64,000 nucleotides of DNA, taken from Chthoniobacter sp. (GTDB lineage Bacteria > Verrucomicrobiota > Verrucomicrobiia > Chthoniobacterales > Chthoniobacteraceae). Shown here piece by piece: positions 1 through 64,000 of this stretch; within the stretch, counting starts at the first letter, position 1; the number at the start of each line of letters is the position of its first letter. The position numbers were made by a program, and so were the translations under genes. The DNA is taken from contig JAYWEP010000105.1 of assembly GCA_043779205.1 (NCBI GenBank), positions 7,231-71,230 on the forward strand, given 5' to 3'. The notes under the pieces are model-generated. The model worked only from the letters and a program-made list of their open reading frames with translations. It made no database searches and was not told the origin of the DNA.

Positions 1-2416
1 TGCGGAGACGCTCGCGAGCTGTGTCAACGGCCTGCGATTCGTCAACGCTGATTCCGTCGAGCGCGAGCTGCGCGCCATCGGTAGCGGCTTTGGCGGATGG
101 CTTCTTCGTGCGGCGGTTCGGTGCGGGTGCGGTGCCGCGCTGGCTTTCAGAAAATGCGCGGGCGGCGGTGAGGTAGGTGCGCACGGCGGCATCAAGCGGT
201 TTCAAATCGCGCCCTGCGAGGTTCGGGACGCGCATCTCACCCAATTTTGCGGGGCTAAAGTCCGCCCTAGGGGAATCAGCAAACGTATTGGCGTTCGCAA
301 ACGGGGAGTTCACAAGCGCCCACAAGACTTTGATGGGAATCGCCCCGAGCGGACGAAAACAAATAAAGCGGTCAGTGAACGGTCTGCCGACGGAATCAAT
401 AAACGCCTTATGTCGCCATTTGGAACGACTCGCCCGGGCTTTGTTCAGCAGCACTTGAGGTTGATTCAGCACGGTGCCTCCGCACTTCCGTTCGATGATT
501 TCCGGCTGTTGGTTCAGCCACTCCATCTTGGGCTCGAGGTGGTAATCAGGTGAGTCTTCGGCGAGCAAGAAACCAAGTTGGAAGCCGGGGAGTTCCTTGT
601 CCGATACTTGAACCTCGCCTTTCGGATAGAGAGGATCCTTTTCAGGATAAAAATAGAAGCCGATTGAGACGAAGGCGATGTCCTTCATTCGGCCAAAGTG
701 TTCAGTAGCTATCCAGAGCGCGTTGAGATGAGGAAACACCAGGCGATGCCGCTTGTGTGCAATCACCGCAGCCCGCGATAGCAAAAAACCAGTCGGCACC
801 CGGCATTCGTTCCGAAACGCATTCATATCCGGCTTGAGGATGCGGCGGAACTTGAACGTGTCCGAACCCCGTTGAGCGTCGGGCAATTTTCTCCCGAAAA
901 GAATGGCCGTTTCCGGCTTTGCAAACTTGAAGACGTTGTCGGGGAAAGTGACGACCTCTCGTATATCAATTTTCGCCAGCAGGTCTTTCCGAAGCCTTCG
1001 GAATGATGCTCCATCAAGTATCGCCTGCGGAACGACTATGCCGAACAGACTTTCGGGAGCCGCGTGATTCACAATGCGCCGCAACAGCTCGCCTGCCTGC
1101 CCGCTTCGGGCATAGCGAAGGTCGCCGGACGCGCGCTCCTTGTCGGAAATCTCAATGCCCTCGAATGGAGGATTGGCGATGATGACGGAGTTCGCCGCGA
1201 TATTCTTGGCGAGGTAATCCCCGTCGAACATGTCTTTCACCGGGTCGAGCCGCCAACCGTTCGGATTCGGGATGTCGGCGAGGGTGAGCGAGAGGCGCGC
1301 GATTTCGAGCGCGAAGGCGTCACGATCACAGCCGGCGACGTGGGTGCGGAGGAATTTGCGGCGCGCGTTCTGGTCGCTGGCGATGCGCTCGGGCAGCAGC
1401 TCGCTCAAGAGCCGCACCGCGCCGACAAGGAATGGCGAGTGACCGCACGCGGGCTCGAAGATCCGGCAGTTTTCGATGCCGATGTCTTTCTCCATCCAAC
1501 TGCTCATCCGCGCGAGCATGTAGTCCACGAGATACGTGGGCGTGCGGTGGACGCTGAGGAGCTTGCGCGTGCGCGGGGAGAGCAAAGCTTCCTCGTAAAG
1601 TGCGCCCAGGGTTTCCGTGCTGATGCTGCGGAAGGACGAAAATTTCGCCGCCACATCCGCCGCACCGCGCAGCGCCTTGAGCCGTCCATTCGTGCGAATG
1701 CGTGGCGCGGCGTAGTGGTCGGCCACGCGGTCAAAGACGTTCTGCACGTCGTGCAAATCCAACCGCGTGAACTTTGGCACGCTCTTGTCGCGCATGAGCT
1801 TTCCCGCGAGCAGCCAGAAATTCGCGCGCACCAGCCAGTGCGTTTCGTTTTCGCTCATGTCCGCAGGTTTCAAACCCAGCGCGTCCAGCGTGTGTCCGAG
1901 CATCTCCTCGAAAAGCTGCCGCAACCGCGCGCCGGCCTCCTTTTCCACGAGCGGGAGTAATCCCGTATCTACGAAATCGAGCTGCCGCGCACCCTCCGCC
2001 CGCGCCCAGGTCTTCGCGCGAAAAACTGAGCCGGGTGCGAAGTCGTTTTTATTGTCGTCGAAGAATCGCTCGACCTTATCCGCGTCCAAACGCCGCTCCT
2101 TCCGCGGGCCGTCGCCGCGGAGCGACCACATCTCCCATGCGCCCGATCCGACGAGGAATGCCAGCGGCACGCCCAATTCGCGCAATGCACCGAGGTCGGC
2201 ATTCGGAGTGCGCAACTCGGGCAGAAAGGCGATGCAGGACGAACGCGCATCGCGCGGATGGTGCGCAAAAGTAACGACGGGAATAGTGCGTTCCGACGCG
2301 AGCGAATAATCGTCAACGATGAGGTCGTCGCGATACCGGCAGCCGCGCAGACACCGGCGTATCAACTGCCCGGTGCGGATACTGAAGCGAGGCCGGTCGC
2401 TATCGGGTTTGCTCAT
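1..2416 (-). CDS. Large N6-adenine DNA methyltransferase (type IIG / HsdM-like R-M protein), 3' end beyond window
   Basis: Missing from the ORF track because it runs off the window. Manual translation from ATG at 2416 (MSKPDSDRPRF...) gives more than 800 codons, checked at several points rather than codon by codon. It contains SAM-binding motif I (IFEPACGHAPFL), catalytic motif IV (IIANPPF) and the ETLGALYE...HRTPTYLVDYM segment typical of N-6 methylases. Confidence 0.85.
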   Translation of the reverse strand, partial: MSKPDSDRPRFSIRTGQLIRRCLRGCRYRDDLIVDDYSLASERTIPVVTFAHHPRDARSSCIAFLPELRTPNADLGALRELGVPLAFLVGSGAWEMWSLRGDGPRKERRLDADKVERFFDDNKNDFAPGSVFRAKTWARAEGARQLDFVDTGLLPLVEKEAGARLRQLFEEMLGHTLDALGLKPADMSENETHWLVRANFWLLAGKLMRDKSVPKFTRLDLHDVQNVFDRVADHYAAPRIRTNGRLKALRGAADVAAKFSSFRSISTETLGALYEEALLSPRTRKLLSVHRTPTYLVDYMLARMSSWMEKDIGIENCRIFEPACGHSPFLVGAVRLLSELLPERIASDQNARRKFLRTHVAGCDRDAFALEIARLSLTLADIPNPNGWRLDPVKDMFDGDYLAKNIAANSVIIANPPFEGIEISDKERASGDLRYARSGQAGELLRRIVNHAAPESLFGIVVPQAILDGASFRRLRKDLLAKIDIREVVTFPDNVFKFAKPETAILFGRKLPDAQRGSDTFKFRRILKPDMNAFRNECRVPTGFLLSRAAVIAHKRHRLVFPHLNALWIATEHFGRMKDIAFVSIGFYFYPEKDPLYPKGEVQVSDKELPGFQLGFLLAEDSPDYHLEPKMEWLNQQPEIIERKCGGTVLNQPQVLLNKARASRSKWRHKAFIDSVGRPFTDRFICFRPLGAIPIKVLWALVNSPFANANTFADSPRADFSPAKLGEMRVPNLAGRDLKPLDAAVRTYLTAARAFSESQRGTAPAPNRRTKKPSAKAATDGAQLALDGISVDESQAVDTARERLR

Positions 2417-2512
2417 CGTCGTTCATTCAATGGGCAATCGTATCTCCGCAAAATCACCGCTGCGAATTCTTTTGCTCTGCGGGCTCCTCCCTTCGCCCCC
2501 CCGTTTTCCTAA

Positions 2513-2635
2513 ATTCTCAATCGCGCCGACTGCAAATTGCTGACACACGTTGCCGAGCAGAGTAAAGCCAGCGCCTACCGCCTGCCGGAACTCATCGAGA
2601 ATCTCGTGCTCAGCGATCTCTTCCAAAAGCGTTGA
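2513..2635 (+). pseudogene. 3'-terminal remnant of a DUF1592/DUF1585-type gene
   Basis: 41 codons including the stop, read after an in-frame TAA: ILNRADCKLLTHVAEQSKASAYRLPELIENLVLSDLFQKR*. This resembles the YRLxxLIxxxVxSDLFxK* C-terminus of PVC DUF1585 domains. No start codon. Confidence 0.65.
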
Positions 2636-2715
2636 CGGCCTGGTTGCTCGCCGAAAGCTGATCCACATCAGCCGCGGCGAAGTCGAATGCGCTCCCTCAT
2701 TACCCCAAAACTCCG

Positions 2716-5700
2716 ATGCCTCTTTCACTCCTGCGTCTCGCCGCTCTCCTCACGCTCCTCGCGCCCGGCATCATGGTCGCGCAGGAGTCAGCCGCTCCCG
2801 CTCCGACGCCGCTCCGCGCTGCGCTGCTCGACGAGGCGGCGTTTGCCCAATGGGTCGCGGGCACGGAGACCGCCATCCCGGCAACGGCAGCCAAAGGCGG
2901 CCCGCGGGACGTGACCTGGACGCGGGACAGCCGGCCGGAGTGGAGCGGGGTGAAGTTTGGCGAAGGGCGCGAACCGGCGACGCGCCATCTGCGCATCGGG
3001 TTTGCCGAACCGGTCGCCGTCGGCACGGTGCTGACGCGGGGCGGCGGGACGTTGAGCGTGCTCAAGCCGGGCACGCCCTATCCTGGGAATCTCGCGGACG
3101 ATGCGCAGTGGTTGCCGGCGGAGCGGCTCGTGGGCGCGGCATCCTCCCGCGCGGAGGTGGATGAAGACGGCTATGGCGTCTGGATCCTGCCCGCGGGCAC
3201 GCAGACGCGCGCGCTCCGTTTCAGCCATGATCCTGCACCGGGCGATCGCGAGATGGCGGGCTGGCTCGGCGGCGTGTGGGTCGTGGCGGAGCGCTGGGGC
3301 AATGTGGCTCCGCAGGCGCTCGCGCAGTCGAACGCGCGCGACGATGTGTCGGCGAAGCTGGTGGACGAATCGAATAACCGCACCTGGCAGACGTGGGATA
3401 ATGGCGAGAAGGGCGCGGCGCTGCCGATGTCGCCCGAGCATCCCGAGATCGTGACGCTGACCTGGCCGCAACCCGTGCGCCTGAGCGGGCTCGCGCTGCT
3501 GTGGACCGGTTTTCAGTCGGTGGAAGTGGATGCCTTTACCGGCAGTGCGGAGGAAAACGTCCGCGAGGCTGCAGCGGCGAGCTGGCACCCAATCGCCCAG
3601 CGCCGCGACATGGATGCGCTCTATCCCCTGCCCCTCGCGCCGCATTGGCTGGAGTTTGGCCAGGTCGTGGAAACGCGCGCGTTGCGCCTGCGCATCACCG
3701 GCGGCGCGAAGTCCACGCACTCGCACCTCGCCGACAAGGTGAAGGAAGGGCGGCGCGCGTGGCTCGGCGAAGTGCTCGCGCTTTCGCCGCTGCGCGACAC
3801 CGCGCTGACCACGCTGGTGTTGCCGAAGGTCGTCGAGGAGCCGCCGCCGATCCCGATCAAGTTTCACCTGCCCGAGGCGGGTCTGGTGACGCTGGTGATC
3901 GAGGACACGCAAAGCCAGCGCGTGCGGAATCTCGTGAGCGAGACGCCTTTTCCCGCAGGCGAAAATACCGCGTGGTGGGATGGCAGCGACGATCTGCTGC
4001 GCGATCCCGCGGCAGCGGGGCACGGCGTTTACCATATCCCCACGCGACCCGTCGCGCCCGGCAGCTACAAGGTGCGCGGCCTGTGGCGCAAGCCGGTGAA
4101 GCTGCGCTACGAGATGAGCGTTTATAGCGCCGGCAAACCCGCTTGGGAGACGGCGGACAAGACCGGCTGCTGGATGACCAATCACACGCCGCCCACGAGC
4201 ATGGCCTTCGTGCCGGGCGCGCGCACGGCGGACGGGCAGCCGCTCGTCTTCATGGGTGCGCAAGTCTCCGAGGGCGGCCACGGGCTGCAATGGCTGCGCG
4301 AGGACGCGACGAAAGTCGGCGGGCAGGGCTGGGTCGGTGGCAACTGGACGGGCGCGCCGACGCTCGCCGTGGATGGCGGCAGCGCGGCCATCGCGGAGCA
4401 TCTGTGCTACGTCGGCTCGGTGTGGGAGGGCGAACTGCGCCTCACGGCGAAGACCGCGAAACTCGAGGACAAACCGATCTACAAGGGCAAGCTCGGCGAC
4501 GAGCCGAAGAAGACGACTGCGGAAAAACTCGAAGGCTTCGATGGCGGCGAGCGCATCTTCGTCCTCGGCGGCATCGCGGCGCGCGATGGCGTGCTCGTCG
4601 GTTCACTCGTGCGGCAGAATGAATTGCTTTTCGTCGAGGCGAAGGCGGGCGCGATCAGCGGTCGCGCGGCGGTGGAAAATCCGCGTGGCGTCGCCTTCGA
4701 CGCGCAGGGCCGCCTGCTCGTGCTGAGCGGGAAAAAGCTGCTGCGCTTTGCCGCCGCGAAAGCGGAGTTGGGCAAAGCGGAGACGGTCATCGCGAGCGGC
4801 CTCGAAGACCCGCGCCACGTCCTCACGGATGCGGCGGGGAATTTCTACATCAGCGACCGCGGCGCGGCGCATCAGGTGAAAGTCTTTTCGCCTGCGGGCA
4901 AACTTCTCCGCGTCGTCGGCAGACCGGGCGTGCCGGCGGTCGGACTGTATGATCCGCTCCACCTCAACAACCCGAACGGCCTCGCGCTCGATTCGCAAGG
5001 CCGGCTGTGGGTCGCCGAGGCGGACAACCAGCCGCGCCGCGTTTCCGTGTGGACGCCGAAGGGCGAACTCGTGCGCGCGTTCTACGGCCCGACCGAATAC
5101 GGCGGCGGTGGTGCGCTCGATCCGCAGGAGGCCTCGCGCTTTTTCTACAAGGGCCTGGAGTTCCGGCTCGATTGGAAAACGGGCCGCGATGAACTGGTGC
5201 GCGTCTTCGCGCGCCCCGAGCCGTTAATGGAGGCACAAGGCGGACATTTTTCGCCGGATACGCCGCTGTATCCCGAGGCGCGGAAAGGCGCGCGCTATTT
5301 CACGAGCTGCTACACGCACAATCCGACCGGCGGCGATGACGCGGCCTTTGTGTGGAGCGATGATGGCAAGGCCGTGCGGCTGGTCGCGGCGCTGGGCAAT
5401 GCGCATTCGTGGGCGGTGCTGCGGACGCCGGAATTCCGCGCGCTCTGGCCGGAAGGCACGAAGCCCGAGGACGAGAATCCGAAGCCCGAACAACTCGCCA
5501 CTTTCACCTGGACTGACGCGAACAGCGACGGACGCCCGCAGCCCGGCGAAGTGCGCATGCTGAAAGGCGAGGCGCGCGGCGTGACGGTGATGAACGATCT
5601 GTCGTTCCTCGTCGCGCGCTTCGCTGGCACGACGGCGCGGTTTGCTCCGGCGAGCTTCGATGCCAGGGGCGCGCCGAGCTACGATCTGGCGAAGCCGGAG

Positions 5701-7017
5701 AAACTCGGCCCCGCGGGCGGGCAGCCGCAGTCGAGCGGCGGCGATCAAGCACTGGCCGACGCGAGCGGGTGGACGGTGAACACGAATGCCGTCGAACCAT
5801 TTTCGCCGTTCGGTCTTGGCGGGACGTTCCGCGGCGAACCGCGCTGGAGTTATCCGAGCGCGTGGCCGGGGTTGCACGCGAGCCACGAATCTGCGGTGCC
5901 GGATCAGCCCGGCATGGTGGTCGGGCACACGCGGCTGCTCGGCGGATGGGTGAACCCACCGGGCAAGGCCGGCCCGCTCTTCTGCGTCAATGGCAACATG
6001 GGAAACATGTATCTCTTCACGGCGGATGGATTGTTTGTCGCCACGCTCTTCCACGACATCCGCCTGCGTCCGAACTGGGCCGCACCCGTGGCGGTGCGCG
6101 ACATGGATGTGACGAATGTCTCGCTGCACGACGAAAACTTCTGGCCCAGCATCACGCAAACGCCGGACGGCCGCGTCTTCCTCGTGGATGGCGCACGCAC
6201 CAGTCTCGTGCGCGTGGATGGCCTCGATTCCATCAAGCGGCTGCCGGAACAAACGCTGACGGTCACCGCCGCGGACCTCGATCGCGCCCGCGATTGGTTC
6301 GCCCGCGCGGAGACGGCCCGGCAGAAAGCGCGCGGCAGCGGAACGCTCAGCGTCCCTTTGCGCCAGCATCCCCCGACGGTGGATGGACGCCTCGACGACT
6401 GGCCCGCGGCCACGGACTGGGCGGTGATCGATCGCCGCGGAACCAGGGCCAATTTCGACAGCAACTCGCGGCCTTATGAAGTCAGCGCCGCCGCCTGTGT
6501 GGGTGGCGATCGCCTCTTCGCCGCCTGGCGGACGACGGAAAAGGAACTGCTCAACAACAGCGGCGAAACGCCAAACGCGCTCTTCAAGACTGGCGGCTGT
6601 CTCGACCTCATGCTCCAGACCGATACCGATCAGCGCCTGCTCGTCACGCTCGTGAAAGGGAAGCCGCGGGCCATGCTCTACCGCGCCAAGGTGGCCGGCA
6701 CCGCGCAGCCCGTCGCCTTCAGCAGCCCGTGGCGCACGATCACCCTCGACACCGTCGAGGATGTCACCGCGCAGGTCGCCTTCGCCACGGATGGCGGCGG
6801 CAACTTCGAGATCAGCATCCCGCTGCAAACGCTCCGCTGTCAGCCCAAGCCCGGAGACATCCTGCGCGCCGACCTCGGCGTGCTGCGCGGCTCCAACTTT
6901 CAAACCACCCAGCGCGTCTATTGGTCGAACAAGGCCACGGCCATCACCGCCGATGTGCCCAGCGAAGCCGAGCTGACGCCCAAGCTCTGGGGAAAATGGC
7001 GCATCACCGCCGAATGA
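2716..7017 (+). CDS. 1433-aa secreted multidomain protein (discoidin-like, FlgD-like Ig, NHL beta-propeller, C-terminal CBM9/DOMON-like)
   Basis: Signal peptide. PIPIKFHLPEAGLVTLVIED..RVRNL..WWDG is FlgD Ig-like. NHL repeats include NPRGVAFDAQGRLLV, DPRHVLTDAAGNFYISD and NPNGLALDSQGRLWVAE. PTVDGRLDDW is CBM9-like. Confidence 0.8.
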   Translation: MPLSLLRLAALLTLLAPGIMVAQESAAPAPTPLRAALLDEAAFAQWVAGTETAIPATAAKGGPRDVTWTRDSRPEWSGVKFGEGREPATRHLRIGFAEPVAVGTVLTRGGGTLSVLKPGTPYPGNLADDAQWLPAERLVGAASSRAEVDEDGYGVWILPAGTQTRALRFSHDPAPGDREMAGWLGGVWVVAERWGNVAPQALAQSNARDDVSAKLVDESNNRTWQTWDNGEKGAALPMSPEHPEIVTLTWPQPVRLSGLALLWTGFQSVEVDAFTGSAEENVREAAAASWHPIAQRRDMDALYPLPLAPHWLEFGQVVETRALRLRITGGAKSTHSHLADKVKEGRRAWLGEVLALSPLRDTALTTLVLPKVVEEPPPIPIKFHLPEAGLVTLVIEDTQSQRVRNLVSETPFPAGENTAWWDGSDDLLRDPAAAGHGVYHIPTRPVAPGSYKVRGLWRKPVKLRYEMSVYSAGKPAWETADKTGCWMTNHTPPTSMAFVPGARTADGQPLVFMGAQVSEGGHGLQWLREDATKVGGQGWVGGNWTGAPTLAVDGGSAAIAEHLCYVGSVWEGELRLTAKTAKLEDKPIYKGKLGDEPKKTTAEKLEGFDGGERIFVLGGIAARDGVLVGSLVRQNELLFVEAKAGAISGRAAVENPRGVAFDAQGRLLVLSGKKLLRFAAAKAELGKAETVIASGLEDPRHVLTDAAGNFYISDRGAAHQVKVFSPAGKLLRVVGRPGVPAVGLYDPLHLNNPNGLALDSQGRLWVAEADNQPRRVSVWTPKGELVRAFYGPTEYGGGGALDPQEASRFFYKGLEFRLDWKTGRDELVRVFARPEPLMEAQGGHFSPDTPLYPEARKGARYFTSCYTHNPTGGDDAAFVWSDDGKAVRLVAALGNAHSWAVLRTPEFRALWPEGTKPEDENPKPEQLATFTWTDANSDGRPQPGEVRMLKGEARGVTVMNDLSFLVARFAGTTARFAPASFDARGAPSYDLAKPEKLGPAGGQPQSSGGDQALADASGWTVNTNAVEPFSPFGLGGTFRGEPRWSYPSAWPGLHASHESAVPDQPGMVVGHTRLLGGWVNPPGKAGPLFCVNGNMGNMYLFTADGLFVATLFHDIRLRPNWAAPVAVRDMDVTNVSLHDENFWPSITQTPDGRVFLVDGARTSLVRVDGLDSIKRLPEQTLTVTAADLDRARDWFARAETARQKARGSGTLSVPLRQHPPTVDGRLDDWPAATDWAVIDRRGTRANFDSNSRPYEVSAAACVGGDRLFAAWRTTEKELLNNSGETPNALFKTGGCLDLMLQTDTDQRLLVTLVKGKPRAMLYRAKVAGTAQPVAFSSPWRTITLDTVEDVTAQVAFATDGGGNFEISIPLQTLRCQPKPGDILRADLGVLRGSNFQTTQRVYWSNKATAITADVPSEAELTPKLWGKWRITAE

Positions 7018-7111
7018 AGAACCAGATGGTTTCGCGTCACCCCCCGAATGTTCGGGGAACCTGCCAGCGTGCAAGTAGTCCGCAGCGACCACCAGCCACC
7101 CGCTTCCATCG

Positions 7112-8857
7112 ATGAGCATCGTCCTTTCCCGCCGCCCTTTCCTGCGCGGCCTCGGCGCGATCATTGCGCTCGCATTTCCGCTCGCCGGACAGGCGGAATC
7201 CGCACCGGGAACGCCCGCTCAGTCGAACGGATGGACGATGAGCCCGTTTGGCATCGGAGCCTGCAATCAAACTTCGCAGGAACTCGAAAAGTGGATTCCG
7301 CAGATGGCTGAGATCGGCCTCCATGTCATGCGCACCGCCCGCACGACATGGGGAGACGTCGAACCCGAAGAGGGAAAATGGACGTGGACGGTGTTGGACA
7401 AGCAGATGGCTTATCTGACTGACCAGCACTTTGAATTCGGCGGTCTTCTTTACGGTGGCGTCCGGTGGAACGCGAAGGACAAGCCAGGCACTTTGCCGGT
7501 CAACAATCTTCCGGCCTGGTCCAACTACGTCTCGGAAATCGTGAAGCACTGCAAAGCGAAGGTGAAGTATTGGGAGGTGTGGAATGAACCGCCTAATGGC
7601 ACCGGCCGCGATCAGACGCCCGCGGATTATGCCAAGCTGATGGTCAGCACTTATGACGCGGCCAAGGCGGCAGATCCCACTTGTCTCGTAGGTCTCGCCG
7701 CCAAATCCAATCATGTGAACTATCTCGAACAGACGATCAAGACGGGGGCCAAGGGCCATTACGACTACATCGTTCTGCATCCTTACGAAGTTCTGAATGG
7801 CATCGCCGATAACGTGGGAACGGAGGCCGTTTACATGCACATCGTTCCCACCGTGCGAAAAATGCTGGCTGCCCAGGATCCAGCCAAGGTGAACGTGCCG
7901 ATCATTTTCACCGAGCTAGGGTGCGACGCCAAGAAAGGCCTGGATGTGCAAGCTCACGCATTGGTCAAAGCCTACAGCATGGGCATCGCCCAGGAAGTCG
8001 CGTGCATCCAGTGGTTTGAAGGCATGGACGGCGACAGCGGGCCGATGGGTTTGCTCAAGCGCGACGGCACTCCGCGCCCTGCTTACACGGCCATGGCCCA
8101 AATGATCCGGCATCTGGGACAGCATCCGACTTATCTCGGCTGGGTGCTGCTCAATGGCAAAGACTACGGCTTTGTCTTCCAAGGCGCCAAGGGCACCGTC
8201 CTCGCGGCCTGGGCTCCACAAGGTACGCCTGACCTGGTAAAGTTCGGCCAGTCGGTGCAGATCGTGAACCCATTAACCGGCGAAGTTACTAATGCAGATA
8301 GTTATGATCTAACCACCGCCCCGATCCTGGCGCTGGGTGTGCCGCCGAACATCGTTGCGCAGGCTCAGGCTAACAAGAGCAAGCCATTCCTTTGGGGCGG
8401 TGACTATGCCAGCGCAAAATCGGTTTCCGTCACGATGGGCGAAAGGAACGTGGAAAAAGGTCTGCACACCATGTCGGGCAACGCGGTGGCCGAGGCGGTC
8501 GTGGCTTACGGCGGCGGATCGCGGGCCGGAAGTGTGCCCGGCGGCAATGTCTTCGTCGTCGATCCCGGCTTTCTGTCTTACACGACCACGCCTATCGAAA
8601 TCACCGCCGTCGTCCGCCGCAATGAGGCGAATGACAACGCGGGCTTTAATCTCCAATACGAATCCACCAGCGGGCTGAAAGGCGGCCCGAGTTGGTACAC
8701 CGTGCCGGATAACAAGGAGTGGCATACCGTGAAGTGGAAGATCGACGATGCGCAGTTCGTCAATTTCTGGGGCTACAACTTCTCGTTCAATTCCGACGGG
8801 AACAAATTCAACAAGTATTACATCCAGAGCGTGACGGTGACAAAGCTCGCCAACTGA
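7112..8857 (+). CDS. Clan GH-A glycoside hydrolase (GH39/GH5-like) with twin-arginine-type signal and C-terminal beta-rich domain
   Basis: N-terminal SRRPFL. Acid/base motif YWEVWNEP and putative nucleophile IIFTELG. Confidence 0.75.
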   Translation: MSIVLSRRPFLRGLGAIIALAFPLAGQAESAPGTPAQSNGWTMSPFGIGACNQTSQELEKWIPQMAEIGLHVMRTARTTWGDVEPEEGKWTWTVLDKQMAYLTDQHFEFGGLLYGGVRWNAKDKPGTLPVNNLPAWSNYVSEIVKHCKAKVKYWEVWNEPPNGTGRDQTPADYAKLMVSTYDAAKAADPTCLVGLAAKSNHVNYLEQTIKTGAKGHYDYIVLHPYEVLNGIADNVGTEAVYMHIVPTVRKMLAAQDPAKVNVPIIFTELGCDAKKGLDVQAHALVKAYSMGIAQEVACIQWFEGMDGDSGPMGLLKRDGTPRPAYTAMAQMIRHLGQHPTYLGWVLLNGKDYGFVFQGAKGTVLAAWAPQGTPDLVKFGQSVQIVNPLTGEVTNADSYDLTTAPILALGVPPNIVAQAQANKSKPFLWGGDYASAKSVSVTMGERNVEKGLHTMSGNAVAEAVVAYGGGSRAGSVPGGNVFVVDPGFLSYTTTPIEITAVVRRNEANDNAGFNLQYESTSGLKGGPSWYTVPDNKEWHTVKWKIDDAQFVNFWGYNFSFNSDGNKFNKYYIQSVTVTKLAN

Positions 8858-8887
8858 CTGCTGGATACCGAAAGGAGACAGCCCTCC

Positions 8888-11800
8888 CTATCGGTAAATT
8901 TCTTCCAACCGGTGCGTGAGCTGTCGTGCTTCGGCCCAGCCTGCTTCGACGAAAAGATCGAGCACGCTGAGCAGCGCGGCGAGGCAGTCGGATTCCCGGC
9001 CATCCACGCTTTGAAAAATGTCACGGTGATCGGCGAGAGCCCGTTGGATGAGTTTCACCACCTCGCCCACAGCTAGCGATTCGTGCTGATAACCGGCGGC
9101 AGCACTCGAAGTGATCGCTCTTGTGGCGGTGAGGAAGACTTCGCGGGGCGAGCATGGGAGCAGGTGATGGAGAGTTTGCACGAGTTGATGCGCGGTGTGC
9201 GGGTGAATTTCTGCCGACAGCGCATGGAAGATGTCCGCCGACTCCGTCCAGAACCGTCGTTTCTGAGGCTCGGTCAAATGGTCTTCGTCCTTGTTCTGTT
9301 TGTCTGCGAAGGCACCGCTGGCGAAATAAAGTTGCATCGCAATTCCATCCACAAGCTGTGTACTGCGATTGATGGCTTCCTGAGTGAGTGTCACCGCTTC
9401 GGCCTCGGGCTGGCCTGCGGCATGAAGTTGCTGCCAGCGTTTCCTGTGGTGCCGGAGTTTCGCCTGCACGGTGGCGAGCAGCTTGGCAAAGAAAGCCCAT
9501 GTGCGCTGGCGAACGGTTTCGTCGGTTGCCACGACCTTGACGGCATCGCCGACTGTCAGCCAGCCGCCTGCGCGACATTCGTGAAGTTGAGCGAGAAGTA
9601 CGTGGCTGGCGCGGTGCCGGTCGCATTCGGCGATGAGGCGGTTGATGAACGCTTCACAGTCCGAGTCACCGGTTCGCAGGTAACGGAACAAGTATGTGTG
9701 AGCCAGCGTCTCCTGGATGTGGTTTTCATCGGGCGCGCTTTGCATCGCGCGTTCGGCGATTCGTGACAGCCGCGGCTTAACTGCATCCGACGAGCGCCAC
9801 CAAAGCCGGTCGAGCGAATGCACGACCATTTCCAGCACCGAGAACCTGCGCTCGTAGCGGATGAACCGGTCAATGAGCTGCCACATGAGGTTGGGCGCGG
9901 CTTGTTCGAGCGCGGCGAGACGGTCGCCCATGTTAAAGCGGAGCGGGTGCGACTTGTCGCGGCTCAGCTTGAGCAAAGCTGCGGAGACGGCTCGGTCGGT
10001 TCGTCCGATTCGGTAAACGAGCAGCAGCAATCCACGCGCGGCGTCGATGCGCGGCGCAGGCCAACCCCAACTCGGCCACCGGTCTTCCTTCGCGTCCTCG
10101 TTCTCGGATGCCTTGGGCGATGGGTCGGTGGACGCTTTCAGCAAGATGCGGCGGATGGTTTTCCACCGCTCGCTCGTCGCGGGCCAATCGACGTGGCGGG
10201 CGACGCTCTCACACGCACCGACCAGATGGCCCCAAAGCTCGTCAGCCATCTCGCGCTGCTTCTTGCGATGACGACGCAAGGCGCGCTCGCACCGCCCGAT
10301 GACCGCCCAATGCTCCTCGATCTTACCGACTTCGACTTTGCCGCCGTCCTGCTCCCGGAATGGCTTGAGCGCCTCGCGAAGCTGGAAAAGCTCCGCGTTG
10401 GCCCGGTCTTTCAAGCTGATGCCTCGCCTCTCGACCGCCTCCTCGTCTGAATATGTGTGCGAGGTGACATGGATACCCTCCGGCTCTCGATTCACGGGAA
10501 GCGGTGCTTGTTCGGCGCGCTCACTTCGCAGCACCCGAAAGGCTGGCGAAACGATGTCGGCTTCATCCAATGCACCGAGCAGTTTGTTTTGCGAATACTC
10601 CAGCCAGCCGGGCATCGGCTCGCGCGGTTCATCGTGGAGAAAGCGGGCGGTTTGCGGCAATTCGAGAGCCAGCTTTTCCAGCCGCTCGCGCCGCGCGGCG
10701 TCGCCCGATTTGTGCAGCGCGGTGAAAAGCAAAGTTCCGCCATAGCAGTAGTCGGAATGGGTAAGGAAAAGCGATTCGTCGAGCACGGGTGCCAGCTCGC
10801 GGCCGAGCGTGGCGGGATGCCTGGCACCCGCTTCCATGAACAGCATCCAAATCTGCGATGTCCGGTTGCACGCCGCGAAGTGGTCGAGTGCGAGGCGCAG
10901 TCGCTCTGTGTCTCCTGCAGCGGCCCATTCATTCAGCAGCGTCTCGAGCCGTGTGAGGATGCTGCTCTCCTCGTGCTCGTGCCTGCGTCCCCAGATGTGT
11001 CCGTAGTCCTCGACGAGTTCACACTCGACTCCTCGAAAGCGAATTGTCGCCATGACATTCCCGCCCAATTCGCGCCGCTCGCTGCGCCTGCGCACGGCGG
11101 CGTTCCACGCGATGCAGGCGATGTCGGTCATCAAGCCAGCGTTCGTGCCTGCGCGACTCTGGTAGTATTCGGAGAGGGAGTATTGGATGCTGTTCCAGTT
11201 GTCGCTGTTCTGCATGCGCAGCGGCATGATTGCGCCGCCGAAGTTTTCCCACTCGCCCGGTTTCGGCTCCGTCGAGAATGCCGCCTCAAAGAGCTGCAAC
11301 ACCACGGCGTCTCCATCGCTGCCGAGGTGTTTGAGTTGATGCGCGAAATCGAAAAGATCCCAGTGCGGAAAGCCGGCCAGTCGCCGCGGCGTGAGCATTG
11401 TGAGCAGCGCAGCCTCGCTCTCGGACGGCGCGACCGTGAACGTCCGGCACAGAGTCTCAGTCGCCGTGAGCCCGGCATAGCGCCAGCCTTTGGAAACTTC
11501 CTTCGCGACATGATGCGCCAACACTCCGCGGGCCGCCGTGTTGAGTTCGCGCAGTTGGCCGGGGTCGAACGAACTGCTGACCACATTGAGCCGGGCGAGG
11601 ATGTGGACGATGGGCGTTTCCAAAGACGCGCGGCTCGGAAGCAGCCGGGACAGATTCGCCGCGAAGGAACACCACGCACCGGCACCCGCGCGAATCGTAT
11701 CGCTGTCCGCATCCTGCAGGCCGGACGCCATGTGCCGGAGCGCTTTTTCCGCGGGCGAGTCATCGCTCGTCGCGGCCTGAATGGCGGCAAAGAGCGGGTC

Positions 11801-13933
11801 TAAATCCGCCGATGTGTCCACCCGTCTTGCGGCGAGGATCGGCGCGAGAATCCGGGTGATGCCGTGCAACTGCGCCACGCTCTCCATCTTCAGCGCCGCC
11901 TTCCAAAAGCCATCGCGCCCATCCGGGCCGTCCCACAACTCTTCCAGCGCAAACAAGAAACTCTGGCGATAGAAAATCGGCAGCAGCGGTTCACGAACTG
12001 CAAAGTCTGCGAATCGTGAAGACGCCGCAGGAATCAACGAGCGGGCGATGGCGTAGTCGTGGAGCAAGTGGTGGGAAAAGCGCAGCTCGTCTTCGCCCGC
12101 CGGGCTGCCGTGCCGGAGCACCGGCGACTGCAAAATGCCACGACTGCGAAGCTCGTCGATCGCATCAAGCTCCGGCGCACCGAGCGAAACCTCCTGCACC
12201 GAAAGCGCCATGCTGCGGAGCTGCGTCATCCGGCTGCAAATCGACTGAAGCGCAACCTTCCGATGGCTTGCCCCGGCACCGTCCATCACGCCCGCTTTCC
12301 AAAATCGACGCAGCAAGACCGCAGGGCTGCTCCAATCGGCGAGCCGCGCCGGGGAAACGCCGTCTTTCAAAAGCTCCGCAGCGAGCCGCAGAAAGAACGG
12401 CGAGCGATGAATGCCGCCAGCGCGGAGGTTCTTTCGGGCACTGGCGATGAAGGGACCGATGTCCGCGACCCGCGCGACCAGTTCATCGAGCTTGGATTCG
12501 GCCAGGCCCGCCAGATGGAAATGCGCGACGCCCGCAAACTCGCCCGATGAGTGCCCGGCAACGCCATCGCCGGGAAACGCCTCGCGCAACTCTCGCCCGT
12601 GCTTCAAATCGAACTCGCGAACGCTCGCCACCACCGTCCACCCGGACGTTCCCCGCTGCACGTCCTGGAGCAGCCGGCGCAACATCCGTTGCGTCTCCAC
12701 ATCGCGCACCGCGTCGAGCGCATCGGTGATGAGCACGCCCCTCGCGCCGTCGGGCCAATTTGCCAGCACATCATCCAGCGCGCGGGCCAGCCCCGGCAGA
12801 TTCGCCGCGCCTTTCCAGTCCCGGCCAAAGACCTCCTCAGCCAGCAGCAAAACGACGGGGATTTCTTCGCGGCACAGCGCTTCGGCCAGTGGATGAGTCA
12901 GCCCGCTCTTTCCACAGCCCGGCTCGCCAGTGACGAGGAGGTGCCCTCGCTTCGCCGCCGCGACCATTGCCGCCAGCTCTTCCGTGCGTGCGATGTGAAT
13001 CTCCGCCGTCGCGAATCGAAGCAAGGTATGGTCTTTCAGTCGGGCGAGATTGCGGATCGTGAGTCGCCTGAGGAGTTCCACATCGTCCGCGAAGGCCGGG
13101 GAGGTTTTGAGCTTCAAGCCTTCCGCCGCAAGCATCTGCCGGAGCAAGGCAGCCGTCGTGCGCAATCCTTGTCGGTTGGCTTGATCGAAGTGGCGCTGCA
13201 GCTTCCCAAAAATCCGGCGCGACTGGCTCGGTTCGGCGGCCACTAAATTCCGAATGATCTCCTCTGCCGTTCGCTCATGCCGGAGATCGACGCCGAAATC
13301 AAAGACCTCGACATGGACCATCCGCAAAAACTCGCACAGTTGGTCCTCTATCGGCGCTTTCTTCGTGGCCGATTTCCAAGCGAGCTTGGTTTGGGCCAGC
13401 AACGCTTCCATCGCCTTGCGCTCCCGCGTTTGCCGACGTCTCAGGAAATCAGCCAGGCTCGCGCTATCATCTGCTCTGAAGGTGTCCAACACCTTGAGCA
13501 AATCTCGCGTCATGCCAGCACCCGCAGACGACGGCACTGCCCACATGAGGCGGCTTGCCTGCCGATGCGAAGGCGCGAGCCGCGAGAACTGGCGCACGAA
13601 CGAAGCAACAACTTCGGCAAAGGCTGCGCTTTTCGCGGTGAGCGCAATCGTTCCTGCCCGATGCTTCGCGGAAATGAAGATTTTTGCCGAAGGCTCCCCG
13701 CGCAGTGTCACGACCACATCATCCACCGGCTCCGAGTCCTGCATGGTGATGGCGATGATGTTTCCACCATCGATGCCGTCCCAAACCACGCAGCCATCAC
13801 CACCGAGCATCTTCGTCGCGATGCTCGCAGCAACCTGCGCCTCATAGCCGACCCCAACCGCAGTCGCACGACCGCCAAATCGGGACGGGTGCTTGGATGA
13901 CGGATCATGTCTCCGTTTGGTTGCTTTCTCCAT
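8888..13933 (-). CDS. 1681-aa STAND/NACHT-like NTPase with N-terminal Cap4/Mrr-like nuclease fold (Avs/AVAST-like)
   Basis: N-terminal GGRATAVGVGYEAQVA...VDDVVV...IFISAK. Walker A GEPGCGKS, Walker B LITDALD, followed by about 1000 aa of helical C-terminal region. Confidence 0.75.
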   Translation of the reverse strand: MEKATKRRHDPSSKHPSRFGGRATAVGVGYEAQVAASIATKMLGGDGCVVWDGIDGGNIIAITMQDSEPVDDVVVTLRGEPSAKIFISAKHRAGTIALTAKSAAFAEVVASFVRQFSRLAPSHRQASRLMWAVPSSAGAGMTRDLLKVLDTFRADDSASLADFLRRRQTRERKAMEALLAQTKLAWKSATKKAPIEDQLCEFLRMVHVEVFDFGVDLRHERTAEEIIRNLVAAEPSQSRRIFGKLQRHFDQANRQGLRTTAALLRQMLAAEGLKLKTSPAFADDVELLRRLTIRNLARLKDHTLLRFATAEIHIARTEELAAMVAAAKRGHLLVTGEPGCGKSGLTHPLAEALCREEIPVVLLLAEEVFGRDWKGAANLPGLARALDDVLANWPDGARGVLITDALDAVRDVETQRMLRRLLQDVQRGTSGWTVVASVREFDLKHGRELREAFPGDGVAGHSSGEFAGVAHFHLAGLAESKLDELVARVADIGPFIASARKNLRAGGIHRSPFFLRLAAELLKDGVSPARLADWSSPAVLLRRFWKAGVMDGAGASHRKVALQSICSRMTQLRSMALSVQEVSLGAPELDAIDELRSRGILQSPVLRHGSPAGEDELRFSHHLLHDYAIARSLIPAASSRFADFAVREPLLPIFYRQSFLFALEELWDGPDGRDGFWKAALKMESVAQLHGITRILAPILAARRVDTSADLDPLFAAIQAATSDDSPAEKALRHMASGLQDADSDTIRAGAGAWCSFAANLSRLLPSRASLETPIVHILARLNVVSSSFDPGQLRELNTAARGVLAHHVAKEVSKGWRYAGLTATETLCRTFTVAPSESEAALLTMLTPRRLAGFPHWDLFDFAHQLKHLGSDGDAVVLQLFEAAFSTEPKPGEWENFGGAIMPLRMQNSDNWNSIQYSLSEYYQSRAGTNAGLMTDIACIAWNAAVRRRSERRELGGNVMATIRFRGVECELVEDYGHIWGRRHEHEESSILTRLETLLNEWAAAGDTERLRLALDHFAACNRTSQIWMLFMEAGARHPATLGRELAPVLDESLFLTHSDYCYGGTLLFTALHKSGDAARRERLEKLALELPQTARFLHDEPREPMPGWLEYSQNKLLGALDEADIVSPAFRVLRSERAEQAPLPVNREPEGIHVTSHTYSDEEAVERRGISLKDRANAELFQLREALKPFREQDGGKVEVGKIEEHWAVIGRCERALRRHRKKQREMADELWGHLVGACESVARHVDWPATSERWKTIRRILLKASTDPSPKASENEDAKEDRWPSWGWPAPRIDAARGLLLLVYRIGRTDRAVSAALLKLSRDKSHPLRFNMGDRLAALEQAAPNLMWQLIDRFIRYERRFSVLEMVVHSLDRLWWRSSDAVKPRLSRIAERAMQSAPDENHIQETLAHTYLFRYLRTGDSDCEAFINRLIAECDRHRASHVLLAQLHECRAGGWLTVGDAVKVVATDETVRQRTWAFFAKLLATVQAKLRHHRKRWQQLHAAGQPEAEAVTLTQEAINRSTQLVDGIAMQLYFASGAFADKQNKDEDHLTEPQKRRFWTESADIFHALSAEIHPHTAHQLVQTLHHLLPCSPREVFLTATRAITSSAAAGYQHESLAVGEVVKLIQRALADHRDIFQSVDGRESDCLAALLSVLDLFVEAGWAEARQLTHRLEEIYR

Positions 13934-14040
13934 GATGGCTTTCGGCGTTTCGTTTTTTGTTCCCGGAGGTGAAATTGCTACATCGTGCTACTTCGCCCAT
14001 TCAAAATATCCGGGTGACTCGCGGTTTAGCGAGCGTGCGG

Positions 14041-14104
14041 AGCTACTGTCAGCTTTCGTTCGTTGAATAATTTCGCCCTAAGCGATTTCTTTCAGGAGCG
14101 TTGA
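14041..14104 (+). pseudogene. Degenerate second 3' end of a DUF1592/DUF1585-type gene
   Basis: 14078-14104 (LSDFFQER*) matches 2609-2635 (LSDLFQKR*) at 22/27 nt. Upstream SYCQLSFVE[+1 nt]NFAL aligns with AYRLPELIENLVL. The stop lies 10 nt before the DUF1552 ATG, the usual position of the partner gene. Confidence 0.5.
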
Positions 14105-14114
14105 TCCGACGACC

Positions 14115-15500
14115 ATGAGCAACATTCTTTCTCAGCGCTGGCTCCTTTCCCGCCGCCACTTCCTGCGCGGGCTGGGCGCGACGATGGCGCTGCCGCTGCT
14201 CGATGCGATGATCCCGCTGCGCGCCGCGGATGCTGTGGCGAAGCCGCGCCGGAGCGTGTTCGTCTATATTCCGAATGGCGTGAACGGGATGACATGGCAG
14301 GTGACGAAGCCGGGGCGCGGTTATGAGATGTCGGCGGCGCTGAAGCCGCTGGAGGCGCATCGGGAGGAGTTCACGGTGTTCAGCGGGCTGCATCATCCGA
14401 ACGGGCTCGGGCAGGCGCATGTGTGCGCGGATACGTGGCTCACGGGGGCGAAGATCGATGCGCAGAGCGCGCGGCAGTATCACAACACCATTTCGGTCGA
14501 TCAGCTCATGGCGGAGGTCACGTCGCAGCACACGCGCTTCGGCTCACTGGAGTTGTCGATCAGCTCGGGAACCGGGCAGCCGAACAATTCGAGCACGCTC
14601 GCCTTTTCCCGCGATGGCGTGCCGCTGCCGGCGGAAGATAATCCGCGCAATGTCTTTGATCGACTTTTCGGCGAGGAGCCGGGCGGCATTCCGGCGCAGC
14701 GCGCGGGGCTGAACAAACGCCGTAGCGTGCTGGATGCGGTGCTCGATGAGGCGAAGTCGCTGCGCCTCGCGCTCGGCTCGGAGGACGGCACGAAGCTTGA
14801 TGAATATCTCCACTCGGTGCGCGATGTGGAGCAGCGCACCGAGCGCCTCGACGCGTGGCTCGACGTGCCGAAGCCGAAGGTGGATGCCGCACCTTTCCAC
14901 CGCAATGTCTCGAAGGCGCAGGCCGGCGAATACTACCGCACCATGTATGACCTCATCGTGCTCGCGTTGCGCACGGACATGACGCGCGTGGTGAGCTACA
15001 TGAGCGGGAGCGAGGGCAACGGGCTGGCCATTCCCGAGATCGGCATCACCCAATCGCGCCACCAGCTTTCGCATCACAACGGCGATCCGGAAGTGCTCGC
15101 GCGGCTCGCGAAAAGCGACGCGTTCATCATGCAGCAGTTCGCGTATTTCCTCGATAAGTTGAAAACCGAGATGGATGGCGACACGCCGCTGCTCGACCGC
15201 ACAATGGTGCTCTTCGGCAGTGGCATGAGCTATGGACATAGCCACTCGAATAGTAACCTACCCATCCTGCTCGCCGGTGGCCGCGGCCTTGGGCTGAACC
15301 ACGGGCAGCACATCGACTACAACCAGCCGCAGGGCGGTAACTACAAACTCGACTATGACGAATGGCGCAGCCTTTGCGGCAAGCCGAAGGATGAGAAGGC
15401 GCGGCTCAGTAACCTGATGCTCACAATGATGCAGAAGATGGAAGTGAACGCGGAGAAGTTCGTCGATAGCCTCGGGCCGGTCTCGGAAGTGCTGGCATGA
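14115..15500 (+). CDS. DUF1552 domain-containing protein (Tat-exported, PVC-typical)
   Basis: LSRRHFLRGLGATMALPLLDAM N-terminus; TISVDQLMA, PLPAEDNPRNVFDRLFG and NLPILLAGG motifs. Confidence 0.9.
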   Translation: MSNILSQRWLLSRRHFLRGLGATMALPLLDAMIPLRAADAVAKPRRSVFVYIPNGVNGMTWQVTKPGRGYEMSAALKPLEAHREEFTVFSGLHHPNGLGQAHVCADTWLTGAKIDAQSARQYHNTISVDQLMAEVTSQHTRFGSLELSISSGTGQPNNSSTLAFSRDGVPLPAEDNPRNVFDRLFGEEPGGIPAQRAGLNKRRSVLDAVLDEAKSLRLALGSEDGTKLDEYLHSVRDVEQRTERLDAWLDVPKPKVDAAPFHRNVSKAQAGEYYRTMYDLIVLALRTDMTRVVSYMSGSEGNGLAIPEIGITQSRHQLSHHNGDPEVLARLAKSDAFIMQQFAYFLDKLKTEMDGDTPLLDRTMVLFGSGMSYGHSHSNSNLPILLAGGRGLGLNHGQHIDYNQPQGGNYKLDYDEWRSLCGKPKDEKARLSNLMLTMMQKMEVNAEKFVDSLGPVSEVLA

Positions 15501-17329
15501 GAGTCTGGCTGCTGGCCGCGCTCCTCCTTTCGCCGCTGACTCACTACGCCGCCGAGCCTGCGCCGTATCAGCTCAAGCCCGGCGAGTTTCCGCCGCTGCA
15601 TTCCGAGCACCGCGTGAGTGGTGAGTTGGTCGAGGCGGACTTCATTCATCGCACGGGACAGTTTCGGAAGGAGGGCGGCGGCGAGTTAGTGGACTTCACG
15701 CTGACGCCATTCGCCGCCGTCCGCTATCGCAATGCGGAGGCCGATCTCCGGGACATTCCACTCGGGGCGCGCTGCGAGTTTTTTCTGTATCAAGATGCGA
15801 CGGGCGCTTTCACCAAAGCCGCCGCCGTGCAGGCGGAATCCGACGCCGATGCCGCCGCGACTGAGGAGCAGCGGAAGAAGCACAACGCCGTTCTCAAAGT
15901 GCGCGGTCTGGCGGCATGGATTGACCGAGTGGATGGCAAGAAGCTTACCGTCACATTCTTCGGCGACCCAGCCGGTGTGCGCGCTTTGTTCAAGGACGAA
16001 GGCATCGTTCCAGAGCAATGGGCGAAGGAACATCGGCGCGTCTCCGTCGCGGTAGCGAATGAGGAACTGCGGACTTACAACCCGCCCGTGGATAACAAGG
16101 GAGCCATCGTGCAGTCCGTCGAAAGCGTGCCGGTGGATAACTATGGGTGCAGTGGCGAGCGATGGATCATTCAACCGGACTTATTGCTCGAAGGCTTCCG
16201 CAAAGGCCGCGTCGTGCGCATCTTTGTCCACCCATCCTGGCCCATCGCGGACATGCCATTTGGCGAGGGACTTTATAGCGAAGCGCCCGGCGTCAACCCA
16301 AGCGGACCCGAGGCGAATCAGTTTCCCTTCCGCACCGACTTCGGCAACGCCCACCTGCCGTGGTATCAGCTCCAGCCAGGCGAGTTTCCGCCGTATCTCT
16401 CCGAGCACCGCGTCAGTGGGGAGTTGGTGAAGGTGGACGTTCTCCAACGCACCGGACAGTTCCGCACCGATCGCACCGGCGAGTTGGTGGATTTCACGCT
16501 GCTGCCTTTCGGCTCCGTCATGGCGCTCAACGCCGAGGCCGATCTGCGCGATTTTCCGCTGGGGACACGCTGCCAGTTCTTTCTCCACCCGGACGAGAAA
16601 GATGCATTCACCAAGGCCAGCGTCATCACCGACGAATACACCCGCCTCGCCAGCGACAAGCTCACCTACCGCCTCGAAGCCGCGAAGCCCGACCAAGGCA
16701 AACTCCTCGTCGCTTGGAAAATCCCGGAGGTGGAAAACGACAGAAACCGCATGGAGCAGCCGCCCGACCTGGGCCACAGCGAACTCACCACCGACACCAC
16801 CACGCGCGTGTGGAAAGACGACCAGCCCGCGAAGCTCAGTGACCTCGCCACCGGCGATGAACTGCTCGTCAATCTCACCGGCCGCACCGCCACCAGCCGG
16901 GGCCGTTGCACCGACATCTGGGTCGGCACCGAGACCCACAAGGCCGCCACCGCCCGGCAGCGCGCAAAGCATGACGCCTTCCTCAAAGAGCGCGGCCTGC
17001 CTGCGTGGATCGAGCGCGTGGACGGCAAAAGGCTCGTCGTCACGCTCCTCAACGGAACCCATCGTAACGAATTCAAACAGCTCTTCGACGACAACTTCAA
17101 ACCCGGCCAGGAAATCAAATTCGTCCAAACCGACGACACCCTGCACCCCAGCGCGCCCGCGCTGCCGGCCCGGCTGACGGATAACCAAAACATCTCCATG
17201 GTCGCGTACGGTTGCAGCGGGACGCGGATCATCATCGAGCCAAGCGTCCCGTTCGAAGGTGCGCGCCAAGGCGGCATTCTCCGCGTCTTTGCCGCCGGCT
17301 GGCCCGTCACCGCTGCGCCGAAAGACTGA
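15497..17329 (+). CDS. Secreted hypothetical protein with internal duplication
   Basis: ATGA overlap with the DUF1552 gene; signal peptide. Two copies of YQLxPGEFPP..SEHRVSGELV..RTGQFR..GELVDFTL.PF..NAEADLRD.PLG.RC and of RGL.AWI.RVDGK.L, YGCSG.R.II.P. Confidence 0.8.
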   Translation: MRVWLLAALLLSPLTHYAAEPAPYQLKPGEFPPLHSEHRVSGELVEADFIHRTGQFRKEGGGELVDFTLTPFAAVRYRNAEADLRDIPLGARCEFFLYQDATGAFTKAAAVQAESDADAAATEEQRKKHNAVLKVRGLAAWIDRVDGKKLTVTFFGDPAGVRALFKDEGIVPEQWAKEHRRVSVAVANEELRTYNPPVDNKGAIVQSVESVPVDNYGCSGERWIIQPDLLLEGFRKGRVVRIFVHPSWPIADMPFGEGLYSEAPGVNPSGPEANQFPFRTDFGNAHLPWYQLQPGEFPPYLSEHRVSGELVKVDVLQRTGQFRTDRTGELVDFTLLPFGSVMALNAEADLRDFPLGTRCQFFLHPDEKDAFTKASVITDEYTRLASDKLTYRLEAAKPDQGKLLVAWKIPEVENDRNRMEQPPDLGHSELTTDTTTRVWKDDQPAKLSDLATGDELLVNLTGRTATSRGRCTDIWVGTETHKAATARQRAKHDAFLKERGLPAWIERVDGKRLVVTLLNGTHRNEFKQLFDDNFKPGQEIKFVQTDDTLHPSAPALPARLTDNQNISMVAYGCSGTRIIIEPSVPFEGARQGGILRVFAAGWPVTAAPKD

Positions 17330-17407
17330 CCGCGGCACTGATGCCGTCGGAGCGCCGGCGGCAACCCGCCCGCATCTCGGGTGAAGGCGGACAGGGAAAA
17401 GCAGCTC

Positions 17408-17449
17408 GGGCTTTAGCCCAAACGCGCTGCCGACTTTGGGCTGAAGCCC
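17408..17449. repeat. REP-like palindrome (GGGCTT(T/C)AGCCC family), copy 1
   Basis: GGGCTTTAGCCCAAA...TTTGGGCTGAAGCCC. 17431-17449 is the exact reverse complement of 26967-26985. Confidence 0.8.
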
Positions 17450-17452
17450 AGG

Positions 17453-18070
17453 CTACTTCTTAAGCTGCTTGATTTCCTGCGCGGCCTGCTGGGCCACGGG
17501 GGTTTCGGCGTAGCGGGTCATCACTTGCTCGTAGATTTTTCCGGCCTCCTCGGTCTTGCCCCTGGCCTTGAGCAGACGCCCCTGCGCCATGAGCGCCACG
17601 GGGGCGCTGAAGCTGGTCGCGTAGCTCGTCGAGACTTTCTGGTACATGGCCAGTGCGTCGTCGGTCTTGTCCTGCGCTTCGAGATTCGCCGCGAGGCTGG
17701 TCCACGCGCCGCTGATCATCTGGTGATCGGGATACTTCTCCGCAAAGGCGCGGAGCAGCGCGGAGGATTCGTCCAGCTTCCCGTCCTTGCGCAATTGCGC
17801 CGCGGCCAAAAGGTGGGCGTTGCCCGCGGCGGCGGTGCCGGGATATTTTGCGATGAGTTTTTGAAAATCCTCCGTCGACTTCGCGCCGGCGAGCAGATCC
17901 TGCGCGCCCGTCAGCTTCTGCATGCGGAACCACTCCGAGCCGGCCCACGTCGCCAGCGCCACGACGAAGAGCGCGGCGAAGCGCAGGACGTTCGTCTTGT
18001 GTTTGATCCAGAAAACTTCGGCATCGAATCCGGGTTCCGGTGCGGGCGTGATCTCGGCGGGGCTGGGCAT
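17453..18070 (-). CDS. Membrane-anchored tetratricopeptide repeat protein (YfgM-like)
   Basis: One N-terminal TM helix followed by TPR-like helices (ALAMYQKVSTSY, AGKIYEQVMTRYAET). Start taken at MPSPAE. Confidence 0.8.
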   Translation of the reverse strand: MPSPAEITPAPEPGFDAEVFWIKHKTNVLRFAALFVVALATWAGSEWFRMQKLTGAQDLLAGAKSTEDFQKLIAKYPGTAAAGNAHLLAAAQLRKDGKLDESSALLRAFAEKYPDHQMISGAWTSLAANLEAQDKTDDALAMYQKVSTSYATSFSAPVALMAQGRLLKARGKTEEAGKIYEQVMTRYAETPVAQQAAQEIKQLKK

Positions 18071-18131
18071 AGGGCGGGGAAGGTTGCAAACGCCCCGCGG
18101 CAGCGCAAGCCCGCAGAGCATGTCTGCGATT

Positions 18132-18222
18132 TCTTCCTCTTCCTCTTCCGCTTAATCTTCCTCCCACCGACGAAGAGGAAGATTAGGAGGAAGCGGAAGA
18201 GGAAGACAAAAGCGGAAGAGGA
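18132..18222. repeat. Hexamer tandem-repeat palindrome (CTCTTC)n...(GAAGAG)n, copy 1
   Basis: TCTTCCTCTTCCTCTTCCGCTTAATCTTCCTC / GAGGAAGATTAGGAGGAAGCGGAAGAGGAAGA. The GAGGAAGATTA core is shared with 20414 and 46702. Confidence 0.9.
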
Positions 18223-18238
18223 CTTTTCAGCCCGCCCC

Positions 18239-18919
18239 TCAGTCCCGCCGCGCGAGGATGCGATGCTCCTGCGTCGTCTTCACGATGCTCTCCGCCGGCA
18301 CGATCCCGCGCCAGACGGTGCCGGGATAGAGGATGGAACGCCGTCCGATCAGCGAGCCGGGATTGATCACCGAGTTGCACCCGATCTCCGCGCGGTCGCC
18401 GATGATCGCGCCGAATTTTTTCAGCCCCGTGGGCACCAGCCCCTCCGGCGTGGGGATGGTGATCTCGCTATGGTCGAGCTTCACATTGGAAAGGATCACG
18501 CCCGCGCCGAGATGGCCGCGGTAGCCGATGATCGAGTCGCCCACGTAGTTGAAATGCGGCACCTGCGCCTCGTCGAAAATGATCGCGTTTTTGAACTCGC
18601 AGGAGTTGCCCAGCACGCAGCCCGAGCCCACGATCACATTCTCCCGGATATAGCAGCCGTTGCGGATTTCGCACCCCTCGCCGATCCACGCCGGCCCTTT
18701 GATCATCGCGCCCTGCTCGATGACCGTCCCTTTCCCCACGAAGACCGCGCCGCTGATGAAAGGCTTGCCCACGAGCCGCCCATTGATCGCGGGCTTCAGC
18801 CGGAACTGCAGGTAGCTGGTGATCTGCTTGAGCGCGTCCCACACATTCGCGGAGTTTTCAAAAAGCATCCGGTGCTCCGTGTGGTTGAGGTCGAGGTAAT
18901 CGGCGGGGGCGAAAGTCAT
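18239..18919 (-). CDS. Hexapeptide-repeat (left-handed beta-helix) acetyltransferase, GlmU C-terminal-like
   Basis: IEQGAMIKGPAWIGEGCEIRNGCYIRENVIVG...HFNYVGDSIIG...LKKFGAIIGD. Start taken at MTFAPADYLD. Confidence 0.85.
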   Translation of the reverse strand: MTFAPADYLDLNHTEHRMLFENSANVWDALKQITSYLQFRLKPAINGRLVGKPFISGAVFVGKGTVIEQGAMIKGPAWIGEGCEIRNGCYIRENVIVGSGCVLGNSCEFKNAIIFDEAQVPHFNYVGDSIIGYRGHLGAGVILSNVKLDHSEITIPTPEGLVPTGLKKFGAIIGDRAEIGCNSVINPGSLIGRRSILYPGTVWRGIVPAESIVKTTQEHRILARRD

Positions 18920-18987
18920 GGCGCGTGGTTGTAGCGGGCTCGCCGGCAAGTCACAAACTTTCTCGACGGCGCAAACGCGCCGGCGGC

Positions 18988-20403
18988 TCAGCGCGGCGTG
19001 AGCTTGGGACCGTCCTTGGTGTCCTTCACGATCCAGCCGAGCGCGGCGATTTCGTCGCGGAGCCGGTCGCTCTCCGCCCACTGCTTTTCGGCGCGCGCGC
19101 GCTGACGCTGCTCCACGAGCGCGCCGACGGCGGCAGGGATGGCGGCGCTTTCCCGCTGAAAGGCGAGGACGGAATCGAGGTGCCGCCAGTCGGCGAGCAA
19201 GGCGGACGCTTGTTCCGCGGTGAGCGCACGGCGGTCGAGGGCGGCGTTGCTTTCGCGGATGAGGTCGAAGAGGTGGCTGAGCGCGGCGGAGATGTTCAGG
19301 TCTTCGTCGAGCGCGGCGAAAAACTTCTCCACATGCCCGGCGAGCGGTGCCGGCGCGGCGGCGGCATCCAAATCTGAAATCTGAAATCTGAAATCTGAAA
19401 TCCTCTTCACCCATTCGTCGATGCGGCCCAGCGCGGCGCGGGCGGCGTCGAGACCGGCGAGGGTGAAGTTCAGCGGCAGGCGATAGTTGACGGTGAGCAG
19501 GGCGTAGCGGATTTCGCGGCCGGTGAAGCCTTTCTCGAGCAGGTCGCGCAATGTATAAAAATTGCCGAGCGACTTGGACATCTTCTGCCCATCGACCATG
19601 AGGTGCGCGCAGTGCATCCAGGTGCGGACAAACTTTTTTCCCGTGCAGCTTTCGCTCTGCGCGATCTCGGCTTCGTGATGCGGAAAAATGTTGTCCACGC
19701 CGCCGCAGTGGATGTCGATTTCCGGGCCGAGGATCGCGGTCGCCATCGCGCTGCACTCGATATGCCAGCCGGGCCGACCCGGCCCCCACGGCGAATCCCA
19801 GCGCACCTCGCCATCGGCTTCGTCCCACGCTTTCCAGAGCGCGAAGTCGCCGATGTTTTCCTTCTCGTACTCGTCGCTGTTCACGCGTCCGCTCGGGCGC
19901 AGCTCGTCGAGATTGAGATGCGCGAGCGCGCCGTAGGCGGGGAATTTCGCGAGGCGGAAATAGACGCTTTTGTCTTCGGCCTGATAGGCGATGCCCTGCT
20001 CCTCCAATTGCGCGATCATGGCGATCATCCGCGCGATGAAACGCGGCTCGGTGGCGGCGGGGAAATGGCCCGCACGCTTGATTCGCAGCGTCTCGAGGTC
20101 CTGGAAAAAGGCGTCCTTATAGACCTGCGTGAAGTCGGCCAGCCGGCGGCCCGCCGCGCGCGCGCCGCGGATGGTTTTGTCGTCCACGTCCGTGAGATTC
20201 ATCACGCGCTCGACCTCGTAGCCGCGCGCTTCGAGGTGCCGCTGGAGCAGGTCTTCGAAAACGTAGGCGCGGAAATTTCCGATGTGCGCGTGGTTGTACA
20301 CCGTCGGCCCGCAGGTGTACATCTTCACGCGCTTCCCCGCCGGATCGAGCGGGGTGAAATCCTCGAGCTGGCGCGAGTAGGTATTGTGCAGGCGGACGGG
20401 CAT
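18988..20403 (-). CDS. cysS: Cysteinyl-tRNA synthetase
   Basis: MYTCGPTVYNHAHIGN, GRPGWHIECSAM, DIHCGGVDNIFPHHEAEIAQ and KMSKS. Confidence 0.99.
   Translation of the reverse strand: MPVRLHNTYSRQLEDFTPLDPAGKRVKMYTCGPTVYNHAHIGNFRAYVFEDLLQRHLEARGYEVERVMNLTDVDDKTIRGARAAGRRLADFTQVYKDAFFQDLETLRIKRAGHFPAATEPRFIARMIAMIAQLEEQGIAYQAEDKSVYFRLAKFPAYGALAHLNLDELRPSGRVNSDEYEKENIGDFALWKAWDEADGEVRWDSPWGPGRPGWHIECSAMATAILGPEIDIHCGGVDNIFPHHEAEIAQSESCTGKKFVRTWMHCAHLMVDGQKMSKSLGNFYTLRDLLEKGFTGREIRYALLTVNYRLPLNFTLAGLDAARAALGRIDEWVKRISDFRFQISDLDAAAAPAPLAGHVEKFFAALDEDLNISAALSHLFDLIRESNAALDRRALTAEQASALLADWRHLDSVLAFQRESAAIPAAVGALVEQRQRARAEKQWAESDRLRDEIAALGWIVKDTKDGPKLTPR
19370..19402. repeat. Heptamer tandem repeat (AAATCTG)x4.7 inside cysS
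   Basis: aaatctg-aaatctg-aaatctg-aaatctg-aaatc; encodes ISDFRFQISDL. Confidence 0.95.
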
Positions 20404-20413
20404 GGGATTTTGT

Positions 20414-20487
20414 CGTCCTCTTCCTCTTCCTCTTCCTCTTCCTCCTCCTGAATGGAGGAAGATTAGGCGGAAGAGGAAGAGGAAGAG
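20414..20487. repeat. Hexamer tandem-repeat palindrome, copy 2
   Basis: (CTCTTC)x4...GAGGAAGATTAGGCG(GAAGAG)x3 between the autotransporter stop and the cysS start. Confidence 0.9.
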
Positions 20488-20518
20488 CCGGAGGTTTTTT
20501 TAAGCTGATGCTCGAAAC

Positions 20519-23500
20519 CTAGAACGCCATCCGCATCCCGCCGGAGACGTTGTTCGAGCTGTAGTTCGCGCGGCCCACTTCGCCGTCGTAGTAGAGATAG
20601 GCGGAGGTGCGGTCGTTCCAGAGGACGGCCACGCCGAGGCCGAGGAGCGCGCTGTCGCGGCCGGTCTCCGCGCCGTGGACGGTGAGGCCGGTGCCGCCGC
20701 CATTGGCGAAGCGGGCGTCGATGGCGTCGGCGATGTCGGCAAACTCATGCTGCCACGCGGCGCGCGCCTCGGGCCGCACGACGACCCCGCTCGCGAGACG
20801 GAATTCGTAGGCCGCTTTCATCCCGATGGCCGTGCGCGTGGAATCGTTCCCCTGCGAACCGAAGCTGAGCGGGGCGAGCGAGCCGGTTTCCCGGAAGCTG
20901 CCGAGGCCGATGTGCGTGTACTGGAAGCTCGCCGTCGGGCCGATGCGCAGGGCGTCGCTCGTGAAGTCGAAGCCCGTGGCGATGAGCGCATTGACCTCGC
21001 CGCCCGTGGTGCTGCCGGTGGCCGTGCCCTGGAGCGCGCTGCGGCGGGTGTCGTAGCTGTTGTAGCCGCCCTGCACGGCGGCGTCCACGTAGAGGCCCTC
21101 GTCGAAATAGGTGGCATAGACGCCGAGCTTCGCGCCATCCACGGTCACGCGCCCGCCATTGGCGAGGTCCGCGCCGCTGCGGGCGTAGCCGGTATTGAGG
21201 CCGACGGTGATCTGCGGCGTCAGCCGGTAATCCAGGCCGAGGGTGAAGCCGCCGGTGGCGAGGGTGTAGCCTTTGGCGTTGGTCGTTTCGCTCACGCGGG
21301 AAAACTCGCCGACACCGGTGATGAAGGCGCCAAAGCGCGGGTCCGCCGGCGCGCTCGGGGCCGGGGTCTCCGGCGCGCGCAGTTCCTTGCCGCCCTGGCC
21401 GGTCGGGCCGTTCACCCCCGCGAGCGGCGGCATGGCGGGCAGGGCCGCGGCATGCTCCTGCTCGCCCGTGCCGGAGACGGACAGGCCCTCGGCGCTGAAG
21501 CCCGTGCGGCCCGAGCGGATGTCGTCCATGCGGCGCTGGAGGTTGGCGGTCTGCACATTGGCTTGGGAGAGCCCGATGGAATAGACGGACTGGAATTCCT
21601 CGGCGGCGATCAGGTCGAAGTCGTGCGGCAGGTTCGCAAGCGGTTCGTCATTGAGAAAGGCGATGAGCTTTTTCCCGGCATGCTCGGAAACCACATGGTC
21701 GATCTCGGTGGCGACGCTTTTTTGGTTCGGCGAGAGCTTCACCAGCGAGCCGAGCGCGGCAAAGGAACCCTGCCGGATTTGCAGCGAAACGTCATTGCTC
21801 CCATAGACGACATTCGCGCTCGCGATGGTGCCGGTGGCGAAGGGGTTCTGCACGGTCCGAAACTGCCCCGAAACGCCGGCCTGCGCGGTGAGGAAAGTGA
21901 CCTTGTCGCCGACTTTCAGCCGTGCGTTGCCCAGCTTGACGAGCCGCAGCGTGCCATCGAGCAAAGCCTGCCCGCCCACGGTCACGAGATCGTGCTCGCC
22001 GGCCCCGGCCCCGCCGATTTCGATGACCGTGGTGCCCGCGCCGGTCTGGAGAAAATTCCCGCCGATGTGAAAGGTGCCCGCCGAATTGCCGGGGCTGAAG
22101 ACACCCGCATTGATGACATTGTGCGCCGCCGTGCCCGTGCCCATGAGGGTGCCGGCGAAGTTCACGAAGACCGTGGGGCTTTGCACCGAGCCATTGAGGA
22201 CAAGGGTGCCGTTGTTGATGTTCGTATTGCCGGTGTAGGTGTTCGCGCCGCTGAGGGTGAGGGTGCCGGTGGTGTTTTTGGTGAGCGTGCCGCCTACACC
22301 CTTAGCCCCGTCGCCGATCACGCCGCTGAAATTGCCCGCACCCACAGTAAGGGAGCCGGAGCCTAGACCCACAGTGCCGTCGCCAAAGAGCCCTCCGATG
22401 GTATCGTTATTGCCACCGATATTGCCCTGAAGTTCCAGTGCGGCTATACGGTTGCCGAACGAGTCAGTGAGGCCAGTGCCATGAATGGTGACGTTAGAGG
22501 TGTTGGCGATCTGGTTCGATTCATTGTAAAGAATTGAACCGCCGACATTCACCAGCACGTCGCCCGCGATCGCACCATCAATGGAACCGCTGGGCAGCAA
22601 TTTTTGCATGGTGAGCAAAACCCCGCTATTGACCGTGGTGAGGCCGGTGTAGGTATTGGCGACATCGGTGCCATCGCCTCTGCCATACTGGAAGTTGGTG
22701 AAGAGTGTCGGAGCTGTGTTGGCGAGAGTGACGCCGCCATTGCTGACGGCACCGAAGAAGCCGATCAGTCCGAATGGCGTTGTGCCGGTGATGGTCCGGC
22801 TGCCGCCCTGCAAGTCAATATTGCCACTGAACAAGAGACGCTTGTTGTCGCGCAACGGGTTTATGGCATCCACCGGCGTGACGATCGTGAAATCGCCGGC
22901 GACCTGCACCGAATTTGGAATGACTTCATTGATCGAGGCGCCAGTGATTGGGTCGCGGGTATTGTTCACATGGCTGCCCAGCGTGGTGCCACCGGCGATG
23001 TGCAGCGTACCGAGTCCCAGCGCCTGACCGGCCCCATTGACAATCGGATTGTCCACAAACAGCGAGCCCGCATTCAGGAAGGTGTCGCCGGTGTAGGTGT
23101 TGGTGTTGGTAACAGTCAGGGTGCCAGTGCCGGATTTTGTCAGTCCGCCCGAGCCATTGCCGATGACACCCGAGAGGGTGGTATTGGCGGAGCCGGTCAC
23201 GGTCAGATCGCTGGCTCCGTTGCTGATGTTACCGCCGACGGTCAAAGGGTTGCTGGAGTTGTTAGTCCAAGTCTGGCTGGCACCGAGAATGAGATTGGGG
23301 TTGAGGGTGACAGCACCCGCGCCGGCATTGATCGTCAGACCGCCGGCACCGGCCAGGGTCAGCGTGCTCCCGCCGGTGTTATTGAGGGTGACCGCCCGCG
23401 TCTCCGGCGAGGTCCCCGCATTGATCGTGAGACTGGCGATGGACATGCTGGACCCGAGGGTCATGCTGCCAGGGTCGGTGGGCGTGGCCGGGGCACCGGC

Positions 23501-25783
23501 GGAGAAAAAGACCGCCGTGCCCGCGCCGGGGACGAGCGGCGTGGGCGTGCCGATGTTATCCGAGGCCCAGTTACTCGCGGTGCTGCCATTGGAGGCGGCC
23601 CAGACACTCGGACTGCCGCTCAACCCGCCCACCCAGAAGGCATTGGTCAGCGCCGTCGCCGCGACGATCGGCACGGTAATGGCCGTGGCCGTGGCCGTGG
23701 GCGCACCGACGGTGAAGTTCGTCGCGTTATAGACGGTGCCGAGGGAGTAAACCGTGCCGACGTTCAAGGTGCTGCCCGCGCCGCCGGTGAGCAGCGTGTA
23801 GATGCCCGCCGCCCCCGTGGCCACGCCATTGACGGCAAAGACATTAACCTTAATCGCCCCCGGCGTCGGCGTGACATTGCCGGTGACGCTGATCTTCGCC
23901 CCGGTCGGCGTCGAGCCGATGGAGCCGCCGATGGTCGTGCCCGCGCCGCTGTTCAAAACCAGCGAGCCAACGGCCAGCGAGGTGTTCGCCACGGCATGAT
24001 ATTCAAACCCAGCGCCCGTCGAGACCGTCACGGCGGCAGCCGCCGGGATGGCTCCGCTTTTACCCGCGATGAAGTCGCCGCCGGTGACGTTAATGATCAA
24101 GCTCGCGATGCTGCCCGAGACATCGAGGATACCGCCGGTGACGGTGGTCTTGCCCGTGTAGGTATTGGCCCCGCCGAGGGTGAGGGTGCCGGCGGTGTTT
24201 TTCATGAGCTGGCCGCCGAGTGCGGCGCCGATGGTGCCTTGCTCGATGACGCCGGTGAAATTGCCCCTGCCAACCGTCAGCACCGCACTGCCGAGACCCA
24301 CTGTGCCGTTGCCAAAAAGCGCGCCGATGGTGTCGTCATTGTCCCGCATTTCAAACCCCGCAAAGGTGGATCCCGGGATGGTCAGACCGGCGCTGTTCAC
24401 GGTGACGGTGGCCGAGTCGGCGATTTGGTCGGGCAGGAAGTAATCGACCGACCCGTTGGGATTGACCAGCACGTCGCCTTTCACCGCGGCGTCCAGGCCC
24501 GCGCCGGCGTGTTTGTTCAGTACGAGAAAGGTGTTGGCGTTGAGCGTGGTCAGGCCGGTGTAGGCATTGGCCACGTCGTCCGCGAGACTGTTATTGCCGT
24601 AAATGAATGACGAGAAGCCGCCCGCGCCGGTGTGGGTCAGAGTCACTCCGCCATTGCTGATGCTGCCCAGGAGTTTGAGCTGCCCATCGGGGGTGGAGCC
24701 GGAGATTTCCCGCACCCCGCCGTCGAGGTCGATGGCACCCGTAAGGATGAGGTTGTTCGTCGCCGGCTGGCCCGCTGCGAGCGTGAAGTTGCCGAGGACT
24801 TTGATCTTATTGGGGATGACCTCGCCATTGAGCATGCTGCCGAGGGTGGTGCCGCCGGAGATGACCAGCTTGCCGGTGCCAAAGGCCGCATTGGTCGGGT
24901 CGGCGGGATCCACATCGGAGAAAAGCGCGCCGGCCTGCAGGAGGGTGTCGCCCGTGTAGGTGTTGGCCCCGCTAAAGGTCTGCCGCGCCGTCCCCACTTT
25001 GGTGATCCCCAGCGCGCTCACCCCGCCGGGGCCGTCGCGAATCACGCCTTGAAAAGTCGCATCCTGATTGTTGCCACCCAGGGTCAGGACCGCCGCCGCG
25101 GCCCCGTTGTTTTCCACCACCCCGCCGGAGAGTCCCACAATGGCGCCGATGGAGTTTGAGAAACCGCCGAGATTGAGCGTCCCGCTCACGAAGTAAATGG
25201 ACATGGGCGCGAACGCCGTCGTCGCGCCCGCTTTGAGCGTCCCCGCCGTGACCGAGGTCTGCCCGGTGTAGGTGTTCGCACCGCTGAGCAAAAGGGTGCC
25301 CGCGCCCTGTTTGTCAAAGCCCGTGGTCGTCACGATGGGCGCGCTGATCGTCGCGGTGTCCGCGAGGTTCACCACGTCGATGATCGCGTCCGGCTGCAGG
25401 TTCAGCGGCGCCGCCAGACTCCCGGCGATGGTGTCGCCGCCGATATTGAAAGTCAGATTGCGCGCCTTGACGCCGGCCACCGTGATGGTCAGCACGCCCG
25501 GCGTGCCTTGAAAGATGGCATCGCTCGCCGCCAGGTTGTCCCACTTCATCGGCAGGGCGGTCCCCGTCGCGTCATTCCAGTCCAGCGTCGTCAAATCCCA
25601 GTTCCCCGTCCCGCCGAAACCCGCCGCCGCGCCGTTCGCATCCCAGTACTGCGTCCCCGCCTCCGCGCCCGCCGCCCAGCCGAGAAACGCGGCGATGGCC
25701 CCCGCCAGAATGCGCCGCCGGAGCGGACGCGCCGCGGCGGGTGCAGTGAGGGTGGCGGGTGAGGTCGGGGCGTTCTTTTTCAT
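20519..25783 (-). CDS. Autotransporter with passenger-associated beta-strand (PATR) repeats
   Basis: Repeated KxGxGTLxLSGANTYTGxTxxxxGTL motifs and a C-terminal beta-barrel ending in GGMRMAF. Start taken at MKKNAPT. Confidence 0.95.
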   Translation of the reverse strand: MKKNAPTSPATLTAPAAARPLRRRILAGAIAAFLGWAAGAEAGTQYWDANGAAAGFGGTGNWDLTTLDWNDATGTALPMKWDNLAASDAIFQGTPGVLTITVAGVKARNLTFNIGGDTIAGSLAAPLNLQPDAIIDVVNLADTATISAPIVTTTGFDKQGAGTLLLSGANTYTGQTSVTAGTLKAGATTAFAPMSIYFVSGTLNLGGFSNSIGAIVGLSGGVVENNGAAAAVLTLGGNNQDATFQGVIRDGPGGVSALGITKVGTARQTFSGANTYTGDTLLQAGALFSDVDPADPTNAAFGTGKLVISGGTTLGSMLNGEVIPNKIKVLGNFTLAAGQPATNNLILTGAIDLDGGVREISGSTPDGQLKLLGSISNGGVTLTHTGAGGFSSFIYGNNSLADDVANAYTGLTTLNANTFLVLNKHAGAGLDAAVKGDVLVNPNGSVDYFLPDQIADSATVTVNSAGLTIPGSTFAGFEMRDNDDTIGALFGNGTVGLGSAVLTVGRGNFTGVIEQGTIGAALGGQLMKNTAGTLTLGGANTYTGKTTVTGGILDVSGSIASLIINVTGGDFIAGKSGAIPAAAAVTVSTGAGFEYHAVANTSLAVGSLVLNSGAGTTIGGSIGSTPTGAKISVTGNVTPTPGAIKVNVFAVNGVATGAAGIYTLLTGGAGSTLNVGTVYSLGTVYNATNFTVGAPTATATAITVPIVAATALTNAFWVGGLSGSPSVWAASNGSTASNWASDNIGTPTPLVPGAGTAVFFSAGAPATPTDPGSMTLGSSMSIASLTINAGTSPETRAVTLNNTGGSTLTLAGAGGLTINAGAGAVTLNPNLILGASQTWTNNSSNPLTVGGNISNGASDLTVTGSANTTLSGVIGNGSGGLTKSGTGTLTVTNTNTYTGDTFLNAGSLFVDNPIVNGAGQALGLGTLHIAGGTTLGSHVNNTRDPITGASINEVIPNSVQVAGDFTIVTPVDAINPLRDNKRLLFSGNIDLQGGSRTITGTTPFGLIGFFGAVSNGGVTLANTAPTLFTNFQYGRGDGTDVANTYTGLTTVNSGVLLTMQKLLPSGSIDGAIAGDVLVNVGGSILYNESNQIANTSNVTIHGTGLTDSFGNRIAALELQGNIGGNNDTIGGLFGDGTVGLGSGSLTVGAGNFSGVIGDGAKGVGGTLTKNTTGTLTLSGANTYTGNTNINNGTLVLNGSVQSPTVFVNFAGTLMGTGTAAHNVINAGVFSPGNSAGTFHIGGNFLQTGAGTTVIEIGGAGAGEHDLVTVGGQALLDGTLRLVKLGNARLKVGDKVTFLTAQAGVSGQFRTVQNPFATGTIASANVVYGSNDVSLQIRQGSFAALGSLVKLSPNQKSVATEIDHVVSEHAGKKLIAFLNDEPLANLPHDFDLIAAEEFQSVYSIGLSQANVQTANLQRRMDDIRSGRTGFSAEGLSVSGTGEQEHAAALPAMPPLAGVNGPTGQGGKELRAPETPAPSAPADPRFGAFITGVGEFSRVSETTNAKGYTLATGGFTLGLDYRLTPQITVGLNTGYARSGADLANGGRVTVDGAKLGVYATYFDEGLYVDAAVQGGYNSYDTRRSALQGTATGSTTGGEVNALIATGFDFTSDALRIGPTASFQYTHIGLGSFRETGSLAPLSFGSQGNDSTRTAIGMKAAYEFRLASGVVVRPEARAAWQHEFADIADAIDARFANGGGTGLTVHGAETGRDSALLGLGVAVLWNDRTSAYLYYDGEVGRANYSSNNVSGGMRMAF

Positions 25784-26024
25784 GGTCGGATATTGGGGTG
25801 GAAAAAATCGGGATGCGCGCTTTTGAAAAGCCCTGCCCGCGGGCCGCAGACCCTCGCTTTTATCGCATGAGGCAAACGTCACCAAGCCCGGGATTGGGGT
25901 GTTGTCCGCAGTCTGATGGGGGACGCGATAGACGCTCGGTTTTCAAAGCCCGCGTATGTGCCGCCAGCCGTCGGGACTGTCAAAGAAAACTTTCCCGGCG
26001 CAGCCCTCCGTCCGCGGCTTCCCC

Positions 26025-26053
26025 GTCATTTGTTCATTCGTCATTCGTCATTT
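26025..26053. repeat. Heptamer tandem repeat (GTCATTC-type), single arm
   Basis: gtcattt-gttcattc-gtcattc-gtcattt just past the ppk2 stop; same unit as 49271-49373. Confidence 0.8.
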
Positions 26054-26059
26054 CCCCGC

Positions 26060-26950
26060 TCACCCCTCCGCCTCCAGCGCCCTCCGCGCCACCTCCAGCT
26101 CCGCGCGCTGCGCTTTGTCCACCTTCGGAAAAGCCACGTCGAGCGACTCCAGCGTCTCGATGACCGCCGCCATCACCGCCATCCGCGTGAACCATTTATT
26201 GTCCGCCGGGATGACGTGCCACGGCGCGTCGTCCGTCGCCGTGTGCGCGATCGTCTCCTCGTACGCCGCCTGATACTCGTCCCAGTGCGCCCGCTCCTTC
26301 AGGTCGCCCGCGGAGAATTTCCAGTTCTTCGCCGGCTCCTCCAGCCGCGCGAGAAAACGCCGCTTCTGCTCGGCCTTCGAGAGGTGCAGAAAAAATTTCC
26401 GCACCACCGTCCCATTGCGCGCGAGGTGCCGCTCATACGCCACGATGTCCTCGAACCGCTCCCGCCAGATGTGCTTCGAGACAAGCTTTGCGGGCAGCCG
26501 CTGCGTTTGCAAAATCTCCGGATGCACCCGCACCACCAGCGTCTCCTCGTAATAGCTGCGGTTGAAAATCCCGATCCGCCCGCGCTCCGGCAGCGCGCCG
26601 GCCGAGCGCCACAGGAAATCGTGATCCAGCTCCGTGGCCGACGGCGCTTTGAAACTCGTGACGTGGCAGCCCTGCGGATTCACCCCCGACATCACATGCT
26701 TGATCGTGCCGTCCTTCCCCGCCGCATCCATCGCCTGAAAAATCAGCAGCACCGCCCGCTGATCCTGCGCGTAGAGCTTCTCCTGCAAAGCCGTAAGCTG
26801 CGCCACGCCCCGTGCCAGCAGCGCCGCCGCGCCGTCCTTGCCGTGAAATTTCCAGGTGTCCGCCGGGTCGTGATCCTTGAGGCGAAATTTCTTCCCATTC
26901 GTGATGCGATAGCGTGCGGCGAGATCGGCGAAGGTGATTTTTTTCGGCAT
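26060..26950 (-). CDS. ppk2: Polyphosphate kinase 2 family protein
   Basis: FQAMDAAGKDGTIKHV, GRIGIFNRSYYEE and KFFLHLSKAEQKRRFLARL. Confidence 0.95.
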   Translation of the reverse strand: MPKKITFADLAARYRITNGKKFRLKDHDPADTWKFHGKDGAAALLARGVAQLTALQEKLYAQDQRAVLLIFQAMDAAGKDGTIKHVMSGVNPQGCHVTSFKAPSATELDHDFLWRSAGALPERGRIGIFNRSYYEETLVVRVHPEILQTQRLPAKLVSKHIWRERFEDIVAYERHLARNGTVVRKFFLHLSKAEQKRRFLARLEEPAKNWKFSAGDLKERAHWDEYQAAYEETIAHTATDDAPWHVIPADNKWFTRMAVMAAVIETLESLDVAFPKVDKAQRAELEVARRALEAEG

Positions 26951-26966
26951 CCCGCGAAAGTAGCGC

Positions 26967-27010
26967 GGGCTTCAGCCCAAAGTCGATGCGGAGCGAGAGG
27001 ACTTTGGGCG
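26967..27010. repeat. REP-like palindrome (GGGCTTCAGCCC family), copy 2
   Basis: GGGCTTCAGCCCAAAGTC...GACTTTGGGC. Confidence 0.75.
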
Positions 27011-27038
27011 GCAGACTTGTCCAAAACTCGCGGAGAGT

Positions 27039-27129
27039 TTTTTTGACCACGGATTTCACGGATTTCACGGATTACAGAAAATCTGAATCCGTGTAATCCG
27101 TGAAATCCGTGAAATCCGTGGTTAAAAAA
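27039..27129. repeat. Nonamer tandem-repeat palindrome (CACGGATTT)n...(AAATCCGTG)n, copy 1
   Basis: About 37-bp near-perfect inverted arms: TTTTTTGACCACGGATTTCACGGATTTCACGGATTACA / TGTAATCCGTGAAATCCGTGAAATCCGTGGTTAAAAAA. Confidence 0.95.
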
Positions 27130-27169
27130 CTGGCGACCGTGAGTTTCGACACGCCCTTTTAAGCCCGGT

Positions 27170-28708
27170 TCATTTTCCACTCTTCGCCCCGCGAAGGCTG
27201 ATGGAATCGAGATCGAGCGCCTTTTGCGAAATGATCTCCGCATCCTTGAACACCCCGCCCAGCGTCGCGCGAAAACTCTCCGCCTGCCCCGCGATGACCA
27301 CGCACGTCCCCGCACTCTGCAAATGCTCGCGCGCGAATTTCCGCACCGCATCCGGCGCGACCGCGCGCACCTCGCCGGGGTAGGTGTTCAGCGTGCCCAG
27401 CGGCACATCCAGCACGGCCCAGCCCGCCAGCCGCGTGGCAAAGCCGTCATTCGTCTCCAGCGAGCGCCCATACTCGCCCGTCAGCGTGCTCGTCCGCGGC
27501 GTCAGCTCCTCCGCCGGCACCGGCTCCGCGCCGAGCCGGTCCAGCTCCGCGCGCATCAGCACCGCCACCTCCGGCCCCGCGGAGTTTTTCGTCTGCGCCA
27601 CGGCGATGAACGCCCCGCCCAGCCGCCGCGCGCCGAGATCGCTCGATGCGCCATAAGTCAGCCCGCGTTTCACCCGAATCTCCGCATTCAGCCGCGCGCT
27701 GTATCCGCCGCCCAGCACCGCGCTCGCCACCACACCCGGAAAATAATCCGCCGCCTTCCGCGCCACCGCCGTCTTCCCCACGACCACCGCGGCCTGCCCC
27801 GCATTCGGCATGTCGATGATGACCACACGCGGCTTCGCCGGTGCCTCCGCCACGCGCACCGCTGGCAGCGATGCGGCGGGCTTTTTCCAATCCCCGAAAA
27901 ACTGCTCCGCCCACGCGAAGCCCTGCTCCGCCGTCACGCTCCCCGCGAAAACCAGCACCGCATTGTCGGGCCGGAAGCAGGTCGCATGCAGCTTCGCGAG
28001 CTGCGCGCGGCTGAGATGCGCCACGCTTTTCGGCGTCCCGCTCAGCATGTGCCCGTACGGCCCGTCGCCGAAAATCACCCGCGCCGCCGCCGCCTTCGCG
28101 AGCGTGCCCGGCTCCTCCATTTTCACCCGCAGCTCATCCAGCGTCTCCGCCCGCAGCCGCTCCACCTCCGCCGCCGCGAGCACCGGCCGCCGCACCACGT
28201 CGCCCAGAATCTCCAGCGCCGCCGGGGCCTGCCCCGCCATCACCGTCAGCTTCGCCGCCGTCTCATCCCACCCCGCGCCCGTCTCGATCGTCCCGCCCAG
28301 CGCCTCGATGGCCTGCGCGATCTGCGGCGCACTCCGCTTCCCCGCGCCCCGCATGAGCAGCGTCGCCAGCATCTCCATCGCCCCCGCCCCGCCCGCCGGA
28401 TCGACCTCCCCGCCGCTCTTGATCACCAGATGCGCCGACAGAATCGGCAACCCCGCCCGCTCGACGACAATGACCCGCAGCCCGTTCGCCAGCGTTTTCT
28501 CCACCGGCTCCGGCAGCTTGATTTCATGCGGCTCGCCGGGCGGCGGCGGCGTCTGCACGCCTTCTTCTTCCGCAAAAGCGAAAGCTCCCGACAACAGCAC
28601 CAGCACCCAAAAACCGAGCGCCGCGCCGCGGCGCAACTGTAGGGGAAGCTGCCAGCTTCCCCTACAGTTGCGATCGCGCGCTTCCAGCCGATGACGGTGT
28701 TTTTTCAT
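27170..28708 (-). CDS. M16 family peptidase, non-catalytic subunit
   Basis: TLANGLRVIVVE, VLGGGYSARLNAEIRVKRGLTYGA; no HxxEH. The ATG directly follows the TAG of the upstream M16 gene. Confidence 0.9.
   Translation of the reverse strand: MKKHRHRLEARDRNCRGSWQLPLQLRRGAALGFWVLVLLSGAFAFAEEEGVQTPPPPGEPHEIKLPEPVEKTLANGLRVIVVERAGLPILSAHLVIKSGGEVDPAGGAGAMEMLATLLMRGAGKRSAPQIAQAIEALGGTIETGAGWDETAAKLTVMAGQAPAALEILGDVVRRPVLAAAEVERLRAETLDELRVKMEEPGTLAKAAAARVIFGDGPYGHMLSGTPKSVAHLSRAQLAKLHATCFRPDNAVLVFAGSVTAEQGFAWAEQFFGDWKKPAASLPAVRVAEAPAKPRVVIIDMPNAGQAAVVVGKTAVARKAADYFPGVVASAVLGGGYSARLNAEIRVKRGLTYGASSDLGARRLGGAFIAVAQTKNSAGPEVAVLMRAELDRLGAEPVPAEELTPRTSTLTGEYGRSLETNDGFATRLAGWAVLDVPLGTLNTYPGEVRAVAPDAVRKFAREHLQSAGTCVVIAGQAESFRATLGGVFKDAEIISQKALDLDSISLRGAKSGK
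28632..28672. repeat. Perfect 19-bp inverted repeat inside the signal-peptide coding region
   Basis: CGCAACTGTAGGGGAAGCT-GCC-AGCTTCCCCTACAGTTGCG. Confidence 0.95.
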
Positions 28709-30046
28709 CTACTTCTTCCCCCCCTTCATCGCTTCCGGCAGCCATTCCAGCACCATCCGATTCCGCTCCGTGAACGCCGCACTCACGGCCCGCTGCACCT
28801 GCGCCACCGTCACCTTCTGCAACCGCGCCAGATCCGTATTCACCCGCGTCGCATCGCCCAGCACCAGCACCGCATGCGCCAGCGCCGTCGCCTTTCCCTC
28901 GCACGTCTCGCGCTCATGCAGCCGCGCTGTCAGCAGGCGGTTCTTCGCCTTCGCCAACTCCGCCTCGCTCACCGGCTGCGCCGCGATTTTCCCGATCTCG
29001 TCAAAAAGCGCGCGCTCCACATCCGCAACCTTTTTCCCACTCGCCAGCACCACCTGAAACGCCAGCAGCCCCAGGTCTTCCCGCAAGTCCGCCGCAAACT
29101 CCACGCTCTGCGCCAGCCCCTTTTCGTACACGAGCTGCCGGTAGAGCCGCGACGAATCCCCACCCGCCAGAATCTCCTGCGCCACCTCCAGCGCCAGCGC
29201 CTCCTCACTCCGCGCCGCCGGCCCCAGATACGTCACCGCCACCGCCGGCAGCGGCACATTCGCATCGTACTCCGTCAGCCGCTGCGCCTGCGCCCGCGCC
29301 GGTTCTTTCACCGTCACCCGCGGCACCGGCGCGTCCGGTTTCGCGATGGCCCCAAAGTACTTATCCACCCACGCATCGAACTGCCCCGGCTCGAAATCGC
29401 CCACCACCACCAGCGTCGCATTATCCGGCCGGTAGTAGGTCGCGTGAAAAGCCCGCACATCCTCGATCGTCGCCGCATTCAGCTCCGGGATGTTCCCAAT
29501 CGTCGGACGCTTATACGGATGCTCCGCAAACGACTTCCTGATGATCTCCTCCCCAAACCGCCCGTACGGCTCCGCCTCCACCCGCTGCAAAAACTCCTGC
29601 TTCACCACCTCCCGCTCCGACCGGAAATTCTTCTCATCCACCTGCAGCGTCGCCATCCGCTCCGCCTCCGCCCACAGCAGCCGCTCCAGATGATTCGACG
29701 GCACCACCTCGTAATAAACCGTCACATCATCCGCCGTGTAGGCATTGTTGAAACCGCCCACATCCTCCGTCAGCCGGTCGATCATCTCCGGCTGCATATG
29801 CTTCGTCCCCTTGAACATGATGTGCTCGAAAAGATGCGCGAACCCGCTCCGCCCCTCCGGGTCATCCTTCGACCCGACGTGATACCACACATTGATCGCC
29901 ACCGTCGGCGTCCCCCGGTCCACCGCGCCATAAACCTCCAACCCATTCCCCAGCGTCCGATGCGAAAACTCCATCGCCGGAATCGCCACCGGCTCCACCC
30001 CGCGCAGCGTTAGCACGAGAAAAGGGAGGAGCAGCAGGCGGTGCAT
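28709..30046 (-). CDS. M16 family zinc peptidase (catalytic HxxEH subunit)
   Basis: WYHVGSKDDPEGRSGFAHLFEHIMFKGT; GFNNAYT. Confidence 0.95.
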   Translation of the reverse strand: MHRLLLLPFLVLTLRGVEPVAIPAMEFSHRTLGNGLEVYGAVDRGTPTVAINVWYHVGSKDDPEGRSGFAHLFEHIMFKGTKHMQPEMIDRLTEDVGGFNNAYTADDVTVYYEVVPSNHLERLLWAEAERMATLQVDEKNFRSEREVVKQEFLQRVEAEPYGRFGEEIIRKSFAEHPYKRPTIGNIPELNAATIEDVRAFHATYYRPDNATLVVVGDFEPGQFDAWVDKYFGAIAKPDAPVPRVTVKEPARAQAQRLTEYDANVPLPAVAVTYLGPAARSEEALALEVAQEILAGGDSSRLYRQLVYEKGLAQSVEFAADLREDLGLLAFQVVLASGKKVADVERALFDEIGKIAAQPVSEAELAKAKNRLLTARLHERETCEGKATALAHAVLVLGDATRVNTDLARLQKVTVAQVQRAVSAAFTERNRMVLEWLPEAMKGGKK

Positions 30047-30201
30047 GCGCCCTATAAATCCGGTTCTGCGTCCCCTCGCAAGATTCTTGGTCAGGGGATT
30101 TGGGGAACTGAGTCAGGAGTTGCAGCTTTAGTCCCGGCGCATGCTGCGCCGGCGGTAGGCGGTGGGTGGCGCAGGATGCGCCGCCGCTCCAACACCCACT
30201 C

Positions 30202-30709
30202 GGCGGGACGCCGACTAACTTCAAAGGAGCGGGAGGAGTGGTTGGGCCGCGCCGGGTCCGGTTCGGTTGGTTCCTGGTTAGTGGGGCGGCTGGCGCGACG
30301 GCTGCGCGCTACAGCATACAACGCGCGGTAAAGTAAAGTGCGCCGCCGCGGCCGGGGGGCGCGGCGGGGTCCCCCCTGGGGTGCCGCGGCGGTTGGTCCT
30401 CGGGGCGGCGCACTTTGCTTTACCGCTGTTGTATGCTGAGCGAGCACGGCTTTGGCCCGGCGGAATGATGGGCGGGCCAAAGCCGCGCGCAGCGGTTCGC
30501 GCAAGCAGCCGGCGTGACAGCCGCGCGGTTGGCGGAGCGGGCGGGGGTTGGGGTCCGGGCGCGGCCAGCAGGCAGCGTGACGCGCGAGGGCGCTGTTGGG
30601 CGAAGGCGGGCAGCGCGCTCGCGCGGCGCGATGCCTGCACGGCGGGCGGGCCGCTAACACTTGCGCGGCGGGACGCCGCCTAACTTAACGGGAGCGCGGT
30701 TAGTTAGAC
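30202..30709. other. Cluster of attC-like / imperfect palindromic elements, probably non-coding
   Basis: 127-bp imperfect hairpin at 30312-30438 (CAGCATACAAC...GTTGTATGCTG). GCCTAAC...GTTAGAC at 30678-30709 contains the stop codon of the adjacent gene. 30-nt direct repeat 30202-30231 / 30667-30696 (26/30 identical). Confidence 0.5.
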
Positions 30710-31843
30710 GCGGCGCTTCAAGACTAACCATCCAATCACGGCAAGAGTGGCGATTCCCACTAACCAAGGCCACACCGGCGACCCGCGCTCAACGACCGGC
30801 GCGGGACTTTCAGCGAATGTCGGATCTGGTGATGTAGGCGCGGGCGTTGCAGTTGCAACGGGCGTTATCGGCGCTGGTGTTGCTGCGGCTGGCGTCTCTG
30901 CGGGCTGTGGCTTTTCCGGCGGCTGCGACGTCGCTACCAATCGTCCTGAACCGTTTATTGCCGTCGGGATGAGTAAAGGTCTTTTTCCCTCGACCTGTGC
31001 AATTGCCGACTGGAACTGGACCGAGTAAATGCGCGCCTGCTCTGGCGGAAGTGTTGCCTCGATCTCTTGGAGTCGAGCTTTGAGTAGCGGCATGACAGAC
31101 GCAGCGGCAGGCCCGAGGGAGTTGATGGCTTCGATTGCCTTACGGTAATTGCTCAGCGCTTCATTTTCTCCGAAGACCCCGGTGCTTCCCGTAGTGCCAT
31201 CGGCGTTGAACGGAACACTAAGTACCTCCCGTAAAACGGGCACAACCTCCGGGATCAGCATTGCACTGGCTTTCATCGCCCACCGAATTCGGTTTTCGCG
31301 ATCCGGCTCTGCTAACACCTTTCGGCCCAAGTCACTCTTCTCGGTTGCGGTTAGTAGGCGATGCTGGAATAGGAGATCGTAGGCATAGCCAGCATCGTTT
31401 GTCAGATCAGCCAGGTGGGTTCGCAGTTCGGTCGCGAAAGACTCATCCGGCTTTGTATGATCGAGCAGGCTTCGGCATTGGTGAGCTAGTTCGCTCAAAG
31501 CTCGGTCACGACTAAAGGCGACTTTCAACAGATCTCTATTGTAAGGTGCGATCACCGCGGCGAACCGATCAATCAGTGCTCGGCGCTGCGGACTTGGATT
31601 TGCACCTTCACCGGATTCCATTTTATACACGCCATTTATCAGCTCGGATGTGGTGGCTTGCATGGCACGCGCCGTGTCCTTTGGCGAAGCGATTACATCG
31701 GTCTGTCCTGAGTTATAGGCTCTGATAATGTCGAGGTGGCGTTTAACCGATTCATCAATCGTTTCGCCGAAAGCCATGTGATTCATCAAGGCTATGCCCA
31801 AAAGAAGGAGTCCGCGGAATAACGATTTGAAGAACGTCGCCAT
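30704..31843 (-). CDS. Exported helical protein with Pro/Ala/Thr linker and C-terminal TM anchor (candidate immunity protein)
   Basis: Signal peptide MATFFKSLFRGLLLLGIAL; helical core; PAATPAPITP linker; WPWLVGIATLAVIGWLVLKRRV*. Starts 7 nt after the upstream stop; visibly lower GC. Confidence 0.75.
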   Translation of the reverse strand: MATFFKSLFRGLLLLGIALMNHMAFGETIDESVKRHLDIIRAYNSGQTDVIASPKDTARAMQATTSELINGVYKMESGEGANPSPQRRALIDRFAAVIAPYNRDLLKVAFSRDRALSELAHQCRSLLDHTKPDESFATELRTHLADLTNDAGYAYDLLFQHRLLTATEKSDLGRKVLAEPDRENRIRWAMKASAMLIPEVVPVLREVLSVPFNADGTTGSTGVFGENEALSNYRKAIEAINSLGPAAASVMPLLKARLQEIEATLPPEQARIYSVQFQSAIAQVEGKRPLLIPTAINGSGRLVATSQPPEKPQPAETPAAATPAPITPVATATPAPTSPDPTFAESPAPVVERGSPVWPWLVGIATLAVIGWLVLKRRV

Positions 31844-31850
31844 ACTAAAG

Positions 31851-34800
31851 CTAGTCGGTAATCTGATCCGTTCTTCCAACGTCAGGCCCATTCCCGTCGC
31901 CCAAACTTATTGGTCCCGGATAGTCATTTGCCCTTGCTGGCACTCGGTGAATGTCTTTGTAGGTTCCGTTTGATTGGATGACGATAATTTCGTAAGAAGG
32001 ATACCGGTCATGCTTGCCATCGAAGCCGATTGTCGGGCGGAGAGGATCATCGACAGCGACGCCAAACCATATTTTCCAATGAATGTCCGCAACGAAGGCG
32101 GTGTTGCCGGCTGCTCCCATTGCTCCGTCTTCGCCGCGAGCCTCCATTTCAAGTTCCGCTTCATGGCTGCGGCTTCTCTTTACTCGGTAATACGCCTCCA
32201 TCGTTAAGGGCGGTTTGCCGAACGAAGTGCGGTTTCCCGCTAGATTGCCGTAGCCGTATCGCTGCGACATTTCCGCCGGATTAACTGAAGCGGCTTTGTT
32301 GAAGTGCTCGGAAAGCGGAGCAGTCCATGCGTGGCGCTCGCTTACGATGTCAGGCGTGGCATGGAGTTCTTCGTAGGGTGTTACGACGATGGTCTGGCAT
32401 ACCCTGAATGGCGCATCGTTAAACCGGTCGGTTTCGCTCGAATAGGTATTTCTAAAACCGCGATTATCTCCCTTAGCGATCCAGCCCCCCAGATTGAAAG
32501 GACTTTCAGGTTCGGTCCAGTTGTAAGGGATGAAAGCTTTCACCTGAACCAAAAATTCGGACTGGACCACAGTGCATTTGAGCGAGTCGCCATCATACCA
32601 TTGACCGCCCAAGCCAACCTGCATCTTGATTTCCTCTCCTCCGCGAGACTGACTTTTCTTCAATCCCTGGAAGTAGAGCATCTTTTCTTGGGTAGCATCG
32701 AACTCGGTCTGCTCGCTCGTTACTTCCTGCGTCCGCGCTTCATCGCTGTAAATCTTGTAACGATCTCCAGGCGTGAACTTCAGTCGGGTTTTCCAACCGG
32801 CCTGTGCGCCACCGACCGCCCGGATGACCAGCTTCGTGACAGGGGTAACGTCCAGCCCATCGACCAAGCGGCGAACGGATACGTAGCCGCCATCGCCGAC
32901 ATCCTCCTTGGCGTCGGAAAGCTCGCCGCTCGCCGGATGGATCACGTCTAAGTCCACCGGCAGGAGGAGTAATGCGTGCGGGTTGGGATCCGTCTGAGCC
33001 TGCAGTCTGCCGATAGCGGCGAAGCATCGGGAGGCGTTGAACTGCTTGAGACTGAAATCACCGGCTGGCAGGTCGAGGATGGCGATGCTCTGGGGGCCGG
33101 TGGCTGGGCGCTGCCAGAGGAGTGTTTTGGGCAGCCATGTCACTGGAGACGGCGGGCCAATGGTGACGGGCGGTGGGGTTTGAAACACCTCGGCATCGAC
33201 GACGAGGTCGCCATTTCCATTGACCCATCCCGAGGAAGTTCCGGGAAAGCGGATCCCCTTTGCGTAAGCCTCCGGCAAGAGTGTCTTGAGGTGGCGGATA
33301 CTGATGCCGTCCCATAGCGCCACGAGATCAAGAGGATCCTTTGCGCTGGGATCCAATGGATTGAGCCGATAGCTGCCGAGCACCTTTCCGCCATCGCCAA
33401 CGGCCACAGGAAACAAACTGCCGAGTTGAGTCATGCTTGTGCCGCTCACAACCGCGTAGGCCCACGTCGTTGACAGACCTCCTTCATCCGCCGCAGTCTG
33501 ACCAGCGGAGTCTCCCGCAGAGCTGAATATCCATGGAGTATAGTAAGAATTCGATCCCGTTCCCCACCATGTTTGTGGGGCTCCAGTACCGGTAAACCAT
33601 CCATTCAATGTTTCACCATGTCCGGAAATGAGTGACGAATTGCCAAAATTGATGTAGCCCGTGAAATAGGCCTCGAACCAAAATCCGGACGGACCAGAGC
33701 CGATTTCACTAGGGTTCACACTGTCGTCTATAAAATACATCGACCATGTGGCGGCGTGTTCGTTGTATGGATGATTGAAATCGCCAGTGTTATACTGAGT
33801 CGTGCCGGCGATGGTTCCGCTGGCGTTGAGCGATTCCATAAATCTGTGGGCGTTCACTACGGCAGGATTACCTCCGTCGCCTAGAACCGTTTTTGGCAGA
33901 TCAATGCCGAAATCGGATGTCGGGCCTGGAGTGCCATTCGCCCAGACCACCGAATGATGGTTGGTGGTGTCGGAATAGGCAAAGGCAAGATGGTTGTTGT
34001 CGTCCAGTGCCACGAGGGAAATGGGCGCTTGAATAGGCGCTTGTGTCGTCGAACTGACATCCACTGCTGCATACATGATATGCGGCAAGTCATCCAGCGG
34101 CGGAGCGTCTTTTTTCGGACCGTTGGGGTTCGCGGGATCAACGGGTACAAGCGGGGCGTTCGGGTTCGAGTTGTTATTATACCGCTCGAGATTAGTTTGT
34201 TCGCCGCCATTAGACATATCCTGGGCATCGTTCGGGTTGAGCCGGTCAAGACCGTATAGGTTCTCCCACCAATCCGGAATCCCGTCGCCATCGCTATCCA
34301 GCCAGGCTGCGACATTCAGAGCCACGAGATTGGAGGATGCGGAGTGGCGCAGATCGGAGTCGGCACCGTAGATGTAGCGGATCCGGTAGGTGTGGATTTT
34401 GCCGAGGACGGGGTTTGGGTCAGAAAAATGCAGCACTTCGCTGGCATCAGCGGTATTCGCAGGGACGATGTCGATGGTCTGCCAGGCGGTTGCGCCGCTG
34501 AGCAGGCGCTCGATTTCAAATCCGCCATCGAGCGAGGCCAGCCCGAGTGGCCATTGCAGGTCGATCATTCCCGTTTGCTGATTGACCGCGCCGGTCAGGC
34601 CCGCCGGGGTGGGGAGCGCAAACCAGGTGATGAGGTCGGTCGTGTTATAGGGCGATTCCTCGCCGGTTTCCTCGTCGTACACCCAGTAATCCACGCCGTC
34701 GCGAACGGACGTGTCCACCAGAAACGAATAGGAGGAACTGGTCCAGACCGTGGCATCGGGAGCGAGTGAGGCCCAGGCGGTGGTGCTCCGCGCGTTGACG

Positions 34801-36680
34801 GGAAAGTCCGATCCATCGCGCTGGCGGAGGCGGAGGCGGGGGGCGGTGTCGAAGGCCCAGCGGGAAAGCGAAATGTTCAAGGCCAGCGGCTTGACTTTCG
34901 CCTGATAGCCGAAGTCGCGGACGTAGTTGGTCGTCGTGCCGGCATTCAAGGGCAGGCTCCAGTCCTGCCCGGCGACGGGGTTGGTCAGCGACCAATCGCC
35001 CAGCGGGCCGGTGTAGGGCAGGGTCAGCGTCCAGGTTTTCTCCACCGCCGCCCAAACCATGCCGGGATGCCACGCGTCGTCAAAGCTGAGGGTGGTCGGC
35101 GCGGAAGGGGCCATCTGGTAAGGCGTGCCATTCGGTGCTGTCAGGGTCAGTCCGGCGGCGGGTTCCGGCCCGGTTACTTTGAGGGTAAAGGTGAACTGCC
35201 CCGGCGTCCCCACGGGAGGTGTCCCGGCCGTTCCGCCGATGGGTGTCCAGCCATCGAGCACCCAGACCCGGCCTTGGGAAAACATCTCGGTTCCACCCGC
35301 GGTCTGCGCCATGAGGTTGAAAGGTTCCGCGGGATTCACCTGCGCGGTGACGGTGAAGTATCTGAGGAAATTCGGCGTGTGATCGGGGGCGTAGTCTTCG
35401 TAGCTCAGCACAGGGCGGACTGCCGCACTGCCCGGCGAGGTCGCGGAGAAAGAGCTGGGCTGCGCGACGGTGAAGGTCTGCGCGGCCCGTGTGCTGGCGA
35501 TGCCAAAGGTCATGGGCACCCGGCTGACCGCGGCGGGCGGCAGGGCGAGCGACCAGACCTTGGGCGTGGTGGAATTCGCAAGCGCCGAGGTCAGGGTAAA
35601 GGTGGGCGCGGTGGAGCCGTCGATGTTTCGCGTCAGCCAGAAACTGGCTCCGACGGCGATGGTTCCTGTGACCTTGGCCGCTCCGGCGGGAATGGTTTTC
35701 TGGCTGGCATTGACCGTGGCCGTGGAAAACGCGGCCCCCACCGCCGTCGGCCACACCGACATGACCGCCGCCACCTGCCCTGGAATCTGGTAGTGCAGCA
35801 CATACAGGTTATTCATCTCCGCGGCGGGCAGGTAAAAGGTGACGCTGGCGAGGGGATAGACCGCGTAGTCGTGGACCCAGGATGCGCCGCTGACATTGGT
35901 CTGGTTGAGCGGGGCTTTGGTGCCGTCGGAGCGGTCGGCGATGCTGAAATCGCCCGCGCCCAGCGGAGCCGAGCCGGTGAACCAGTGCAGCGGCACCTGC
36001 GTCCCGGTCGAGCCATTGCTATAGGTGCCAAAGGTGGAGTAACCCGAGGTGACCGGGCTCCAGCCGCCCGCCGGGCTCCCCGCGACCAGGGCGTGACCGA
36101 GGCGGGCCTCGGGGATGATGAAAGAGCGGGTGGGGATGCTGCCGAGCTGACGCCACGCCCCATTGCGGAGATCTTCACCCGGTCCCGGAGTGCCGGGGTG
36201 GTAGAATTCCTCATTGGCCGTCAGATCCACCAGCCACCAGTCGAAACACGCAAACGGCACTGCCGTGTACGCAGTATAAGTGTAAGTATAAGTGGTTCCT
36301 GGGTAGGTATAAACAACGGGCGTATAGACGTAAGTTGACTGTGTGTAGGCCGTCACCAGCACCGATCTCATCGTCGTATCGCCCACCACATTCGAGGCGG
36401 TCACGAAACCCATCGTCTGGGCAGATCCGGCAGTGATGGGATCCGCCGCCCGGACGCGCCATTTGAAGGAAAAATTATGCCCGGCCCGCTCCAGCGGCAC
36501 CTCAAAGCCAGCCAACCCGGCCGGCGCGCGCATCGTCGCGGGCGGGCCGCTCGGGTAATACACCGGGTACGAGTAACTGCTGTACTGACCGTGCATCCGC
36601 AGCGGAAAGAGGGCGGCGAGGAAAAGGCCGGCGGCGAGAAGCGGGAAGAAGCAGCGGTGGAGGGAGGTGGTCGTGTTCAT
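31851..36680 (-). CDS. 1609-aa secreted mosaic protein: repeats, FN3, DSDGDG Ca-binding motif, propeller-like repeats, DUF3238-like C-terminus (candidate polymorphic toxin)
   Basis: Signal peptide from MNTTTS; FN3-like LPTPAGL..IDLQW..FEIER..HTYRIRY; LDSDGDGIPDWWENLYGL; HALLLLPVD junction; tip VKAFIPYNW..KGDNRGF..HDRYPSYEI. Confidence 0.75.
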   Translation of the reverse strand: MNTTTSLHRCFFPLLAAGLFLAALFPLRMHGQYSSYSYPVYYPSGPPATMRAPAGLAGFEVPLERAGHNFSFKWRVRAADPITAGSAQTMGFVTASNVVGDTTMRSVLVTAYTQSTYVYTPVVYTYPGTTYTYTYTAYTAVPFACFDWWLVDLTANEEFYHPGTPGPGEDLRNGAWRQLGSIPTRSFIIPEARLGHALVAGSPAGGWSPVTSGYSTFGTYSNGSTGTQVPLHWFTGSAPLGAGDFSIADRSDGTKAPLNQTNVSGASWVHDYAVYPLASVTFYLPAAEMNNLYVLHYQIPGQVAAVMSVWPTAVGAAFSTATVNASQKTIPAGAAKVTGTIAVGASFWLTRNIDGSTAPTFTLTSALANSTTPKVWSLALPPAAVSRVPMTFGIASTRAAQTFTVAQPSSFSATSPGSAAVRPVLSYEDYAPDHTPNFLRYFTVTAQVNPAEPFNLMAQTAGGTEMFSQGRVWVLDGWTPIGGTAGTPPVGTPGQFTFTLKVTGPEPAAGLTLTAPNGTPYQMAPSAPTTLSFDDAWHPGMVWAAVEKTWTLTLPYTGPLGDWSLTNPVAGQDWSLPLNAGTTTNYVRDFGYQAKVKPLALNISLSRWAFDTAPRLRLRQRDGSDFPVNARSTTAWASLAPDATVWTSSSYSFLVDTSVRDGVDYWVYDEETGEESPYNTTDLITWFALPTPAGLTGAVNQQTGMIDLQWPLGLASLDGGFEIERLLSGATAWQTIDIVPANTADASEVLHFSDPNPVLGKIHTYRIRYIYGADSDLRHSASSNLVALNVAAWLDSDGDGIPDWWENLYGLDRLNPNDAQDMSNGGEQTNLERYNNNSNPNAPLVPVDPANPNGPKKDAPPLDDLPHIMYAAVDVSSTTQAPIQAPISLVALDDNNHLAFAYSDTTNHHSVVWANGTPGPTSDFGIDLPKTVLGDGGNPAVVNAHRFMESLNASGTIAGTTQYNTGDFNHPYNEHAATWSMYFIDDSVNPSEIGSGPSGFWFEAYFTGYINFGNSSLISGHGETLNGWFTGTGAPQTWWGTGSNSYYTPWIFSSAGDSAGQTAADEGGLSTTWAYAVVSGTSMTQLGSLFPVAVGDGGKVLGSYRLNPLDPSAKDPLDLVALWDGISIRHLKTLLPEAYAKGIRFPGTSSGWVNGNGDLVVDAEVFQTPPPVTIGPPSPVTWLPKTLLWQRPATGPQSIAILDLPAGDFSLKQFNASRCFAAIGRLQAQTDPNPHALLLLPVDLDVIHPASGELSDAKEDVGDGGYVSVRRLVDGLDVTPVTKLVIRAVGGAQAGWKTRLKFTPGDRYKIYSDEARTQEVTSEQTEFDATQEKMLYFQGLKKSQSRGGEEIKMQVGLGGQWYDGDSLKCTVVQSEFLVQVKAFIPYNWTEPESPFNLGGWIAKGDNRGFRNTYSSETDRFNDAPFRVCQTIVVTPYEELHATPDIVSERHAWTAPLSEHFNKAASVNPAEMSQRYGYGNLAGNRTSFGKPPLTMEAYYRVKRSRSHEAELEMEARGEDGAMGAAGNTAFVADIHWKIWFGVAVDDPLRPTIGFDGKHDRYPSYEIIVIQSNGTYKDIHRVPARANDYPGPISLGDGNGPDVGRTDQITD

Positions 36681-36933
36681 GGCTGGGGATGGGACGGGTT
36701 CATGGGTGCTGGCGGGAAAAGGCGGGAACAAGCCGGGGCGAAGGACAAAGCGGATGAAAAGACGCTCGCCGCCCGAAAGCGACAAAGGCGCGAGCGTCGC
36801 GAGGGGGCGGAGGGAAACCGGCTGGGACTCGATGTATGGGAGCACATGAGGACTAAACTAAACCACCAACTTTGCACGGGAGACGATTCACCGTATGACC
36901 GGCAATCTGTCAAATCTTTTTTTGCCCCTCGTG

Positions 36934-37090
36934 CCCCTCGTTCCCAAGCTCCTGCTTGGGAATGCCAGTGTCCTGGAAGCTCCGCTTCCCGGTGCGTGGC
37001 ATGGAGTGACGCGTGTGCGCTCTTGCGGCGCGGCCGAAGCAGAGCTTCGCAGACAAGGGCGTGCCCAAGCTGGAGCTTGGGCACGAGGGG
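36934..37090. repeat. About 155-bp composite REP/BIME-like element, copy 1
   Basis: CTCGTTCCCAAGCTCCTGCTTGGGAA..GAAGCTCCGCTTC..GAAGCAGAGCTTCG..CCCAAGCTGGAGCTTGGGCACGAG; homologous to 63639-63792. Confidence 0.9.
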
Positions 37091-37137
37091 CCATTGCCTG
37101 GGCACGAGGAGGGAAATACAACCCGCATCGCCGCGGA

Positions 37138-37284
37138 GCGGGCTGGTTTTTTTACGATGCGGGTCGGCTTTGATCCGCGGCAGACTCGCTTTGGGGAAAA
37201 GCGGGTCTGCTTTTTTGCAAAGCAGACCGGCCTTTTTGCGGTGCGGGTTTGCATGCCAGGCAAGCGGGTTTGCTTTGGAGCAAA
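37138..37284. repeat. Seven degenerate 21-bp tandem repeats
   Basis: Units start at an exact 21-nt period (37138, 37159, 37180, 37201, 37222, 37243, 37264); consensus approximately GC(G/A)G(G/A)(T/C)NNGCTTT. Confidence 0.85.
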
Positions 37285-37410
37285 ACAACTCCCCGTCCGA
37301 TCAATGCGGACTGGCTGTTCCATGAGCGCAATTCGCCGGCTTTTTCCGCTGGAAGTAACTGCCGGCACATCGGCGGCAATGATGCTGGCATGGTTTTGGC
37401 TAAGTGAATT

Positions 37411-37542
37411 TCAAACTCGACGGCCACGCGCGTGGTCATCGGCGGGCTCACGCCGGGCGAGACGCTCTGGGCGCGCGCCTGCGCGAACGGCTCCGCCGGA
37501 GCCAGCGAATGGAGCGCGTCGGCGACGGCGATGGTCACCTAA
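37411..37542 (+). pseudogene. C-terminal fragment of a fibronectin type III domain gene
   Basis: SNSTATRVVIGGLTPGETLWARACANGSAGASEWSASATAMVT* matches the FN3 GLxPGxxYxxRVxAxxxxGxSxWS pattern. In-frame TGA just upstream and no start codon. Confidence 0.65.
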
Positions 37543-37570
37543 GCCCGGAAAGCAAAAGCTGCCAAAACTC

Positions 37571-37600
37571 AAGGCGCGTCGGAGAAATCCGACGCGCCTT
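37571..37600. terminator. Stem-loop downstream of ispF (probable terminator)
   Basis: AAGGCGCGTCGGA-GAAA-TCCGACGCGCCTT, a perfect 13-bp stem. A second hairpin lies at 37615-37649. Confidence 0.65.
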
Positions 37601-37651
37601 TCTCGCGCCTCAGAGGGCGTCTAAATAAAGCGCGGGCTATTAGACGCCCGC

Positions 37652-38131
37652 TCAGTCCGGCAGGAGCACGCTCGCCACCGCCATTGCCGCGATGCCTTCG
37701 CCGCGTCCGAGAAAACCCATCCGCTCATTCGTCGTCGCCTTCACCCCGACGCGCGCGACGGGAATCCCCAGCGCCGCCGCGAGATTCTCCCGCATCTCCG
37801 CGACATGCGGGCCGATCTTCGGCGCTTCGGCGATCAGCGTCGCGTCGATATTGATCACGCGCCCGCCTTTTTCCCCGACGAGCGTGCCGGCCCTCCGCAG
37901 AATCTCGATGCTGCTGATCCCGCGGATGGATTCGTCGCTGTTCGGAAAATGATGCCCAATGTCGCGCTCGCCAATCGCGCCCAGCACCGCATCCGCAATC
38001 GCATGCACCAGCACGTCGGCATCGCTGTGCCCGTCGAGCCCGTGCGTGTGCGGGATTTCCACGCCGCCGAGGATGAGCGCGCGGTTTTCCGCGAAGCGAT
38101 GCACGTCGTAGCCGATGCCGGTGAGGTTCAT
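37652..38131 (-). CDS. ispF: 2-C-methyl-D-erythritol 2,4-cyclodiphosphate synthase
   Basis: GIGYDVH, GHSDADVLVHAIADAVLGA, VKATTNE. Confidence 0.97.
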   Translation of the reverse strand: MNLTGIGYDVHRFAENRALILGGVEIPHTHGLDGHSDADVLVHAIADAVLGAIGERDIGHHFPNSDESIRGISSIEILRRAGTLVGEKGGRVINIDATLIAEAPKIGPHVAEMRENLAAALGIPVARVGVKATTNERMGFLGRGEGIAAMAVASVLLPD

Positions 38132-38880
38132 AGTTCGAGGTCGATGCGCCCACTCGACGCGACGACGGAGATTTTGTCGGGGTTGTCCTCGCGCGGCGTC
38201 ATTGCGAATTGCCCGCCCGCCGCTTCCACGAGCAGCTTGCCCGCAGCCACGTCCCACAGGCTCACCGATTGCTCGATGTAAGCGTCGAGCCGCCCGCACG
38301 CGACGTACGCGAGATCGAGCGCGGCGCTGCCCATGAGCCGGCACTTGCGCGCGCGCATCACGTACTTTTCGAGCATCGGCAGACCGGCGGAGATCGTCGT
38401 CTTCGATTTCGAGAAACCGATGGAAAGCGTGGCGTCCGCGAGCTGCGTGCGCGTGCTCACGGCGATGGGTTTGCCGTTGAGCGTCGCCGCCGCGCCGTGC
38501 TCCACGGCCCACAGCTCGTCGCGCATCGGATCGTAGATGACCCCGACGATGATTTCGCCGCGCTCGCGCAGCGCGATGGAGATGCAGAAGTGCGGGATGC
38601 CATAGAAATAATTCACCGTCCCGTCGATCGGATCGACGATCCATTGGAAGTCGCTCGCCTGGTTTCCGGCGAGGCCCTCCTCGCCGTAGATCGCGTGGTC
38701 GGGAAACTGCGCGAGGAGTTGTGCAGTGATGAGATCCTGCGTGCGGACATCAAGCTCAAGCTTGATGTCGTGGGCGTGAAATTCGTTCACATCGAGCGCC
38801 TGACCGAAGTGCTCGCGGAGCAGTTCGCCGGCGGCGCGGGCCGCGGTCACGGCGGCGTGGAGATAAGGAGGGGTGGGCAT
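38128..38880 (-). CDS. suhB: Inositol monophosphatase family protein
   Basis: WIVDPIDGTVNY, GSAALDLAYVACGRLD, WDVAAG. Confidence 0.93.
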   Translation of the reverse strand: MPTPPYLHAAVTAARAAGELLREHFGQALDVNEFHAHDIKLELDVRTQDLITAQLLAQFPDHAIYGEEGLAGNQASDFQWIVDPIDGTVNYFYGIPHFCISIALRERGEIIVGVIYDPMRDELWAVEHGAAATLNGKPIAVSTRTQLADATLSIGFSKSKTTISAGLPMLEKYVMRARKCRLMGSAALDLAYVACGRLDAYIEQSVSLWDVAAGKLLVEAAGGQFAMTPREDNPDKISVVASSGRIDLEL

Positions 38881-38911
38881 TGGCGGGTGGTGAAGGGCGG
38901 CGATACTCCAC

Positions 38912-38950
38912 AAAAAAAGTGGGAGGAGAAATGAATTTCTCCTCCCACTT
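38912..38950 (-). terminator. Rho-independent terminator of the histone-like gene
   Basis: 15-bp perfect stem AAGTGGGAGGAGAAA-TGAA-TTTCTCCTCCCACTT followed on the minus strand by a T-tract. Confidence 0.85.
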
Positions 38951-38973
38951 GTGATAGTAACGGGGACCGGTAC

Positions 38974-39132
38974 TTATTTCTTCTTAGCTGCTTTTTTAGC
39001 AGGAGCCGCCTTTTTAGCAGGAGCAGCTTTCTTGGCCGCAGGCTTCTTAGCCGCCAATTTCTTGGCTGGTGCTTTTTTGGCTGGTGCTGCTTTGGCCGCA
39101 GCTTTTTTTGCAGGAGCTTTCTTAATCGCCAT
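38974..39132 (-). CDS. 52-aa Lys/Ala/Pro-rich histone H1-like nucleoid protein
   Basis: Manual translation: MAIKKAPAKKAAAKAAPAKKAPAKKLAAKKPAAKKAAPAKKAAPAKKAAKKK*. GGGGGA just upstream and its own terminator downstream. Too short for the ORF track. Confidence 0.85.
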   Translation of the reverse strand: MAIKKAPAKKAAAKAAPAKKAPAKKLAAKKPAAKKAAPAKKAAPAKKAAKKK

Positions 39133-39448
39133 TTAAAATCCCCCCTTTCAATCCGCAGTAGCGGGTCACAGGAAAATGTTTGGAGTGGTCAGGTTTGTTC
39201 ATCACTCGGAATGCGTGTGTGGTTAGTGAAGATGAGGAAAAGGGTCAACGGATTTCTTCTTGCGCGGGCATTTATTTTTTCGTTGGCGCGAAATCCGACG
39301 AGGCTTCGCGATCACAGCCGCGGCGACTTGGAAATCATCATAGCCCGCGCAGCCTGTGTTGATGCGGCTTGCGGGGCGGTGCCGAAAATTTCGCAGGTCA
39401 GGTGACGCGGAATTTCCGGGCGCGCGGATCGTGCGCAAAAATTTCGCG

Positions 39449-39994
39449 CTACTTCTTCGCGGCGATGATCTGCGCGGCGCGCTCGGCGATGTCATCGGTG
39501 CTCCACAAACGTCCGACGCCCTCATATCCGCATGCGAGCATCCCTTCTTCCGGCCCGATGAATTCCACTCCGCGCGATTTCAGCAGCGCCACATTTTGCT
39601 GCGTCGCGGCGTGCTGCCACATCTTCCCGTTCATCGCCGGCGCGATGAGCACGGGCGCGAGCGTGGCGAGCGCAATCTCGCAAAGCGGATTGCCCGCGAG
39701 ACCGTGCGCGAGTTCCGCGAGGATGTTCGCCGTCGCCGGCGCGATGAGCAGCAGCGCCGCGCGATCCGCGAGGTCGATGTGCGTCGGTTTCCAATCGCCG
39801 CTCTCGAAGACGCTCGTGACCACGGGGTTTTTCGAGAGCGTCTGCAGCGTCAGCGGCGTGATGAATTCCTGCGCGCCGTGCGTCATCACCACATGCACCT
39901 CGCAGCCGCGCTTGCCGAGTTTGCTCACAAGATCCGCCGCCTTGCAGGCCGCGATCGAGCCGGTGACGCCAACGATGACGACGGGCGCACTCAC
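39449..39994 (-). CDS. coaC: Phosphopantothenoylcysteine decarboxylase (stand-alone CoaC flavoprotein domain)
   Basis: GVTGSIAACKA, LIAPATANILA, PAMNGKMW, GMLACGYEGVGRL. GTG start overlaps the gmk stop. Confidence 0.9.
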   Translation of the reverse strand: MSAPVVIVGVTGSIAACKAADLVSKLGKRGCEVHVVMTHGAQEFITPLTLQTLSKNPVVTSVFESGDWKPTHIDLADRAALLLIAPATANILAELAHGLAGNPLCEIALATLAPVLIAPAMNGKMWQHAATQQNVALLKSRGVEFIGPEEGMLACGYEGVGRLWSTDDIAERAAQIIAAKK

Positions 39995-40602
39995 GCGAGA
40001 ATCATCCTCCGGCTCAGGTATCGCTCCGCGCGCATGATCGCGCGAAACTTCTGCAAATCCTCCTCCACGGAGCCGCTGATCAGCGTGTAGCGGTAGTCGC
40101 GCCACGCTTCCATTTCCGTCGCCGCGTTCGTCAGGCGCATCTCGATTTGCTCCGGCGTCTCGGTGCCGCGTTTGACCAGCCGGTGCCGCAGCTCTTCAAG
40201 ACTCGGCGGCATCATGAAGATGTCCGCGATCGACGCGCGAATCTCAGCATTCGCATCGCTGCGGATTTGCCCCGCACCCTGCACGTCGATGTCGATGAGC
40301 ACATCCACGCCCGCCGCGAGTTGGTCGGTCACCGCCGCGCGCCGCGTGCCGTAATGATTCCCATGCACCTCCGCCGATTCGAGGAACTCGCCCGCCGCCA
40401 GCTTCCGCGCAAAATCGTCCGCGCTGAGAAAGTGATAGTCCTCGCCGTCGATCTCCCCCGCCCGCGGCGGACGTGTCGTGCAGGAAACCGAGTACACAAA
40501 ATCCGCGCCCGGCCGCAGCGCGTTGAGCAGCGTGCTTTTTCCCGCACCCGACGGCGCGGACACCACAAACAAAATCCCGCGGCGATGAAACTCCCGGCTC
40601 AT
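39991..40602 (-). CDS. gmk: Guanylate kinase
   Basis: SAPSGAGKST, SCTTRPPRAGEIDGEDYHF, VHGNHYGT. Confidence 0.97.
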   Translation of the reverse strand: MSREFHRRGILFVVSAPSGAGKSTLLNALRPGADFVYSVSCTTRPPRAGEIDGEDYHFLSADDFARKLAAGEFLESAEVHGNHYGTRRAAVTDQLAAGVDVLIDIDVQGAGQIRSDANAEIRASIADIFMMPPSLEELRHRLVKRGTETPEQIEMRLTNAATEMEAWRDYRYTLISGSVEEDLQKFRAIMRAERYLSRRMILA

Positions 40603-41474
40603 TCGATGTTCGCGATTTGCTCCCGGATTTTCTCCATCTCCGCCTTGCACACCACGACGTGCTGCGAAATCTCCACGTCATTCGCCTTCGCCCCGAGCGT
40701 GTTAAATTCGCGCCCGATCTCCTGGCACATGAACTCCAGCGTGCGCCCCACCGGCTCCTGCTTCCGCAGATGATGCGCGAACTGCACGAAGTGACTTTCC
40801 AGCCGCGTCAGCTCCTCCGCCGTGTCGCTTTTCTCCGCGAAAAAGATCACCTCTTTCACCAGCCGCTCGTCATCCAGCGGCAGGTCCACACCCGCCCGCG
40901 CGATGCGATCGTGCAGCGATTGCCGGTACTTTTTCACCACCGCCGGCTGCAGCTCCTTCACCTTGCGCACCGCGTCGCGCACCAGCTTCACGCGCTTGAT
41001 CAAATCCTTCGCCAGATGCTTCCCCTCGACCTCCCGCATCTTCACCAAATCGGCGAGCGCCTCCTTCAAAGCCTTCTCCACATGCGGCCACGCTTCATCC
41101 ACCGAAAACTGCTCCTCCGGCAGCCGCAGCACCCCCGGCGCGCGCAGCACCGTCTCGATGCTGATCTCGCCCGCCGCCTGCAGCTCCTTTTGCAAATCCA
41201 GCATCGCCCGGTAGTACGTCCGCGCGAGCCCCGCATCGAGCGCGAGATTCTGCGCGGACGACGCGCTTTGATGACACGCCACCACCACATTCAGCCGCCC
41301 GCGCGAGACCTCGGCATTGATGACATCGCGCACCCGCGGCTCCAGCTCCGCGAGTTCGCGCGGGAGCGTCACCACCACATCGCTCTGCTTCCGGTTCACC
41401 GAGTTGAGTTCGACGCTGAATTTCGCGCCGTTGTGGGTGGATTGTCCGCGGCCATAGCCGGTCATGCTTCGCAT
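40599..41474 (-). CDS. yicC: YicC/YloC family endoribonuclease
   Basis: MRSMTGYG, GRTLEFMCQEIGREFNTLGAK, EKIREQIANIE. Confidence 0.95.
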   Translation of the reverse strand: MRSMTGYGRGQSTHNGAKFSVELNSVNRKQSDVVVTLPRELAELEPRVRDVINAEVSRGRLNVVVACHQSASSAQNLALDAGLARTYYRAMLDLQKELQAAGEISIETVLRAPGVLRLPEEQFSVDEAWPHVEKALKEALADLVKMREVEGKHLAKDLIKRVKLVRDAVRKVKELQPAVVKKYRQSLHDRIARAGVDLPLDDERLVKEVIFFAEKSDTAEELTRLESHFVQFAHHLRKQEPVGRTLEFMCQEIGREFNTLGAKANDVEISQHVVVCKAEMEKIREQIANIE

Positions 41475-41525
41475 AGCCGCGCAGGGTAGGAGTGGGGGTT
41501 GAAAGTGCAAATCCTTCCTGCGCGC

Positions 41526-43007
41526 TTACGCCAGCAGCTTTTCGATGACGTGCCCATGCACGTCGGTGAGGCGGCGGTCGATGCCGTTGTGGCGGAAGCT
41601 GAGCTTCGTGTGCTCGATGCCGAGCAGGCGCAGAATCGTGGCGTGGATGTCGTACACCTGCACGCTTTCGCCCGCCGGCTTGTAGCCCCACACATCGCTC
41701 TCGCCGGTGGAGATGCCGCCTTTGATCCCCGCGCCGCAGAGCCAGTTTGTGAAAACGAACGGATTGTGGTCGCGGCCCTTCCCGCCCTGCGCGCACGGCA
41801 TCCGGCCAAACTCCGTCGTCCACAAAATGACCGTCTCATCGAGCAGCCCGCGCTGTTTTAGATCCCCGATCAGCGCCGCCACCGGCCCGGCCATGCCGAG
41901 CGAGAGCGGCGCGTGGTCGCGCGCGATGTCCTCGTGCGAATCCCAGTTCCGCCGCGGGAAACCGTTGTCGCACCCGCTCCAGATTTGCACGAAGCGCACG
42001 CCGCGTTCGAGCAGCCGCCGCGCGGTCAGGCATTTGCGGCCCATGATGTCGGCCTCCTCCGCCACGTTGATTTCCGCGGGCCATTTCTTCGTCGAGTTGT
42101 CGATGCCGTAGCTCGCGAGCGTCGCGGCATTTTCCTTGGAAAGATCGAACGCCTCGGGCGCGGCGAGCTGCATCCGGGCCGCGAGTTCGTACGAGCGGAT
42201 GCGCGCCTCCAGCCGCGCGTCGCCCGCGCGTCCGGCGGCGTGCGCGCGGTTCAGCGTCGTCAGCAGATCGAGCCCCGCCGCCTCACCCGCGGGCGTGATG
42301 AAATCCTGCTTCGCCGGAAAAAGATCCTCGATCGGATTCTCCGCGCCCACCCGCACCGTGGTGCCCGCGTGCTGTCCGGGGAGGAATGCCGAGTCCCAGT
42401 TTTTCTGCCCGTTCGACGGAAACCCGCGCAAGTCCGGCAGCACCACAAACGTCGGCAGATTCTCATTCAGCGAACCCAGCCCGTAGCTCACCCACGCGCC
42501 CATCCCGGGAAAACCCGGCGTCACAAACCCCGTCGTCTGCAGCAGCGTCGCCTGGCTGTGGACGCCGGATTTTCCCACGAGGTTGTGGATGAAAGCGATG
42601 TCGTCCGCGACCGCGCCGAGCGGTGCCACGATTTCGCTCAGCATTTTCCCGCACTTCCCATGCGGCGAAAATTTCCACGGTGATGCGAAGCACGCGCCGG
42701 GGCTGCTTTGGAAAAGCTCCACCGCCTCGCCCGGATCCCATTTCTCGCCATTGCGCTTCGCCAGCTCCGGCTTGTGATCCCACATATCCACATGGCTCGC
42801 CGCGCCCGCCATAAAAAGCTGCACCACGCGCTTCGCCTTCGGCGGAAACTGCATGAACTCCGCCCCGCCCGCCGCGTGCAACTTCTCCCCGCCCAGCAGG
42901 CTCGCGAGCGCGATGCCGCCGAGCCCGCCGCCCGAACGGAAAAGAAACTCGCGCCGCGAGAGCGGCGGCGTGTCGTGCATGCGGTGAAATGGCGAGCCGC
43001 GGCTCAT
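41526..43007 (-). CDS. DUF1501 domain-containing protein (Tat-exported)
   Basis: LSRREFL, AKRVVQLFMAGAASHVDMWD, WTTEFGRMP, RLTDVHG. Start at 43007 or 42980. Confidence 0.92.
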   Translation of the reverse strand: MSRGSPFHRMHDTPPLSRREFLFRSGGGLGGIALASLLGGEKLHAAGGAEFMQFPPKAKRVVQLFMAGAASHVDMWDHKPELAKRNGEKWDPGEAVELFQSSPGACFASPWKFSPHGKCGKMLSEIVAPLGAVADDIAFIHNLVGKSGVHSQATLLQTTGFVTPGFPGMGAWVSYGLGSLNENLPTFVVLPDLRGFPSNGQKNWDSAFLPGQHAGTTVRVGAENPIEDLFPAKQDFITPAGEAAGLDLLTTLNRAHAAGRAGDARLEARIRSYELAARMQLAAPEAFDLSKENAATLASYGIDNSTKKWPAEINVAEEADIMGRKCLTARRLLERGVRFVQIWSGCDNGFPRRNWDSHEDIARDHAPLSLGMAGPVAALIGDLKQRGLLDETVILWTTEFGRMPCAQGGKGRDHNPFVFTNWLCGAGIKGGISTGESDVWGYKPAGESVQVYDIHATILRLLGIEHTKLSFRHNGIDRRLTDVHGHVIEKLLA

Positions 43008-43012
43008 GGCTG

Positions 43013-44392
43013 CTAAAGCACGGCCCCGCGCAGCACGACGGTGGCGACGGAGAAGTAGATAATCAGCCCGGTGACATCGACCAGCGTGGCGACAAACGGC
43101 GCGGACGACGTGGCCGGATCGACGCCGCACCTTTTCAAAATGAAGGGCAGCATCGCCCCCGCGAGCGAGCCCCAGAGCACCACGCCGACCAGCGAGAAGC
43201 CGACGATCGTGCCGATGGTCAGCCATTGCCCGGCATACGAATGAAAGACCACATGCCAGAGCGCGATGCGGATGAAGCCGATGACGCCGAGGATCACGCC
43301 GAGCGCAAAGCCGGAGACGATTTCCTTCCGCATGATGCACCACCAATCGCGCAGGCCGAATTCGCCGACGGCCATCGCGCGGATGATGAGCGTGCTGGCC
43401 TGCGAGCCGGAGTTGCCGCCGCTGGAGATGATGAGTGGCAGGAACATCGCGAGGAGGACGAATTTTTCCATCTGGGCCTGGAAGCCCGCCATCGCCGTAG
43501 CCGTGAGCATTTCGCCGAGGAAAAGGATGATCAGCCAGCTCGCCCGCTTCTTGATCATCCGCGGCATGGAGATGGTCATGTAGGGCTCGTCGAGCGCCTC
43601 CATGCCGCCCATCTTCTGGATGTCCTCGGTGGTCTCCTCCTCCTGGATGTCGAGGAAGTCATCGACGGTGACGATGCCGAGGAGCTTTTCCTCGCTGTCG
43701 ATGACGGGGAGAGTGTGGCGGTCGTATTTCTTGAAGATCTGGTAGGCGTCGCGCGCCTGGTCGGTGGCGCGGAGGGCGATGAATTCGGAGTCGCGGATTT
43801 CATCGACAAGCGTGCCGACGGGACGGAGGAGAAACTCGCGGATGCGGACGTCGTCGATGAGCGTGCCGCGCTCGTCGGTGACGTAGATGACGTTCAGCGT
43901 CTCGGAATCGCGCCCGTGCTCGCGGATATAATCGAGGACGCGCTGGATGCTCCAGTCGCCGCGAACGCTGATGAAATCAGGGGTCATGCGGCGGCCGACG
44001 CTGCCCTCGGGGTAGTTGAGGAGGGATTGCGCGACGGCTTTCTCCTCGGGCGAAAGGAGCTGGATGAGCTGGACGACGGCGGCGCCGGGGAGTTCCTCGA
44101 GGAGCGCGGTGCGGTCGTCGGGGGACATGTCATTGAGGATGCGCGCGGCCTCGGCGTGGCCCATCGCTTTTAGGACGACCTGCTGCGCATCGGGCTCGAG
44201 ATACTCGAAGACATCCGTGGCCTGCGCGTGCGGCAGGAGGCGGAAGACGATGGCCTGCTCGTCGTCCGGCAGCTCGGTGATGCACTCCGCGACATCCGCC
44301 GGCGACCAGTCCTCAAAGGCGGCGCGAAGGGCGGAAAAATTCCGCTCTTCGATGAGCTCCCGGATTTCCGGGCCGATGAGATTGCCGAGCAT
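43013..44392 (-). CDS. mgtE: Magnesium transporter MgtE
   Basis: MgtE N-terminal helices, CBS pair, [26 protein letters not shown]. Start taken at MLGNLIGPE. Confidence 0.96.
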
Positions 44393-44494
44393 CCGCGCAG
44401 GGAAACACCGCGCGTCGGCGCTTGCCAATGGTGGAGTGCGAAAAACTCGCGCACGCCGCTTTTCAATCCGCGCGCGGGCATCTAGCGTCGGCCC

Positions 44495-46246
44495 GTGAGC
44501 TACACGGTTTTCGCCCGCAAATATCGTCCGCAGACCTTCGATGAAATCGTCGGGCAGGACCACATCGTCCGCACGCTGAAGAACGCCATCGCCCAGAACC
44601 GGCTGGCGCAGGCGTATCTTTTCGTCGGCCCGCGCGGGACGGGGAAGACGAGCACGGCGCGCATTTTCGCGAAAGCGCTGAACTGCGTGAACGGGCCGAC
44701 GGCGGACCCGTGCGGGGTGTGCTCGATGTGCAAGGAAATCGCCGAGGGGAATTCGCTGAACGTCATGGAATTCGACGCCGCGTCGAACACGCAGGTCGAT
44801 AAAATCCGCGAGATCATCATCGACAATGTGAAGTACATGCCGACCGGCGGGGCGAAGTACAAACTCTACATCGTGGACGAGGTCCACATGCTCTCGAACT
44901 CGTCCTTCAACGCGCTCCTCAAGACGCTCGAGGAGCCGCCCGCGCATGTGAAATTCGTCTTCGCCACGACCGACGTGCAGAAGGTGCCGACGACGATCAT
45001 CTCGCGCTGCCAGCGCTTCGACCTGCGGCGCATCCCCGCGCCGGAAATCGCGAAGCATTTGCTCTACATCGCGGGCAAGGAAAACCTCGCGCTCTCGCCC
45101 GCGGCGGCGGAGACCATCGCGCGCGGCGCGGAGGGCGGGCTGCGCGATGCGGAGTCGATGTTCGATCAGCTCGTGGCGTTTTGCGGGACGGAAATCGGCG
45201 AGGAAAACGTGCTCGAAGTCTTCGGCTTCACCGGGCAGCAGACGGTCGCGGGGCTGTGCGGGCACTTGATCGCGGGCGAATCCGCGGCGGCGCTGGCGGC
45301 GATCCACGCGCAGGCCGAGGCGGGGAAGGATCTCAGCCGGCTGATGTCCGATCTCATCGCGCACTTTCGCAATCTGCTCGTCGTGCGGCACGACCCGCAG
45401 GGCGTGCAGGATGAGCTGAGCGCGGAGGCCGTGGCGGCGCTCGTGGAGCAAAGCGGGCGCATCGGCACGGACAAACTGCTGGAGCTGATCGAGCAATTCG
45501 CCGCGGCGGAAGGCCGGATGAAATGGGCGGCGAACAAGAAGATGCACTTCGAGATCGCCGCGATCCGCGCGATCCAAACATTGGGTCAGGCGACATTGAC
45601 GGAGGTGCTGGACACGCTGACCGCGATCCGCGGCGGCGGCGGGGGAGAAGACGGAAGGCGGAAGGCGGAAGGCGGAAGTGTGCGGCCCGCGCCGGTCGTG
45701 AAACTGGAAACGCCGGCACCCGCGCCGCGCGCTTCGCTGAGCGCGGCGGTCGCCGCTTCCCTCGGGGAAAAAAAAACCGCGCCCGCGCCGGTCCCATCCG
45801 TCCCATCCGTGCGCGAGGAGCCGCCCGCAAAGCCTGTGCCCAAGCCAGTCGCAGCGGCACCGGCGATTTCCATGGAGGCGCTGTGGCCGCGGTTTGTGGA
45901 CCGCCTGCGGCAGGACAAAAACCGCGGGCTCCTCTGCACCTTTGTCGAGGCTGGCCAGCTCGTCGAAGTCGCCAACGGCCTCGCCATTCTCGCCTTTCCG
46001 CCGGACGCCGATTTCGAGCGGGACTCGTGCGCCGGAAAAAACCGCCCGCCGCTCGAAGCGCTGCTCACCGAACTCGCCGGGCAGCCGATCACGCTCAAGT
46101 GCGAAACCCGCGCCGGCCTCACCGTCAAAAAAATCGCGCCGGCCGAAACCAAAGCCGACGAGCCGCCACCCGACCCGATGGCCGTTTTCAAAGACGACCC
46201 GCTCATCCACAAGGCGCTCGAAATTTTCCAAGCCGAGATTCTTTGA
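44495..46246 (+). CDS. dnaX: DNA polymerase III subunit gamma/tau
   Basis: [43 protein letters not shown]. Confidence 0.98.
45652..45678. repeat. Heptamer tandem repeat (CGGAAGG)x3.9 inside the dnaX linker
   Basis: cggaagg-cggaagg-cggaagg-cggaag, encoding [10 protein letters not shown] 9-mer GTCCCATCC x2 also occurs at 45791-45808. Confidence 0.9.
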
Positions 46247-46250
46247 AGAA

Positions 46251-46353
46251 TGTTGAGAGTTGAAAGTTGAGTGTTGAGTGACGCTTGGCTCCAATTCCCA
46301 CACACCTCCAAAAACCACGCGCAGCGTTCCCTTTCACTCAACACTCAACTTTC
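46251..46353. repeat. Heptamer tandem-repeat palindrome (GTTGA(G/A)N type)
   Basis: GAAAGTTGAGTGTTGAGTGA (46262-46281) and its exact reverse complement (46334-46353), separated by 52 nt. Confidence 0.92.
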
Positions 46354-46362
46354 CCACTACCC

Positions 46363-46677
46363 ATGAACCTCAAAAAAATGATGCAGCAGGCCACCAAGAT
46401 GCAGGAGCAGATGCAGAGCGCGCAGGCCGATCTCGCCGAGAAATCCGTGACCGCCACCGCGGGCGGCGGCAAAGTCACCGTGACCGCGAACGGCGCGGGC
46501 GAAGTGACCGCGATCAAGATCGACAAAACGGTCGTCGATCCCGAAGACGTGGAGATGCTCGAAGACCTCGTCCTCACCGGCGTGCAAAAAGCCCTCGCCG
46601 AGGCCAAGGCGCTCGCGGAATCCGAGATGGGCAAAGTGACCGCCGGCCTCGGGCTGCCGCCGGGACTGGGGTTCTAG
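46363..46677 (+). CDS. ybaB: YbaB/EbfC nucleoid-associated protein
   Basis: MMQQATKMQEQM, TATAGGGKVTV, DPEDVEMLEDLV. Confidence 0.96.
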   Translation: MNLKKMMQQATKMQEQMQSAQADLAEKSVTATAGGGKVTVTANGAGEVTAIKIDKTVVDPEDVEMLEDLVLTGVQKALAEAKALAESEMGKVTAGLGLPPGLGF

Positions 46678-46701
46678 CGCATCCACCGAAAACAAGTTCC
46701 G

Positions 46702-46790
46702 TCTCTTCCTCTTCCGCTTCCGCTTCCTCTTCCTCTTAATCTTCCTCCTTCCGATTTGAGGAAGATTAAGAGGAAGAGGAAGAGGAAGAC
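46702..46790. repeat. Hexamer tandem-repeat palindrome, copy 3
   Basis: (CTCTTC/CGCTTC)n TTAATCTTCCTC...GAGGAAGATTAA(GAGGAA)n. Confidence 0.9.
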
Positions 46791-46868
46791 GATGAGTGGC
46801 CGCTCAAGTCAGCACAGGCATTGACCCCGCACCCTTCCTGCTCCACAAGGGGCGTGACTTTCTCCGGA

Positions 46869-49289
46869 ATGAAATACTGGACCGCTCCCATCCTCCGCTG
46901 CGCCGCCCGGGCGCTGCTGGCGGTCCTGCTGGCGGCGGGCGCACTCGGGCAGAATCCTCCGGCTCCCGCACCGGAACCGGCACCGCCGCTGACCATCGCC
47001 GAATTTCTCCAGACCGCCGCGCAGTGGGTGGAAACTCCGGCGCGGGTGCGCGGGACGATCACGGGTTTTTGGGGCGACGCCTTTTTCCTCGAAGGCCAGT
47101 CCGGCGCGATGTTCGTCGCCAATTACAACCGCAAGGACAGCCTCCGCATCGGCGACGCCGTGGAAGTCACGGGCACCGCGATCCTCGGCGGCATGAGCGC
47201 GGGCCTGCGCCTGCAGGAGGTGCGCGTCCTCGGCCCCGGCGCGCAGCCCACCGCCAGACGGCTGACCGCCGCCGCGGCTCTCGACGGAAAAAACGACGCG
47301 CACCTCGTCCGCGTGAGCGGGCGCGTGGCCAACGCCGAAAGCCCGTTCGGCGCGGACCGCTCCGTCCTCCTGCACGCCGACGGCATCGACTTCACCGCCG
47401 AATTCATCGGCGAACCCGACGGCCGCCAGTGGCCCGCGCTCCTGCCCGGCGAACTCGTCGAGGTCTCCGCCATCCTCTCCGTGCGCGGCCTGCACGACAG
47501 CAGCCCCGTCCCCTTTCGCCTCCTCCTCCGCTCCCACCGCGACCTCACCATCACCGGCCCGCAGCCGTGGTGGATGCCGCCGCGCCTTTACCGCATGCTC
47601 GCCATCGCCGCGCTCCTCCTCGGCGCCGCCGTGGTCTGGGGGCTCGCGCTCCGCCGGCAGGTCCGCGCGCAGGCGGAAAAAATCCGCACCCGCCTCGAGC
47701 GCGAGCGCGCCGTGGAAGAGCGTTACCGCGAGATTTTCGACAACGCCGCCGACCTCATCCTGACCCACGATCTCGCGGGCACCATCACCTCCTTCAATCC
47801 CGCCGGCGAGCGCCTCCTCGGCTGGCCCGCCGGGGAAATCACCGGCCGCAACATCGCCGACATCCTCGCCCGCGACGAACGCGACACCACCGGCGGCCTC
47901 ACCGCCCCCGCGCCCACGCTCCAGGCCGAAAACGGCGTCCTCTTTCAGCTCGATCTCCTCGCCCGTGACGGCCGCTGCATCCCCGTGGAAGTCAGCTCCT
48001 GGACCGCCTTTCAGGACGGCCAGCCCATTGGCCGCCAGGCCATCTGCCGCGACCTCACCGAGCGCCTTCGCGACCAGGCCGAGCGCACCCGGCTCGACCA
48101 CAAAATCCAGGAAAGCCAGAAGCTCGAAAGCCTCGGCGTCCTCGCCGGCGGCGTAGCCCACGATTTCAACAACCTCCTCACCACCATCCTCGGCAACGCC
48201 AGCCTCGCCCAGATGGACTCCCCGGCCAACGCCCCCGCGCAGCCCTGCCTCCAGCAGATCGAAATCGCCGCCGAGCGCGCCGCCGGCCTCTGCCAGCAGA
48301 TGCTCGCCTATTCGGGCCAGGGCCGCTTCGTGGTGAAACGCACCGATCTCTCCGCCCTCATCCGCGAAAGCGCCGGGCTGCTCCGCGCCTCGGTCAACCG
48401 CAAAGCCGTGCTCGATTTGCGCCTCGCCGAGCATCTGCCCGCGACCATCGCCGACGTGACGCAGATGCAGCAGATGCTCATGAGCCTCGTCGTCAACGCG
48501 GGCGAGGCCCTGGGCGAAAACCCCGGCACCATCACCATCGCCACCGGCACCATCCAGGCCACCCGCGCCGACTTCGCCGCCGCCCACCTCGCGCCCGACC
48601 TGCCCGAGGGCGAGTACGTCTTTCTCGAAATCGCCGACACCGGCACCGGCATCAGCCACGAGACCAGGGACAAAATCTTCGACCCGTTTTTCAGCACCAA
48701 ATTCACCGGCCGCGGCCTCGGCCTCGCCGCCGTGCTCGGCATCGTCCGCGGCCATCGCGGCGCGATCCGCGTGACCAGCGAACCCGGCGTCGGCAGCACC
48801 TTCCGCGTGCTCCTGCCCAGCACCGGCACGCCCTCACTCCAGGCCGAGTTTCCCTTCCCTGCCAGTTCCCGCACCGCCCGGCTCATCCTCCTCGTCGATG
48901 ACGAGGAATCCGTCCGCACCGCCATCCGCCGCATGCTCGAAAACCTCGGCTACGAAGTCCTCCTCGCCGCCGACGGCTTCGAGGCCGTCGAGCAAGTCCG
49001 CGAGGCCGGCCCGCGCCTCTCCGCCGTCCTCCTCGACCTGACCATGCCGCGCATGGACGGAGCCGAAGCCTTCCTCGCCATGCGCGCACTCCAGCCCGCC
49101 CTCCGCGTCCTGCTGATGAGCGGTTTCGCCGAGCAGCAGGCGCTCGCCCGCTTCGCCGGCCTGGGCCTCACCGGCTTCCTGCAAAAGCCGTTCAAGCCGG
49201 ACCGCCTTCGCGACCAGCTCACCGCCGCCCTGAGCATCGAAGTTCCCGGTGCGGGCCCGCATGGCGAAAAAATGACAAATGTCGGATGA
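46869..49289 (+). CDS. Hybrid sensor histidine kinase (periplasmic OB-fold-like region, PAS, HisKA, HATPase, REC)
   Basis: GVAHDFNNLL H-box, DTGTGI..FDPFFSTK..GRGLGL, and REC ILLVDDE..VLLDLTMPRMDG. Confidence 0.95.
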   Translation: MKYWTAPILRCAARALLAVLLAAGALGQNPPAPAPEPAPPLTIAEFLQTAAQWVETPARVRGTITGFWGDAFFLEGQSGAMFVANYNRKDSLRIGDAVEVTGTAILGGMSAGLRLQEVRVLGPGAQPTARRLTAAAALDGKNDAHLVRVSGRVANAESPFGADRSVLLHADGIDFTAEFIGEPDGRQWPALLPGELVEVSAILSVRGLHDSSPVPFRLLLRSHRDLTITGPQPWWMPPRLYRMLAIAALLLGAAVVWGLALRRQVRAQAEKIRTRLERERAVEERYREIFDNAADLILTHDLAGTITSFNPAGERLLGWPAGEITGRNIADILARDERDTTGGLTAPAPTLQAENGVLFQLDLLARDGRCIPVEVSSWTAFQDGQPIGRQAICRDLTERLRDQAERTRLDHKIQESQKLESLGVLAGGVAHDFNNLLTTILGNASLAQMDSPANAPAQPCLQQIEIAAERAAGLCQQMLAYSGQGRFVVKRTDLSALIRESAGLLRASVNRKAVLDLRLAEHLPATIADVTQMQQMLMSLVVNAGEALGENPGTITIATGTIQATRADFAAAHLAPDLPEGEYVFLEIADTGTGISHETRDKIFDPFFSTKFTGRGLGLAAVLGIVRGHRGAIRVTSEPGVGSTFRVLLPSTGTPSLQAEFPFPASSRTARLILLVDDEESVRTAIRRMLENLGYEVLLAADGFEAVEQVREAGPRLSAVLLDLTMPRMDGAEAFLAMRALQPALRVLLMSGFAEQQALARFAGLGLTGFLQKPFKPDRLRDQLTAALSIEVPGAGPHGEKMTNVG

Positions 49290-49373
49290 CGAATGACGAG
49301 AGAATGACAAAGCCCGAAATCCAAACGCCGCGCTGAATTCCGTCGTCATTCGTCATTCGTCATTCGTCATTCC
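49271..49373. repeat. Heptamer tandem-repeat palindrome (GAATGAC)n...(GTCATTC)n
   Basis: The left arm overlaps the kinase stop codon; the right arm is cgtcatt x4. Confidence 0.9.
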
Positions 49374-49384
49374 ACATTCCCCTC

Positions 49385-50725
49385 ATGCCCACCGCCGAAG
49401 TCGCCACGCTCCTCGAATTCCTCCGCTTCCCCAGCATCTCCACCGACCCCGAGCGCCGCGCCGATGTCGCCCGCTGCGCCGACTGGCTCGTCGCGCAGCT
49501 CACGCAGAGCGGCTTGAAAGCCACACTGCATCCCACCGCCGGGCACCCCATCGTCGTCGCGCGCAATGTCCACCAGCCGGGCCGCCGCACCGTCATGATC
49601 TACGGCCACTACGACGTGCAGCCCGTCGATCCGCTGGAGCTGTGGGACTCGCCGCCCTTCGAGCCGCGCATTGAAAACGAAGTCGTCTTCGCCCGCGGCG
49701 CGACCGACAACAAAGGCCAGATCCTCGCGCACATCCTCGGCATCGCCGCCACGCTGCGCGAAAAGGGCGACGTGCCCGTGAACCTCATCGTGCTCATCGA
49801 GGGCGAGGAGGAAATCGGCAGCGCGCATCTGGAGGAATTTCTCACCACCCATCGCGACGAACTGCGCTGCGACCTCATCGCCATTTCCGACACCGGCATG
49901 GTCGCGCGCGGCGTGCCCACTTTCACCTACGGCCTGCGCGGCATCGGCGCGCTCGAGATGAAAGTCACCGGCCCCGCCACCGACCTCCACTCCGGCATCT
50001 ACGGCGGCGCGGTCGCCAATCCCGCCACCGCCGTCGCGCGCCTCGTCGCCAGCCTGCACGATGCCGACGGGCGCGTGGCCGTGCCCGGTTTTTACGACGG
50101 CACCGCGCCGCTCGAAAAGTGGGAGCGCGACGCCTGGGCGCGGCTGCCCTTTGGCGATGCCGAGATCCTCGCCGTCACCGGCGCACCCGCGCTTTTTGGC
50201 GAAGCCGGCTACACCAGTCTGGAGCGGACCTGGGCGCGTCCGACCGCCGAGGTGAACGGCATCGGCGGCGGCTTCCAAGGCACCGGCACAAAAACCGTCC
50301 TGCCCCGCGAAGCCTTTGCCAAGCTGACTTTCCGGCTCGTCCCCGGCCAGCAGCCGGATGACGTGATGGCCAAAGTGAAAACGCATCTCCGCGAAAAATG
50401 CCCGCCCGGCGTGCGGCTTGAAATCACCGGCGGCCACGCTGGCGAGCCCTACGTCACCGACCCGAATTCCCCCGGCGGACTCGCCGCGCAGCGCGCCCTG
50501 CGCACGGCCTTTCCCGGCAAAGACGTGGCCCTCATCCGCGAAGGCGGCAGCATCCCCATCGTCAACACCTTCAAAAAAATCCTCGGCGTCGAAAGCCTCC
50601 TCCTCGGCCTCGCCCTGCCCGACTGCCGCGCCCACGCACCCAACGAAAACTTCCCGCTCGAAAACTTCCACGCCGGCATCCGCCTGAACCGCGCGCTGCT
50701 CGCAGAACTCGCGTCGGTCGGGTGA
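49385..50725 (+). CDS. M20/M25/M40 family dipeptidase (ArgE/DapE-like)
   Basis: YGHYDVQP, ARGATDNKG, EGEEEIGS, HAPNENF. Confidence 0.95.
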   Translation: MPTAEVATLLEFLRFPSISTDPERRADVARCADWLVAQLTQSGLKATLHPTAGHPIVVARNVHQPGRRTVMIYGHYDVQPVDPLELWDSPPFEPRIENEVVFARGATDNKGQILAHILGIAATLREKGDVPVNLIVLIEGEEEIGSAHLEEFLTTHRDELRCDLIAISDTGMVARGVPTFTYGLRGIGALEMKVTGPATDLHSGIYGGAVANPATAVARLVASLHDADGRVAVPGFYDGTAPLEKWERDAWARLPFGDAEILAVTGAPALFGEAGYTSLERTWARPTAEVNGIGGGFQGTGTKTVLPREAFAKLTFRLVPGQQPDDVMAKVKTHLREKCPPGVRLEITGGHAGEPYVTDPNSPGGLAAQRALRTAFPGKDVALIREGGSIPIVNTFKKILGVESLLLGLALPDCRAHAPNENFPLENFHAGIRLNRALLAELASVG

Positions 50726-50933
50726 GGGTGTGAAGCCGCCGGCCTTTTCGAGGCGGAACATTTGCCCCAGCCTCGTCAAGGCCGACAAAACCAGCGCCGC
50801 GCAACCGCCACGCTGCGGAACATCGGTGGGCACTCACTTTCCAGCCCGCTCACGCCGCCGATCAAGGCCATTTCTACCGCTTTTACTCACCGCAAAATGG
50901 CAAGGAATTTCTCGCAAGAAAATCTTCACCCAC

Positions 50934-51002
50934 TTGACAGAATTTTCTTTCCACCCACTACAGATTGTGGTTTTATTTGCACCGTAACCCCACATCATGT
51001 GG
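50934..51002 (+). promoter_or_regulatory. nrdJ promoter with tandem putative NrdR boxes
   Basis: TTGACA at 50934. Box 1 ccaCTACAGATTGtgg (50955-50970) and box 2 accCCACATCATGtgg (50987-51002) are 32 nt apart and resemble acaCwAtATaTwGtgt; box 2 is the weaker match. Confidence 0.6.
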
Positions 51003-51104
51003 TTGCTGGTTGCGGGTTCACCGGGAATTCGCCGCCTGCTCACAAGATATTGGGCATCCCCCGAGGAGTTATTCACCAACCGTTCACAAAACCCGCGACC
51101 CGCC

Positions 51105-54100
51105 ATGATTCAATTGAAACCCAACCGCCGCTCCGCCACCCGCGCCACCGTCGCCGACTCCCGTCGGCGTGCCAAAAATGAGGGACTGAAGTTCACCCGC
51201 GTCTTCAGTCAGAAAGCCATCGCCCCGTTCGACGAAATCGAATGGGAGCAGCGCACCGCCGAGATCACCGACGATTCGGGCAAGGCGATCTTCAAGCAGG
51301 AGAACATCGAGGTGCCGAAATCGTGGAGCGCCCTCGCCACGAAAATCGCCGTCTCGAAATACTTCTATGGCGACATTTCGCGCGGCAACGATCCCTACAA
51401 AGGCGGCCGCGAGCGCAGCGTGAAACAGCTCGTCCACCGCGTCACCCGCACGATCACCGACTGCGGCATCAAGGACGGCTACTTCACCGACCCGGAAAGC
51501 GCGGAGGTTTTCTACAACGAACTCACCTGGCTCTGCGTGAACCAATACGGCGCCTTTAACTCGCCGGTCTGGTTTAACGTCGGCCTCTGGCACCAGTACA
51601 AGGTCGGCACCGGCCGCGGCGAAGGGAACTACTACTACAACCACAAGACCGGCCAGGCCGAGCGCGCCAAGACCCAGTACGAATACCCGCAGGGCAGCGC
51701 CTGCTTTATCCAGTCCGTCGAGGACACCATGGAGGACATCATGCGCCTCGCGCTCAGCGAAGCCATGCTCTTTAAGTATGGCTCCGGCACCGGCAGCGAT
51801 CTTTCCACCCTCCGCAGCACCCGCGAGAAACTCAGCGGCGGCGGCAAGCCCAGCGGCCCCCTTAGCTTCCTCAAGGTCTATGACCAGGTCGCGAATGTCG
51901 TGAAGTCCGGCGGCAAAACCCGCCGCGCCGCGAAGATGAACACGCTCAAGGACTGGCACCCCGACATCGAAGAGTTCATTGAGGCGAAATCCAAGGAGGA
52001 GAAAAAGGCGTGGGCACTCATCGAGCAGGGTTATGACGGCAGCTACAACGGCGACGCCTATGGCTCGATCATGTATCAGAACGAGAACCTCTCCGTGCGC
52101 GTCAGCGATGAGTTCATGAACGCCGCCGTCGAAGGCAAGGAATGGTGGACCAAGCGCGTGACCGACGGCCAGCCCTGCGAGAAAAAGGACGCCGCCACCC
52201 TTCTGCGCAAGATCGCCGAAGGCACCCATCTCTGCGGCGACCCCGGCATCCAGTTCGACACCACCATCGACCAATGGCACACCTGCAAAGGCACCGCCCG
52301 GCAGAACTCCACCAATCCATGCAGCGAATATCTCTTCCTCGATAACACCGCCTGCAACCTCGCCTCGCTGAATCTGCTCAAATTCAAGAAGGCTGACGGT
52401 GAGTTCGACATCGAGCGTTTCAAAGCCGCCGTCCGCATCTTCATCACGGCGCAGGAGATCATCGTCGATAACGCCAGCTATCCGATCAAATCCATCGCCG
52501 AAAACTCGCATATCTTCCGCACCCTGGGTCTTGGCTTCGCGAACCTTGGAGCACTCATCATGAGCTACGGCCTCGGCTATGACACTGATGAAGGTCGCGC
52601 GCTTGCCGGAGCCATTACCAGCATCATGACCGGCCACGCCTATGAGCAGTCCGCGAAGATGGCGAAAGGCATGGGAGCTTTCCCCGGCTACAAAGACACT
52701 CGCTGCAGCGGCGTGGCTAAGACCGTTGCCAAGACCAACGAGCCCTGCATGCTCGAAGTCATCGAACTGCATCGCTCCCACGTTGCCAATATCCAGGACA
52801 GCGACCGCTTCGGCTTTCTCAAGGACGAAGCCCAGAAGTGCTGGGACGGCGCGCTCGCGCTTGGAAAGAAGCACGGCTACCGCAACGCCCAGGTCACCGT
52901 CCTCGCCCCCACCGGCACCATCGGCTTCCTCATGGACTGCGACACCACCGGCATCGAGCCCGACATCGCGCTCGTGAAGTACAAGCTGCTCGCCGGCGGC
53001 GGCATGTTAAAGATCGTCAACCAGACGGTGAAGCCCGCTCTGATTAACCTCGGCTACAGCTTCTCCGAGATCGAAAAGATCATCGCTCACATCGACAAGT
53101 TCGACACCATCGAAGACGTCACCGAGGACGACGGCACCACCATCTCCAGCGGCTTGAAGCCCGAGCACCTCACCGTCTTCGATTGCGCCTTCAAAGCGCA
53201 CCGCGGCACCCGCTCGCTCCACTTCCGCGGCCACATCCGTATGATGGCCGCCGCGCAGCCCTTCCTCAGCGGTGCGATCTCCAAGACCGTCAACCTGCCC
53301 AAAGACGCAACCGTCGATGACATCGTCAACACCTACGTCGAAGGCTGGAAGCTCGGCCTCAAGGCCATCGCCATCTACCGCGATGGATCGAAGCGCAGCG
53401 CCCCGCTCAATGTTAAAAAGACCTCCGACATGGGTGGCAAAATCGAAGCCGCCATCTCCGACCTTGACGGCGTTCTCAACGACCGGGCGCTGCTCCAGAC
53501 CCGCATCAGCGACCTCGAAAGCGAGATCGGCGACCTCCGCGGAAAAGTCGGCCAGCCCGTCCGCCGCCGCATGCCCGACACCCGCGTCGCCATGAACCAC
53601 AAGTTCGAAATCGCCGGCCACAAAGGCTACCTCACCGTTGGCATGTTTGAGGACGGCCAGCCCGGCGAAATCTTCATCCAGATGAATAAGGAAGGCAGCA
53701 CCCTCGGCGGCCTCATGGACACCGTCGCCACCCTCACCAGCATCTCGCTCCAGTACGGCGTGCCGCTTGAGTCATTGGTGAAAAAGTTCGCCTACCAGCG
53801 TTTCGAGCCGTCGGGCTTTACTAAGAACCCCGACATCCGCAACGCCACGAGCATCACCGACTACATCTTCCGCTGGCTCGGTTGTCAGTTCATCAAAGGC
53901 TACAAGGAAGCCACGTCGCCCAATAAGTCACAAGCCGACCTGCCCATGAAAGAACTCGCGCAGATCGACAAAGCCGCGGTCAACCGTCCCGTCGCCGACC
54001 TCCAGCGCGAAACGACCGGCATTATCGACGTTATCTCCCAAAAGAACGGCAGCGAAGGTCACCCGCACATCCACATCAGCGGCGATACCCACGCCGAGCG

Positions 54101-54227
54101 CGTCCAGATCGCCCTTGGCAATATGTATATGGACATCACCTGCTCGCACTGCGGCTCCAGCAAAGTCATCCGCGCCGGCGCCTGCGGCTGCTGCACGGAA
54201 TGCGGCACCAGCCAGGGCTGCAGCTAG
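51105..54227 (+). CDS. nrdJ: Vitamin B12-dependent (class II) ribonucleotide reductase with C-terminal TSCPD and Zn-ribbon
   Basis: AFNSPVWFN, SACFIQSVED, GSGTG, STNPCSEY, CNLASLN, VLAPTGTI, SGAISKTVN. Start taken at MIQLKP. Confidence 0.96.
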   Translation: MIQLKPNRRSATRATVADSRRRAKNEGLKFTRVFSQKAIAPFDEIEWEQRTAEITDDSGKAIFKQENIEVPKSWSALATKIAVSKYFYGDISRGNDPYKGGRERSVKQLVHRVTRTITDCGIKDGYFTDPESAEVFYNELTWLCVNQYGAFNSPVWFNVGLWHQYKVGTGRGEGNYYYNHKTGQAERAKTQYEYPQGSACFIQSVEDTMEDIMRLALSEAMLFKYGSGTGSDLSTLRSTREKLSGGGKPSGPLSFLKVYDQVANVVKSGGKTRRAAKMNTLKDWHPDIEEFIEAKSKEEKKAWALIEQGYDGSYNGDAYGSIMYQNENLSVRVSDEFMNAAVEGKEWWTKRVTDGQPCEKKDAATLLRKIAEGTHLCGDPGIQFDTTIDQWHTCKGTARQNSTNPCSEYLFLDNTACNLASLNLLKFKKADGEFDIERFKAAVRIFITAQEIIVDNASYPIKSIAENSHIFRTLGLGFANLGALIMSYGLGYDTDEGRALAGAITSIMTGHAYEQSAKMAKGMGAFPGYKDTRCSGVAKTVAKTNEPCMLEVIELHRSHVANIQDSDRFGFLKDEAQKCWDGALALGKKHGYRNAQVTVLAPTGTIGFLMDCDTTGIEPDIALVKYKLLAGGGMLKIVNQTVKPALINLGYSFSEIEKIIAHIDKFDTIEDVTEDDGTTISSGLKPEHLTVFDCAFKAHRGTRSLHFRGHIRMMAAAQPFLSGAISKTVNLPKDATVDDIVNTYVEGWKLGLKAIAIYRDGSKRSAPLNVKKTSDMGGKIEAAISDLDGVLNDRALLQTRISDLESEIGDLRGKVGQPVRRRMPDTRVAMNHKFEIAGHKGYLTVGMFEDGQPGEIFIQMNKEGSTLGGLMDTVATLTSISLQYGVPLESLVKKFAYQRFEPSGFTKNPDIRNATSITDYIFRWLGCQFIKGYKEATSPNKSQADLPMKELAQIDKAAVNRPVADLQRETTGIIDVISQKNGSEGHPHIHISGDTHAERVQIALGNMYMDITCSHCGSSKVIRAGACGCCTECGTSQGCS

Positions 54228-54448
54228 TCATCAATCACTAACATGCCCGAACCCACCAAAGACGAGCCGCCCCGCGACACCGCCAGCGGCCCCGTCCTCG
54301 CTGACTGACCAATTTGGCGGCGCAAGTCGCCTCAACCAAGGACCGCCCGGTCATCGGAAGCCTCCGCGCCTCCGGTGGCCGGGCGTCTCCGTTTGTTCCG
54401 TGCTGCGCCGCTATAATCGCGGCGGTCAACTAGCGGGAGGATACCCTG

Positions 54449-55465
54449 CTACACGGATCTTCCTGCACGGAAAAAAATCAAGCCAAGCCAGTGAAAGTCC
54501 CCCTCCGCGCGTTGCGGATCGCCTTCCGTCCGCAAGAAGGCGATCGCTTCGACAACCTCATCCGCACTCAACTCGAACCATTCGCCGCGAATGCGAAGAT
54601 GGCTGAATCGAGCATGAAGGGCTTTTTCATGTTCTTCCTCAGCAGGAACGGCGAACCGGAGAATAATCTCCGGCACTTCGGACTGAAGTGTTCGTTCGCG
54701 CTTCCCTGGCGTCCTACTATGACCTATCTTGAAAACCCCGTTGCGCGTGTCTTCCATGATATAGACAAACGTGGTGAAGCGGCTGCGGCGCAGCTTCTCG
54801 GCAAGCGCGTTAGCATGAGTTTCTTCCGCCTCTCTCGCAGCTTCTTCCTGTCGGCTTGCCTTTTGAATCTTCACAGCATCCAACCGGCTTTCCACGAATG
54901 ATGTCTTGCGAAAGACCGCGAACTTTGTCGGGCCATGCTCTACGAAGGTATGTTCCGATGATGCGCGATAGGATTTCGCAAGGTTCCAATCTTCAACTGT
55001 TCCCGGAACCCAAGCCTCAGCGCATTCCGCAATCGCAAAGTGCTGACCGAGTTCTAGCAAGCGATGAAAGTCCATATAAACCCACGGCGGCATCTTCGTG
55101 TCTATCATCAGGCGTCCAAGCGCGTGATGCACGCGCAGCTTATCTGGCCAGGTCACCTTACCGAGCAGTGGCTCCAAATCTTCCGAAACGAATTTGGTGT
55201 CGTAAGCCACGCCCAAGTCGGGATGGCTCATACGCTGATACAGGTATTCTACTGCTGCAGTCGCCGAGGCGGCTTGGATCGCGGAAATAACTGCTTCTAC
55301 GTCCGCCGCGAAAAATTCAGCGAAATCTAAATACTTCACCGTTCCCGGCCCGAGCGTGACGGTGTAGCTACCATCATCATACCCAAATTTTTTGTCCCGT
55401 AGGAGTGATTTAGTGGGCCATGCGCGAACAGTGTCGTAACGAAGGCGGGCGGGGCTTTGATACAT
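54449..55465 (-). CDS. Protein with C-terminal T5orf172/MUG113-like GIY-YIG nuclease domain
   Basis: FVYIMEDTRNGVFKIGHSRTP..RERTLQ..EKALHARF..RIRGEWFEL. N-terminal ~200 aa unassigned; start uncertain. Confidence 0.75.
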   Translation of the reverse strand: MYQSPARLRYDTVRAWPTKSLLRDKKFGYDDGSYTVTLGPGTVKYLDFAEFFAADVEAVISAIQAASATAAVEYLYQRMSHPDLGVAYDTKFVSEDLEPLLGKVTWPDKLRVHHALGRLMIDTKMPPWVYMDFHRLLELGQHFAIAECAEAWVPGTVEDWNLAKSYRASSEHTFVEHGPTKFAVFRKTSFVESRLDAVKIQKASRQEEAAREAEETHANALAEKLRRSRFTTFVYIMEDTRNGVFKIGHSRTPGKRERTLQSEVPEIILRFAVPAEEEHEKALHARFSHLRIRGEWFELSADEVVEAIAFLRTEGDPQRAEGDFHWLGLIFFRAGRSV

Positions 55466-55480
55466 GGAAGCAGGAGATGA

Positions 55481-56245
55481 TTACTTTGAGCGAACGGGGA
55501 CAACGAATAGCTCAAAGAAGGGTGGGCCGATGCGCGACTCCAAATCTTTCCGTAGTCCTTCTGGGTTGCGAACGCGTTCATCGGGGTCGTAGGTCAGGCA
55601 GATGAGGTGCCGGCATTCTTGCATGACACCATAGCGCGCAAGGTCTTCAATAAGCTCAGAACCAAGCTGTTTGTCCGCAAGCCCGCGTCGCGTCATCTTG
55701 GTTTCCAAAACGATGTCGTATCCTTTCAGCAGGAAATCCGTGCGCGATGCTTTACCGGCATAGCTGGGCGTCCATTCCTCCGGTCGGATGTCATCGAAAT
55801 GCAAAGCCAGCAGAGCGTGGAGTGCATCTTGCACATCATATTCGTTTTCGATGTCGAGTGTTGGTCGGCCATCGTGACGCTCGCGGAGCTGGCGAGCAAA
55901 CATGTGGAAGCGTCGGCAAATGCGCCGCACGACGATTAGCGCTTCCGCCGTATCGCCGGGGCAACCGCTCTCCGCTCGGCGTTTTTCAGCGATAGTCCAC
56001 GGAAAAACTTGGCCGCACTTCCCACATGCGCCCGGCTTGTCCGGCGGATTCACCGGTTCATCAGTGGCGAAGTAGAGCGGGCTGTTAAACCTCTCTCCAA
56101 GCTTCTCACCACACTTTGCGCACTTTCGGTAGAATACCGCGCCACAAATCGCGCAAAAGCCCTCTGTGATTTGCTCGTCCGAATAGACGAAATGGCCCCG
56201 CTCGCAGTAGTGATAATGCAGAAGCATGTAGCCATCTCTCAACAT
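55481..56245 (-). CDS. Zn-ribbon (DUF2321-like) fused to a DpnII/MboI-like PD-(D/E)xK restriction endonuclease domain
   Basis: CERGH..CAICG..CAKCG..CGKCGQVFPWT, then ENEYDVQDALHALL..DIRPEEWTPSYAGKASRTDFLL..VLETK. Confidence 0.8.
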   Translation of the reverse strand: MLRDGYMLLHYHYCERGHFVYSDEQITEGFCAICGAVFYRKCAKCGEKLGERFNSPLYFATDEPVNPPDKPGACGKCGQVFPWTIAEKRRAESGCPGDTAEALIVVRRICRRFHMFARQLRERHDGRPTLDIENEYDVQDALHALLALHFDDIRPEEWTPSYAGKASRTDFLLKGYDIVLETKMTRRGLADKQLGSELIEDLARYGVMQECRHLICLTYDPDERVRNPEGLRKDLESRIGPPFFELFVVPVRSK

Positions 56246-56398
56246 GGCGTAGATATGGCAAGCGTCGCCATGCGCGTCAGTCCAAAATCACCCTCGTTGC
56301 AAAGTTAAGGATTTCGTCACGCCGTTTTTGCGCGGAGAGCCAGTGCGCCGGCGCGTGGCAATTGCCCCACGACAGTACGTCACCAAGGCACGCCCGTT

Positions 56399-56833
56399 TC
56401 ACCTGCCGCCGTCGCTCGTCCATGGATCAAGGAGCGGCACGCCCGCAGCCTTGAAATCGGCAAGGTTGCGCGTGGCGAGCGTGAGGCCGTGGGCCAGGGC
56501 GGTGGCGGCGAGCAGACTGTCCATCAGGGGCAGGCGTCGGCCCGCTTTTTGAGTCGCGATCTGAAGTTCCGCCCAGCGTTCCATCACGGCGGTATCCACT
56601 GGGAGGATGCGGCCGGCGAAGTCGGCCTTGATGCCGGTTTCGATCCAGCGCAGCAGCGCGTTGCGCTTTTTCCCTGCGGCGAGGAGGAGAGCGCCGCGCA
56701 GCAATTCCCCGATGGTGATGGCGCTGATGAAAAGCGACTCGCCGGGCTGTGCGGCAATCCAGCCGAGCACCATCGCGCTGGGCTGCGGTCGCGTCGTTTC
56801 GCTGACGACGTTGGTATCCAACAGAAAGTTCAC
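56399..56833 (-). CDS. vapC: PIN-domain toxin (VapC family)
   Basis: FLLDTNVVSE, ISAITIGEL, DSLLAATA, LATRNLADF. Confidence 0.95.
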   Translation of the reverse strand: MNFLLDTNVVSETTRPQPSAMVLGWIAAQPGESLFISAITIGELLRGALLLAAGKKRNALLRWIETGIKADFAGRILPVDTAVMERWAELQIATQKAGRRLPLMDSLLAATALAHGLTLATRNLADFKAAGVPLLDPWTSDGGR

Positions 56834-57078
56834 AGCTCGATGTCGCGCGGGAGTTCTTTGCTGCGGGTGAGGTCGAGTTCCGTGAGATCGACGGGGCAGG
56901 AACGGAGCATTTCGAGCAAGGTGCGCTTTTTGGGCCGGGCTTTCTGCCAGTCGGCCACGCTGACGATGACCACGAAAGGTTTCCCGTGCTTGGTGACGAT
57001 CTGCGGCTGGCCGCCGGCGGCTTTCTCGGCGACGGCGGAGAACTGCTGTTTGGCTTCCTGGAGCTGGAGCGGCTTCAT
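56830..57078 (-). CDS. Phd/YefM family antitoxin
   Basis: MKPLQLQEAKQQFSAV..PQIVTKHGKPFVVIV; its stop overlaps the vapC GTG start. Confidence 0.92.
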   Translation of the reverse strand: MKPLQLQEAKQQFSAVAEKAAGGQPQIVTKHGKPFVVIVSVADWQKARPKKRTLLEMLRSCPVDLTELDLTRSKELPRDIEL

Positions 57079-57169
57079 GTGGCAGACGGTAGCAACTCTG
57101 TCCTGTCTGTCCAGAATGAAACGAGCAGCGGGGTCGGTCTGTGAATCAGAACGCGGTGACCGCGCCATT

Positions 57170-57676
57170 TCACCGCTGCACCTGGAGGACGATGATGAGC
57201 TGGCCGTGGCCGTACTCGGGGCCGCGGATGAAGAGGGGGCTGCCGGGGGCGAGCTTGGCTTCGGTTTCGAGGAGGGGGCGTTTGTCGTGGAAAAGCTGGA
57301 GGTTCAGGAGGTAGCCGCCGCGGGCTTCTTTCGAGACGGCGCGGCGCGCTTTCACGCTGAGCCAGAAACTCTGGCTGGGCACGAGCCAGCTTTCGTTCTG
57401 CTCGTCGATTTTTTCGGAGGCAGCGCCGATGAGTTCGAACTGGCTGTAGCCAAAGACGCGCTTCAGCCGCGCGGCGAATTCGCGAAGCTCTGGCGGCGCG
57501 TCTTTGGGCGTCGGCGGATTCGTGGCGAGGACGACGGCGCTCCAGATTTTGTCCACGGCGGCGGGTTTCGCTGCCGGCAGGGCACTCGTCCCCGAGACGG
57601 AGATGGCCGTTTCGCCGTCGGCGGCAAAGGCGCGGGCGGCGAGGGCGAAAACGAGGAGAGCGGCGGGAAGGCGCAT
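57170..57676 (-). CDS. Secreted hypothetical protein, last gene of the ECF operon
   Basis: Signal peptide, host-like codon usage, 6 nt from the upstream gene. Confidence 0.75.
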   Translation of the reverse strand: MRLPAALLVFALAARAFAADGETAISVSGTSALPAAKPAAVDKIWSAVVLATNPPTPKDAPPELREFAARLKRVFGYSQFELIGAASEKIDEQNESWLVPSQSFWLSVKARRAVSKEARGGYLLNLQLFHDKRPLLETEAKLAPGSPLFIRGPEYGHGQLIIVLQVQR

Positions 57677-57682
57677 GGGGGC

Positions 57683-58189
57683 TTACTTCAGCGCGTAGGT
57701 GGCGGGGATGTAGTCGAGGCCGTCGAGCCAGACGACGGTGACGTTGTCGGCGGGATTATACACGGTCGTCGCGGAGATGCTCGGGTCGGCGGGCCATGCC
57801 TCGACGACTTGCGCGTAGTATTTCGACTTCTCGCCCGGCGGCACGGCGGCGGGGATGAGCGTTTTGAAAAGTCCGCCCGCGACGACGAGGCACGCGGCAC
57901 CGGCGAAGGCCAGCCGCGGCAGCGACCAGAACCAGCCGCGCGCGCGCACCGGCTCCACGGCGCGCGGCGTTTCGGCGGCGATGCGCTGCATGAGCTGGTG
58001 GTTGAAAAAGTCCGCGTTGCCAAGCTTCGGCGCGGGTTGCGCGCGGAGGAGGTCGCCGAGTTTCTGCGCTTCCGCGCGCTCGCCGGCGGCTTCGGGATGG
58101 GTGGCGAGTTCCTTTTCAAACTCGGCGAGAGCGGGGCCGGTGAGCTGGCCATCGACCCAGGCGGTGAAGCGTTCTTCAAATGTTTTCAT
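57683..58189 (-). CDS. Putative membrane anti-sigma factor
   Basis: MKTFEERFTAWVDGQL..EFEKEL..HPE N-terminus and one TM helix; overlaps the ECF sigma stop. Confidence 0.7.
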   Translation of the reverse strand: MKTFEERFTAWVDGQLTGPALAEFEKELATHPEAAGERAEAQKLGDLLRAQPAPKLGNADFFNHQLMQRIAAETPRAVEPVRARGWFWSLPRLAFAGAACLVVAGGLFKTLIPAAVPPGEKSKYYAQVVEAWPADPSISATTVYNPADNVTVVWLDGLDYIPATYALK

Positions 58190-58817
58190 AGACGTCTTTG
58201 AGCAGGGCTTGGAGTTTTTTGCGGGCGTAGAAAAGGCGGGACATGACGGTGCCGATCGAGCAGTCCATCTGCTCGGCGATCTCGGAGTATTCGAGCCCGT
58301 CGATCTCGCGCATGACGATGGCCGCGCGGTGCTCAGGCGAAAGTTTCTCGATCGCCGCGTCGATGCGCTCGCGGATTTCCTTGTCCGAAATTTTCTCCGC
58401 CGGCTGCATCTCCGGGCGCGGGGCCGTGGCCGCTCCCGGCTCGATCTGGCGGAGGCCGATGGCGTCGTCAAACTCGGTGCCGCTGGCGATGCGCTTCCGG
58501 CGCAGCGAGTCGATGGTGACGTTCATCAGGATGCGGTAGAGCCAGGTGTAAAACGACGACTGCCCGCGAAAGCGCCCGATGGATTTCCACGCCTTCACGA
58601 AGCCGTCCTGGGCGAGATCCCAGGCGTCCTGTTCGTTGCGGGTCATTTGGTAAATCATGGAAAAAGCGCGGCTGCGGTAGCGGGTGACGAGTTCGTTGAA
58701 AGCCGAGGTGTCGCCAGCCTGCGAGCGGGCGACCAAATCGAGGTCATCCGGTCCTTCGGCGGCGGGTTCGGCCTGCGTGAGCACGGGGTTTGACGGCGCG
58801 GTCATGGTTTCATTCAC
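58176..58817 (-). CDS. ECF RNA polymerase sigma factor (RpoE-like)
   Basis: DLAQDGFVKAWKSIGRFRGQSSFYTWLYRI; GLEYSEIAEQMDCSIGTVMSRLFYARKKL. Confidence 0.96.
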   Translation of the reverse strand: MNETMTAPSNPVLTQAEPAAEGPDDLDLVARSQAGDTSAFNELVTRYRSRAFSMIYQMTRNEQDAWDLAQDGFVKAWKSIGRFRGQSSFYTWLYRILMNVTIDSLRRKRIASGTEFDDAIGLRQIEPGAATAPRPEMQPAEKISDKEIRERIDAAIEKLSPEHRAAIVMREIDGLEYSEIAEQMDCSIGTVMSRLFYARKKLQALLKDVYENI

Positions 58818-58856
58818 CGCGAGTTGCGGGAATTTTTGCGGGCTGAAAACGCACCG

Positions 58857-59519
58857 CTATTCGCCATTGTAACGCCGCCTCCACTCGGAGCGGTACTCGC
58901 CCATGAGGAGGATGATGCCGTCGCGAATCTGGAAGAGCCGCTGGTTGAGGGTGGCGAATTTCTCCGCGTCGAGGCGCACTTCCTTGCGGAGCTGCACGGA
59001 GGCTTCGAGCGCGGTCATCACGGCTTTCAGCGCGCGCTTGAGATACGCGATGGTCATGCCGATTTCGTCCACGTCGTCATCGCTGAGCGCGGCGGCGAGC
59101 TTGGCGCTGGCGACCGCGGAGTGCGTGGAAAGTTTGACCGCCGCGGGTTTGTTCTGCGCGTCGCCGAGTTCCTCGAAAAGCTGGTCGATCCAAATCGTGA
59201 GCGCGAAGGACGCCTGGTAGAGCGGATGCACTTCGTAGCCGTCTTCGTCGCCGTTCTCTGCGGTGGCCTCGTCGTCCTCCATGTCCTCCTCGAATTCCTC
59301 GTCGAAGAGCGAGTCCACGTTCTCCACCCATTTTTCGCCGTCCTTGTCGAGCAGATGGTACCAGCCCATCTCGCGGGCGATGATCTGGTCGCGGTTCGGG
59401 TCGTCGATGAAGCGCTCGAGAAGCTCCATGTACTTCTCGGTCTTGCGATCCTGCTGCTGGAGAAAACGCTCCCAATCGTATTCGTCCCAAACTTTTTCAG
59501 GCTCATTCGAGTCGCCCAT
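58857..59519 (-). CDS. Acidic hypothetical protein
   Basis: 220-aa ORF with host-like codon usage, collinear with rlmN and the sigma gene. Confidence 0.8.
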   Translation of the reverse strand: MGDSNEPEKVWDEYDWERFLQQQDRKTEKYMELLERFIDDPNRDQIIAREMGWYHLLDKDGEKWVENVDSLFDEEFEEDMEDDEATAENGDEDGYEVHPLYQASFALTIWIDQLFEELGDAQNKPAAVKLSTHSAVASAKLAAALSDDDVDEIGMTIAYLKRALKAVMTALEASVQLRKEVRLDAEKFATLNQRLFQIRDGIILLMGEYRSEWRRRYNGE

Positions 59520-59564
59520 ATGCAGGTTAGTTATCGCGCGGGCGCGGCGGGAGCAAAGGGAATT

Positions 59565-60641
59565 TTACGCCGTCGCGGCGGGCATCGTCTGCCGGCGCAG
59601 TTGCCCGCAGGCGGCGGCGATGTCGTGGCCTTTTTCCCGGCGGAGAAAGGCAGGGATGTGCGCGGCGGCGAGCACGGCCATGAAGGCGTCCTGCCGCGCC
59701 TCGCTCGGGCGTTTCCAATCGAGGCCCTCGACCTTGTTGTAGGGGATGCAATTCACTTTCGCCTTCACCTTGCGCGCCACGCGCACGAGCGCCGCCGCGT
59801 CCTCGGGGCGGTCGTTCACGCCTTCGATGAGGATGTATTCAAACGTGAGCCACTGCTTTTTTCGCTCGGTGTAAAAGGCGCACGCCTCGAGGAGCACGGC
59901 GAGCGGGTATTTGCGGTTCACGGGCATGATCTGCGAGCGCACCTCGTCGGTCGCGCCGTGGAGCGAAATGGCGAGCCGGACTTGCAGGGGTTGCTCGGCG
60001 AGTTCGCGAATCTGCGGGGCGAGTCCGCTCGTGGAAATGGTGATGTGCCGCGCGCCGAGGCCCACGCCCCACGGCGCATTGATGATCGTGATCGCGCGCA
60101 TGAGGTTCGCGAAATTCGCCAGCGGTTCGCCCATGCCCATGAAGACGATGTTATTGATCCGCTCGCCGCACAGCTCCTCGACGCGCAAGACTTGCTCGAC
60201 GATTTCGCCCGCTGACAAATTGCGGCTCCAGCCGTCGAGTCCGCTCGCGCAGAATTTGCAGCCGTAGGCGCAGCCGACCTGCGTGGAAATGCAGAGCGTC
60301 CGCCGGTCGCTCGCCTCGCCGTAGAGCGCGGGCGAGGCCGGGATGAGCACGCTCTCGATGAGCGCGCCGTCGCTGAGCTGGAAAAGATATTTCAACGTCG
60401 TGTCCTTCGAGCCGAGCGTGCGGACGGGCTTCACGTCGTCGAAAGCCAGCTCCGCCGCGAGCTGCTCGCGCAGCGCGGCGGGGAGATCGCTCATCGCGGC
60501 GAAGGATTTCGCGCGCTTGCCGTAGAGCCACTGCAGCACCTGCTTCGCCCGGTACGCGGGCTGCCCGAGCGCGCCGAGCCGCGCGCTGAAGTCATCAAGC
60601 GTGAGCGATTTGATGGAAGGAAGAGGTAGCAGGGCGGACAT
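59565..60641 (-). CDS. rlmN: Dual-specificity 23S rRNA/tRNA m2A methyltransferase (radical SAM)
   Basis: CISTQVGCAYGCKFCASG, MGMGEP, DIAAACGQL. Confidence 0.97.
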   Translation of the reverse strand: MSALLPLPSIKSLTLDDFSARLGALGQPAYRAKQVLQWLYGKRAKSFAAMSDLPAALREQLAAELAFDDVKPVRTLGSKDTTLKYLFQLSDGALIESVLIPASPALYGEASDRRTLCISTQVGCAYGCKFCASGLDGWSRNLSAGEIVEQVLRVEELCGERINNIVFMGMGEPLANFANLMRAITIINAPWGVGLGARHITISTSGLAPQIRELAEQPLQVRLAISLHGATDEVRSQIMPVNRKYPLAVLLEACAFYTERKKQWLTFEYILIEGVNDRPEDAAALVRVARKVKAKVNCIPYNKVEGLDWKRPSEARQDAFMAVLAAAHIPAFLRREKGHDIAAACGQLRRQTMPAATA

Positions 60642-60715
60642 GCGCCCGCACCTTCACGCAAAACGCCCGGCGCGCAATCCTCACGGTGTTTCCTGCAACT
60701 CGTTGGACGAGAATG

Positions 60716-60797
60716 TTTGAAACCACGGATTGCACGGATTACACGGATTTTGATTTCTGGAAATCCGTGTAATCCGCGAAATCCGTGGTCAAAAAAC
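60716..60797. repeat. Nonamer tandem-repeat palindrome, copy 2
   Basis: ACCACGGATTGCACGGATTACACGGATTT...AAATCCGTGTAATCCGCGAAATCCGTGGTCAAAAAACTG; same right end as 27039-27129. Confidence 0.95.
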
Positions 60798-60826
60798 TGC
60801 CGCTGATTGGTTGCCGCTCGCCCCGC

Positions 60827-61723
60827 TCACACCGGCTCCACATCCACCACCGCGATGGTGATATTGTCCATCCCGCCCGCCGCCATCGCTCCCGCGGAAA
60901 GCGCCGCGACGACCGCCGCCGTCTCGCGCTCGGCGAGCATGATCGCCCGAATCTCCGGCGCATGGAGCATGTCCGTGAGCCCGTCGCTGCACACCAGAAA
61001 GCGCGTGCGCCCGGTGATCCGCAGCGGCTGCACATGCACCACGATCTCCTCCACTTCCTCACGCCCGCCGATGGCTTGCGTGAGTGCGTGGAGAAAACCG
61101 GGGCGCTTGCCCTCGGTCCGCTCGAGCAGCCCCTGGTCGATGAGATCCTCGGCCTCGGAATCGTCGCGCGTGATCTGCACCAGCCCGTCGCCGTCCTGCC
61201 GATAGATGCGCGAATCGCCGACATGAAAAGCGAAGAGCCCGCGCCCGCCGCAGCCGAGGCCCGCGACCGTCGCGCCCATCGCCGCATAATCGCGCTCCTT
61301 TTTGCCACGCTCGCAAAGATGGCAGTTCAGCCGGTGCAGGATTTCCGCGACGCTGTTGGGCGTCACGCGCTTGCACGCAGCCAGCGCGGCGACCACCTCC
61401 CGGCTCGCCTCGGCACCCGCGCGATGCCCGCCGATGCCGTCCGAGACCGCCACAATCCACGGGCTCGCCGCGATCTCGATCGCCACCGGCTCCTCGGCGC
61501 TGCCGCTGGAAAAAACCGCGCCCGCGAGAAACGCATCCTCGTTCACCCGCCGCACTTTGCCCGTGTGGCAGACCGAGGCGCCGCGCACGGCGCAGCGTAC
61601 GAAAGCAGGCATCTCGGTGGAAGGCGGCGCGGGTCGCGCCGCGACGGTGGGACGGCTCGGAGCCGGTGGCGGCGGGCCGATCTTCACGCTTCTCCGTGGG
61701 GGGAGTGGGTGGCTGGAAGGCAT
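60827..61723 (-). CDS. PP2C-family Ser/Thr protein phosphatase
   Basis: GKVRRVNED, AVSDGIGGH, HVGDSRIY, LVCSDGLTD, GGMDNIT. Start uncertain. Confidence 0.93.
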   Translation of the reverse strand: MPSSHPLPPRRSVKIGPPPPAPSRPTVAARPAPPSTEMPAFVRCAVRGASVCHTGKVRRVNEDAFLAGAVFSSGSAEEPVAIEIAASPWIVAVSDGIGGHRAGAEASREVVAALAACKRVTPNSVAEILHRLNCHLCERGKKERDYAAMGATVAGLGCGGRGLFAFHVGDSRIYRQDGDGLVQITRDDSEAEDLIDQGLLERTEGKRPGFLHALTQAIGGREEVEEIVVHVQPLRITGRTRFLVCSDGLTDMLHAPEIRAIMLAERETAAVVAALSAGAMAAGGMDNITIAVVDVEPV

Positions 61724-61839
61724 GGGGTTCGGCGGCAGACTGTCGCGAGATCGCCATGTCTTTCAAGCCTTCCGTAGCGCGCACCGGGTTTTTCCAAAAC
61801 ATTGCGCCGCCCCGCAAACGGCGATACTCCCAAAGCACG

Positions 61840-62748
61840 ATGGACAAAGACTTCGGCCAGATCACCGACGACATCCTCGCCTCCTACACCACCGGCGGCG
61901 GGATGAATAACATCGACGGCTCCAACCTCCCGTCGAAACGCACCCTCGCGACCATCTGCGAAGACCTGCTCCAGCTCCTCTTCCCCGGCTTTCACGACGC
62001 CGAGCCCATCCATTCCAAAGACCTGCGCCGCGTCACCGCCCACCGCCTTTTCAGCATCGCCGACCGGCTCGACGAAGAAGTCTGCAAAAGCCTCCGCCTC
62101 GGCGAGCCCGACTGCCCGCAGGCCCGCGCCGAGGAGATCGTCCACCAGTTTCTCCACACCATCCCGCTCGTCCGCGCCCAGCTCGCCACCGACATCGCCG
62201 CCGCCTTCGACGGCGACCCCGCCGCCGGCGGCTTCGACGAAATCATCCTCTCGTATCCCTACCTCGAAGCCATCGCCATCCAGCGCTGCGCGCACCTGCT
62301 TTACTGCCACCAGCTCCCGCTCATCCCGCGCATGATGACCGAGTGGGCGCACTCCCGCACCGGCATCGACATCCACCCCGGCGCGCACATCGCCTCGCAC
62401 TTTTTCATCGACCACGGCACCGGCGTCGTCATCGGCGAGACCGCCGTCATCGGCTCGCATGTGAAGATGTATCAGGGGGTTTCCCTCGTCGCGCGCTCGC
62501 TCTCCGGCGGCCAGCAGCTCAAGGGCAAAAAGCGGCACCCCACCGTCGAGGATCACGTCACCATCTACGCCGGCACCACCATCATCGGCGGCGACACCGT
62601 CATCGGCGCCGGCAGCACCATCGGCGCGAACGTCTTCCTCACCCACAGCGTCCCGCCGCGTTCGCTGGTCGTTTATGAGGAAAATTCGCTGCGCATTCTG
62701 GATAAGGAAAAGCGGCCGGAGGAGTGGGTGGCGGATTGGGTGATTTAG
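61840..62748 (+). CDS. cysE: Serine O-acetyltransferase
   Basis: AAFDGDPAA, TGIDIHPGAHI, FIDHGTGVVIGET, KRHPTVED. Start taken at MDKDFGQ. Confidence 0.95.
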   Translation: MDKDFGQITDDILASYTTGGGMNNIDGSNLPSKRTLATICEDLLQLLFPGFHDAEPIHSKDLRRVTAHRLFSIADRLDEEVCKSLRLGEPDCPQARAEEIVHQFLHTIPLVRAQLATDIAAAFDGDPAAGGFDEIILSYPYLEAIAIQRCAHLLYCHQLPLIPRMMTEWAHSRTGIDIHPGAHIASHFFIDHGTGVVIGETAVIGSHVKMYQGVSLVARSLSGGQQLKGKKRHPTVEDHVTIYAGTTIIGGDTVIGAGSTIGANVFLTHSVPPRSLVVYEENSLRILDKEKRPEEWVADWVI

Positions 62749-62752
62749 GAAA

Positions 62753-63358
62753 ATGAATGCGCTCACCACGATGGCGCTATGCCTCGCTGTTTGCGTCGCT
62801 TGTGTCGAAACGTCACCCGCTTTAGCGAAGGAAGAGGCAGTCACAGTGTCGGAGGAAAAACTCCTCCAAGCTGCGTACGACGGAAATCTTGAAGTCGTGC
62901 GGCATCTCATCTCCAACGGGGTGAACGTCAACTGCCGAGGTAACGGGTCGCAAACTCCTCTTCTCCATGCCTGTTTTCAGAATCGCACAGAAGTCGCATT
63001 TTTCCTGCTCGACCATGGTGCGAAAGCCAGCGTCCAAAACTCTCGAGGTGACTCGCCTGTCATCGACGCAACTGCCAGGAACAATCTTCCCCTCCTAAAG
63101 CGATTGATCCGAGCTGGTGCCGACATCAACAAAGCGGAAAACCAAAAAGGAAGCACTGCACTGATGATCGCTACGCGGCACAACTACCGGGATGTGCTCA
63201 AATACCTTCTTCAGCGCCGTGAAATTGATTCGCTGGCTCGCGATTTTTACGGCGCAGACGCGCTGCACTACATTCTTACAAATGGCGATGCGGAAACCAT
63301 CGGATGGGTGCGCGACGCCGTAAAGAACGCCCGGCTTAAATCAGCGCGGCGCGATTAG
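62753..63358 (+). CDS. Secreted ankyrin repeat protein
   Basis: Signal peptide; LLQAAYDGNLEVVRHLI, TPLLHAC, TALMIA; visibly lower GC than cysE. Confidence 0.9.
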   Translation: MNALTTMALCLAVCVACVETSPALAKEEAVTVSEEKLLQAAYDGNLEVVRHLISNGVNVNCRGNGSQTPLLHACFQNRTEVAFFLLDHGAKASVQNSRGDSPVIDATARNNLPLLKRLIRAGADINKAENQKGSTALMIATRHNYRDVLKYLLQRREIDSLARDFYGADALHYILTNGDAETIGWVRDAVKNARLKSARRD

Positions 63359-63401
63359 CGGCAGCGCTTGCGCTCACCGCATCACGCCTTAGCTTCGCGC
63401 C

Positions 63402-63617
63402 ATGAACGAACTCGTTTTTGAAGTCATTCAGGAAGAAGATGGGGGCTTCGTCGCGGAGAGCCTTGGCGAAAATATCTTCACACAGGGCGATACGTGGGAA
63501 GCGCTCCGCGAAAATGTTCGCGATGCAGTGCGCTGCTATTTTTTCGATCAGCCGTCCAAGGCACCTGCTCGCTTGCGGCTGCACCTCGTCCGCGACGAGG
63601 TGCTGGCCATCGCATGA
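63402..63617 (+). CDS. hicB: HicB-family antitoxin
   Basis: ELVFEVIQEEDGGFVAESL..IFTQGDTWEALRENVRDAV..F; 71 aa. Confidence 0.85.
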   Translation: MNELVFEVIQEEDGGFVAESLGENIFTQGDTWEALRENVRDAVRCYFFDQPSKAPARLRLHLVRDEVLAIA

Positions 63618-63638
63618 AATTGCCGCGGCTTTTAGGCT
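63614..63638 (+). pseudogene. Stump of a HicA-family toxin gene, interrupted by a REP element
   Basis: ATGA overlap with the hicB stop. It begins MKLPR, as partner HicA toxins of this HicB type do, then runs into the REP at about 63639. Confidence 0.6.
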
Positions 63639-63792
63639 CCTCGTTCCCAAGCTCCAGCTTGGGGACGCCATTGTCTGCGAAGCTCTGCTTCGTCGGCGTT
63701 CGGTGTCCGGGGAGCGTCCCTTGTGGGCCACCATGTCGAAGCAGAGCTTCGGGGACAGGTGCGTTCCCAAGCAGGAGCTTGGGAACGAGGGG
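63639..63792. repeat. About 155-bp composite REP/BIME-like element, copy 2
   Basis: CCTCGTTCCCAAGCTCCAGCTTGGGGACG..GAAGCTCTGCTTCG..CGAAGCAGAGCTTC..GCGTTCCCAAGCAGGAGCTTGGGAACGAGG. Confidence 0.92.
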
Positions 63793-63815
63793 TCTTTCGC
63801 TACATCTCTAAAAGG

Positions 63816-64000
63816 TTGATCTACCTCGACTACAACGCCACCACCCCGCTCGCGCCCGAGGTTTTCGAGGCAATGCGGCCGTATCTGGAGCGGCATTTTG
63901 GCAACCCATCGAGCATCCACGCCGCGGGGCGCGAGGCGCGCGCGGCCATCGACGATGCGCGCGACCGGCTGGCCGCGCTGCTCGGCGCGAAGCCGCATGA
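63816..64000 (+). CDS. iscS: Cysteine desulfurase (IscS/NifS), 5' part only
   Basis: TTG start, then IYLDYNATTPLAPEV..FGNPSSIHAAGREARAAIDDAR. Runs off the window. Confidence 0.93.
   Translation, partial: MIYLDYNATTPLAPEVFEAMRPYLERHFGNPSSIHAAGREARAAIDDARDRLAALLGAKPH

Follow-up and report, generated by a model that had tools for sequence, protein, structure and literature searches.

Two 3'-end fragments of a DUF1592-family gene in an uncultured Chthoniobacteraceae genome are probably scars of separate DNA insertions

Phage 21 and e14 integrate at icd, and islands integrate at tRNA genes, with a surrogate gene end in each case. Insertion of a restriction-modification gene unit with long target duplication was reportedly described by Nobusato et al. 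in Gene in 2000. Criteria and precedents for such insertions are available from Furuta, Abe and Kobayashi (2010, Nucleic Acids Res, PMC2853133): the insert carries homologues of both R and M genes, is shorter than 20 kb and contains no other mobility gene; the direct duplication exceeds 30 bp; and a related genome holds the uninterrupted target, to whose single copy both repeats align. In the published insertions, the repeat sometimes overlaps the 3' end of a gene, and its length varies by event (PMC2853133). Allelic substitution, as at the E. coli hsd locus, is a further related system (the 'substitution' class of PMC2853133). The locus described here is a new example of these already known processes. 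It offers a clean case of the poorly understood movement of restriction-modification genes without a recombinase, from an uncultured verrucomicrobial lineage of soil and sediment and with both the empty and the filled site.

The window, that is, the whole stretch of 64,000 nucleotides analysed, begins at position 7231 of a Chthoniobacter sp. contig (C105; JAYWEP010000105.1), and its relevant features are listed in Table 1. The preliminary description of this DNA had claimed that two defence genes each lie beside a fragment of a broken DUF1592/DUF1585-type gene. Both remnants are present where it had placed them, one about 100 nt from the methyltransferase start (2416) and the other 108 nt from the STAND gene start (13933), and they bracket the NHL-GH-STAND block as decayed direct repeats, as had been proposed. 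Our data suggest that the two fragments, rem1 and rem2, are probably scars left when DNA inserted into the 3' end of a single gene, which is intact and lies just beyond the window.

Table 1. Features of the locus; positions refer to the window unless preceded by C105.
Feature	Position	Strand	Remarks
HNH endonuclease gene, 207 aa	C105:6213-6836		downstream of methyltransferase gene, 22-nt overlap; HNH E = 2.7e-7
N6-adenine DNA methyltransferase gene (943 aa in full)	1..2416, on to C105:6815	-	Pfam N6_Mtase, PADLOC MTase_I
Methyltransferase upstream region (cassette-side junction DNA)	2417..2523	.	between insert and rem1
rem1	2524-2635	+	downstream copy (B) of the last 112 nt of D92; nhmmer, alignment to copy A
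Secreted NHL-repeat protein, 1433 aa	2716..7017	+	Pfam NHL
Glycoside-hydrolase-like (GH-like) protein, 581 aa	7112..8857	+	weak Pfam Glyco_hydro_42 and Glyco_hydro_10 matches
Variable slot	8863..14068	.	different gene in each close relative; STAND gene and upstream region here
STAND NTPase candidate defence gene, 1681 aa	8888..13933	-	PADLOC PDC-M54A
rem2	14041-14104	+	older, decayed; from the 3' end of a DUF1592-family gene, adjoining the DUF1552 gene
DUF1552 (HXXSHH) gene	14115..15500	+	Pfam PF07586 E = 7e-95
610-aa gene	15497-17329		after DUF1552 gene, overlapping

Contrary to what had been assumed, the DUF1592 gene is not broken: an intact 840-aa member of the family (D92; C105:3658-6180) ends about 1.05 kb before window position 1, retains six of six PSCyt/PSD domains and scores 76.9 bits against Pfam PSD2/DUF1585 (PF07624; gathering threshold 25.8 bits). 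The reading frame of rem1 (2513-2635), which is ILNRADCKLLTHVAEQSKASAYRLPELIENLVLSDLFQKR followed by a stop, aligns with positions 39-74 of the 74 of that profile (E = 1e-4, 22.4 bits), below the threshold as expected for a fragment of a member gene rather than a member; rem2 gave no Pfam match. An nhmmer search with a profile built on the D92 3' ends of other genomes gave a match at window 2524-2635 (E = 8.5e-19, model positions 117-228). The intact D92 end (copy A) and rem1 (copy B) are identical at 87 of 112 nt, with a local alignment score of 65 vs 11.7 +/- 2.2 for shuffles. In the closest relative, G001, the cassette is absent and the order is D92, 39 nt, NHL gene. The D92 end at this empty site agrees with copy A at 88/112 nt and with copy B at 83/112 nt; rem1 corresponds by position to this intact gene 3' end, which abuts the NHL gene, and the alignment of the two runs beyond the stop codon toward that gene. 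Contigs from several runs and assemblies, one of them 134 kb long, carry the A-cassette-B structure with 100% identity.

We consider it likely that rem1 arose when a restriction-modification cassette inserted and about 110 bases of the target were duplicated. In this younger event, the 3.56-kb HNH and N6-adenine methyltransferase cassette, which has no recombinase, would have entered D92 about 6 nt ahead of its stop codon, with duplication of about 107-112 nt of the target; upstream copy A would be the still-working D92 end, and downstream copy B would be rem1. The biochemical route of this insertion is inferred. The cassette gives D92 a new Arg-stop (AGG TAG) at the junction, and under a pure target-duplication model it is a coincidence that exactly this is supplied there.

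The cassette holds only two genes and covers at most C105:6181-9753 (about 3.56 kb). The methyltransferase (Pfam N6_Mtase E = 3e-10; PADLOC MTase_I E = 1e-23) has an NPPF motif at residue 415 and forms one operon with the overlapping HNH endonuclease gene. The best PADLOC HNH matches of the latter are PtuB-like, and this protein is presumably the restriction partner of the methyltransferase; at least 10 other contigs retain the two genes as a unit. The G+C content of the cassette (57-60%) is lower than that of its flanks and the genome mean of 64%, its nearest homologue among 151 genomes of the family is 55% identical, and it has no match in 400 genomes sampled across the phylum. It is thus sporadic and looks foreign. 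Homology to an independent cassette copy (L084) stops at C105:9702, window 2472, and the junction DNA has no homology to D92 or to G001.

All features by which Furuta, Abe and Kobayashi (PMC2853133) define such insertions are found for the cassette at D92: R and M gene homologues, with a putative restriction function, an insert of less than 20 kb with no other mobility gene, a duplication above 30 bp and an uninterrupted target in a relative. Like the published units, it lacks a transposase or integrase, its repeats far exceed transposon target duplications, and both align to the single copy in a related genome. Unlike them, it resides in an uncultured member of the Chthoniobacteraceae (Verrucomicrobiota) and pairs an HNH protein with a gamma-type N6A methyltransferase; its repeats are 22% diverged and mosaic, the insertion lies inside a coding end with a junction that provides a new Arg-stop, and within the same cassette family the pattern recurs, at three unrelated genes in all.

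The frame of rem2, ending at 14104, closes with SLNNFALSDFFQER and a stop codon that lies 10 nt ahead of the DUF1552 ATG (14115). Its match to the profile of D92 3' ends is marginal (E = 0.011 in a 1.6-kb search space), and its local alignment with rem1 scores 20 vs 9.2 +/- 1.35 for shuffles. As had been noticed, the last 27 nt of rem1 and rem2 agree at 22 positions; across both strands of the entire 4.82-Mb genome, no other site reaches 22/27. Copies of rem2 lie at the same position in three relatives (G001, G012 and L074), and the one in L074 is a clear D92 3' end (93 nt, nhmmer E = 2.7e-14). That each fragment is a genuine 3' end of a DUF1592/DUF1585-type gene is supported. Because rem2 is kept at the same position in these relatives, it is older than the STAND gene.

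The ancestral order that had been supposed, DUF1592 directly followed by DUF1552, is seen in G020, G021 and L075, where the DUF1552 orthologue begins 8-86 nt after the DUF1592 gene; the DUF1552 gene is thus the original downstream partner. The NHL gene had been regarded as part of the inserted cargo. However, its product is 64-86% identical across Verrucomicrobiota and Planctomycetota (also given as 64-72% across two phyla), and the gene lies before the DUF1592-DUF1552 pair in L075, between the two in G000, L076 and G001, and after them in G020; it is a conserved partner of the pair, not cargo. We favour, as the probable history of the locus, a DUF1592-DUF1552 pair whose D92 3' end was then struck by two separate events. 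In the older one, DNA would have been placed between D92 and DUF1552 with duplication of at least 93 nt of the D92 end; D92 would have been kept intact, and the duplicate would have stayed with DUF1552, decaying to rem2. The DNA between D92 and rem2 now comprises the NHL gene, the GH-like gene and a slot directly upstream of rem2, whose content has been replaced in different lineages, most likely by homologous recombination in the conserved flanks.

A different origin for rem2, which we regard as unlikely, is tandem duplication of a stretch that began in the D92 3' end and extended across DUF1552 and NHL, followed by random loss of the redundant copies, with no foreign insertion; the gene order would have been permuted and a partial D92 end left before DUF1552. 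The varying position of the NHL gene (G020; G000, G001 and L076; L075) fits such rearrangement of resident genes better than foreign import. However, three events would be required, no intermediate form was found among the genomes compared, and the 4-nt overlap of DUF1552 with the next gene in G000 and G001 leaves no scar of a lost NHL copy.

For rem1, the two copies of the D92 end are themselves mosaic: the 5' 52 nt of copy B are only 71% identical to copy A, and an 18-nt patch common to A and B is absent from three orthologues. Such a mosaic would need later gene conversion or a donor-derived segment. In L058, the left junction is identical to that of the window, with D92 about 90% identical and the HNH gene end 96-99% identical (172 nt of cassette compared). 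Rem1 might accordingly be a re-integration from a related donor rather than a primary target duplication, with a RecA-excised circle carrying one repeat re-entering relatives at the same gene end by a Campbell-type, homology-facilitated cycle. Such a cycle has been proposed for restriction-modification units (PMC2853133), and it would fit the patch in copy B, the identical junction and a cassette much less diverged than D92 between G000 and L058 over those 172 nt. We nevertheless hold this to be very unlikely: neither a circle junction nor an excised or empty form in this population was seen in contigs of four runs, although contigs drop rare variants, and the first insertion would still require another mechanism.

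Homologous cassettes in other genomes carry comparable repeats. One (L087) is flanked by a duplication of about 115 nt of a DUF1501 gene 3' end (alignment score 29 vs 11.6 +/- 1.6 for shuffles), another (L091) by a duplication, 85% identical, of at least 212 nt from the end of a gene for a PEP-utilising enzyme, and L084 has a 12-nt repeat at both junctions; some have no flanking repeat, and the cassette ends are not conserved. PSCyt/PSD-DUF1501/DUF1552 gene pairs adjoin the family in 3 of about 10 independent contexts, and genes of these types make up about 1.2% of the genes of this genome. The family's nuclease may make widely staggered breaks, so that insertion regularly duplicates the 3' part of the host gene and keeps that gene intact; the repeats flanking the cassette may later permit excision and re-entry into relatives; and the family may favour the abundant, PVC-specific PSCyt/PSD-DUF1501/DUF1552 pairs. 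That all of these hold together, in a self-mobilising family with staggered breaks by its own nuclease, 3' duplications of about 100-400 nt, later excision and re-entry, and a PVC gene-pair preference, is quite unlikely in our view. Since one family bears the same signature at three unrelated genes, it is a candidate for an experimental test of the mechanism.

The DUF1585 end had also been proposed as a specific, recurring target of defence genes. Because homologous cassettes duplicate unrelated gene ends (DUF1501, PEP-utilising enzyme) or sit in other contexts, it is not a specific target; because rem2 predates the STAND gene and adjoins non-defence genes in relatives, the two pairs of defence gene and remnant are not instances of one process; and a scan of seven relatives with PF07624 yielded no further orphan DUF1585 remnant. 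The data thus lend no support to a mechanism that singles out DUF1585 or defence genes.

These observations also bear on integration of the phage 21, e14 and tRNA-island type, which the locus resembles in its intact gene, inserted DNA and decaying 3'-end copy. The D92 3' end would then be an attachment site for integrase islands that brought replacement ends, the integrases having since been lost. Gene ends and cargo alternate (end A, cargo, end B, cargo, end C) much as in tandem islands; copy B is built as expected after a crossover within an attachment site, its 5' part being divergent and its 3' part resident-like on either side of a nearly identical 27-nt core; and two lineages with D92 genes 10% apart have an identical left junction. 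However, Pfam searches agree with the earlier statement that no integrase is visible, with none in the window region or 7.2 kb upstream and no tyrosine or serine recombinase in any ORF from C105:1 to window 19000. The tyrosine recombinase encoded beside D92 in L061 resembles housekeeping XerC/D, and this genome has a 62%-identical copy of it at another place. Related cassettes insert at unrelated targets, where the duplications measure 12, about 115 or at least 212 nt, and they share no attachment sequence; the cargo between B and C includes the conserved NHL gene. This reading is already weakened, and we judge it highly improbable. Chance similarity or assembly artefact, for which the failure of rem2 alone to match Pfam might speak, is negligible and is refuted by the profile scores (E = 8.5e-19 for rem1, 2.7e-14 for the L074 copy of rem2), by the uniqueness of the 22/27 match in 9.6 million positions and by identical independent assemblies.

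A defence gene next to a gene fragment can thus have two origins, either a fragment made by the insertion itself or an older scar at a slot where any gene is exchanged. Both remnants should be annotated as pseudogene fragments, and the gene-caller ORF antisense to rem1 should be disregarded.

That the region is a hotspot of insertion and turnover, as first suggested, is supported. The GH gene and rem2-DUF1552 flanks enclose four unrelated occupants, as in a hotspot with allelic substitution: the STAND gene here, a DUF3472/PA14 protein (1232 aa) in L074, a LanC-like protein in G001 and an esterase in G012. Slot content has thus turned over between relatives, and homologous recombination within the conserved flanks is the probable route. 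When L074 was compared with the window by BLAST, no similarity appeared between 8863 and 14068. As in allelic substitution, flank divergence jumps beside the swapped segment: identity to L074 is 97-100% (also given as 99-100%) up to about 7509, inside the GH-like gene, then 85-91%, and beyond the slot DUF1552 is 93.5% and the gene after it 83% identical. The change at about 7509 is an apparent recombination breakpoint, which could in principle be an assembly chimera because L074 is a single metagenome contig; this would need a 141-mer common to sequences 10% diverged and is unlikely. In contrast to defence hotspots, the slot holds a defence gene in just one of its four forms and secreted or metabolic proteins in the rest, and the site is therefore a general plasticity slot rather than a defence island. 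The STAND protein does not qualify as AVAST/Avs (NCBIfam Avs4, 21.8 bits in the NTPase region only vs an equivalog cut-off of 1500); it is a full-length member of the PADLOC candidate family PDC-M54A (E = 3e-239). Among 151 genomes of the family, 4 carry its gene, and the closest homologue (G004, 70% identical) lies in an unrelated context, with an efflux operon on one side and an AraC regulator gene on the other.

The recurrence singled out in the preliminary description, a defence gene beside a DUF1592/DUF1585-type remnant at two places, was confirmed, and both remnants are real; the DUF1592-type gene itself, which had been taken to be broken, is not, because an intact member of the family (D92) lies just upstream of the window. 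Gene order was established from an ORF listing together with Pfam, PADLOC and NCBIfam scans (see table), and a PF07624 scan of the whole assembly (G000, the window's own genome) recovered eight full-length genes, one of them D92 on the same contig (C105), and the first remnant (rem1). The translation of rem1, ILNRADCKLLTHVAEQSKASAYRLPELIENLVLSDLFQKR followed by a stop codon, matches Pfam PSD2/DUF1585 at positions 39-74 of 74 (E = 1e-4), in line with the earlier domain assignment, and at the nucleotide level it is found at E = 8.5e-19 by a profile derived solely from the D92 3' ends of other genomes. Over the last 112 nt of D92, the gene's own 3' end (copy A) and rem1 (copy B) are identical at 87/112 nt, with a local alignment score of 65 against 11.7 +/- 2.2 for shuffled sequences. 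Rem1 thus duplicates this terminal segment of D92, and the two copies are separated by a cassette of two genes.

Features of the locus (window positions, or contig C105 positions where marked)
Feature	Position	Strand	Remarks
D92, 840 aa, intact	C105:3658-6180		PSCyt1, PSD3, PSD5, PSD4, PSCyt3, PSD2 domains
HNH endonuclease gene, 207 aa	C105:6213-6836	-	
Methyltransferase gene complete, 943 aa	C105:6815-9646	-	
N6-adenine methyltransferase	..2416	-	crosses window 5' end
rem1	2513/2524-2635	+	
NHL-repeat protein, 1433 aa	2716-7017	+	
Glycoside-hydrolase-like protein, 581 aa	7112-8857	+	
STAND NTPase, 1681 aa	8888-13933	-	
rem2	14041-14104	+	
DUF1552	14115-15500	+	
610-aa gene	15497-17329	+	

The site without the cassette is seen in the closest species representative (G001; DUF1552 97% aa identity, D92 90% nt identity), in which the order is D92, 39 nt, the NHL-repeat gene (NHL), the glycoside-hydrolase-like gene (GH), a LanC-like gene, a homologue of the second remnant (rem2), DUF1552 and the 610-aa gene; G001 lacks both the STAND gene and the HNH-methyltransferase cassette. 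Rem1 and the DNA past its stop codon align to the end of G001 D92 and the region 5' of its NHL, and the insert of 3.56 kb, which consists only of the methyltransferase gene (NPPF motif) and the HNH nuclease gene, lies between direct repeats of ~110 nt, and a relative has a single copy to which these align. A second lineage (contig L058) has a left junction identical to that of the window, with a D92 ~90% identical and an HNH gene end 96-99% identical. An assembly artefact can be dismissed, since the stretch from copy A to copy B is 100% identical across contigs from several samples and assemblers, one of them of 134 kb, and depth is even, with no other joint visible, in the contigs of four runs. 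The strain occurs in sediment metagenomes. Contigs of four runs, which are uninformative on rare forms, contained no excision or circle junctions.

Rem1 is the scar left when a restriction-modification cassette inserted and a long stretch of its target was duplicated: the cassette would have entered at the 3' end of D92 and left copy B behind. Insertion of this kind has been reported from several phyla, with restriction types I-IV represented, and some of the published repeats overlap the 3' end of a gene (PMC2853133); the window thus adds a new example, in a new lineage, of a known process. The cassette family has more than 800 homologues, and other members have inserted into different surroundings. 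In contig L087 (methyltransferase 78% aa identity), the HNH gene faces a convergent, intact DUF1501 gene, the last ~115 nt of which recur in decayed form on the side of the methyltransferase (TMPHPWGSHHKGVTCRHSGRNW... vs TMLHLLGFDHEQLTYRHSGRDF...; copies at 5543-5654 and 9459-9573; alignment score 29 against 11.6 +/- 1.6 for shuffles). In L091 (51%), one side is an intact PEP-utilising enzyme gene, of which at least 212 nt are repeated right after the HNH stop codon at 85% identity (531-726 and 4530-4741), and in L084 (80%), where the cassette lies between a PSCyt-type gene and the start of the next gene, a 12-nt repeat, CCATGCGACGCG, occurs at both junctions (2991-3002 and 6546-6557). No flanking repeat was seen in G113, L095 and L096 (55-70%), and none was significant around the G113 cassette, which lies between efflux and porin genes. 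Independent cassettes are homologous only as far as the stop codon of the HNH gene on one side and a point ~56 nt upstream of the methyltransferase start on the other, and these end points indicate that there are no conserved element ends. No integrase was found in the region, and a recombinase adjoining D92 in L061 is most likely a housekeeping XerC/D. Variable long duplications, unrelated target genes and the lack of a recombinase match the published phenomenon and speak against DUF1585 ends serving as a specific attachment site.

A Campbell-type or homology-facilitated entry of the cassette is a less probable rival. Copy A ends in AAA AGG TAG and then passes into cassette-side sequence, and a junction that supplies exactly Arg-stop is a notable misfit with simple duplication. 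In copy B, the 5' 52 nt show 67-71% identity to all D92 ends examined, the last 42 nt are close to the cassette-free orthologues, and an 18-nt patch (TACCGCCTGCC.GAACTC) is common to both G000 copies at 17/18; G001, L058 and L060 match G000 there at 9-10/18 and one another at 15-18/18. By these alignments copy B is a mosaic, which needs either gene conversion between A and B or entry by recombination with DNA of a related donor. The mosaic, and the fact that the cassette has diverged little between lineages, keep this route open beside insertion with target duplication.

The cassette looks imported: its G+C content is 57-60%, lower than the 65-68% of the genes on either side, and the closest homologue in 151 genomes of the family shares 55% identity with it. 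The methyltransferase was found in no genome other than G000 among 400 sampled phylum-wide. A link between cassettes and PSCyt-type genes seemed strong at 3/4 contexts and fell to ~3/10 independent ones after eight more had been added; adjacency to PSCyt/PSD or DUF1501-type genes, which make up ~1.2% of G000 genes, is a weak hint only of a preference. Cassettes also occur beside SNF2-family helicase, DUF2779, MmeI_N or Fic genes (L089, L090, L095, L096, L097), where they may belong to a more extensive system or to larger defence islands. In two cassettes (L086:3845-4120, L087:5737-5916), and not in G000, the methyltransferase is preceded by a small conserved ORF (59-91 aa, MSGRKTVPIPDRHSAHPPGKAEWKAA...) that could encode a controller protein.

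The second remnant has a different history. The translation of rem2 ends in SLNNFALSDFFQER and a stop codon; Pfam gives no match, and nhmmer found none in a whole-window search at E <= 10. The terminal 27 nt of the two remnants agree at 22/27, and neither strand of the 4.82-Mb genome has another match of at least 22/27; a better-kept copy at the same position in contig L074 (93 nt, IAEWSKADDSRLADLIANLVLSHFFQKR followed by a stop codon) is recognized by the D92 3'-end profile at E = 2.7e-14. On these two grounds rem2 is traced to a D92 3' end. In G001 and G012, too, sequence homologous to rem2 immediately precedes the start codon of DUF1552. In G020, G021 and L075, orthologous D92 and DUF1552 genes are separated by 8-86 nt, which makes adjacency the ancestral state, and rem2 thus marks an old separation with at least 93 nt duplicated. 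More distant relatives with larger gaps have other genes inside them, among them those for a sulfatase, a GH5 enzyme, an FAD oxidoreductase and an unknown protein, with no visible remnant. Rem2 is a real, older scar that was not produced by the STAND gene: an older event would have parted D92 from DUF1552, and the stretch beside rem2 would then have swapped genes. The pairing of defence gene and remnant is accordingly causal for rem1 and incidental for rem2. The 86-nt spacer between DUF1592 and DUF1552 in G021 (L037:17702-17787) consists of tandem repeats that form a palindrome, (GGTTCCT)n ... (AGGAACC)n, and a ~60-nt motif common to G015 and G024, CCAAAGATT..GGTAAT.CAGAG.GCCGGGG..TA.ATCCGTCTCG, lies ~100 nt upstream of the DUF1552 start (L039, L042) and could be a leader or regulatory element.

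Four different genes occupy the slot between the GH stop codon and rem2: the STAND NTPase in G000, a DUF3472/PA14 protein of 1232 aa in L074 and an esterase in G012, all on the opposite strand, and a LanC-like protein on the same strand in G001. Identity between the window and L074 is 99-100% across the methyltransferase, rem1, NHL and GH to ~7509 and 85-91% over the rest of GH (~7509 to 8862); the slot (8863-14068) has no similarity, which restarts at 14069, within rem2, and identity is 93.5% for DUF1552 and 83% for the 610-aa gene. Such an abrupt step would be the signature of a recombination tract that comprises the slot gene and diverged flanks. L074 is a single megahit contig, and it is unlikely to be a chimera, which would require an identical 141-mer between sequences 10% apart. 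The slot is probably a site at which unrelated genes are exchanged by flanking homologous recombination. The STAND gene is sporadic (4/151 genomes of the family), and the homologue in G004 (70% identical), which has an RND efflux operon on one side and an AraC regulator gene on the other, is without a D92 remnant and has no flanks in common with the window copy. The protein is a full-length member of the PADLOC candidate family PDC-M54A; membership of Avs4 was rejected by the NCBIfam scan.

D92 orthologues (79-91% identity) are followed by six different next genes (the HNH-methyltransferase cassette, NHL, GH, an SGNH-type hydrolase, a housekeeping-like XerC/D gene or DUF1552); the wider neighbourhood is fluid. 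NHL had been proposed, as one alternative, to be part of an inserted block. High conservation of this gene extends over Verrucomicrobiota and Planctomycetota (64-72% identity in distant Verrucomicrobiota and in Rhodopirellula, Stieleria and Anatilimnocola), and its place relative to the D92-DUF1552 pair varies among genomes: before it, within it or after it. Conservation together with permuted position makes it a partner gene rather than imported cargo, and its repeated linkage to such pairs suggests a functional NHL-DUF1592-DUF1552 trio. Insertion with duplication, and tandem duplication followed by loss, are both candidates for how NHL came to lie between D92 and DUF1552.

The wider suggestion that DUF1585 ends are a recurring target for defence genes was not borne out: PF07624 picked up no additional orphan 3' end in seven relatives. 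The only candidate (G018:C48) proved to be a frameshifted full-length gene, and DUF1592-family genes split into two frames in two relatives (L076:7464-9884, L062:9838-12643) are frameshifts, either pseudogenes or assembly errors; such genes can mimic orphan DUF1585 ends in HMM surveys. An AbiJ-like gene (AbiJ_NTD4 + DUF7014; C105:635-1693, L012) lies upstream of the window, three genes before D92, and is the third defence-type gene in ~21 kb; no counterpart was found in the compared part of the corresponding G001 contig. An ORF of 81-101 aa called antisense to rem1 (window 2423-2728, minus strand; e.g. L081:380-625) is probably a spurious gene call.

Follow-up and report, generated by a model that had tools for sequence, protein, structure and literature searches.

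The window (the whole stretch of 64,000 nucleotides that was analysed) comes from a soil-type Verrucomicrobium whose draft genome is split into 335 contigs, and it harbors a 7.6-kb island (30047..37651, no strand assigned) between an M16-type peptidase gene (start 30046) and ispF (end 37652). The island carries two genes on the minus strand, the strand of all features described below. The big gene (31854-36680, stop codon TAG at 31851-31853) encodes a protein of 1609 aa, P0001, and the partner gene (30707-31843) encodes a protein of 379 aa, P0002, which starts 7 nt after the big-gene stop, as an earlier note on this DNA had stated. In three genomes of the same genus (G176, G161, G007) the peptidase gene and ispF lie ~13-100 nt apart, and two other genomes have different inserts at this site. 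The C-terminal module of P0001, hereafter the tip, was found in only 3 of the 151 genomes of the order, while the tip-partner pair recurs at locus L060 in other surroundings. Together, the empty site in three sister genomes, the patchy presence of the tip and the L060 context indicate that the pair is accessory and mobile. Orphan cassettes or second copies were not found in this window or genome.

The big gene is preceded by a 5' leader/promoter region (36780..37216) whose DNA is 75-81% identical to the stretches ahead of carrier homologues in two other genomic contexts (L007 and L043), so that this leader travels with the carrier gene. P0001 begins with a signal peptide (residues 1-31, 36588..36680), read from the sequence as MNTTTSLHRCFFPLLAAGLFLAALFPLRMHG followed by Q, and its homologues P0024 and P0025 carry the same leader peptide. 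The Sec-type signal described in the earlier note is thereby recovered, with a signal-peptide-like N-terminal leader on both the big protein and the partner. Residues 32-790 (34311..36587) form a conserved carrier of native composition (GC3 about 0.8) with identities of 68% to P0024, 58% to P0025 and 77% to the G012 homologue, and the carrier core of ~540 aa is present in 2-3 copies inside single proteins of relatives. The FN3 domain that had been proposed holds as an FN3-like stretch at about residues 690-790, with the Pfam fn3 match itself confined to the equivalent position in homologues. Neither the repeated N-terminal modules nor the propeller-like repeats of the earlier note could be recovered, as a self-comparison of P0001 gave no internal repeat at E<=1. 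Further, domain searches of P0001 found no RHS/YD repeats, TPS or haemagglutinin domain, PAAR/VgrG or LXG/WXG domains, and TssC was not found in the genome, in agreement with the absence of RHS, CdiA, T6SS and T7SS hallmarks noted before. In another genome (G023), a distant carrier homologue is followed by an RHS ORF.

The carrier ends at a TSP3-like junction (residues 791-846, 34143..34310), which we take as a 5' recombination breakpoint from the end of homology and the drop in GC3. The motif DSDGDGIPDWWE is indeed present at residues 795-806 (34263-34298). At residues 795-810 the match to TSP3_bac (PF18884) scores 13.1 bits, below the cut-off of 25 bits; homologues exceed this cut-off at the corresponding motif (57, 46 and 164 bits), and the DSDGDGIPDWWE-type motif alone is found in numerous large proteins of the genus. 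For every carrier homologue, similarity in DNA and in translation stops at window positions 34287-34317; GC3 is about 0.82 over residues 1-700 and lies at 0.52-0.60 beyond about residue 800, falling from about 0.8 to about 0.55 at ~34.29 kb, with a partial rebound at residues 1100-1250, and the partner gene has a GC content of 0.49-0.59. These values agree with the compositional drop reported from about 34.3 kb through the partner, and homology and GC3 break at the same place. Could the break and the gene pairing be due to chance or to a chimeric contig? The draft is fragmented, and a related contig (G012:C530) terminates precisely at this junction with an inverted duplication, but the reading frame stays open across the break for all 1609 codons, an identical protein is recorded for five contigs of up to 134 kb, and the same architecture occurs in independent assemblies. 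We consider chance or an artefact very improbable.

Beyond the break, the middle region (residues 860-1234, 32979..34103) has low GC3 and no detectable relatives: it has no Pfam match, no match among tip-bearing proteins and no internal repeats. It is followed by the pre-tip junction LLLLPVD (residues 1237-1243, 32952..32972), which had been pointed out as an ALLLLPVD junction and which marks the precise onset of similarity to all tip relatives (residues 1230-1242, about 1236). An LLPV(D/E) motif also precedes unrelated tips at four other loci (L041, L052, L053 and L056).

The tip module consists of two parts. Residues 1244-1380 (32541..32951) form an Ig-like beta-sandwich in the AF2 model (all strands, pLDDT about 90) whose Foldseek matches are the Ig-like N-terminal domains of PAD enzymes. 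Residues 1381-1609 (31854..32540) form a divergent DUF3238 domain, assigned by family profile, Foldseek and homologues that pass the Pfam threshold. No match to DUF3238 (PF11579, Pfam gathering score 21.1 bits) was obtained with P0001 or with its C-terminal 230 aa, nor when the genome was searched in six frames. The relatives P0178 (37.5 bits), P0180 (26.8 bits) and the tip of L055 (23.9 bits) do pass, and homologues at about 40% identity reach the gathering score. A search of the PDB with the family profile A1 matched 3c5p, a small uncharacterised Bacillus protein and the only solved DUF3238 member, at E 1.3e-8 with motifs aligned, and Foldseek with the AF2 model of the tip (pLDDT 88) found the same structure (E 4.3e-9, TM 0.75 on target). 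Common to both are the motifs FIPxxWTE, GDxRxF, R..V.Q and G.HD.(Y/F)P.(Y/F)E, and polar residues conserved across 81 tips are D1405, R1426, S1457 and E1564. The DUF3238-like tip of the earlier note is thus right at the superfamily level, and the C-terminal FIP..GDNRGF..YPSYEI domain that it described is this divergent DUF3238. The tip module occurs in at least 140 protein clusters (50% level), on unrelated N-termini; tip-bearing proteins are about 350-3058 aa long, and in all of them the tip is terminal, with its boundary at about residue 1236. DUF3238 is an all-beta domain, and it may serve for binding instead of catalysis.

The partner P0002 begins with a signal peptide (residues 1-26, 31766..31843), read from the sequence and aligned in 21 family members, over which AF2 places a helix at residues 2-25. 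Its core (residues 27-300, 30944..31765) is modelled as an alpha-solenoid of 12 helices with pLDDT mostly above 90. Foldseek gave weak matches of HEAT/ARM type to this core, the best being alphaRep and importin (E 0.03-0.1); Pfam HEAT models have no match on P0002, and two relatives with the same tail (P0018 and P0013) have weak HEAT_2 matches. The constant tail (residues 301-379, 30707..30943) comprises a Pro/Ala/Thr linker, WPW, a TM helix and KRRV, with the linker disordered in AF2 (pLDDT below 50 at residues 306-358). A tail of this type is found on only one gene of this genome and has no match among NCBIfam sorting-signal models (PEP-CTERM, LPXTG etc.). Sequence and AF2 therefore agree with the signal peptide, helical core, PAT linker and TM plus KRR tail first described. 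For the surface anchoring proposed with them, topology rules make it more likely that the C-terminal helix is anchored in the inner membrane, with the helical domain in the periplasm. After the partner stop lies a conserved 3' non-coding tail (30500..30703) with 86% identity to G005:C425 (L041), where the matching DNA follows the partner of a different tip.

A gene of the P0002 family follows the DUF3238-like tip in 15 of the 16 loci with room downstream, so that the tip keeps its own partner family. The paired genes encode a signal peptide, helical core, linker and TM, and 13 overlap the tip stop by 4 nt (ATGA); one tip locus, L012, is without a partner. These gene neighbourhoods indicate that the downstream gene is co-inherited with the tip. 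Partners diverge more quickly than tips (24-32% vs 55-60% identity), and the two covary with rho 0.84, which shared descent alone may account for. A partner-like gene, P0015, adjoins an unrelated gene of 1128 aa.

Carrier relatives have other ends and other partners. Four of them (P0024, P0025, L041 and L040) align to P0001 only up to residues 806-849, with the limit for P0024 and P0025 at residues 821-849. P0024 ends in a DUF900 alpha/beta-hydrolase, and the next gene encodes a beta-rich protein with an N-terminal anchor. P0025 ends in Big_5 plus HEIGH (HExxH), and its downstream gene encodes another kind of helical, TM-tailed protein. The carrier homologue in G005 has a Cys/His tip; Cys/His tips and His..Cys tips each come with their own downstream partner. 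C-termini and downstream genes thus vary together, as the carrier homologues keep neither the same C-terminus nor the same neighbour. This comparison, which the earlier note had put forward as a check, favours the note's reading. The P0025 locus (L005/L006) also carries an orphan tip copy of 185 aa, 46% identical to the main tip, and in L005 this orphan tip is accompanied by a second partner (67%) and then a transposase gene. Partner-like proteins whose cores cannot be aligned have tails that are 65-85% identical (72-81% at the DNA level), and this identity continues into about 200 nt of 3' DNA. Given this pattern of homology, tip and partner core may be swapped as a unit by homologous recombination, in which the TSP3 or LLPVD junction would serve as the shared 5' sequence and the partner tail plus about 200 nt as the shared 3' sequence.

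We propose that the two genes of this 7.6-kb accessory island probably make up a polymorphic toxin/immunity-type module that depends on Sec. The gene architecture of such a system is supported here by sequence comparison, and its activity is predicted. The class of Sec-exported proteins with exchangeable tips that had been envisaged fits homologues that share the N-terminus and differ in the C-terminus, and a tip that sits on unrelated N-termini. The big protein might instead be a secreted exo-enzyme or adhesin for feeding or attachment, with the partner as its periplasmic inhibitor or holdase until export, much as AprI inhibits the secreted protease AprA in the periplasm. Sister tips are ordinary hydrolase types (HExxH, alpha/beta-hydrolase, Cys/His), the FN3, TSP3 and Ig-like modules are typical of surface and exo-proteins, and the genome has a single copy, no linked delivery apparatus and no cassette array. 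However, orphan cassettes of tip and partner, and tips exchanged as a unit with the adjoining gene, are hallmarks of conflict systems and not of nutrient enzymes, the distribution is rare and patchy with the pair as an island insertion, and evolution is much faster in the partner than in the tip, leaving this explanation unlikely, if clearly the less so of the two functional alternatives. In the other, the DUF3238 module would be a docking domain and the tethered alpha-solenoid partner its envelope anchor, in the manner of cohesin and dockerin, with the N-termini as the working parts. An all-beta tip with no recognisable catalytic site on very different N-termini would suit such a role, as would a protein-binding scaffold with a long tether and membrane anchor. 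Yet the LLPV(D/E) junction and the same partner type also go with tips that have catalytic-type motifs and are thus no docking domains, an inner-membrane anchor would retain the protein in the periplasm and not at the surface, and a tip-family-specific partner and orphan cassettes are unexpected of an anchor, which makes docking improbable.

In its domain layout, the big protein is a modular carrier with a signal peptide, a conserved region of ~760 aa, an FN3-like domain and a TSP3-like calcium-type motif, to which different C-terminal effector-type cassettes are attached, here one of the unique middle region, LLLLPVD junction, beta-sandwich and divergent DUF3238 domain. The partner would be exported by its signal peptide and held by its C-terminal helix in the inner membrane, with KRRV in the cytoplasm and the alpha-solenoid in the periplasm on a disordered tether of ~55 residues. 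There it may bind and block the tip, both during export from the producer and upon delivery by a neighbour, and the target of the DUF3238 tip presumably lies in the envelope or periplasm. Four secretin genes occur in the genome and, because T6SS is absent, outer-membrane passage would be through one of its secretin systems.

Among known systems, Sec/T2SS-type polymorphic toxins, of which MafB/MafI of Neisseria is the best-known diderm example, appear closest. As described by Zhang, de Souza, Anantharaman, Iyer & Aravind (2012, PMC3482391), they resemble this locus in a signal-peptide leader, a conserved N-terminus, a swapped C-terminal domain, an immunity-type gene directly downstream and tips common to different carriers, and they resemble the related loci in orphan tip-plus-immunity cassettes and transposases. 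However, the carrier, its junction motifs (TSP3-like DSDGDGxPDWWE and LLPV[D/E]) and the DUF3238 tip are absent from the families listed in the text of PMC3482391, and the immunity-type gene differs in being a mosaic of a variable core with a constant linker/TM tail and 3' DNA. Immunity proteins known from polymorphic toxin systems include HEAT-type, secreted and TM forms (PMC3482391). Like Imm-HEAT (PMC3482391), P0002 is a predicted protein-binding scaffold of helical repeats whose gene comes right after that of a toxin-type tip; unlike it, P0002 has no Pfam HEAT match, weak Foldseek similarity to HEAT/ARM (E>=0.03), and a signal peptide, disordered tether and TM tail.

CdiA-CT/CdiI systems (T5SS, VENN motif) likewise have a short conserved motif that marks the start of the tip, a tip and immunity gene exchanged as a pair, and orphan pairs after the main gene. 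In contrast, no TPS domain, filamentous haemagglutinin repeats or CdiB-type transporter gene is present here, and CdiI is cytoplasmic whereas the partner here is predicted to be exported and membrane-tethered. T6SS pairs that act in the periplasm (Tae/Tai, Tle/Tli) are comparable in the hydrolase-like nature of the sister tips (DUF900 alpha/beta-hydrolase, Cys/His, HExxH) and in a putatively protective partner that has an export signal and is predicted to face the periplasm. This genome, however, is without a T6SS, the effector is fused to a giant Sec-exported carrier, and the partner is predicted to be tail-anchored by a C-terminal helix, unlike a lipoprotein or a soluble periplasmic immunity protein. 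Finally, the tip has the same fold as BAS0735 of Bacillus anthracis Sterne (PDB 3c5p), but BAS0735 is a stand-alone protein of 197 residues while the domain described here follows a beta-sandwich and closes giant secreted proteins, is longer by about 40 residues and does not reach the Pfam model. The toxin/immunity-like gene layout suggests a first testable role for the orphan domain DUF3238.

The gene for the secreted carrier protein P0001 (window 31854-36680, minus strand; 1609 aa, with its TAG stop at 31851-31853) is followed on the same strand by the gene for its partner P0002 (30707-31843; 379 aa), which starts 7 nt beyond the P0001 stop. When both whole proteins and five sub-pieces were scanned, no Pfam or NCBIfam family was reached. 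The sole signal in these databases was a sub-threshold TSP3_bac match (13 bits) at P0001 residues 795-806, DSDGDGIPDWWE, and self-comparison of P0001 revealed no internal repeats. The earlier note had described a drop in base composition running to the end of the partner gene, and our analysis bears this out: GC3 is ~0.82 at P0001 residues 1-700 and 0.52-0.60 from ~800, with a partial rebound to ~0.7 at residues 1100-1250 and values of ~0.55-0.6 across the last 300 residues. The P0002 gene has a GC of ~0.49-0.59, compared with ~0.65 in neighbouring housekeeping genes. Further, the drop coincides with the point at which similarity to every carrier homologue is lost (window 34287-34317), in both DNA and translated comparisons.

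Our protein search with P0001 residues 30-790 returned only two relatives, P0024 (1927 aa; 68% identity across P0001 residues 45-821) and P0025 (1682 aa; 58% identity across residues 29-849). In both, similarity to P0001 ends at a DSDGDGxPDWWE motif and gives way to 800-1100 unrelated residues; P0024 finishes in a DUF900-type alpha/beta-hydrolase (21.2 bits, barely above the cut-off), and P0025 has Big_5 domains and a HEIGH motif at its terminus. The motif region alone (P0001 residues 790-846) is common to many large proteins of the genus. Four same-genus genomes add a carrier copy of 77% identity interrupted by a contig end (G012), a carrier relative with a Cys/His-motif tip at its end (G005), another with Big_5 (G017), and a 2213-aa protein in which a ~540-aa carrier core occurs three times alongside seven TSP3 repeats, with an RHS-repeat ORF coming next (G023). 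At this last locus (L038, G023:C15, 2666-12851) the RHS-repeat ORF overlaps the 2213-aa gene by ~85 nt in another frame; a frameshift or fusion here would connect the carrier family to RHS toxins. Another contig of the Chthoniobacter genome itself (C115, 927-1190; L002/L058) holds a decayed carrier fragment, 51% identical to residues 560-646 and with an internal TAG, which is probably a relic of another carrier copy.

The tip of P0001 is the C-terminal module that begins at LLLLPVD. When the last 320 residues were searched exhaustively, the tip was placed in 140 clusters defined at 50% identity, 116 of them at E<=1e-10, and in each cluster the match was the extreme C-terminus of the host protein, whose length ranged from ~350 to 3058 residues. 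When whole P0001 was compared with these tip-bearing proteins, similarity invariably set in at residues 1230-1242, at LLLLPVD, and residues 860-1234 had no match among them. Although the Pfam DUF3238 model matched neither P0001 nor any product of a six-frame search of the whole genome, relatives of the tip at ~40% identity exceed its gathering score (P0178, 37.5 bits; P0180, 26.8 bits; the tip at locus L055, 23.9 bits). The 'DUF3238-like' label of the earlier note was upheld at the superfamily level. The tip-family profile A1 matched 3c5p (BAS0735, no assigned function) in the PDB with an e-value of 1.3e-8, the motifs FIPxxWTE, GDxRxF and G.HD.(Y/F)P.(Y/F)E being matched in the alignment. An AlphaFold2 model of P0001 residues 1232-1609 (pLDDT 88, pTM 0.85) is almost entirely strand, and its best Foldseek match was again 3c5p (E 4e-9, TM 0.75 on target); its front half is similar to the Ig-like domains at the N-terminus of PAD enzymes, and a search of viral structures gave nothing significant. 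Conserved polar positions across 81 diverse tips are D1405, R1426, S1457 and E1564. The DUF3238 crystal structure (3c5p) dates from 2008, and the literature searched for DUF3238, BAS0735, 3C5P or PF11579 contained nothing relevant. With one genome per species scanned, all 17 tip-encoding loci were found in Verrucomicrobiota (Chthoniobacter, Haloferula, Luteolibacter, Akkermansiaceae and others), and, within the order, only 3 of the 151 sampled genomes encoded the tip. The cultured strain Haloferula luteola YC6886 has tip-partner pairs at two loci (L011 and L024).

Where a tip locus had room downstream, the tip was followed by a gene for a 325-391-aa protein in 15 of 16 cases, L012 being the exception. 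These 15 proteins all have a signal peptide, a C-terminal hydrophobic helix and a basic tail, an iterated search assigns every one of them to the P0002 family, and in 13 of the 15 loci the partner gene overlaps the tip stop by 4 nt (ATGA). Set beside this recurrence, an assembly artefact, which would make the pairing a product of how the contig was put together, is very improbable. Close relatives of P0002 (48-84% identity) came from metagenomes only. The partner has changed much more rapidly than the tip (24-32% versus 55-60% identity at the nearest loci), and their similarities covary with a rho of 0.84, a value that shared descent could equally yield. The AlphaFold2 model of P0002 (pLDDT 83) consists of a signal helix and a twelve-helix alpha-solenoid, after which residues 306-358 are disordered and residues 359-378 form a terminal helix. 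Against the PDB it gave weak, generic alpha-solenoid matches in Foldseek, to designed alphaRep and importin-type repeats (E>=0.03), and the partner-family profile had no match among PDB sequences. Given the signal peptide, single C-terminal helix and KRRV tail, we infer a type-I topology in which the solenoid is periplasmic and the anchor lies in the inner membrane. Such a protein might also be the dedicated periplasmic inhibitor or holdase of a secreted exo-enzyme or adhesin, a reading that we consider rather doubtful; that the tip is a docking domain and P0002 its membrane anchor seems less probable still. If the pair is a toxin with its immunity protein, the target would lie in the envelope, to judge from the exported, predicted periplasm-facing partner and from the sister tips of hydrolase type.

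The proposal that C-terminal ends and downstream genes would change together held in every case examined. The gene downstream of the P0024 hydrolase tip encodes an N-terminally anchored protein that has a proline-rich linker and a beta-rich domain. Downstream of the HExxH tip of P0025 are three genes and then an IS200-type transposase gene; the three encode a 274-aa partner (signal peptide, helical core, linker and TM) that BLAST cannot align with P0002, an orphan 185-aa tip copy 46% identical to P0025 residues 1525-1678, and another partner with 67% identity to the first one. Further tip-partner contigs were recovered via proteins sharing just the tail of P0002. These pair a tip of a second DUF3238 subfamily with a HEAT-type partner (L055), a Cys/His tip with P0016 and then a DDE transposase (L053/L054), and a His..Cys tip with P0014/P0019 (L056/L052); L052 also has an 867-aa HExxH protein with its own small helical neighbour. 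Since LLPV(D/E) or a near variant precedes each tip on these tail-sharing contigs, the motif shows where the exchangeable end begins in different tip families. The Cys/His and His..Cys tips (L053, L056) had no match in Pfam or PDB sequence searches, and motifs spotted by eye suggest that the Cys/His-type tips are putative cysteine hydrolases.

We also observed transposase genes (DDE_Tnp_1, Y1_Tnp) directly 3' of tip-partner cassettes in related loci (L053:2108-3382, L054:1803-3146 and L005:15510-16502). A second system of the same design lies on contig C315 of the Chthoniobacter genome (L059:3845-7355), where ATGA overlaps join genes for a 247-aa TSP3/FN3 protein, a 600-aa protein with a terminal HExxH and a 323-aa partner with signal peptide, helical core, Pro-rich linker and TM. 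On contig C285 of this genome (L057:63-3659, minus strand), a 1198-aa secreted protein combines a TSP3 motif with an HExxH tip at its terminus; it resembles the 867-aa gene of L052, and the contig breaks off before its downstream neighbour.

P0002 ends in ~65 residues composed of a Pro/Ala/Thr linker, WPW, a TM helix and KRR, and this stretch shows 65-81% identity with the corresponding tails of P0011, P0013-P0016, P0018 and P0019, proteins whose cores are unalignable with P0002 (E>0.1) save for P0013, a remote relative. At the DNA level the tails are 72-81% similar over the final 100-200 nt of the genes, and at the same-genus locus L041, which has another tip and another partner core, 86% DNA identity runs ~200 nt past the stop codon. 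Because a single gene in the genome has this tail and none of the curated sorting-signal models matched it, we rejected the WPW, TM and KRR tail as a general sorting signal. Nor are tail-sharing partners always alleles of one chromosomal site, as L041, L050 and L060 (a close partner homologue) are in other contexts. At L050 (5387-9816) P0015, which bears the constant tail, follows an unrelated 1128-aa secreted protein instead of a tip, at a distance of 228 nt; the upstream gene was ruled out as a carrier or tip homologue. Tail-bearing proteins are thus not invariably accompanied by a recognisable tip.

At the insertion site, the flanking genes for an M16-type peptidase and ispF are 7.6 kb apart here and ~13-100 nt apart in G176, G161 and G007. 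This junction (window 30047-30703 and 36681-37651; L062-L067) is an insertion hotspot in the genus, with a 1.6-kb insert holding a 300-aa ORF in G005 and, in G009, a 9.8-kb insert of unrelated genes and a duplicated peptidase-gene fragment (residues 18-70). The ~440 nt upstream of the P0001 gene are conserved with the regions upstream of P0024 and the G012 copy, and of the non-coding DNA below the partner only 30500-30703 is common to another tip-partner locus. Nested inverted repeats also occur in this DNA (30312-30438): one has arms of 26 nt (30325-30350 and 30401-30426), the other of 11 nt (30312-30322 and 30428-30438). A ~185-nt element at 37416-37601 recurs with 79-87% identity in L043, beside ispF in G009 and, at a distance from the toxin gene, in L005; a dispersed repeat and a conserved regulatory element are both possible readings. 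Four secretin genes were identified in the genome, and a T6SS sheath gene was not found.

Read from the sequences compared, the pattern fits exchange of tip plus partner core, with shared sequence at either end. We tentatively suggest, as a possibility, that DUF3238 is a new envelope-targeting antibacterial effector fold and that these Verrucomicrobia have an undescribed 'double-flanked' cassette system. The exchanged unit would be effector tip plus immunity core, flanked 5' by a constant carrier junction (TSP3-like or LLPV[D/E]) and on the other side by a constant immunity tail (linker, TM helix and ~200 nt of 3' DNA). With constant flanks on both sides, one homologous exchange would therefore swap weapon and antidote while retaining the export and anchoring parts. 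The tip-partner pairing offers DUF3238 a first concrete testable role, and the pairs carried by H. luteola YC6886 leave the idea open to bench testing. Verrucomicrobiota are abundant in soil and water and, to our knowledge, little is known of their means of interbacterial competition.

Finally, the architecture agrees with four of the comparative criteria for polymorphic toxin systems (Zhang et al. 2012; PMC3482391), which it resembles in its constant leader and carrier with variable ends, in ends common to different carriers, in a cognate gene directly downstream, and in orphan cassettes and mobile-element genes nearby, here in related loci only. Sec-only leaders, HEAT-type immunity and secreted or TM immunity for surface-acting toxins are on record for such systems (PMC3482391), so we class the present one as a variant of them. 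What the catalogue of these systems gains as new is the carrier, a pair of junction motifs, DUF3238 in the role of tip, and a family of tail-anchored alpha-solenoid partners whose tail is constant. If the mosaic partner reflects two-sided exchange, weapon and antidote would be replaced in one step, something that the one-sided exchange model for CDI and Rhs does not provide for.

Follow-up and report, generated by a model that had tools for sequence, protein, structure and literature searches.

The 64-kb window analysed here (one stretch of Chthoniobacter DNA, with positions counted from its first letter) is part of a 4.8 Mb MAG (90%-complete assembly) and contains seven two-armed tandem-repeat palindromes, all of them in short spacers between co-oriented genes as assigned by a frame-margin caller and checked against Pfam. 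The element between dnaX and ybaB consists of a left array (TGTTGAG)x4.3 and a right array (CACTCAA)x2.1, with 20 nt arms (46262–46281 and 46334–46353) that are 100% complementary and separated by 52 nt. The element between the histidine kinase and M20 peptidase genes is built from (AATGACG)x4.1 and (TCGTCAT)x4.3, with arms of 35 nt that are 86% complementary, while the 9-mer element upstream of ppk2 has the termini TTTTTGACC...GGTCAAAAA and 38 nt arms with 97% complementarity. Folded as RNA, all seven palindromes give z scores of -5.2 to -13.4, with 0 of 200 shuffled sequences equally stable. The original prediction had described the first two of these elements, including the perfect 20-nt arms, a lone GAATGAC arm and at least seven two-armed elements, mostly between co-oriented genes and sometimes overlapping stop codons. 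Our analysis reproduces each of these observations and places the end of the GAATGAC element at 49378. The features are summarized in Table 1.

Table 1. Tandem-repeat palindromes and solo arrays in the 64-kb window (whole-stretch coordinates; family sizes are paired copies in the genome).
Position	Strand	Feature	Unit and family	Location	RNA fold (kcal/mol)	z
18132..18222	.	gene-less palindrome	6-mer (CTCTTC)	between two co-oriented minus-strand genes		-5.8
19370..19402	-	solo heptamer array	(GATTTCA)x4.7; GATTTCA (9)	in frame within cysS		
20413..20494	.	gene-less palindrome	6-mer (CTCTTC)	stops 9 nt upstream of cysS start codon (minus strand)		-5.2
26024..26052	.	lone right-type arm	(CGTCATT)x4; GAATGAC	just 3' of ppk2 stop codon		
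27039..27129	.	gene-less palindrome, GxxExxY type	9-mer (CACGGATTN)n	upstream of ppk2		-13.4
45647..45678	+	solo heptamer array	(GAAGGCG)x4.6; AAGGCGG (14)	within dnaX coding region (linker)		
46251..46353	.	gene-less palindrome	7-nt GTTGAGN; AACTCTC (8)	between dnaX stop (46246) and ybaB start (46363)	-37	-5.4
46703..46796	.	gene-less palindrome, TTAATC core	6-mer (CTCTTC)n (57)	between ybaB and histidine kinase gene		-7.2
49271..49378	.	gene-less palindrome	7-nt GAATGAC; AATGACG (32)	overlaps histidine kinase stop codon (49287–49289); M20 peptidase ATG (49385) 6 nt past its end	-46.8	-7.9
60722..60789	.	gene-less palindrome, GxxExxY type	9-mer (CACGGATTN)			-10.4

No partner for the lone arm was found within 60 nt. 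The solo array in cysS encodes RISDFRFQISD in the linker between the catalytic and DALR domains, where relatives show gaps of 12–15 nt, and a spike in depth at this array indicates that its unit is plentiful elsewhere. A true GTAG REP, separate from the tandem-repeat palindromes, is located at 28632–28672.

Genome-wide, neighbouring TRF arrays within 150 bp of each other form 291 reverse-complementary unit pairs, compared with 4 same-unit direct pairs; the inverted pairing, which the original prediction had described as consistent, is far beyond chance. A degenerate partner was identified for a further 93 `lone' arms, and 109 arms are truly solo, including that at 26024–26052. The paired arrays sort into about 20 unit families, with period 7 in 126 of the 291 pairs and periods of 6, 8, 9 or 10 in others. 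Median arm length is 26–32 nt and is constant in nucleotides across periods. Gene-less copies consist of the arms and a short loop (8 to 130 nt), about 80–140 bp in all; their median distance from the preceding stop codon is 13 nt and that to the following start 14 nt, and 15% of elements are nested within an outer palindrome. The GAATGAC family retains a long structured inner region. Arm order within families is almost invariant (57/57, 32/32, 36/36 and 19/20 alike), and subfamilies share loops and non-repeat cores, such as a 9-mer subfamily with TTTTTAGGAATCAGAAATCC and a 6-mer subfamily with CTCGTTCGCCCTCGATGGGAGG. The fixed arm order together with the shared loops and cores argues for copying rather than origin in place, and, since gene-less copies at different sites have loops and cores in common, they multiply as such, in the manner of MITEs. 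The suggestion that a mobile gene leaves its repeat flanks behind therefore mostly fails; it is the gene-less form itself that is copied. In three of eight families, pairing of own arms is only marginally better than that of swapped arms, a comparison that is nearly uninformative on stem selection because the copies are too alike.

Six of the seven window sites could be resolved in near relatives (18132, 27039, 46251, 46703, 49271 and 60722; 20413 was left out owing to repeat cross-matching), and all six are without the element in a filled-versus-empty comparison of the kind that had been suggested. Positions 46243 and 46359 are joined with a 20–23 nt spacer in X5/X7/X9; in a near relative, 49253 and 49384 are joined with 36 nt between them, 46677 and 46820 with 33 nt, and 26950 and 27191 with 66 nt instead of 240 nt. 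At the 60722 site, 60682 and 60823 are separated by 5 nt in X5/X7, 15 nt in X8 and 16 nt in X9. In place of the elements, near relatives have plain, short spacers or terminators of the ordinary kind. Positions 18109 and 18236 are directly joined, with a 3-nt CCC ambiguity, in a close strain whose flank shows 3 differences in 210 nt. The corresponding 126-nt indel (18110–18235) contains 20 + 28 nt that are absent from other copies, and its boundaries are not those of the element, because other copies share the arms only; a microhomology deletion in the relative may account for it. A clear target-site duplication was not seen, the sole exact empty/filled pair (18132) having the CCC ambiguity and the site-specific extra sequence. 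In the spacer orthologous to that of cysS (20413), L009 has a 6-mer element and L001 an 8-mer ACGCAGAG element, and a plain terminator hairpin is present in L003, L005 and L014. Unit families are patchy across genera, and the GAATGAC family is present in 26 of 61 genomes of the taxonomic family. In this genome the copies have undergone a burst, to roughly 300–380, after its divergence from near relatives. No polymorphism or unit slippage was seen in the source metagenomes X1–X4, in which contigs break inside the arms; gene-less elements break short-read assemblies.

The gene that these arms can enclose is of two kinds, PF05635 (four-helix bundle) and PF13366 (GxxExxY), the two candidates for a small mobile gene named in the original prediction. 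All ten such genes of the genome are enclosed by inverted tandem-repeat arms, 365–480 bp apart and made of ten different units; the six PF05635 genes among them all lie outside the window. The polarity of these arms is that of the gene-less copies, with no case in the control polarity, and a blind search for same-family arms recovered five gene-enclosing pairs, again with none in the control polarity. The first candidate of the original prediction is thereby supported, and none of the outcomes that it named as refuting was encountered. A full cassette measures about 450–550 bp, its single small gene being bounded on the left by an arm of 26–32 nt of short tandem units and on the right by the reverse complement of that arm. 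Two kinds of cargo occur: an Avd-like four-helix-bundle protein (PF05635/TIGR02436) between arms of 6–7-nt units, and a GxxExxY PD-(D/E)XK nuclease (PF13366/TIGR04256) between arms of 8–11-nt units, which often end in T-run/A-run termini. Arms and genes are immediately adjacent, and the genes have no separate boundary repeats. All ten cassettes lie between co-oriented genes, nine of them in the direction of those genes. Catalytic and family motifs of the cargo proteins are conserved, and no transposase domain was found in the cassette cargo. In related genomes, 38 of 46 sampled PF05635/PF13366 genes (83%) are flanked by inverted repeats, compared with 5% of control small genes, the criterion being an inverted-repeat score above the 95th percentile of 200 such controls. 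Among 20 further PF05635 genes from GAATGAC-rich genomes, 19 have a flanking score of at least 12, and their units are other than GAATGAC.

Arms and cargo vary together. The unit period is at least 8 nt for 27 of 27 GxxExxY genes and at most 7 nt for 16 of 19 four-helix-bundle genes (Fisher 1e-9), and protein identity correlates with arm similarity in Mantel tests (r 0.40, p 0.001; r 0.34, p 0.0025), a covariation that would also arise from simple linkage without recognition. The idea of a mechanism independent of unit sequence is thus contradicted, since the period differs with the family of the cargo protein and the arms co-vary in sequence with that protein. Partnerships of arm and gene recur in other genera (G016:C362 and G020:C1); gene and arms behave as a single unit, both in their evolution and in their movement between genomes. 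Each unit family has one gene-bearing copy, as in RAYT–REPIN pairs. For the 6-mer (CTCTTC) family this is a PF05635 gene (G000:C316:1773-2234), to which the left arm of 18132–18222 is 100% identical over 39 nt, and for the 9-mer (CACGGATTN) family it is a PF13366 gene (G000:C146:70170-70658). GTTGAGR arms bracket PF05635 genes in four relatives (L091, L093, L095 and L099). Families that account for 37% of copies, including GAATGAC (32) and GTTGAGN (8), have no gene-bearing copy in the 90%-complete assembly, and a gene-bearing GAATGAC cassette was found neither in the genome nor among 39 sampled genes of relatives. One candidate for the latter (G003:C135) was rejected, as it holds a nested REP within the GAATGAC loop and no gene.

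Our preferred reading, to which we assign a probability of about 0.7, is that hairpin-armed insertion cassettes, built like the intervening sequences (IVSs) of 23S rRNA, form families of which the tandem-repeat palindromes are the gene-less members. The gene-less versions are the multiplying form, comparable to MITEs or REPINs, and settle in short spacers, above all at operon junctions. The tandem units of a cassette's arms would be recognised by its cognate protein, probably while the DNA is folded into a hairpin or cruciform, and the protein may promote copying or insertion in trans, by analogy with one RAYT gene serving one REPIN population. Read-through from host operons would transcribe the elements, and RNase III may cut their RNA stem of roughly 30 bp, as it does that of the 23S rRNA IVS, so that insertions would be tolerable in operons and in rRNA. 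Processing of the stem at the RNA level is plausible.

An unlikely alternative is that the hairpins are mobilised by Y1/RAYT or another hairpin-processing activity of the host, with the cargo genes as passengers or addiction-type genes. To our knowledge neither cargo protein is a known transposase, one architecture is common to two unrelated cargo families, and the genome contains about seven Y1_Tnp homologues and several classical REP families; 37% of copies, moreover, are in families that lack a gene-bearing member here. However, no tandem-repeat palindrome lies within 2.5 kb of any of the seven Y1 genes, each of which is accompanied by a different REP (for example the GTAG type around C96), and both the period and the sequence of the arms follow the cargo protein, with a single gene-bearing copy per unit family. 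It is improbable, too, that the palindromes are primary and that the small genes home into hairpin loops as parasites rather than parents. Gene-less copies do outnumber gene-bearing ones by about 30:1, loops accept other insertions (the REP in the GAATGAC loop), some elements are nested, and the same position is held by two unrelated gene families; against this, gene and arms co-vary in partnerships that recur across genera, the period is specific to the protein family and the genes abut the arms without separate boundary repeats. Long palindromes are prone to central deletion, and each gene-less palindrome might be a full cassette whose gene was lost on site in this way, as the variable loop lengths and the long inner region of the GAATGAC family would allow; we consider this quite improbable, since identical loops at many sites are not expected from independent deletions and the loops are without recognisable gene remnants. 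Least probable are host-selected terminators, mRNA stabilisers or processing sites arising in place by slippage and selection for pairing, whatever the unit, the second candidate of the original prediction: the hairpins are very stable, are positioned in transcribed spacers near stop codons and have arms of constant length (about 30 nt), but context and anatomy lend no support, with a T-run after the 3' arm in only 15 of 169 (9%), arm GC of 50% compared with 64% for the genome and tandem, divergent and convergent spacers (169/46/33) in proportion to spacer availability without enrichment at gene 3' ends (grounds on which a rho-independent terminator was rejected), and with the opposite T-run...A-run symmetry in the 8- and 9-mer families and six empty sites in near relatives.

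If the elements are gene-less members of hairpin-armed cassette families, unexplained short-repeat arrays of bacteria gain a candidate origin and a protein partner, and the over-represented heptamer repeats that have been read as G-quadruplexes, regulator sites or phase-variation tracts gain a candidate common origin. For PF05635/TIGR02436 and PF13366/TIGR04256, both very large families of unknown function, the tandem units that flank their own genes become the candidate substrate. The 35-year-old puzzle of the origin of 23S rRNA IVSs would acquire a genomic context, the rRNA being one landing site of a general cassette family. Operon junctions beside the essential genes cysS, dnaX and ybaB are filled in this genome, and the processing of operon RNA may be reshaped there. 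With about 300–380 copies, about 20 families and ten candidate master genes, the genome is a rich natural experiment. More tentatively, and with less confidence than an even chance would warrant, hairpin-armed cassettes with an Avd-like pentamer or a GxxExxY nuclease might constitute a widespread, unrecognised class of prokaryotic mobile elements without a conventional transposase. Gene-less hairpins would be spread in trans by the small protein, which would read its own arms' tandem units on DNA or RNA in folded form. A single mechanism would in that case cover 23S rRNA IVSs, heptamer and other short-repeat arrays (STRR, Xanthomonas GGGAATC and the paired sites of Geobacter) and the stray PF05635 genes of cas and other operons.

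Several known systems resemble these elements in part. Eukaryotic Foldback (FB) transposons have inverted arms of short tandem subrepeats, and most copies are without coding capacity; they are far larger and are mobilised by a P/Galileo-type transposase; the likeness is architectural only, with no homology. As in MITEs, short non-coding inverted-repeat derivatives outnumber a coding parent with the same ends, arms are common to gene-bearing and gene-less copies (the exact match between 18132 and C316) and presence is polymorphic between relatives; here, however, the parent carries PF05635 or PF13366 cargo instead of a DDE transposase, and the element is one whole hairpin, whereas a MITE has unique DNA between its terminal inverted repeats. 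With REP/REPIN–RAYT systems the elements share high-copy families of intergenic palindromes, one cognate gene between repeats of the same kind, lineage-specific population bursts and hairpin DNA as presumed substrate. They differ in that the arms are tandem 6–10-nt units, whereas a REP is an imperfect palindrome of 20–40 nt with a GTAG/CGTC head, and in that the gene they enclose encodes no HUH/Y1 transposase; other repeats serve the classical REP/RAYT pairs that this genome also has.

Compared by description, the cyanobacterial STRR, Xanthomonas and Geobacter arrays are likewise tandem 7-nt arrays that are intergenic and sometimes intragenic. Of the Xanthomonas GGGAATC repeats, 70–75 occur as inverted pairs (PMC4692102), and the tandem heptanucleotide of Geobacter metallireducens forms five-unit arrays as paired sites, also within genes (PMC2700814). 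The class described here is broader, with periods 6, 8, 9 and 10 besides 7, and the published arrays have been read as G-quadruplex motifs or regulator sites, unconnected to any gene cassette, in contrast to the elements described here, with their inverted pairing, their link to cargo genes and their mobility. PF05635 proteins resemble Avd, the nucleic-acid-binding pentameric four-helix bundle of diversity-generating retroelements (PMC10053308). The present cassettes are without a reverse transcriptase or TR/VR pair, and those with GxxExxY cargo have no DGR connection.

The closest published relative is the ORF-bearing 23S rRNA IVS. Such IVSs occur in Coxiella burnetii, Leptospira and Brucella, at insertion helices H9, H25 or H45, and their S23p protein is PF05635; gene-less short IVSs also occur in rRNA. 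The Coxiella IVS is about 430 nt in length, with a 28-bp terminal-inverted-repeat stem of strain-variable tandem heptamers, an S23p four-helix-bundle (pentameric toroid) ORF in the loop and an RNase III cut at the first repeat, and it is considered a selfish element of unknown mobility (PMC4990558). The six PF05635 cassettes of this genome have arms of the same length (median 26–32 nt). The window elements are all located between protein-coding genes, with none in a 23S rRNA helix, and no 23S gene was found in the MAG. The present families further differ from IVSs in being about 97% gene-less and multiplying as such, and in carrying a second, unrelated cargo, the GxxExxY nuclease, within the same design and with longer units.

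The tandem-repeat palindromes of the original prediction are confirmed both by the elements of the window and by a census of the whole genome. The window (C105:7231-71230) belongs to a 4.82-Mb assembly with 335 contigs and 64% GC, the cysS of which shows 79-87% similarity to those of Chthoniobacter MAGs and C. flavus and places it in Chthoniobacter. TRF arrays with periods of 5-12 were merged, and arrays at most 150 bp apart were taken as neighbours. Inverted pairing is enriched genome-wide, with 291 inverted versus 4 direct neighbouring pairs. The pairs sort into roughly 20 unit families with multiple copies (CTCTTC, 57 copies; CACGGATTN, 36; GAATGAC, 32; AACGTCC, 20; AGCAGG, 17; and others). 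Since a palindrome is identical on both strands, arm order is a strand-independent property, and it is fixed within each family (57/57, 32/32, 36/36 and 19/20). Aligned copies have nonrepeat cores, termini and even loops in common and are therefore related by copying, without independent origin. Measured in nucleotides, the arms vary little in length (32, 31, 32, 26 and 27 for periods 6 to 10), and the number of units per arm, 5.3 at period 6, is down to 2.7 at period 10. A degenerate partner is present for 93 more of the apparently lone arms; 109 are truly solo, 44 of the latter lying within coding regions.

The window contains seven two-armed elements (two 7-mer, three CTCTTC and two CACGGATTN), in agreement with the claimed minimum of seven, and the two 7-mer palindromes and the solo arm had been located correctly. 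All seven fold as long hairpins, with z of -5.2 to -13.4 and none of 200 shuffles equally stable. The expected placement in short spacers between co-oriented genes holds for all seven in a gene map checked with Pfam (for example dnaX/ybaB, ybaB/histidine kinase and kinase/M20 peptidase), and overlap with a stop codon is seen where the GAATGAC element covers that of the kinase. In CTCTTC copies, including that at 20413-20494, the purine-rich GGAAGAGG arm is always on the 3' side because the arm order is fixed; it often lies 9-15 nt upstream of the next start codon, as at cysS, and could serve as a Shine-Dalgarno-like sequence for the downstream gene.

Repeat features, junctions and related elements (window positions unless a contig is named)
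Feature	Position	Strand	Description
7-mer palindrome	46251-46353		(TGTTGAG)x4.3 vs (CACTCAA)x2.1; 20-nt arms, perfect complementarity, 52 nt between
7-mer GAATGAC palindrome	49271-49378		(AATGACG)x4.1 vs (TCGTCAT)x4.3
Solo 7-mer arm	26024-26052		(CGTCATT)x4
6-mer palindromes	18132, 20413, 46703		CTCTTC, three
9-mer palindromes	27039, 60722		CACGGATTN, two
Joint	46243->46359		window 115 nt; relative 20-23 nt, alike in two relatives
Joint	46677->46820		window 142 nt; relative 33 nt
Joint	49253->49384		window 130 nt; relative 36 nt
Joint	26950->27191		window 240 nt; relative 66 nt
Joint	60682->60823		window 140 nt; 5, 15 and 16 nt in three relatives
Joint	18109->18236		window 126 nt; 0 nt in strain ~99% identical in flank
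Heptamer array	19370-19402	minus	(GATTTCA)x4.7, in frame inside essential cysS
Heptamer array	45647-45678		(GAAGGCG)x4.6, inside dnaX linker region
GTAG-headed REP	28632-28672		CTGTAGGGGAAGCTG.CAGCTTCCCCTACAG (CGCAACTGTAGGGGAAGCTG C CAGCTTCCCCTACAGTTGCG)
Dispersed repeat	36933-37091, 63634-63795		~160 bp, imperfect palindrome (GCCCCTCGTTCCCAAGCTCCWGCTTGGG...), two copies
15/18-nt tandem repeats	about 38960-39135	minus	encode small lysine/alanine-rich protein (MAIKKAPAKKAAAKAAPAKK...)
Outer inverted pair	e.g. G000:C147:21073, C262:4400, C269:7133, C10:7189		CTAAGAGGG(C/T)GTCTAAAAAG ... CTTTTTAGAC(G/A)CCCTCTTAG

A blind search for unpaired arms of the same family in the correct order and 150-6000 bp apart yielded five pairs, each of a different family, with 365-416 bp between the arms; the control order gave none. 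Each pair encloses an ORF of 117-137 aa (four TIGR02436 four-helix-bundle and one TIGR04256 GxxExxY). The small mobile gene proposed as a candidate in the original prediction is supported by the full inventory: all ten PF05635 (six) and PF13366 (four) genes of the genome lie between inverted tandem-repeat arms, of ten different units, in a cassette design of gene plus arms. The GxxExxY and D...ExK motifs of the nuclease and the Q..R...S...N..E motif of the four-helix bundle are conserved. All ten cassettes are located between co-oriented genes and nine run in the same direction as these neighbours, an orientation consistent with read-through transcription. The gene-less form is itself copied; 63% of gene-less copies, in an assembly that is 90% complete, belong to a family with a gene-bearing copy, and a 39-nt stretch in the left arm of the 18132 element matches the gene-bearing copy on contig C316 with 100% identity.

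Within the taxonomic family the two kinds of gene are widespread, occurring in 40 and 45 of 61 genomes. The arms around the genes sampled from related genomes are tandem-repetitive, and for 38 of the 46 locatable genes the flanking inverted repeats outscore the 95th percentile set by 200 small control genes (median 20.5 versus 8); 19 of 20 additional genes score at least 12. Protein family is coupled to unit period, which is at least 8 nt around GxxExxY genes (27/27) and at most 7 nt around four-helix-bundle genes (16/19; Fisher p ~1e-9). This rule assigns the 6- and 7-mers of the window to the four-helix-bundle type and its 9-mers to the GxxExxY type. The 6-mer core flanks a PF05635 gene on both sides in another genus (G016:C362), 9-mer arms likewise enclose a PF13366 gene in a further genus (G020:C1), and GTTGAGR arms flank PF05635 genes at four loci of relatives (L091, L093, L095 and L099). 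GAATGAC is assigned by period alone, because no gene-bearing copy was found in the genome or among the sampled relatives' genes. Arm similarity increases with protein identity (Mantel r of 0.40, p 0.001, and 0.34, p 0.0025), a covariation that could arise from linkage alone.

Elements have been gained recently and turn over at gene junctions. In contigs of near relatives from DNA metagenomes, read across the element sites, filled and empty alleles could be compared as the original prediction proposed, and the element is absent at all six resolvable sites. The indel at 18109->18236 contains site-specific sequence beyond the arms and CCC microhomology, so that deletion in the relative is as likely as insertion here. 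Across 80 loci of relatives, the cysS junctions are occupied by unrelated unit families or a plain terminator, or are empty. The unit families are patchy across genera and strongly expanded in the window's genome: the 6-mer core has 133 matches here and is present in 11 of 61 genomes (own included), the 9-mer has 107 and is present in 17, and GAATGAC is present in 26, with hundreds of matches in some. The source population is monomorphic, with no polymorphism seen. Depth spikes of 50-100 fold over arms occur in unrelated freshwater-sediment metagenomes (46702-46818, 49276-49392, 19310-19403 and 20344-20437); judged by these, the unit families of the window are very abundant in those communities.

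Arrays also occur in coding DNA. The cysS array encodes RISDFRFQISD within the linker that joins the catalytic domain to the DALR domain, and relatives have 12-15 nt gaps at this site; its unit forms nine intergenic palindromes elsewhere in the genome. The unit family of the dnaX array has 14. The GCCCCTCGTTCCCAAGCTCCWGCTTGGG dispersed repeat has no tandem units and is a separate family, and the MAIKKAPAKKAAAKAAPAKK protein, which is absent from the gene map, is similar to nucleoid proteins of the histone-H1-like AKKA-repeat kind.

About seven Y1/RAYT-type genes are present in the genome; every one of them has a classical REP of its own, and no tandem-repeat palindrome was found near any of them. 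The GTAG REP of the window also lies on both sides of a Y1/RAYT-like gene (G000:C96:6194-6658) and is part of an ordinary REP/RAYT system alongside the tandem-repeat palindromes. Several unrelated kinds of palindrome lie inside the outer inverted pair (tandem-repeat hairpins of the 6-mer, AGCAGG and 9-mer types, and the GTAG REP); a degenerate copy of the outer sequence forms the right flank of 27039-27129. The nesting of 15% of tandem-repeat palindromes within this pair suggests that hairpin loops are favoured landing sites. In a related genome (G003:C135:10100-10950; L149, ~300-590), the very long arms (~14 units) of a GAATGAC palindrome enclose a 340-nt loop with no gene; the loop instead contains a different palindrome, a repeat of the CACCACCGGCTAAT type, which in the window's genome flanks a Y1 transposase gene (G000:C33:24526-24972).

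Of the palindromes, 169 lie in tandem, 46 in divergent and 33 in convergent spacers, which matches the supply of such spacers (2583/572/543), with no enrichment at gene 3' ends in this genome-wide comparison. Intrinsic terminators are ruled out by the scarcity of transcribed-strand T-runs downstream of the 3' arm (only 15/169), the low GC of the arms (50% versus 64% for the genome) and the reversed symmetry, T-run...A-run, of the 8- and 9-mer families.

By analogy with the one RAYT gene per REPIN population, a cognate protein would recognize the tandem units of its own arms on nucleic acid in the folded state and would promote spread in trans. The ~30-bp RNA stem may be cut by RNase III, like the Coxiella IVS, whose stem is a terminal inverted repeat of 28 bp and which also has GACAGAT heptamers that vary between strains and an S23p gene (PMC4990558). 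PF05635 is Avd-like (PMC10053308), and its genes have been noticed at scattered sites within cas operons (PMC3936711) and within insertions in the rRNA of CPR bacteria (PMC11270868). In Xanthomonas, heptamer arrays in inverted pairs were interpreted as G-quadruplex motifs (PMC4692102), and in Geobacter as regulator sites (PMC2700814); our literature search found no paper tying such arrays to PF05635/PF13366 genes. The palindromes operate like REPIN or MITE populations, although no transposase is known for them, and are best classed as a variant of the IVS-type hairpin cassette that is undescribed, spread through the whole genome and for the most part gene-less.
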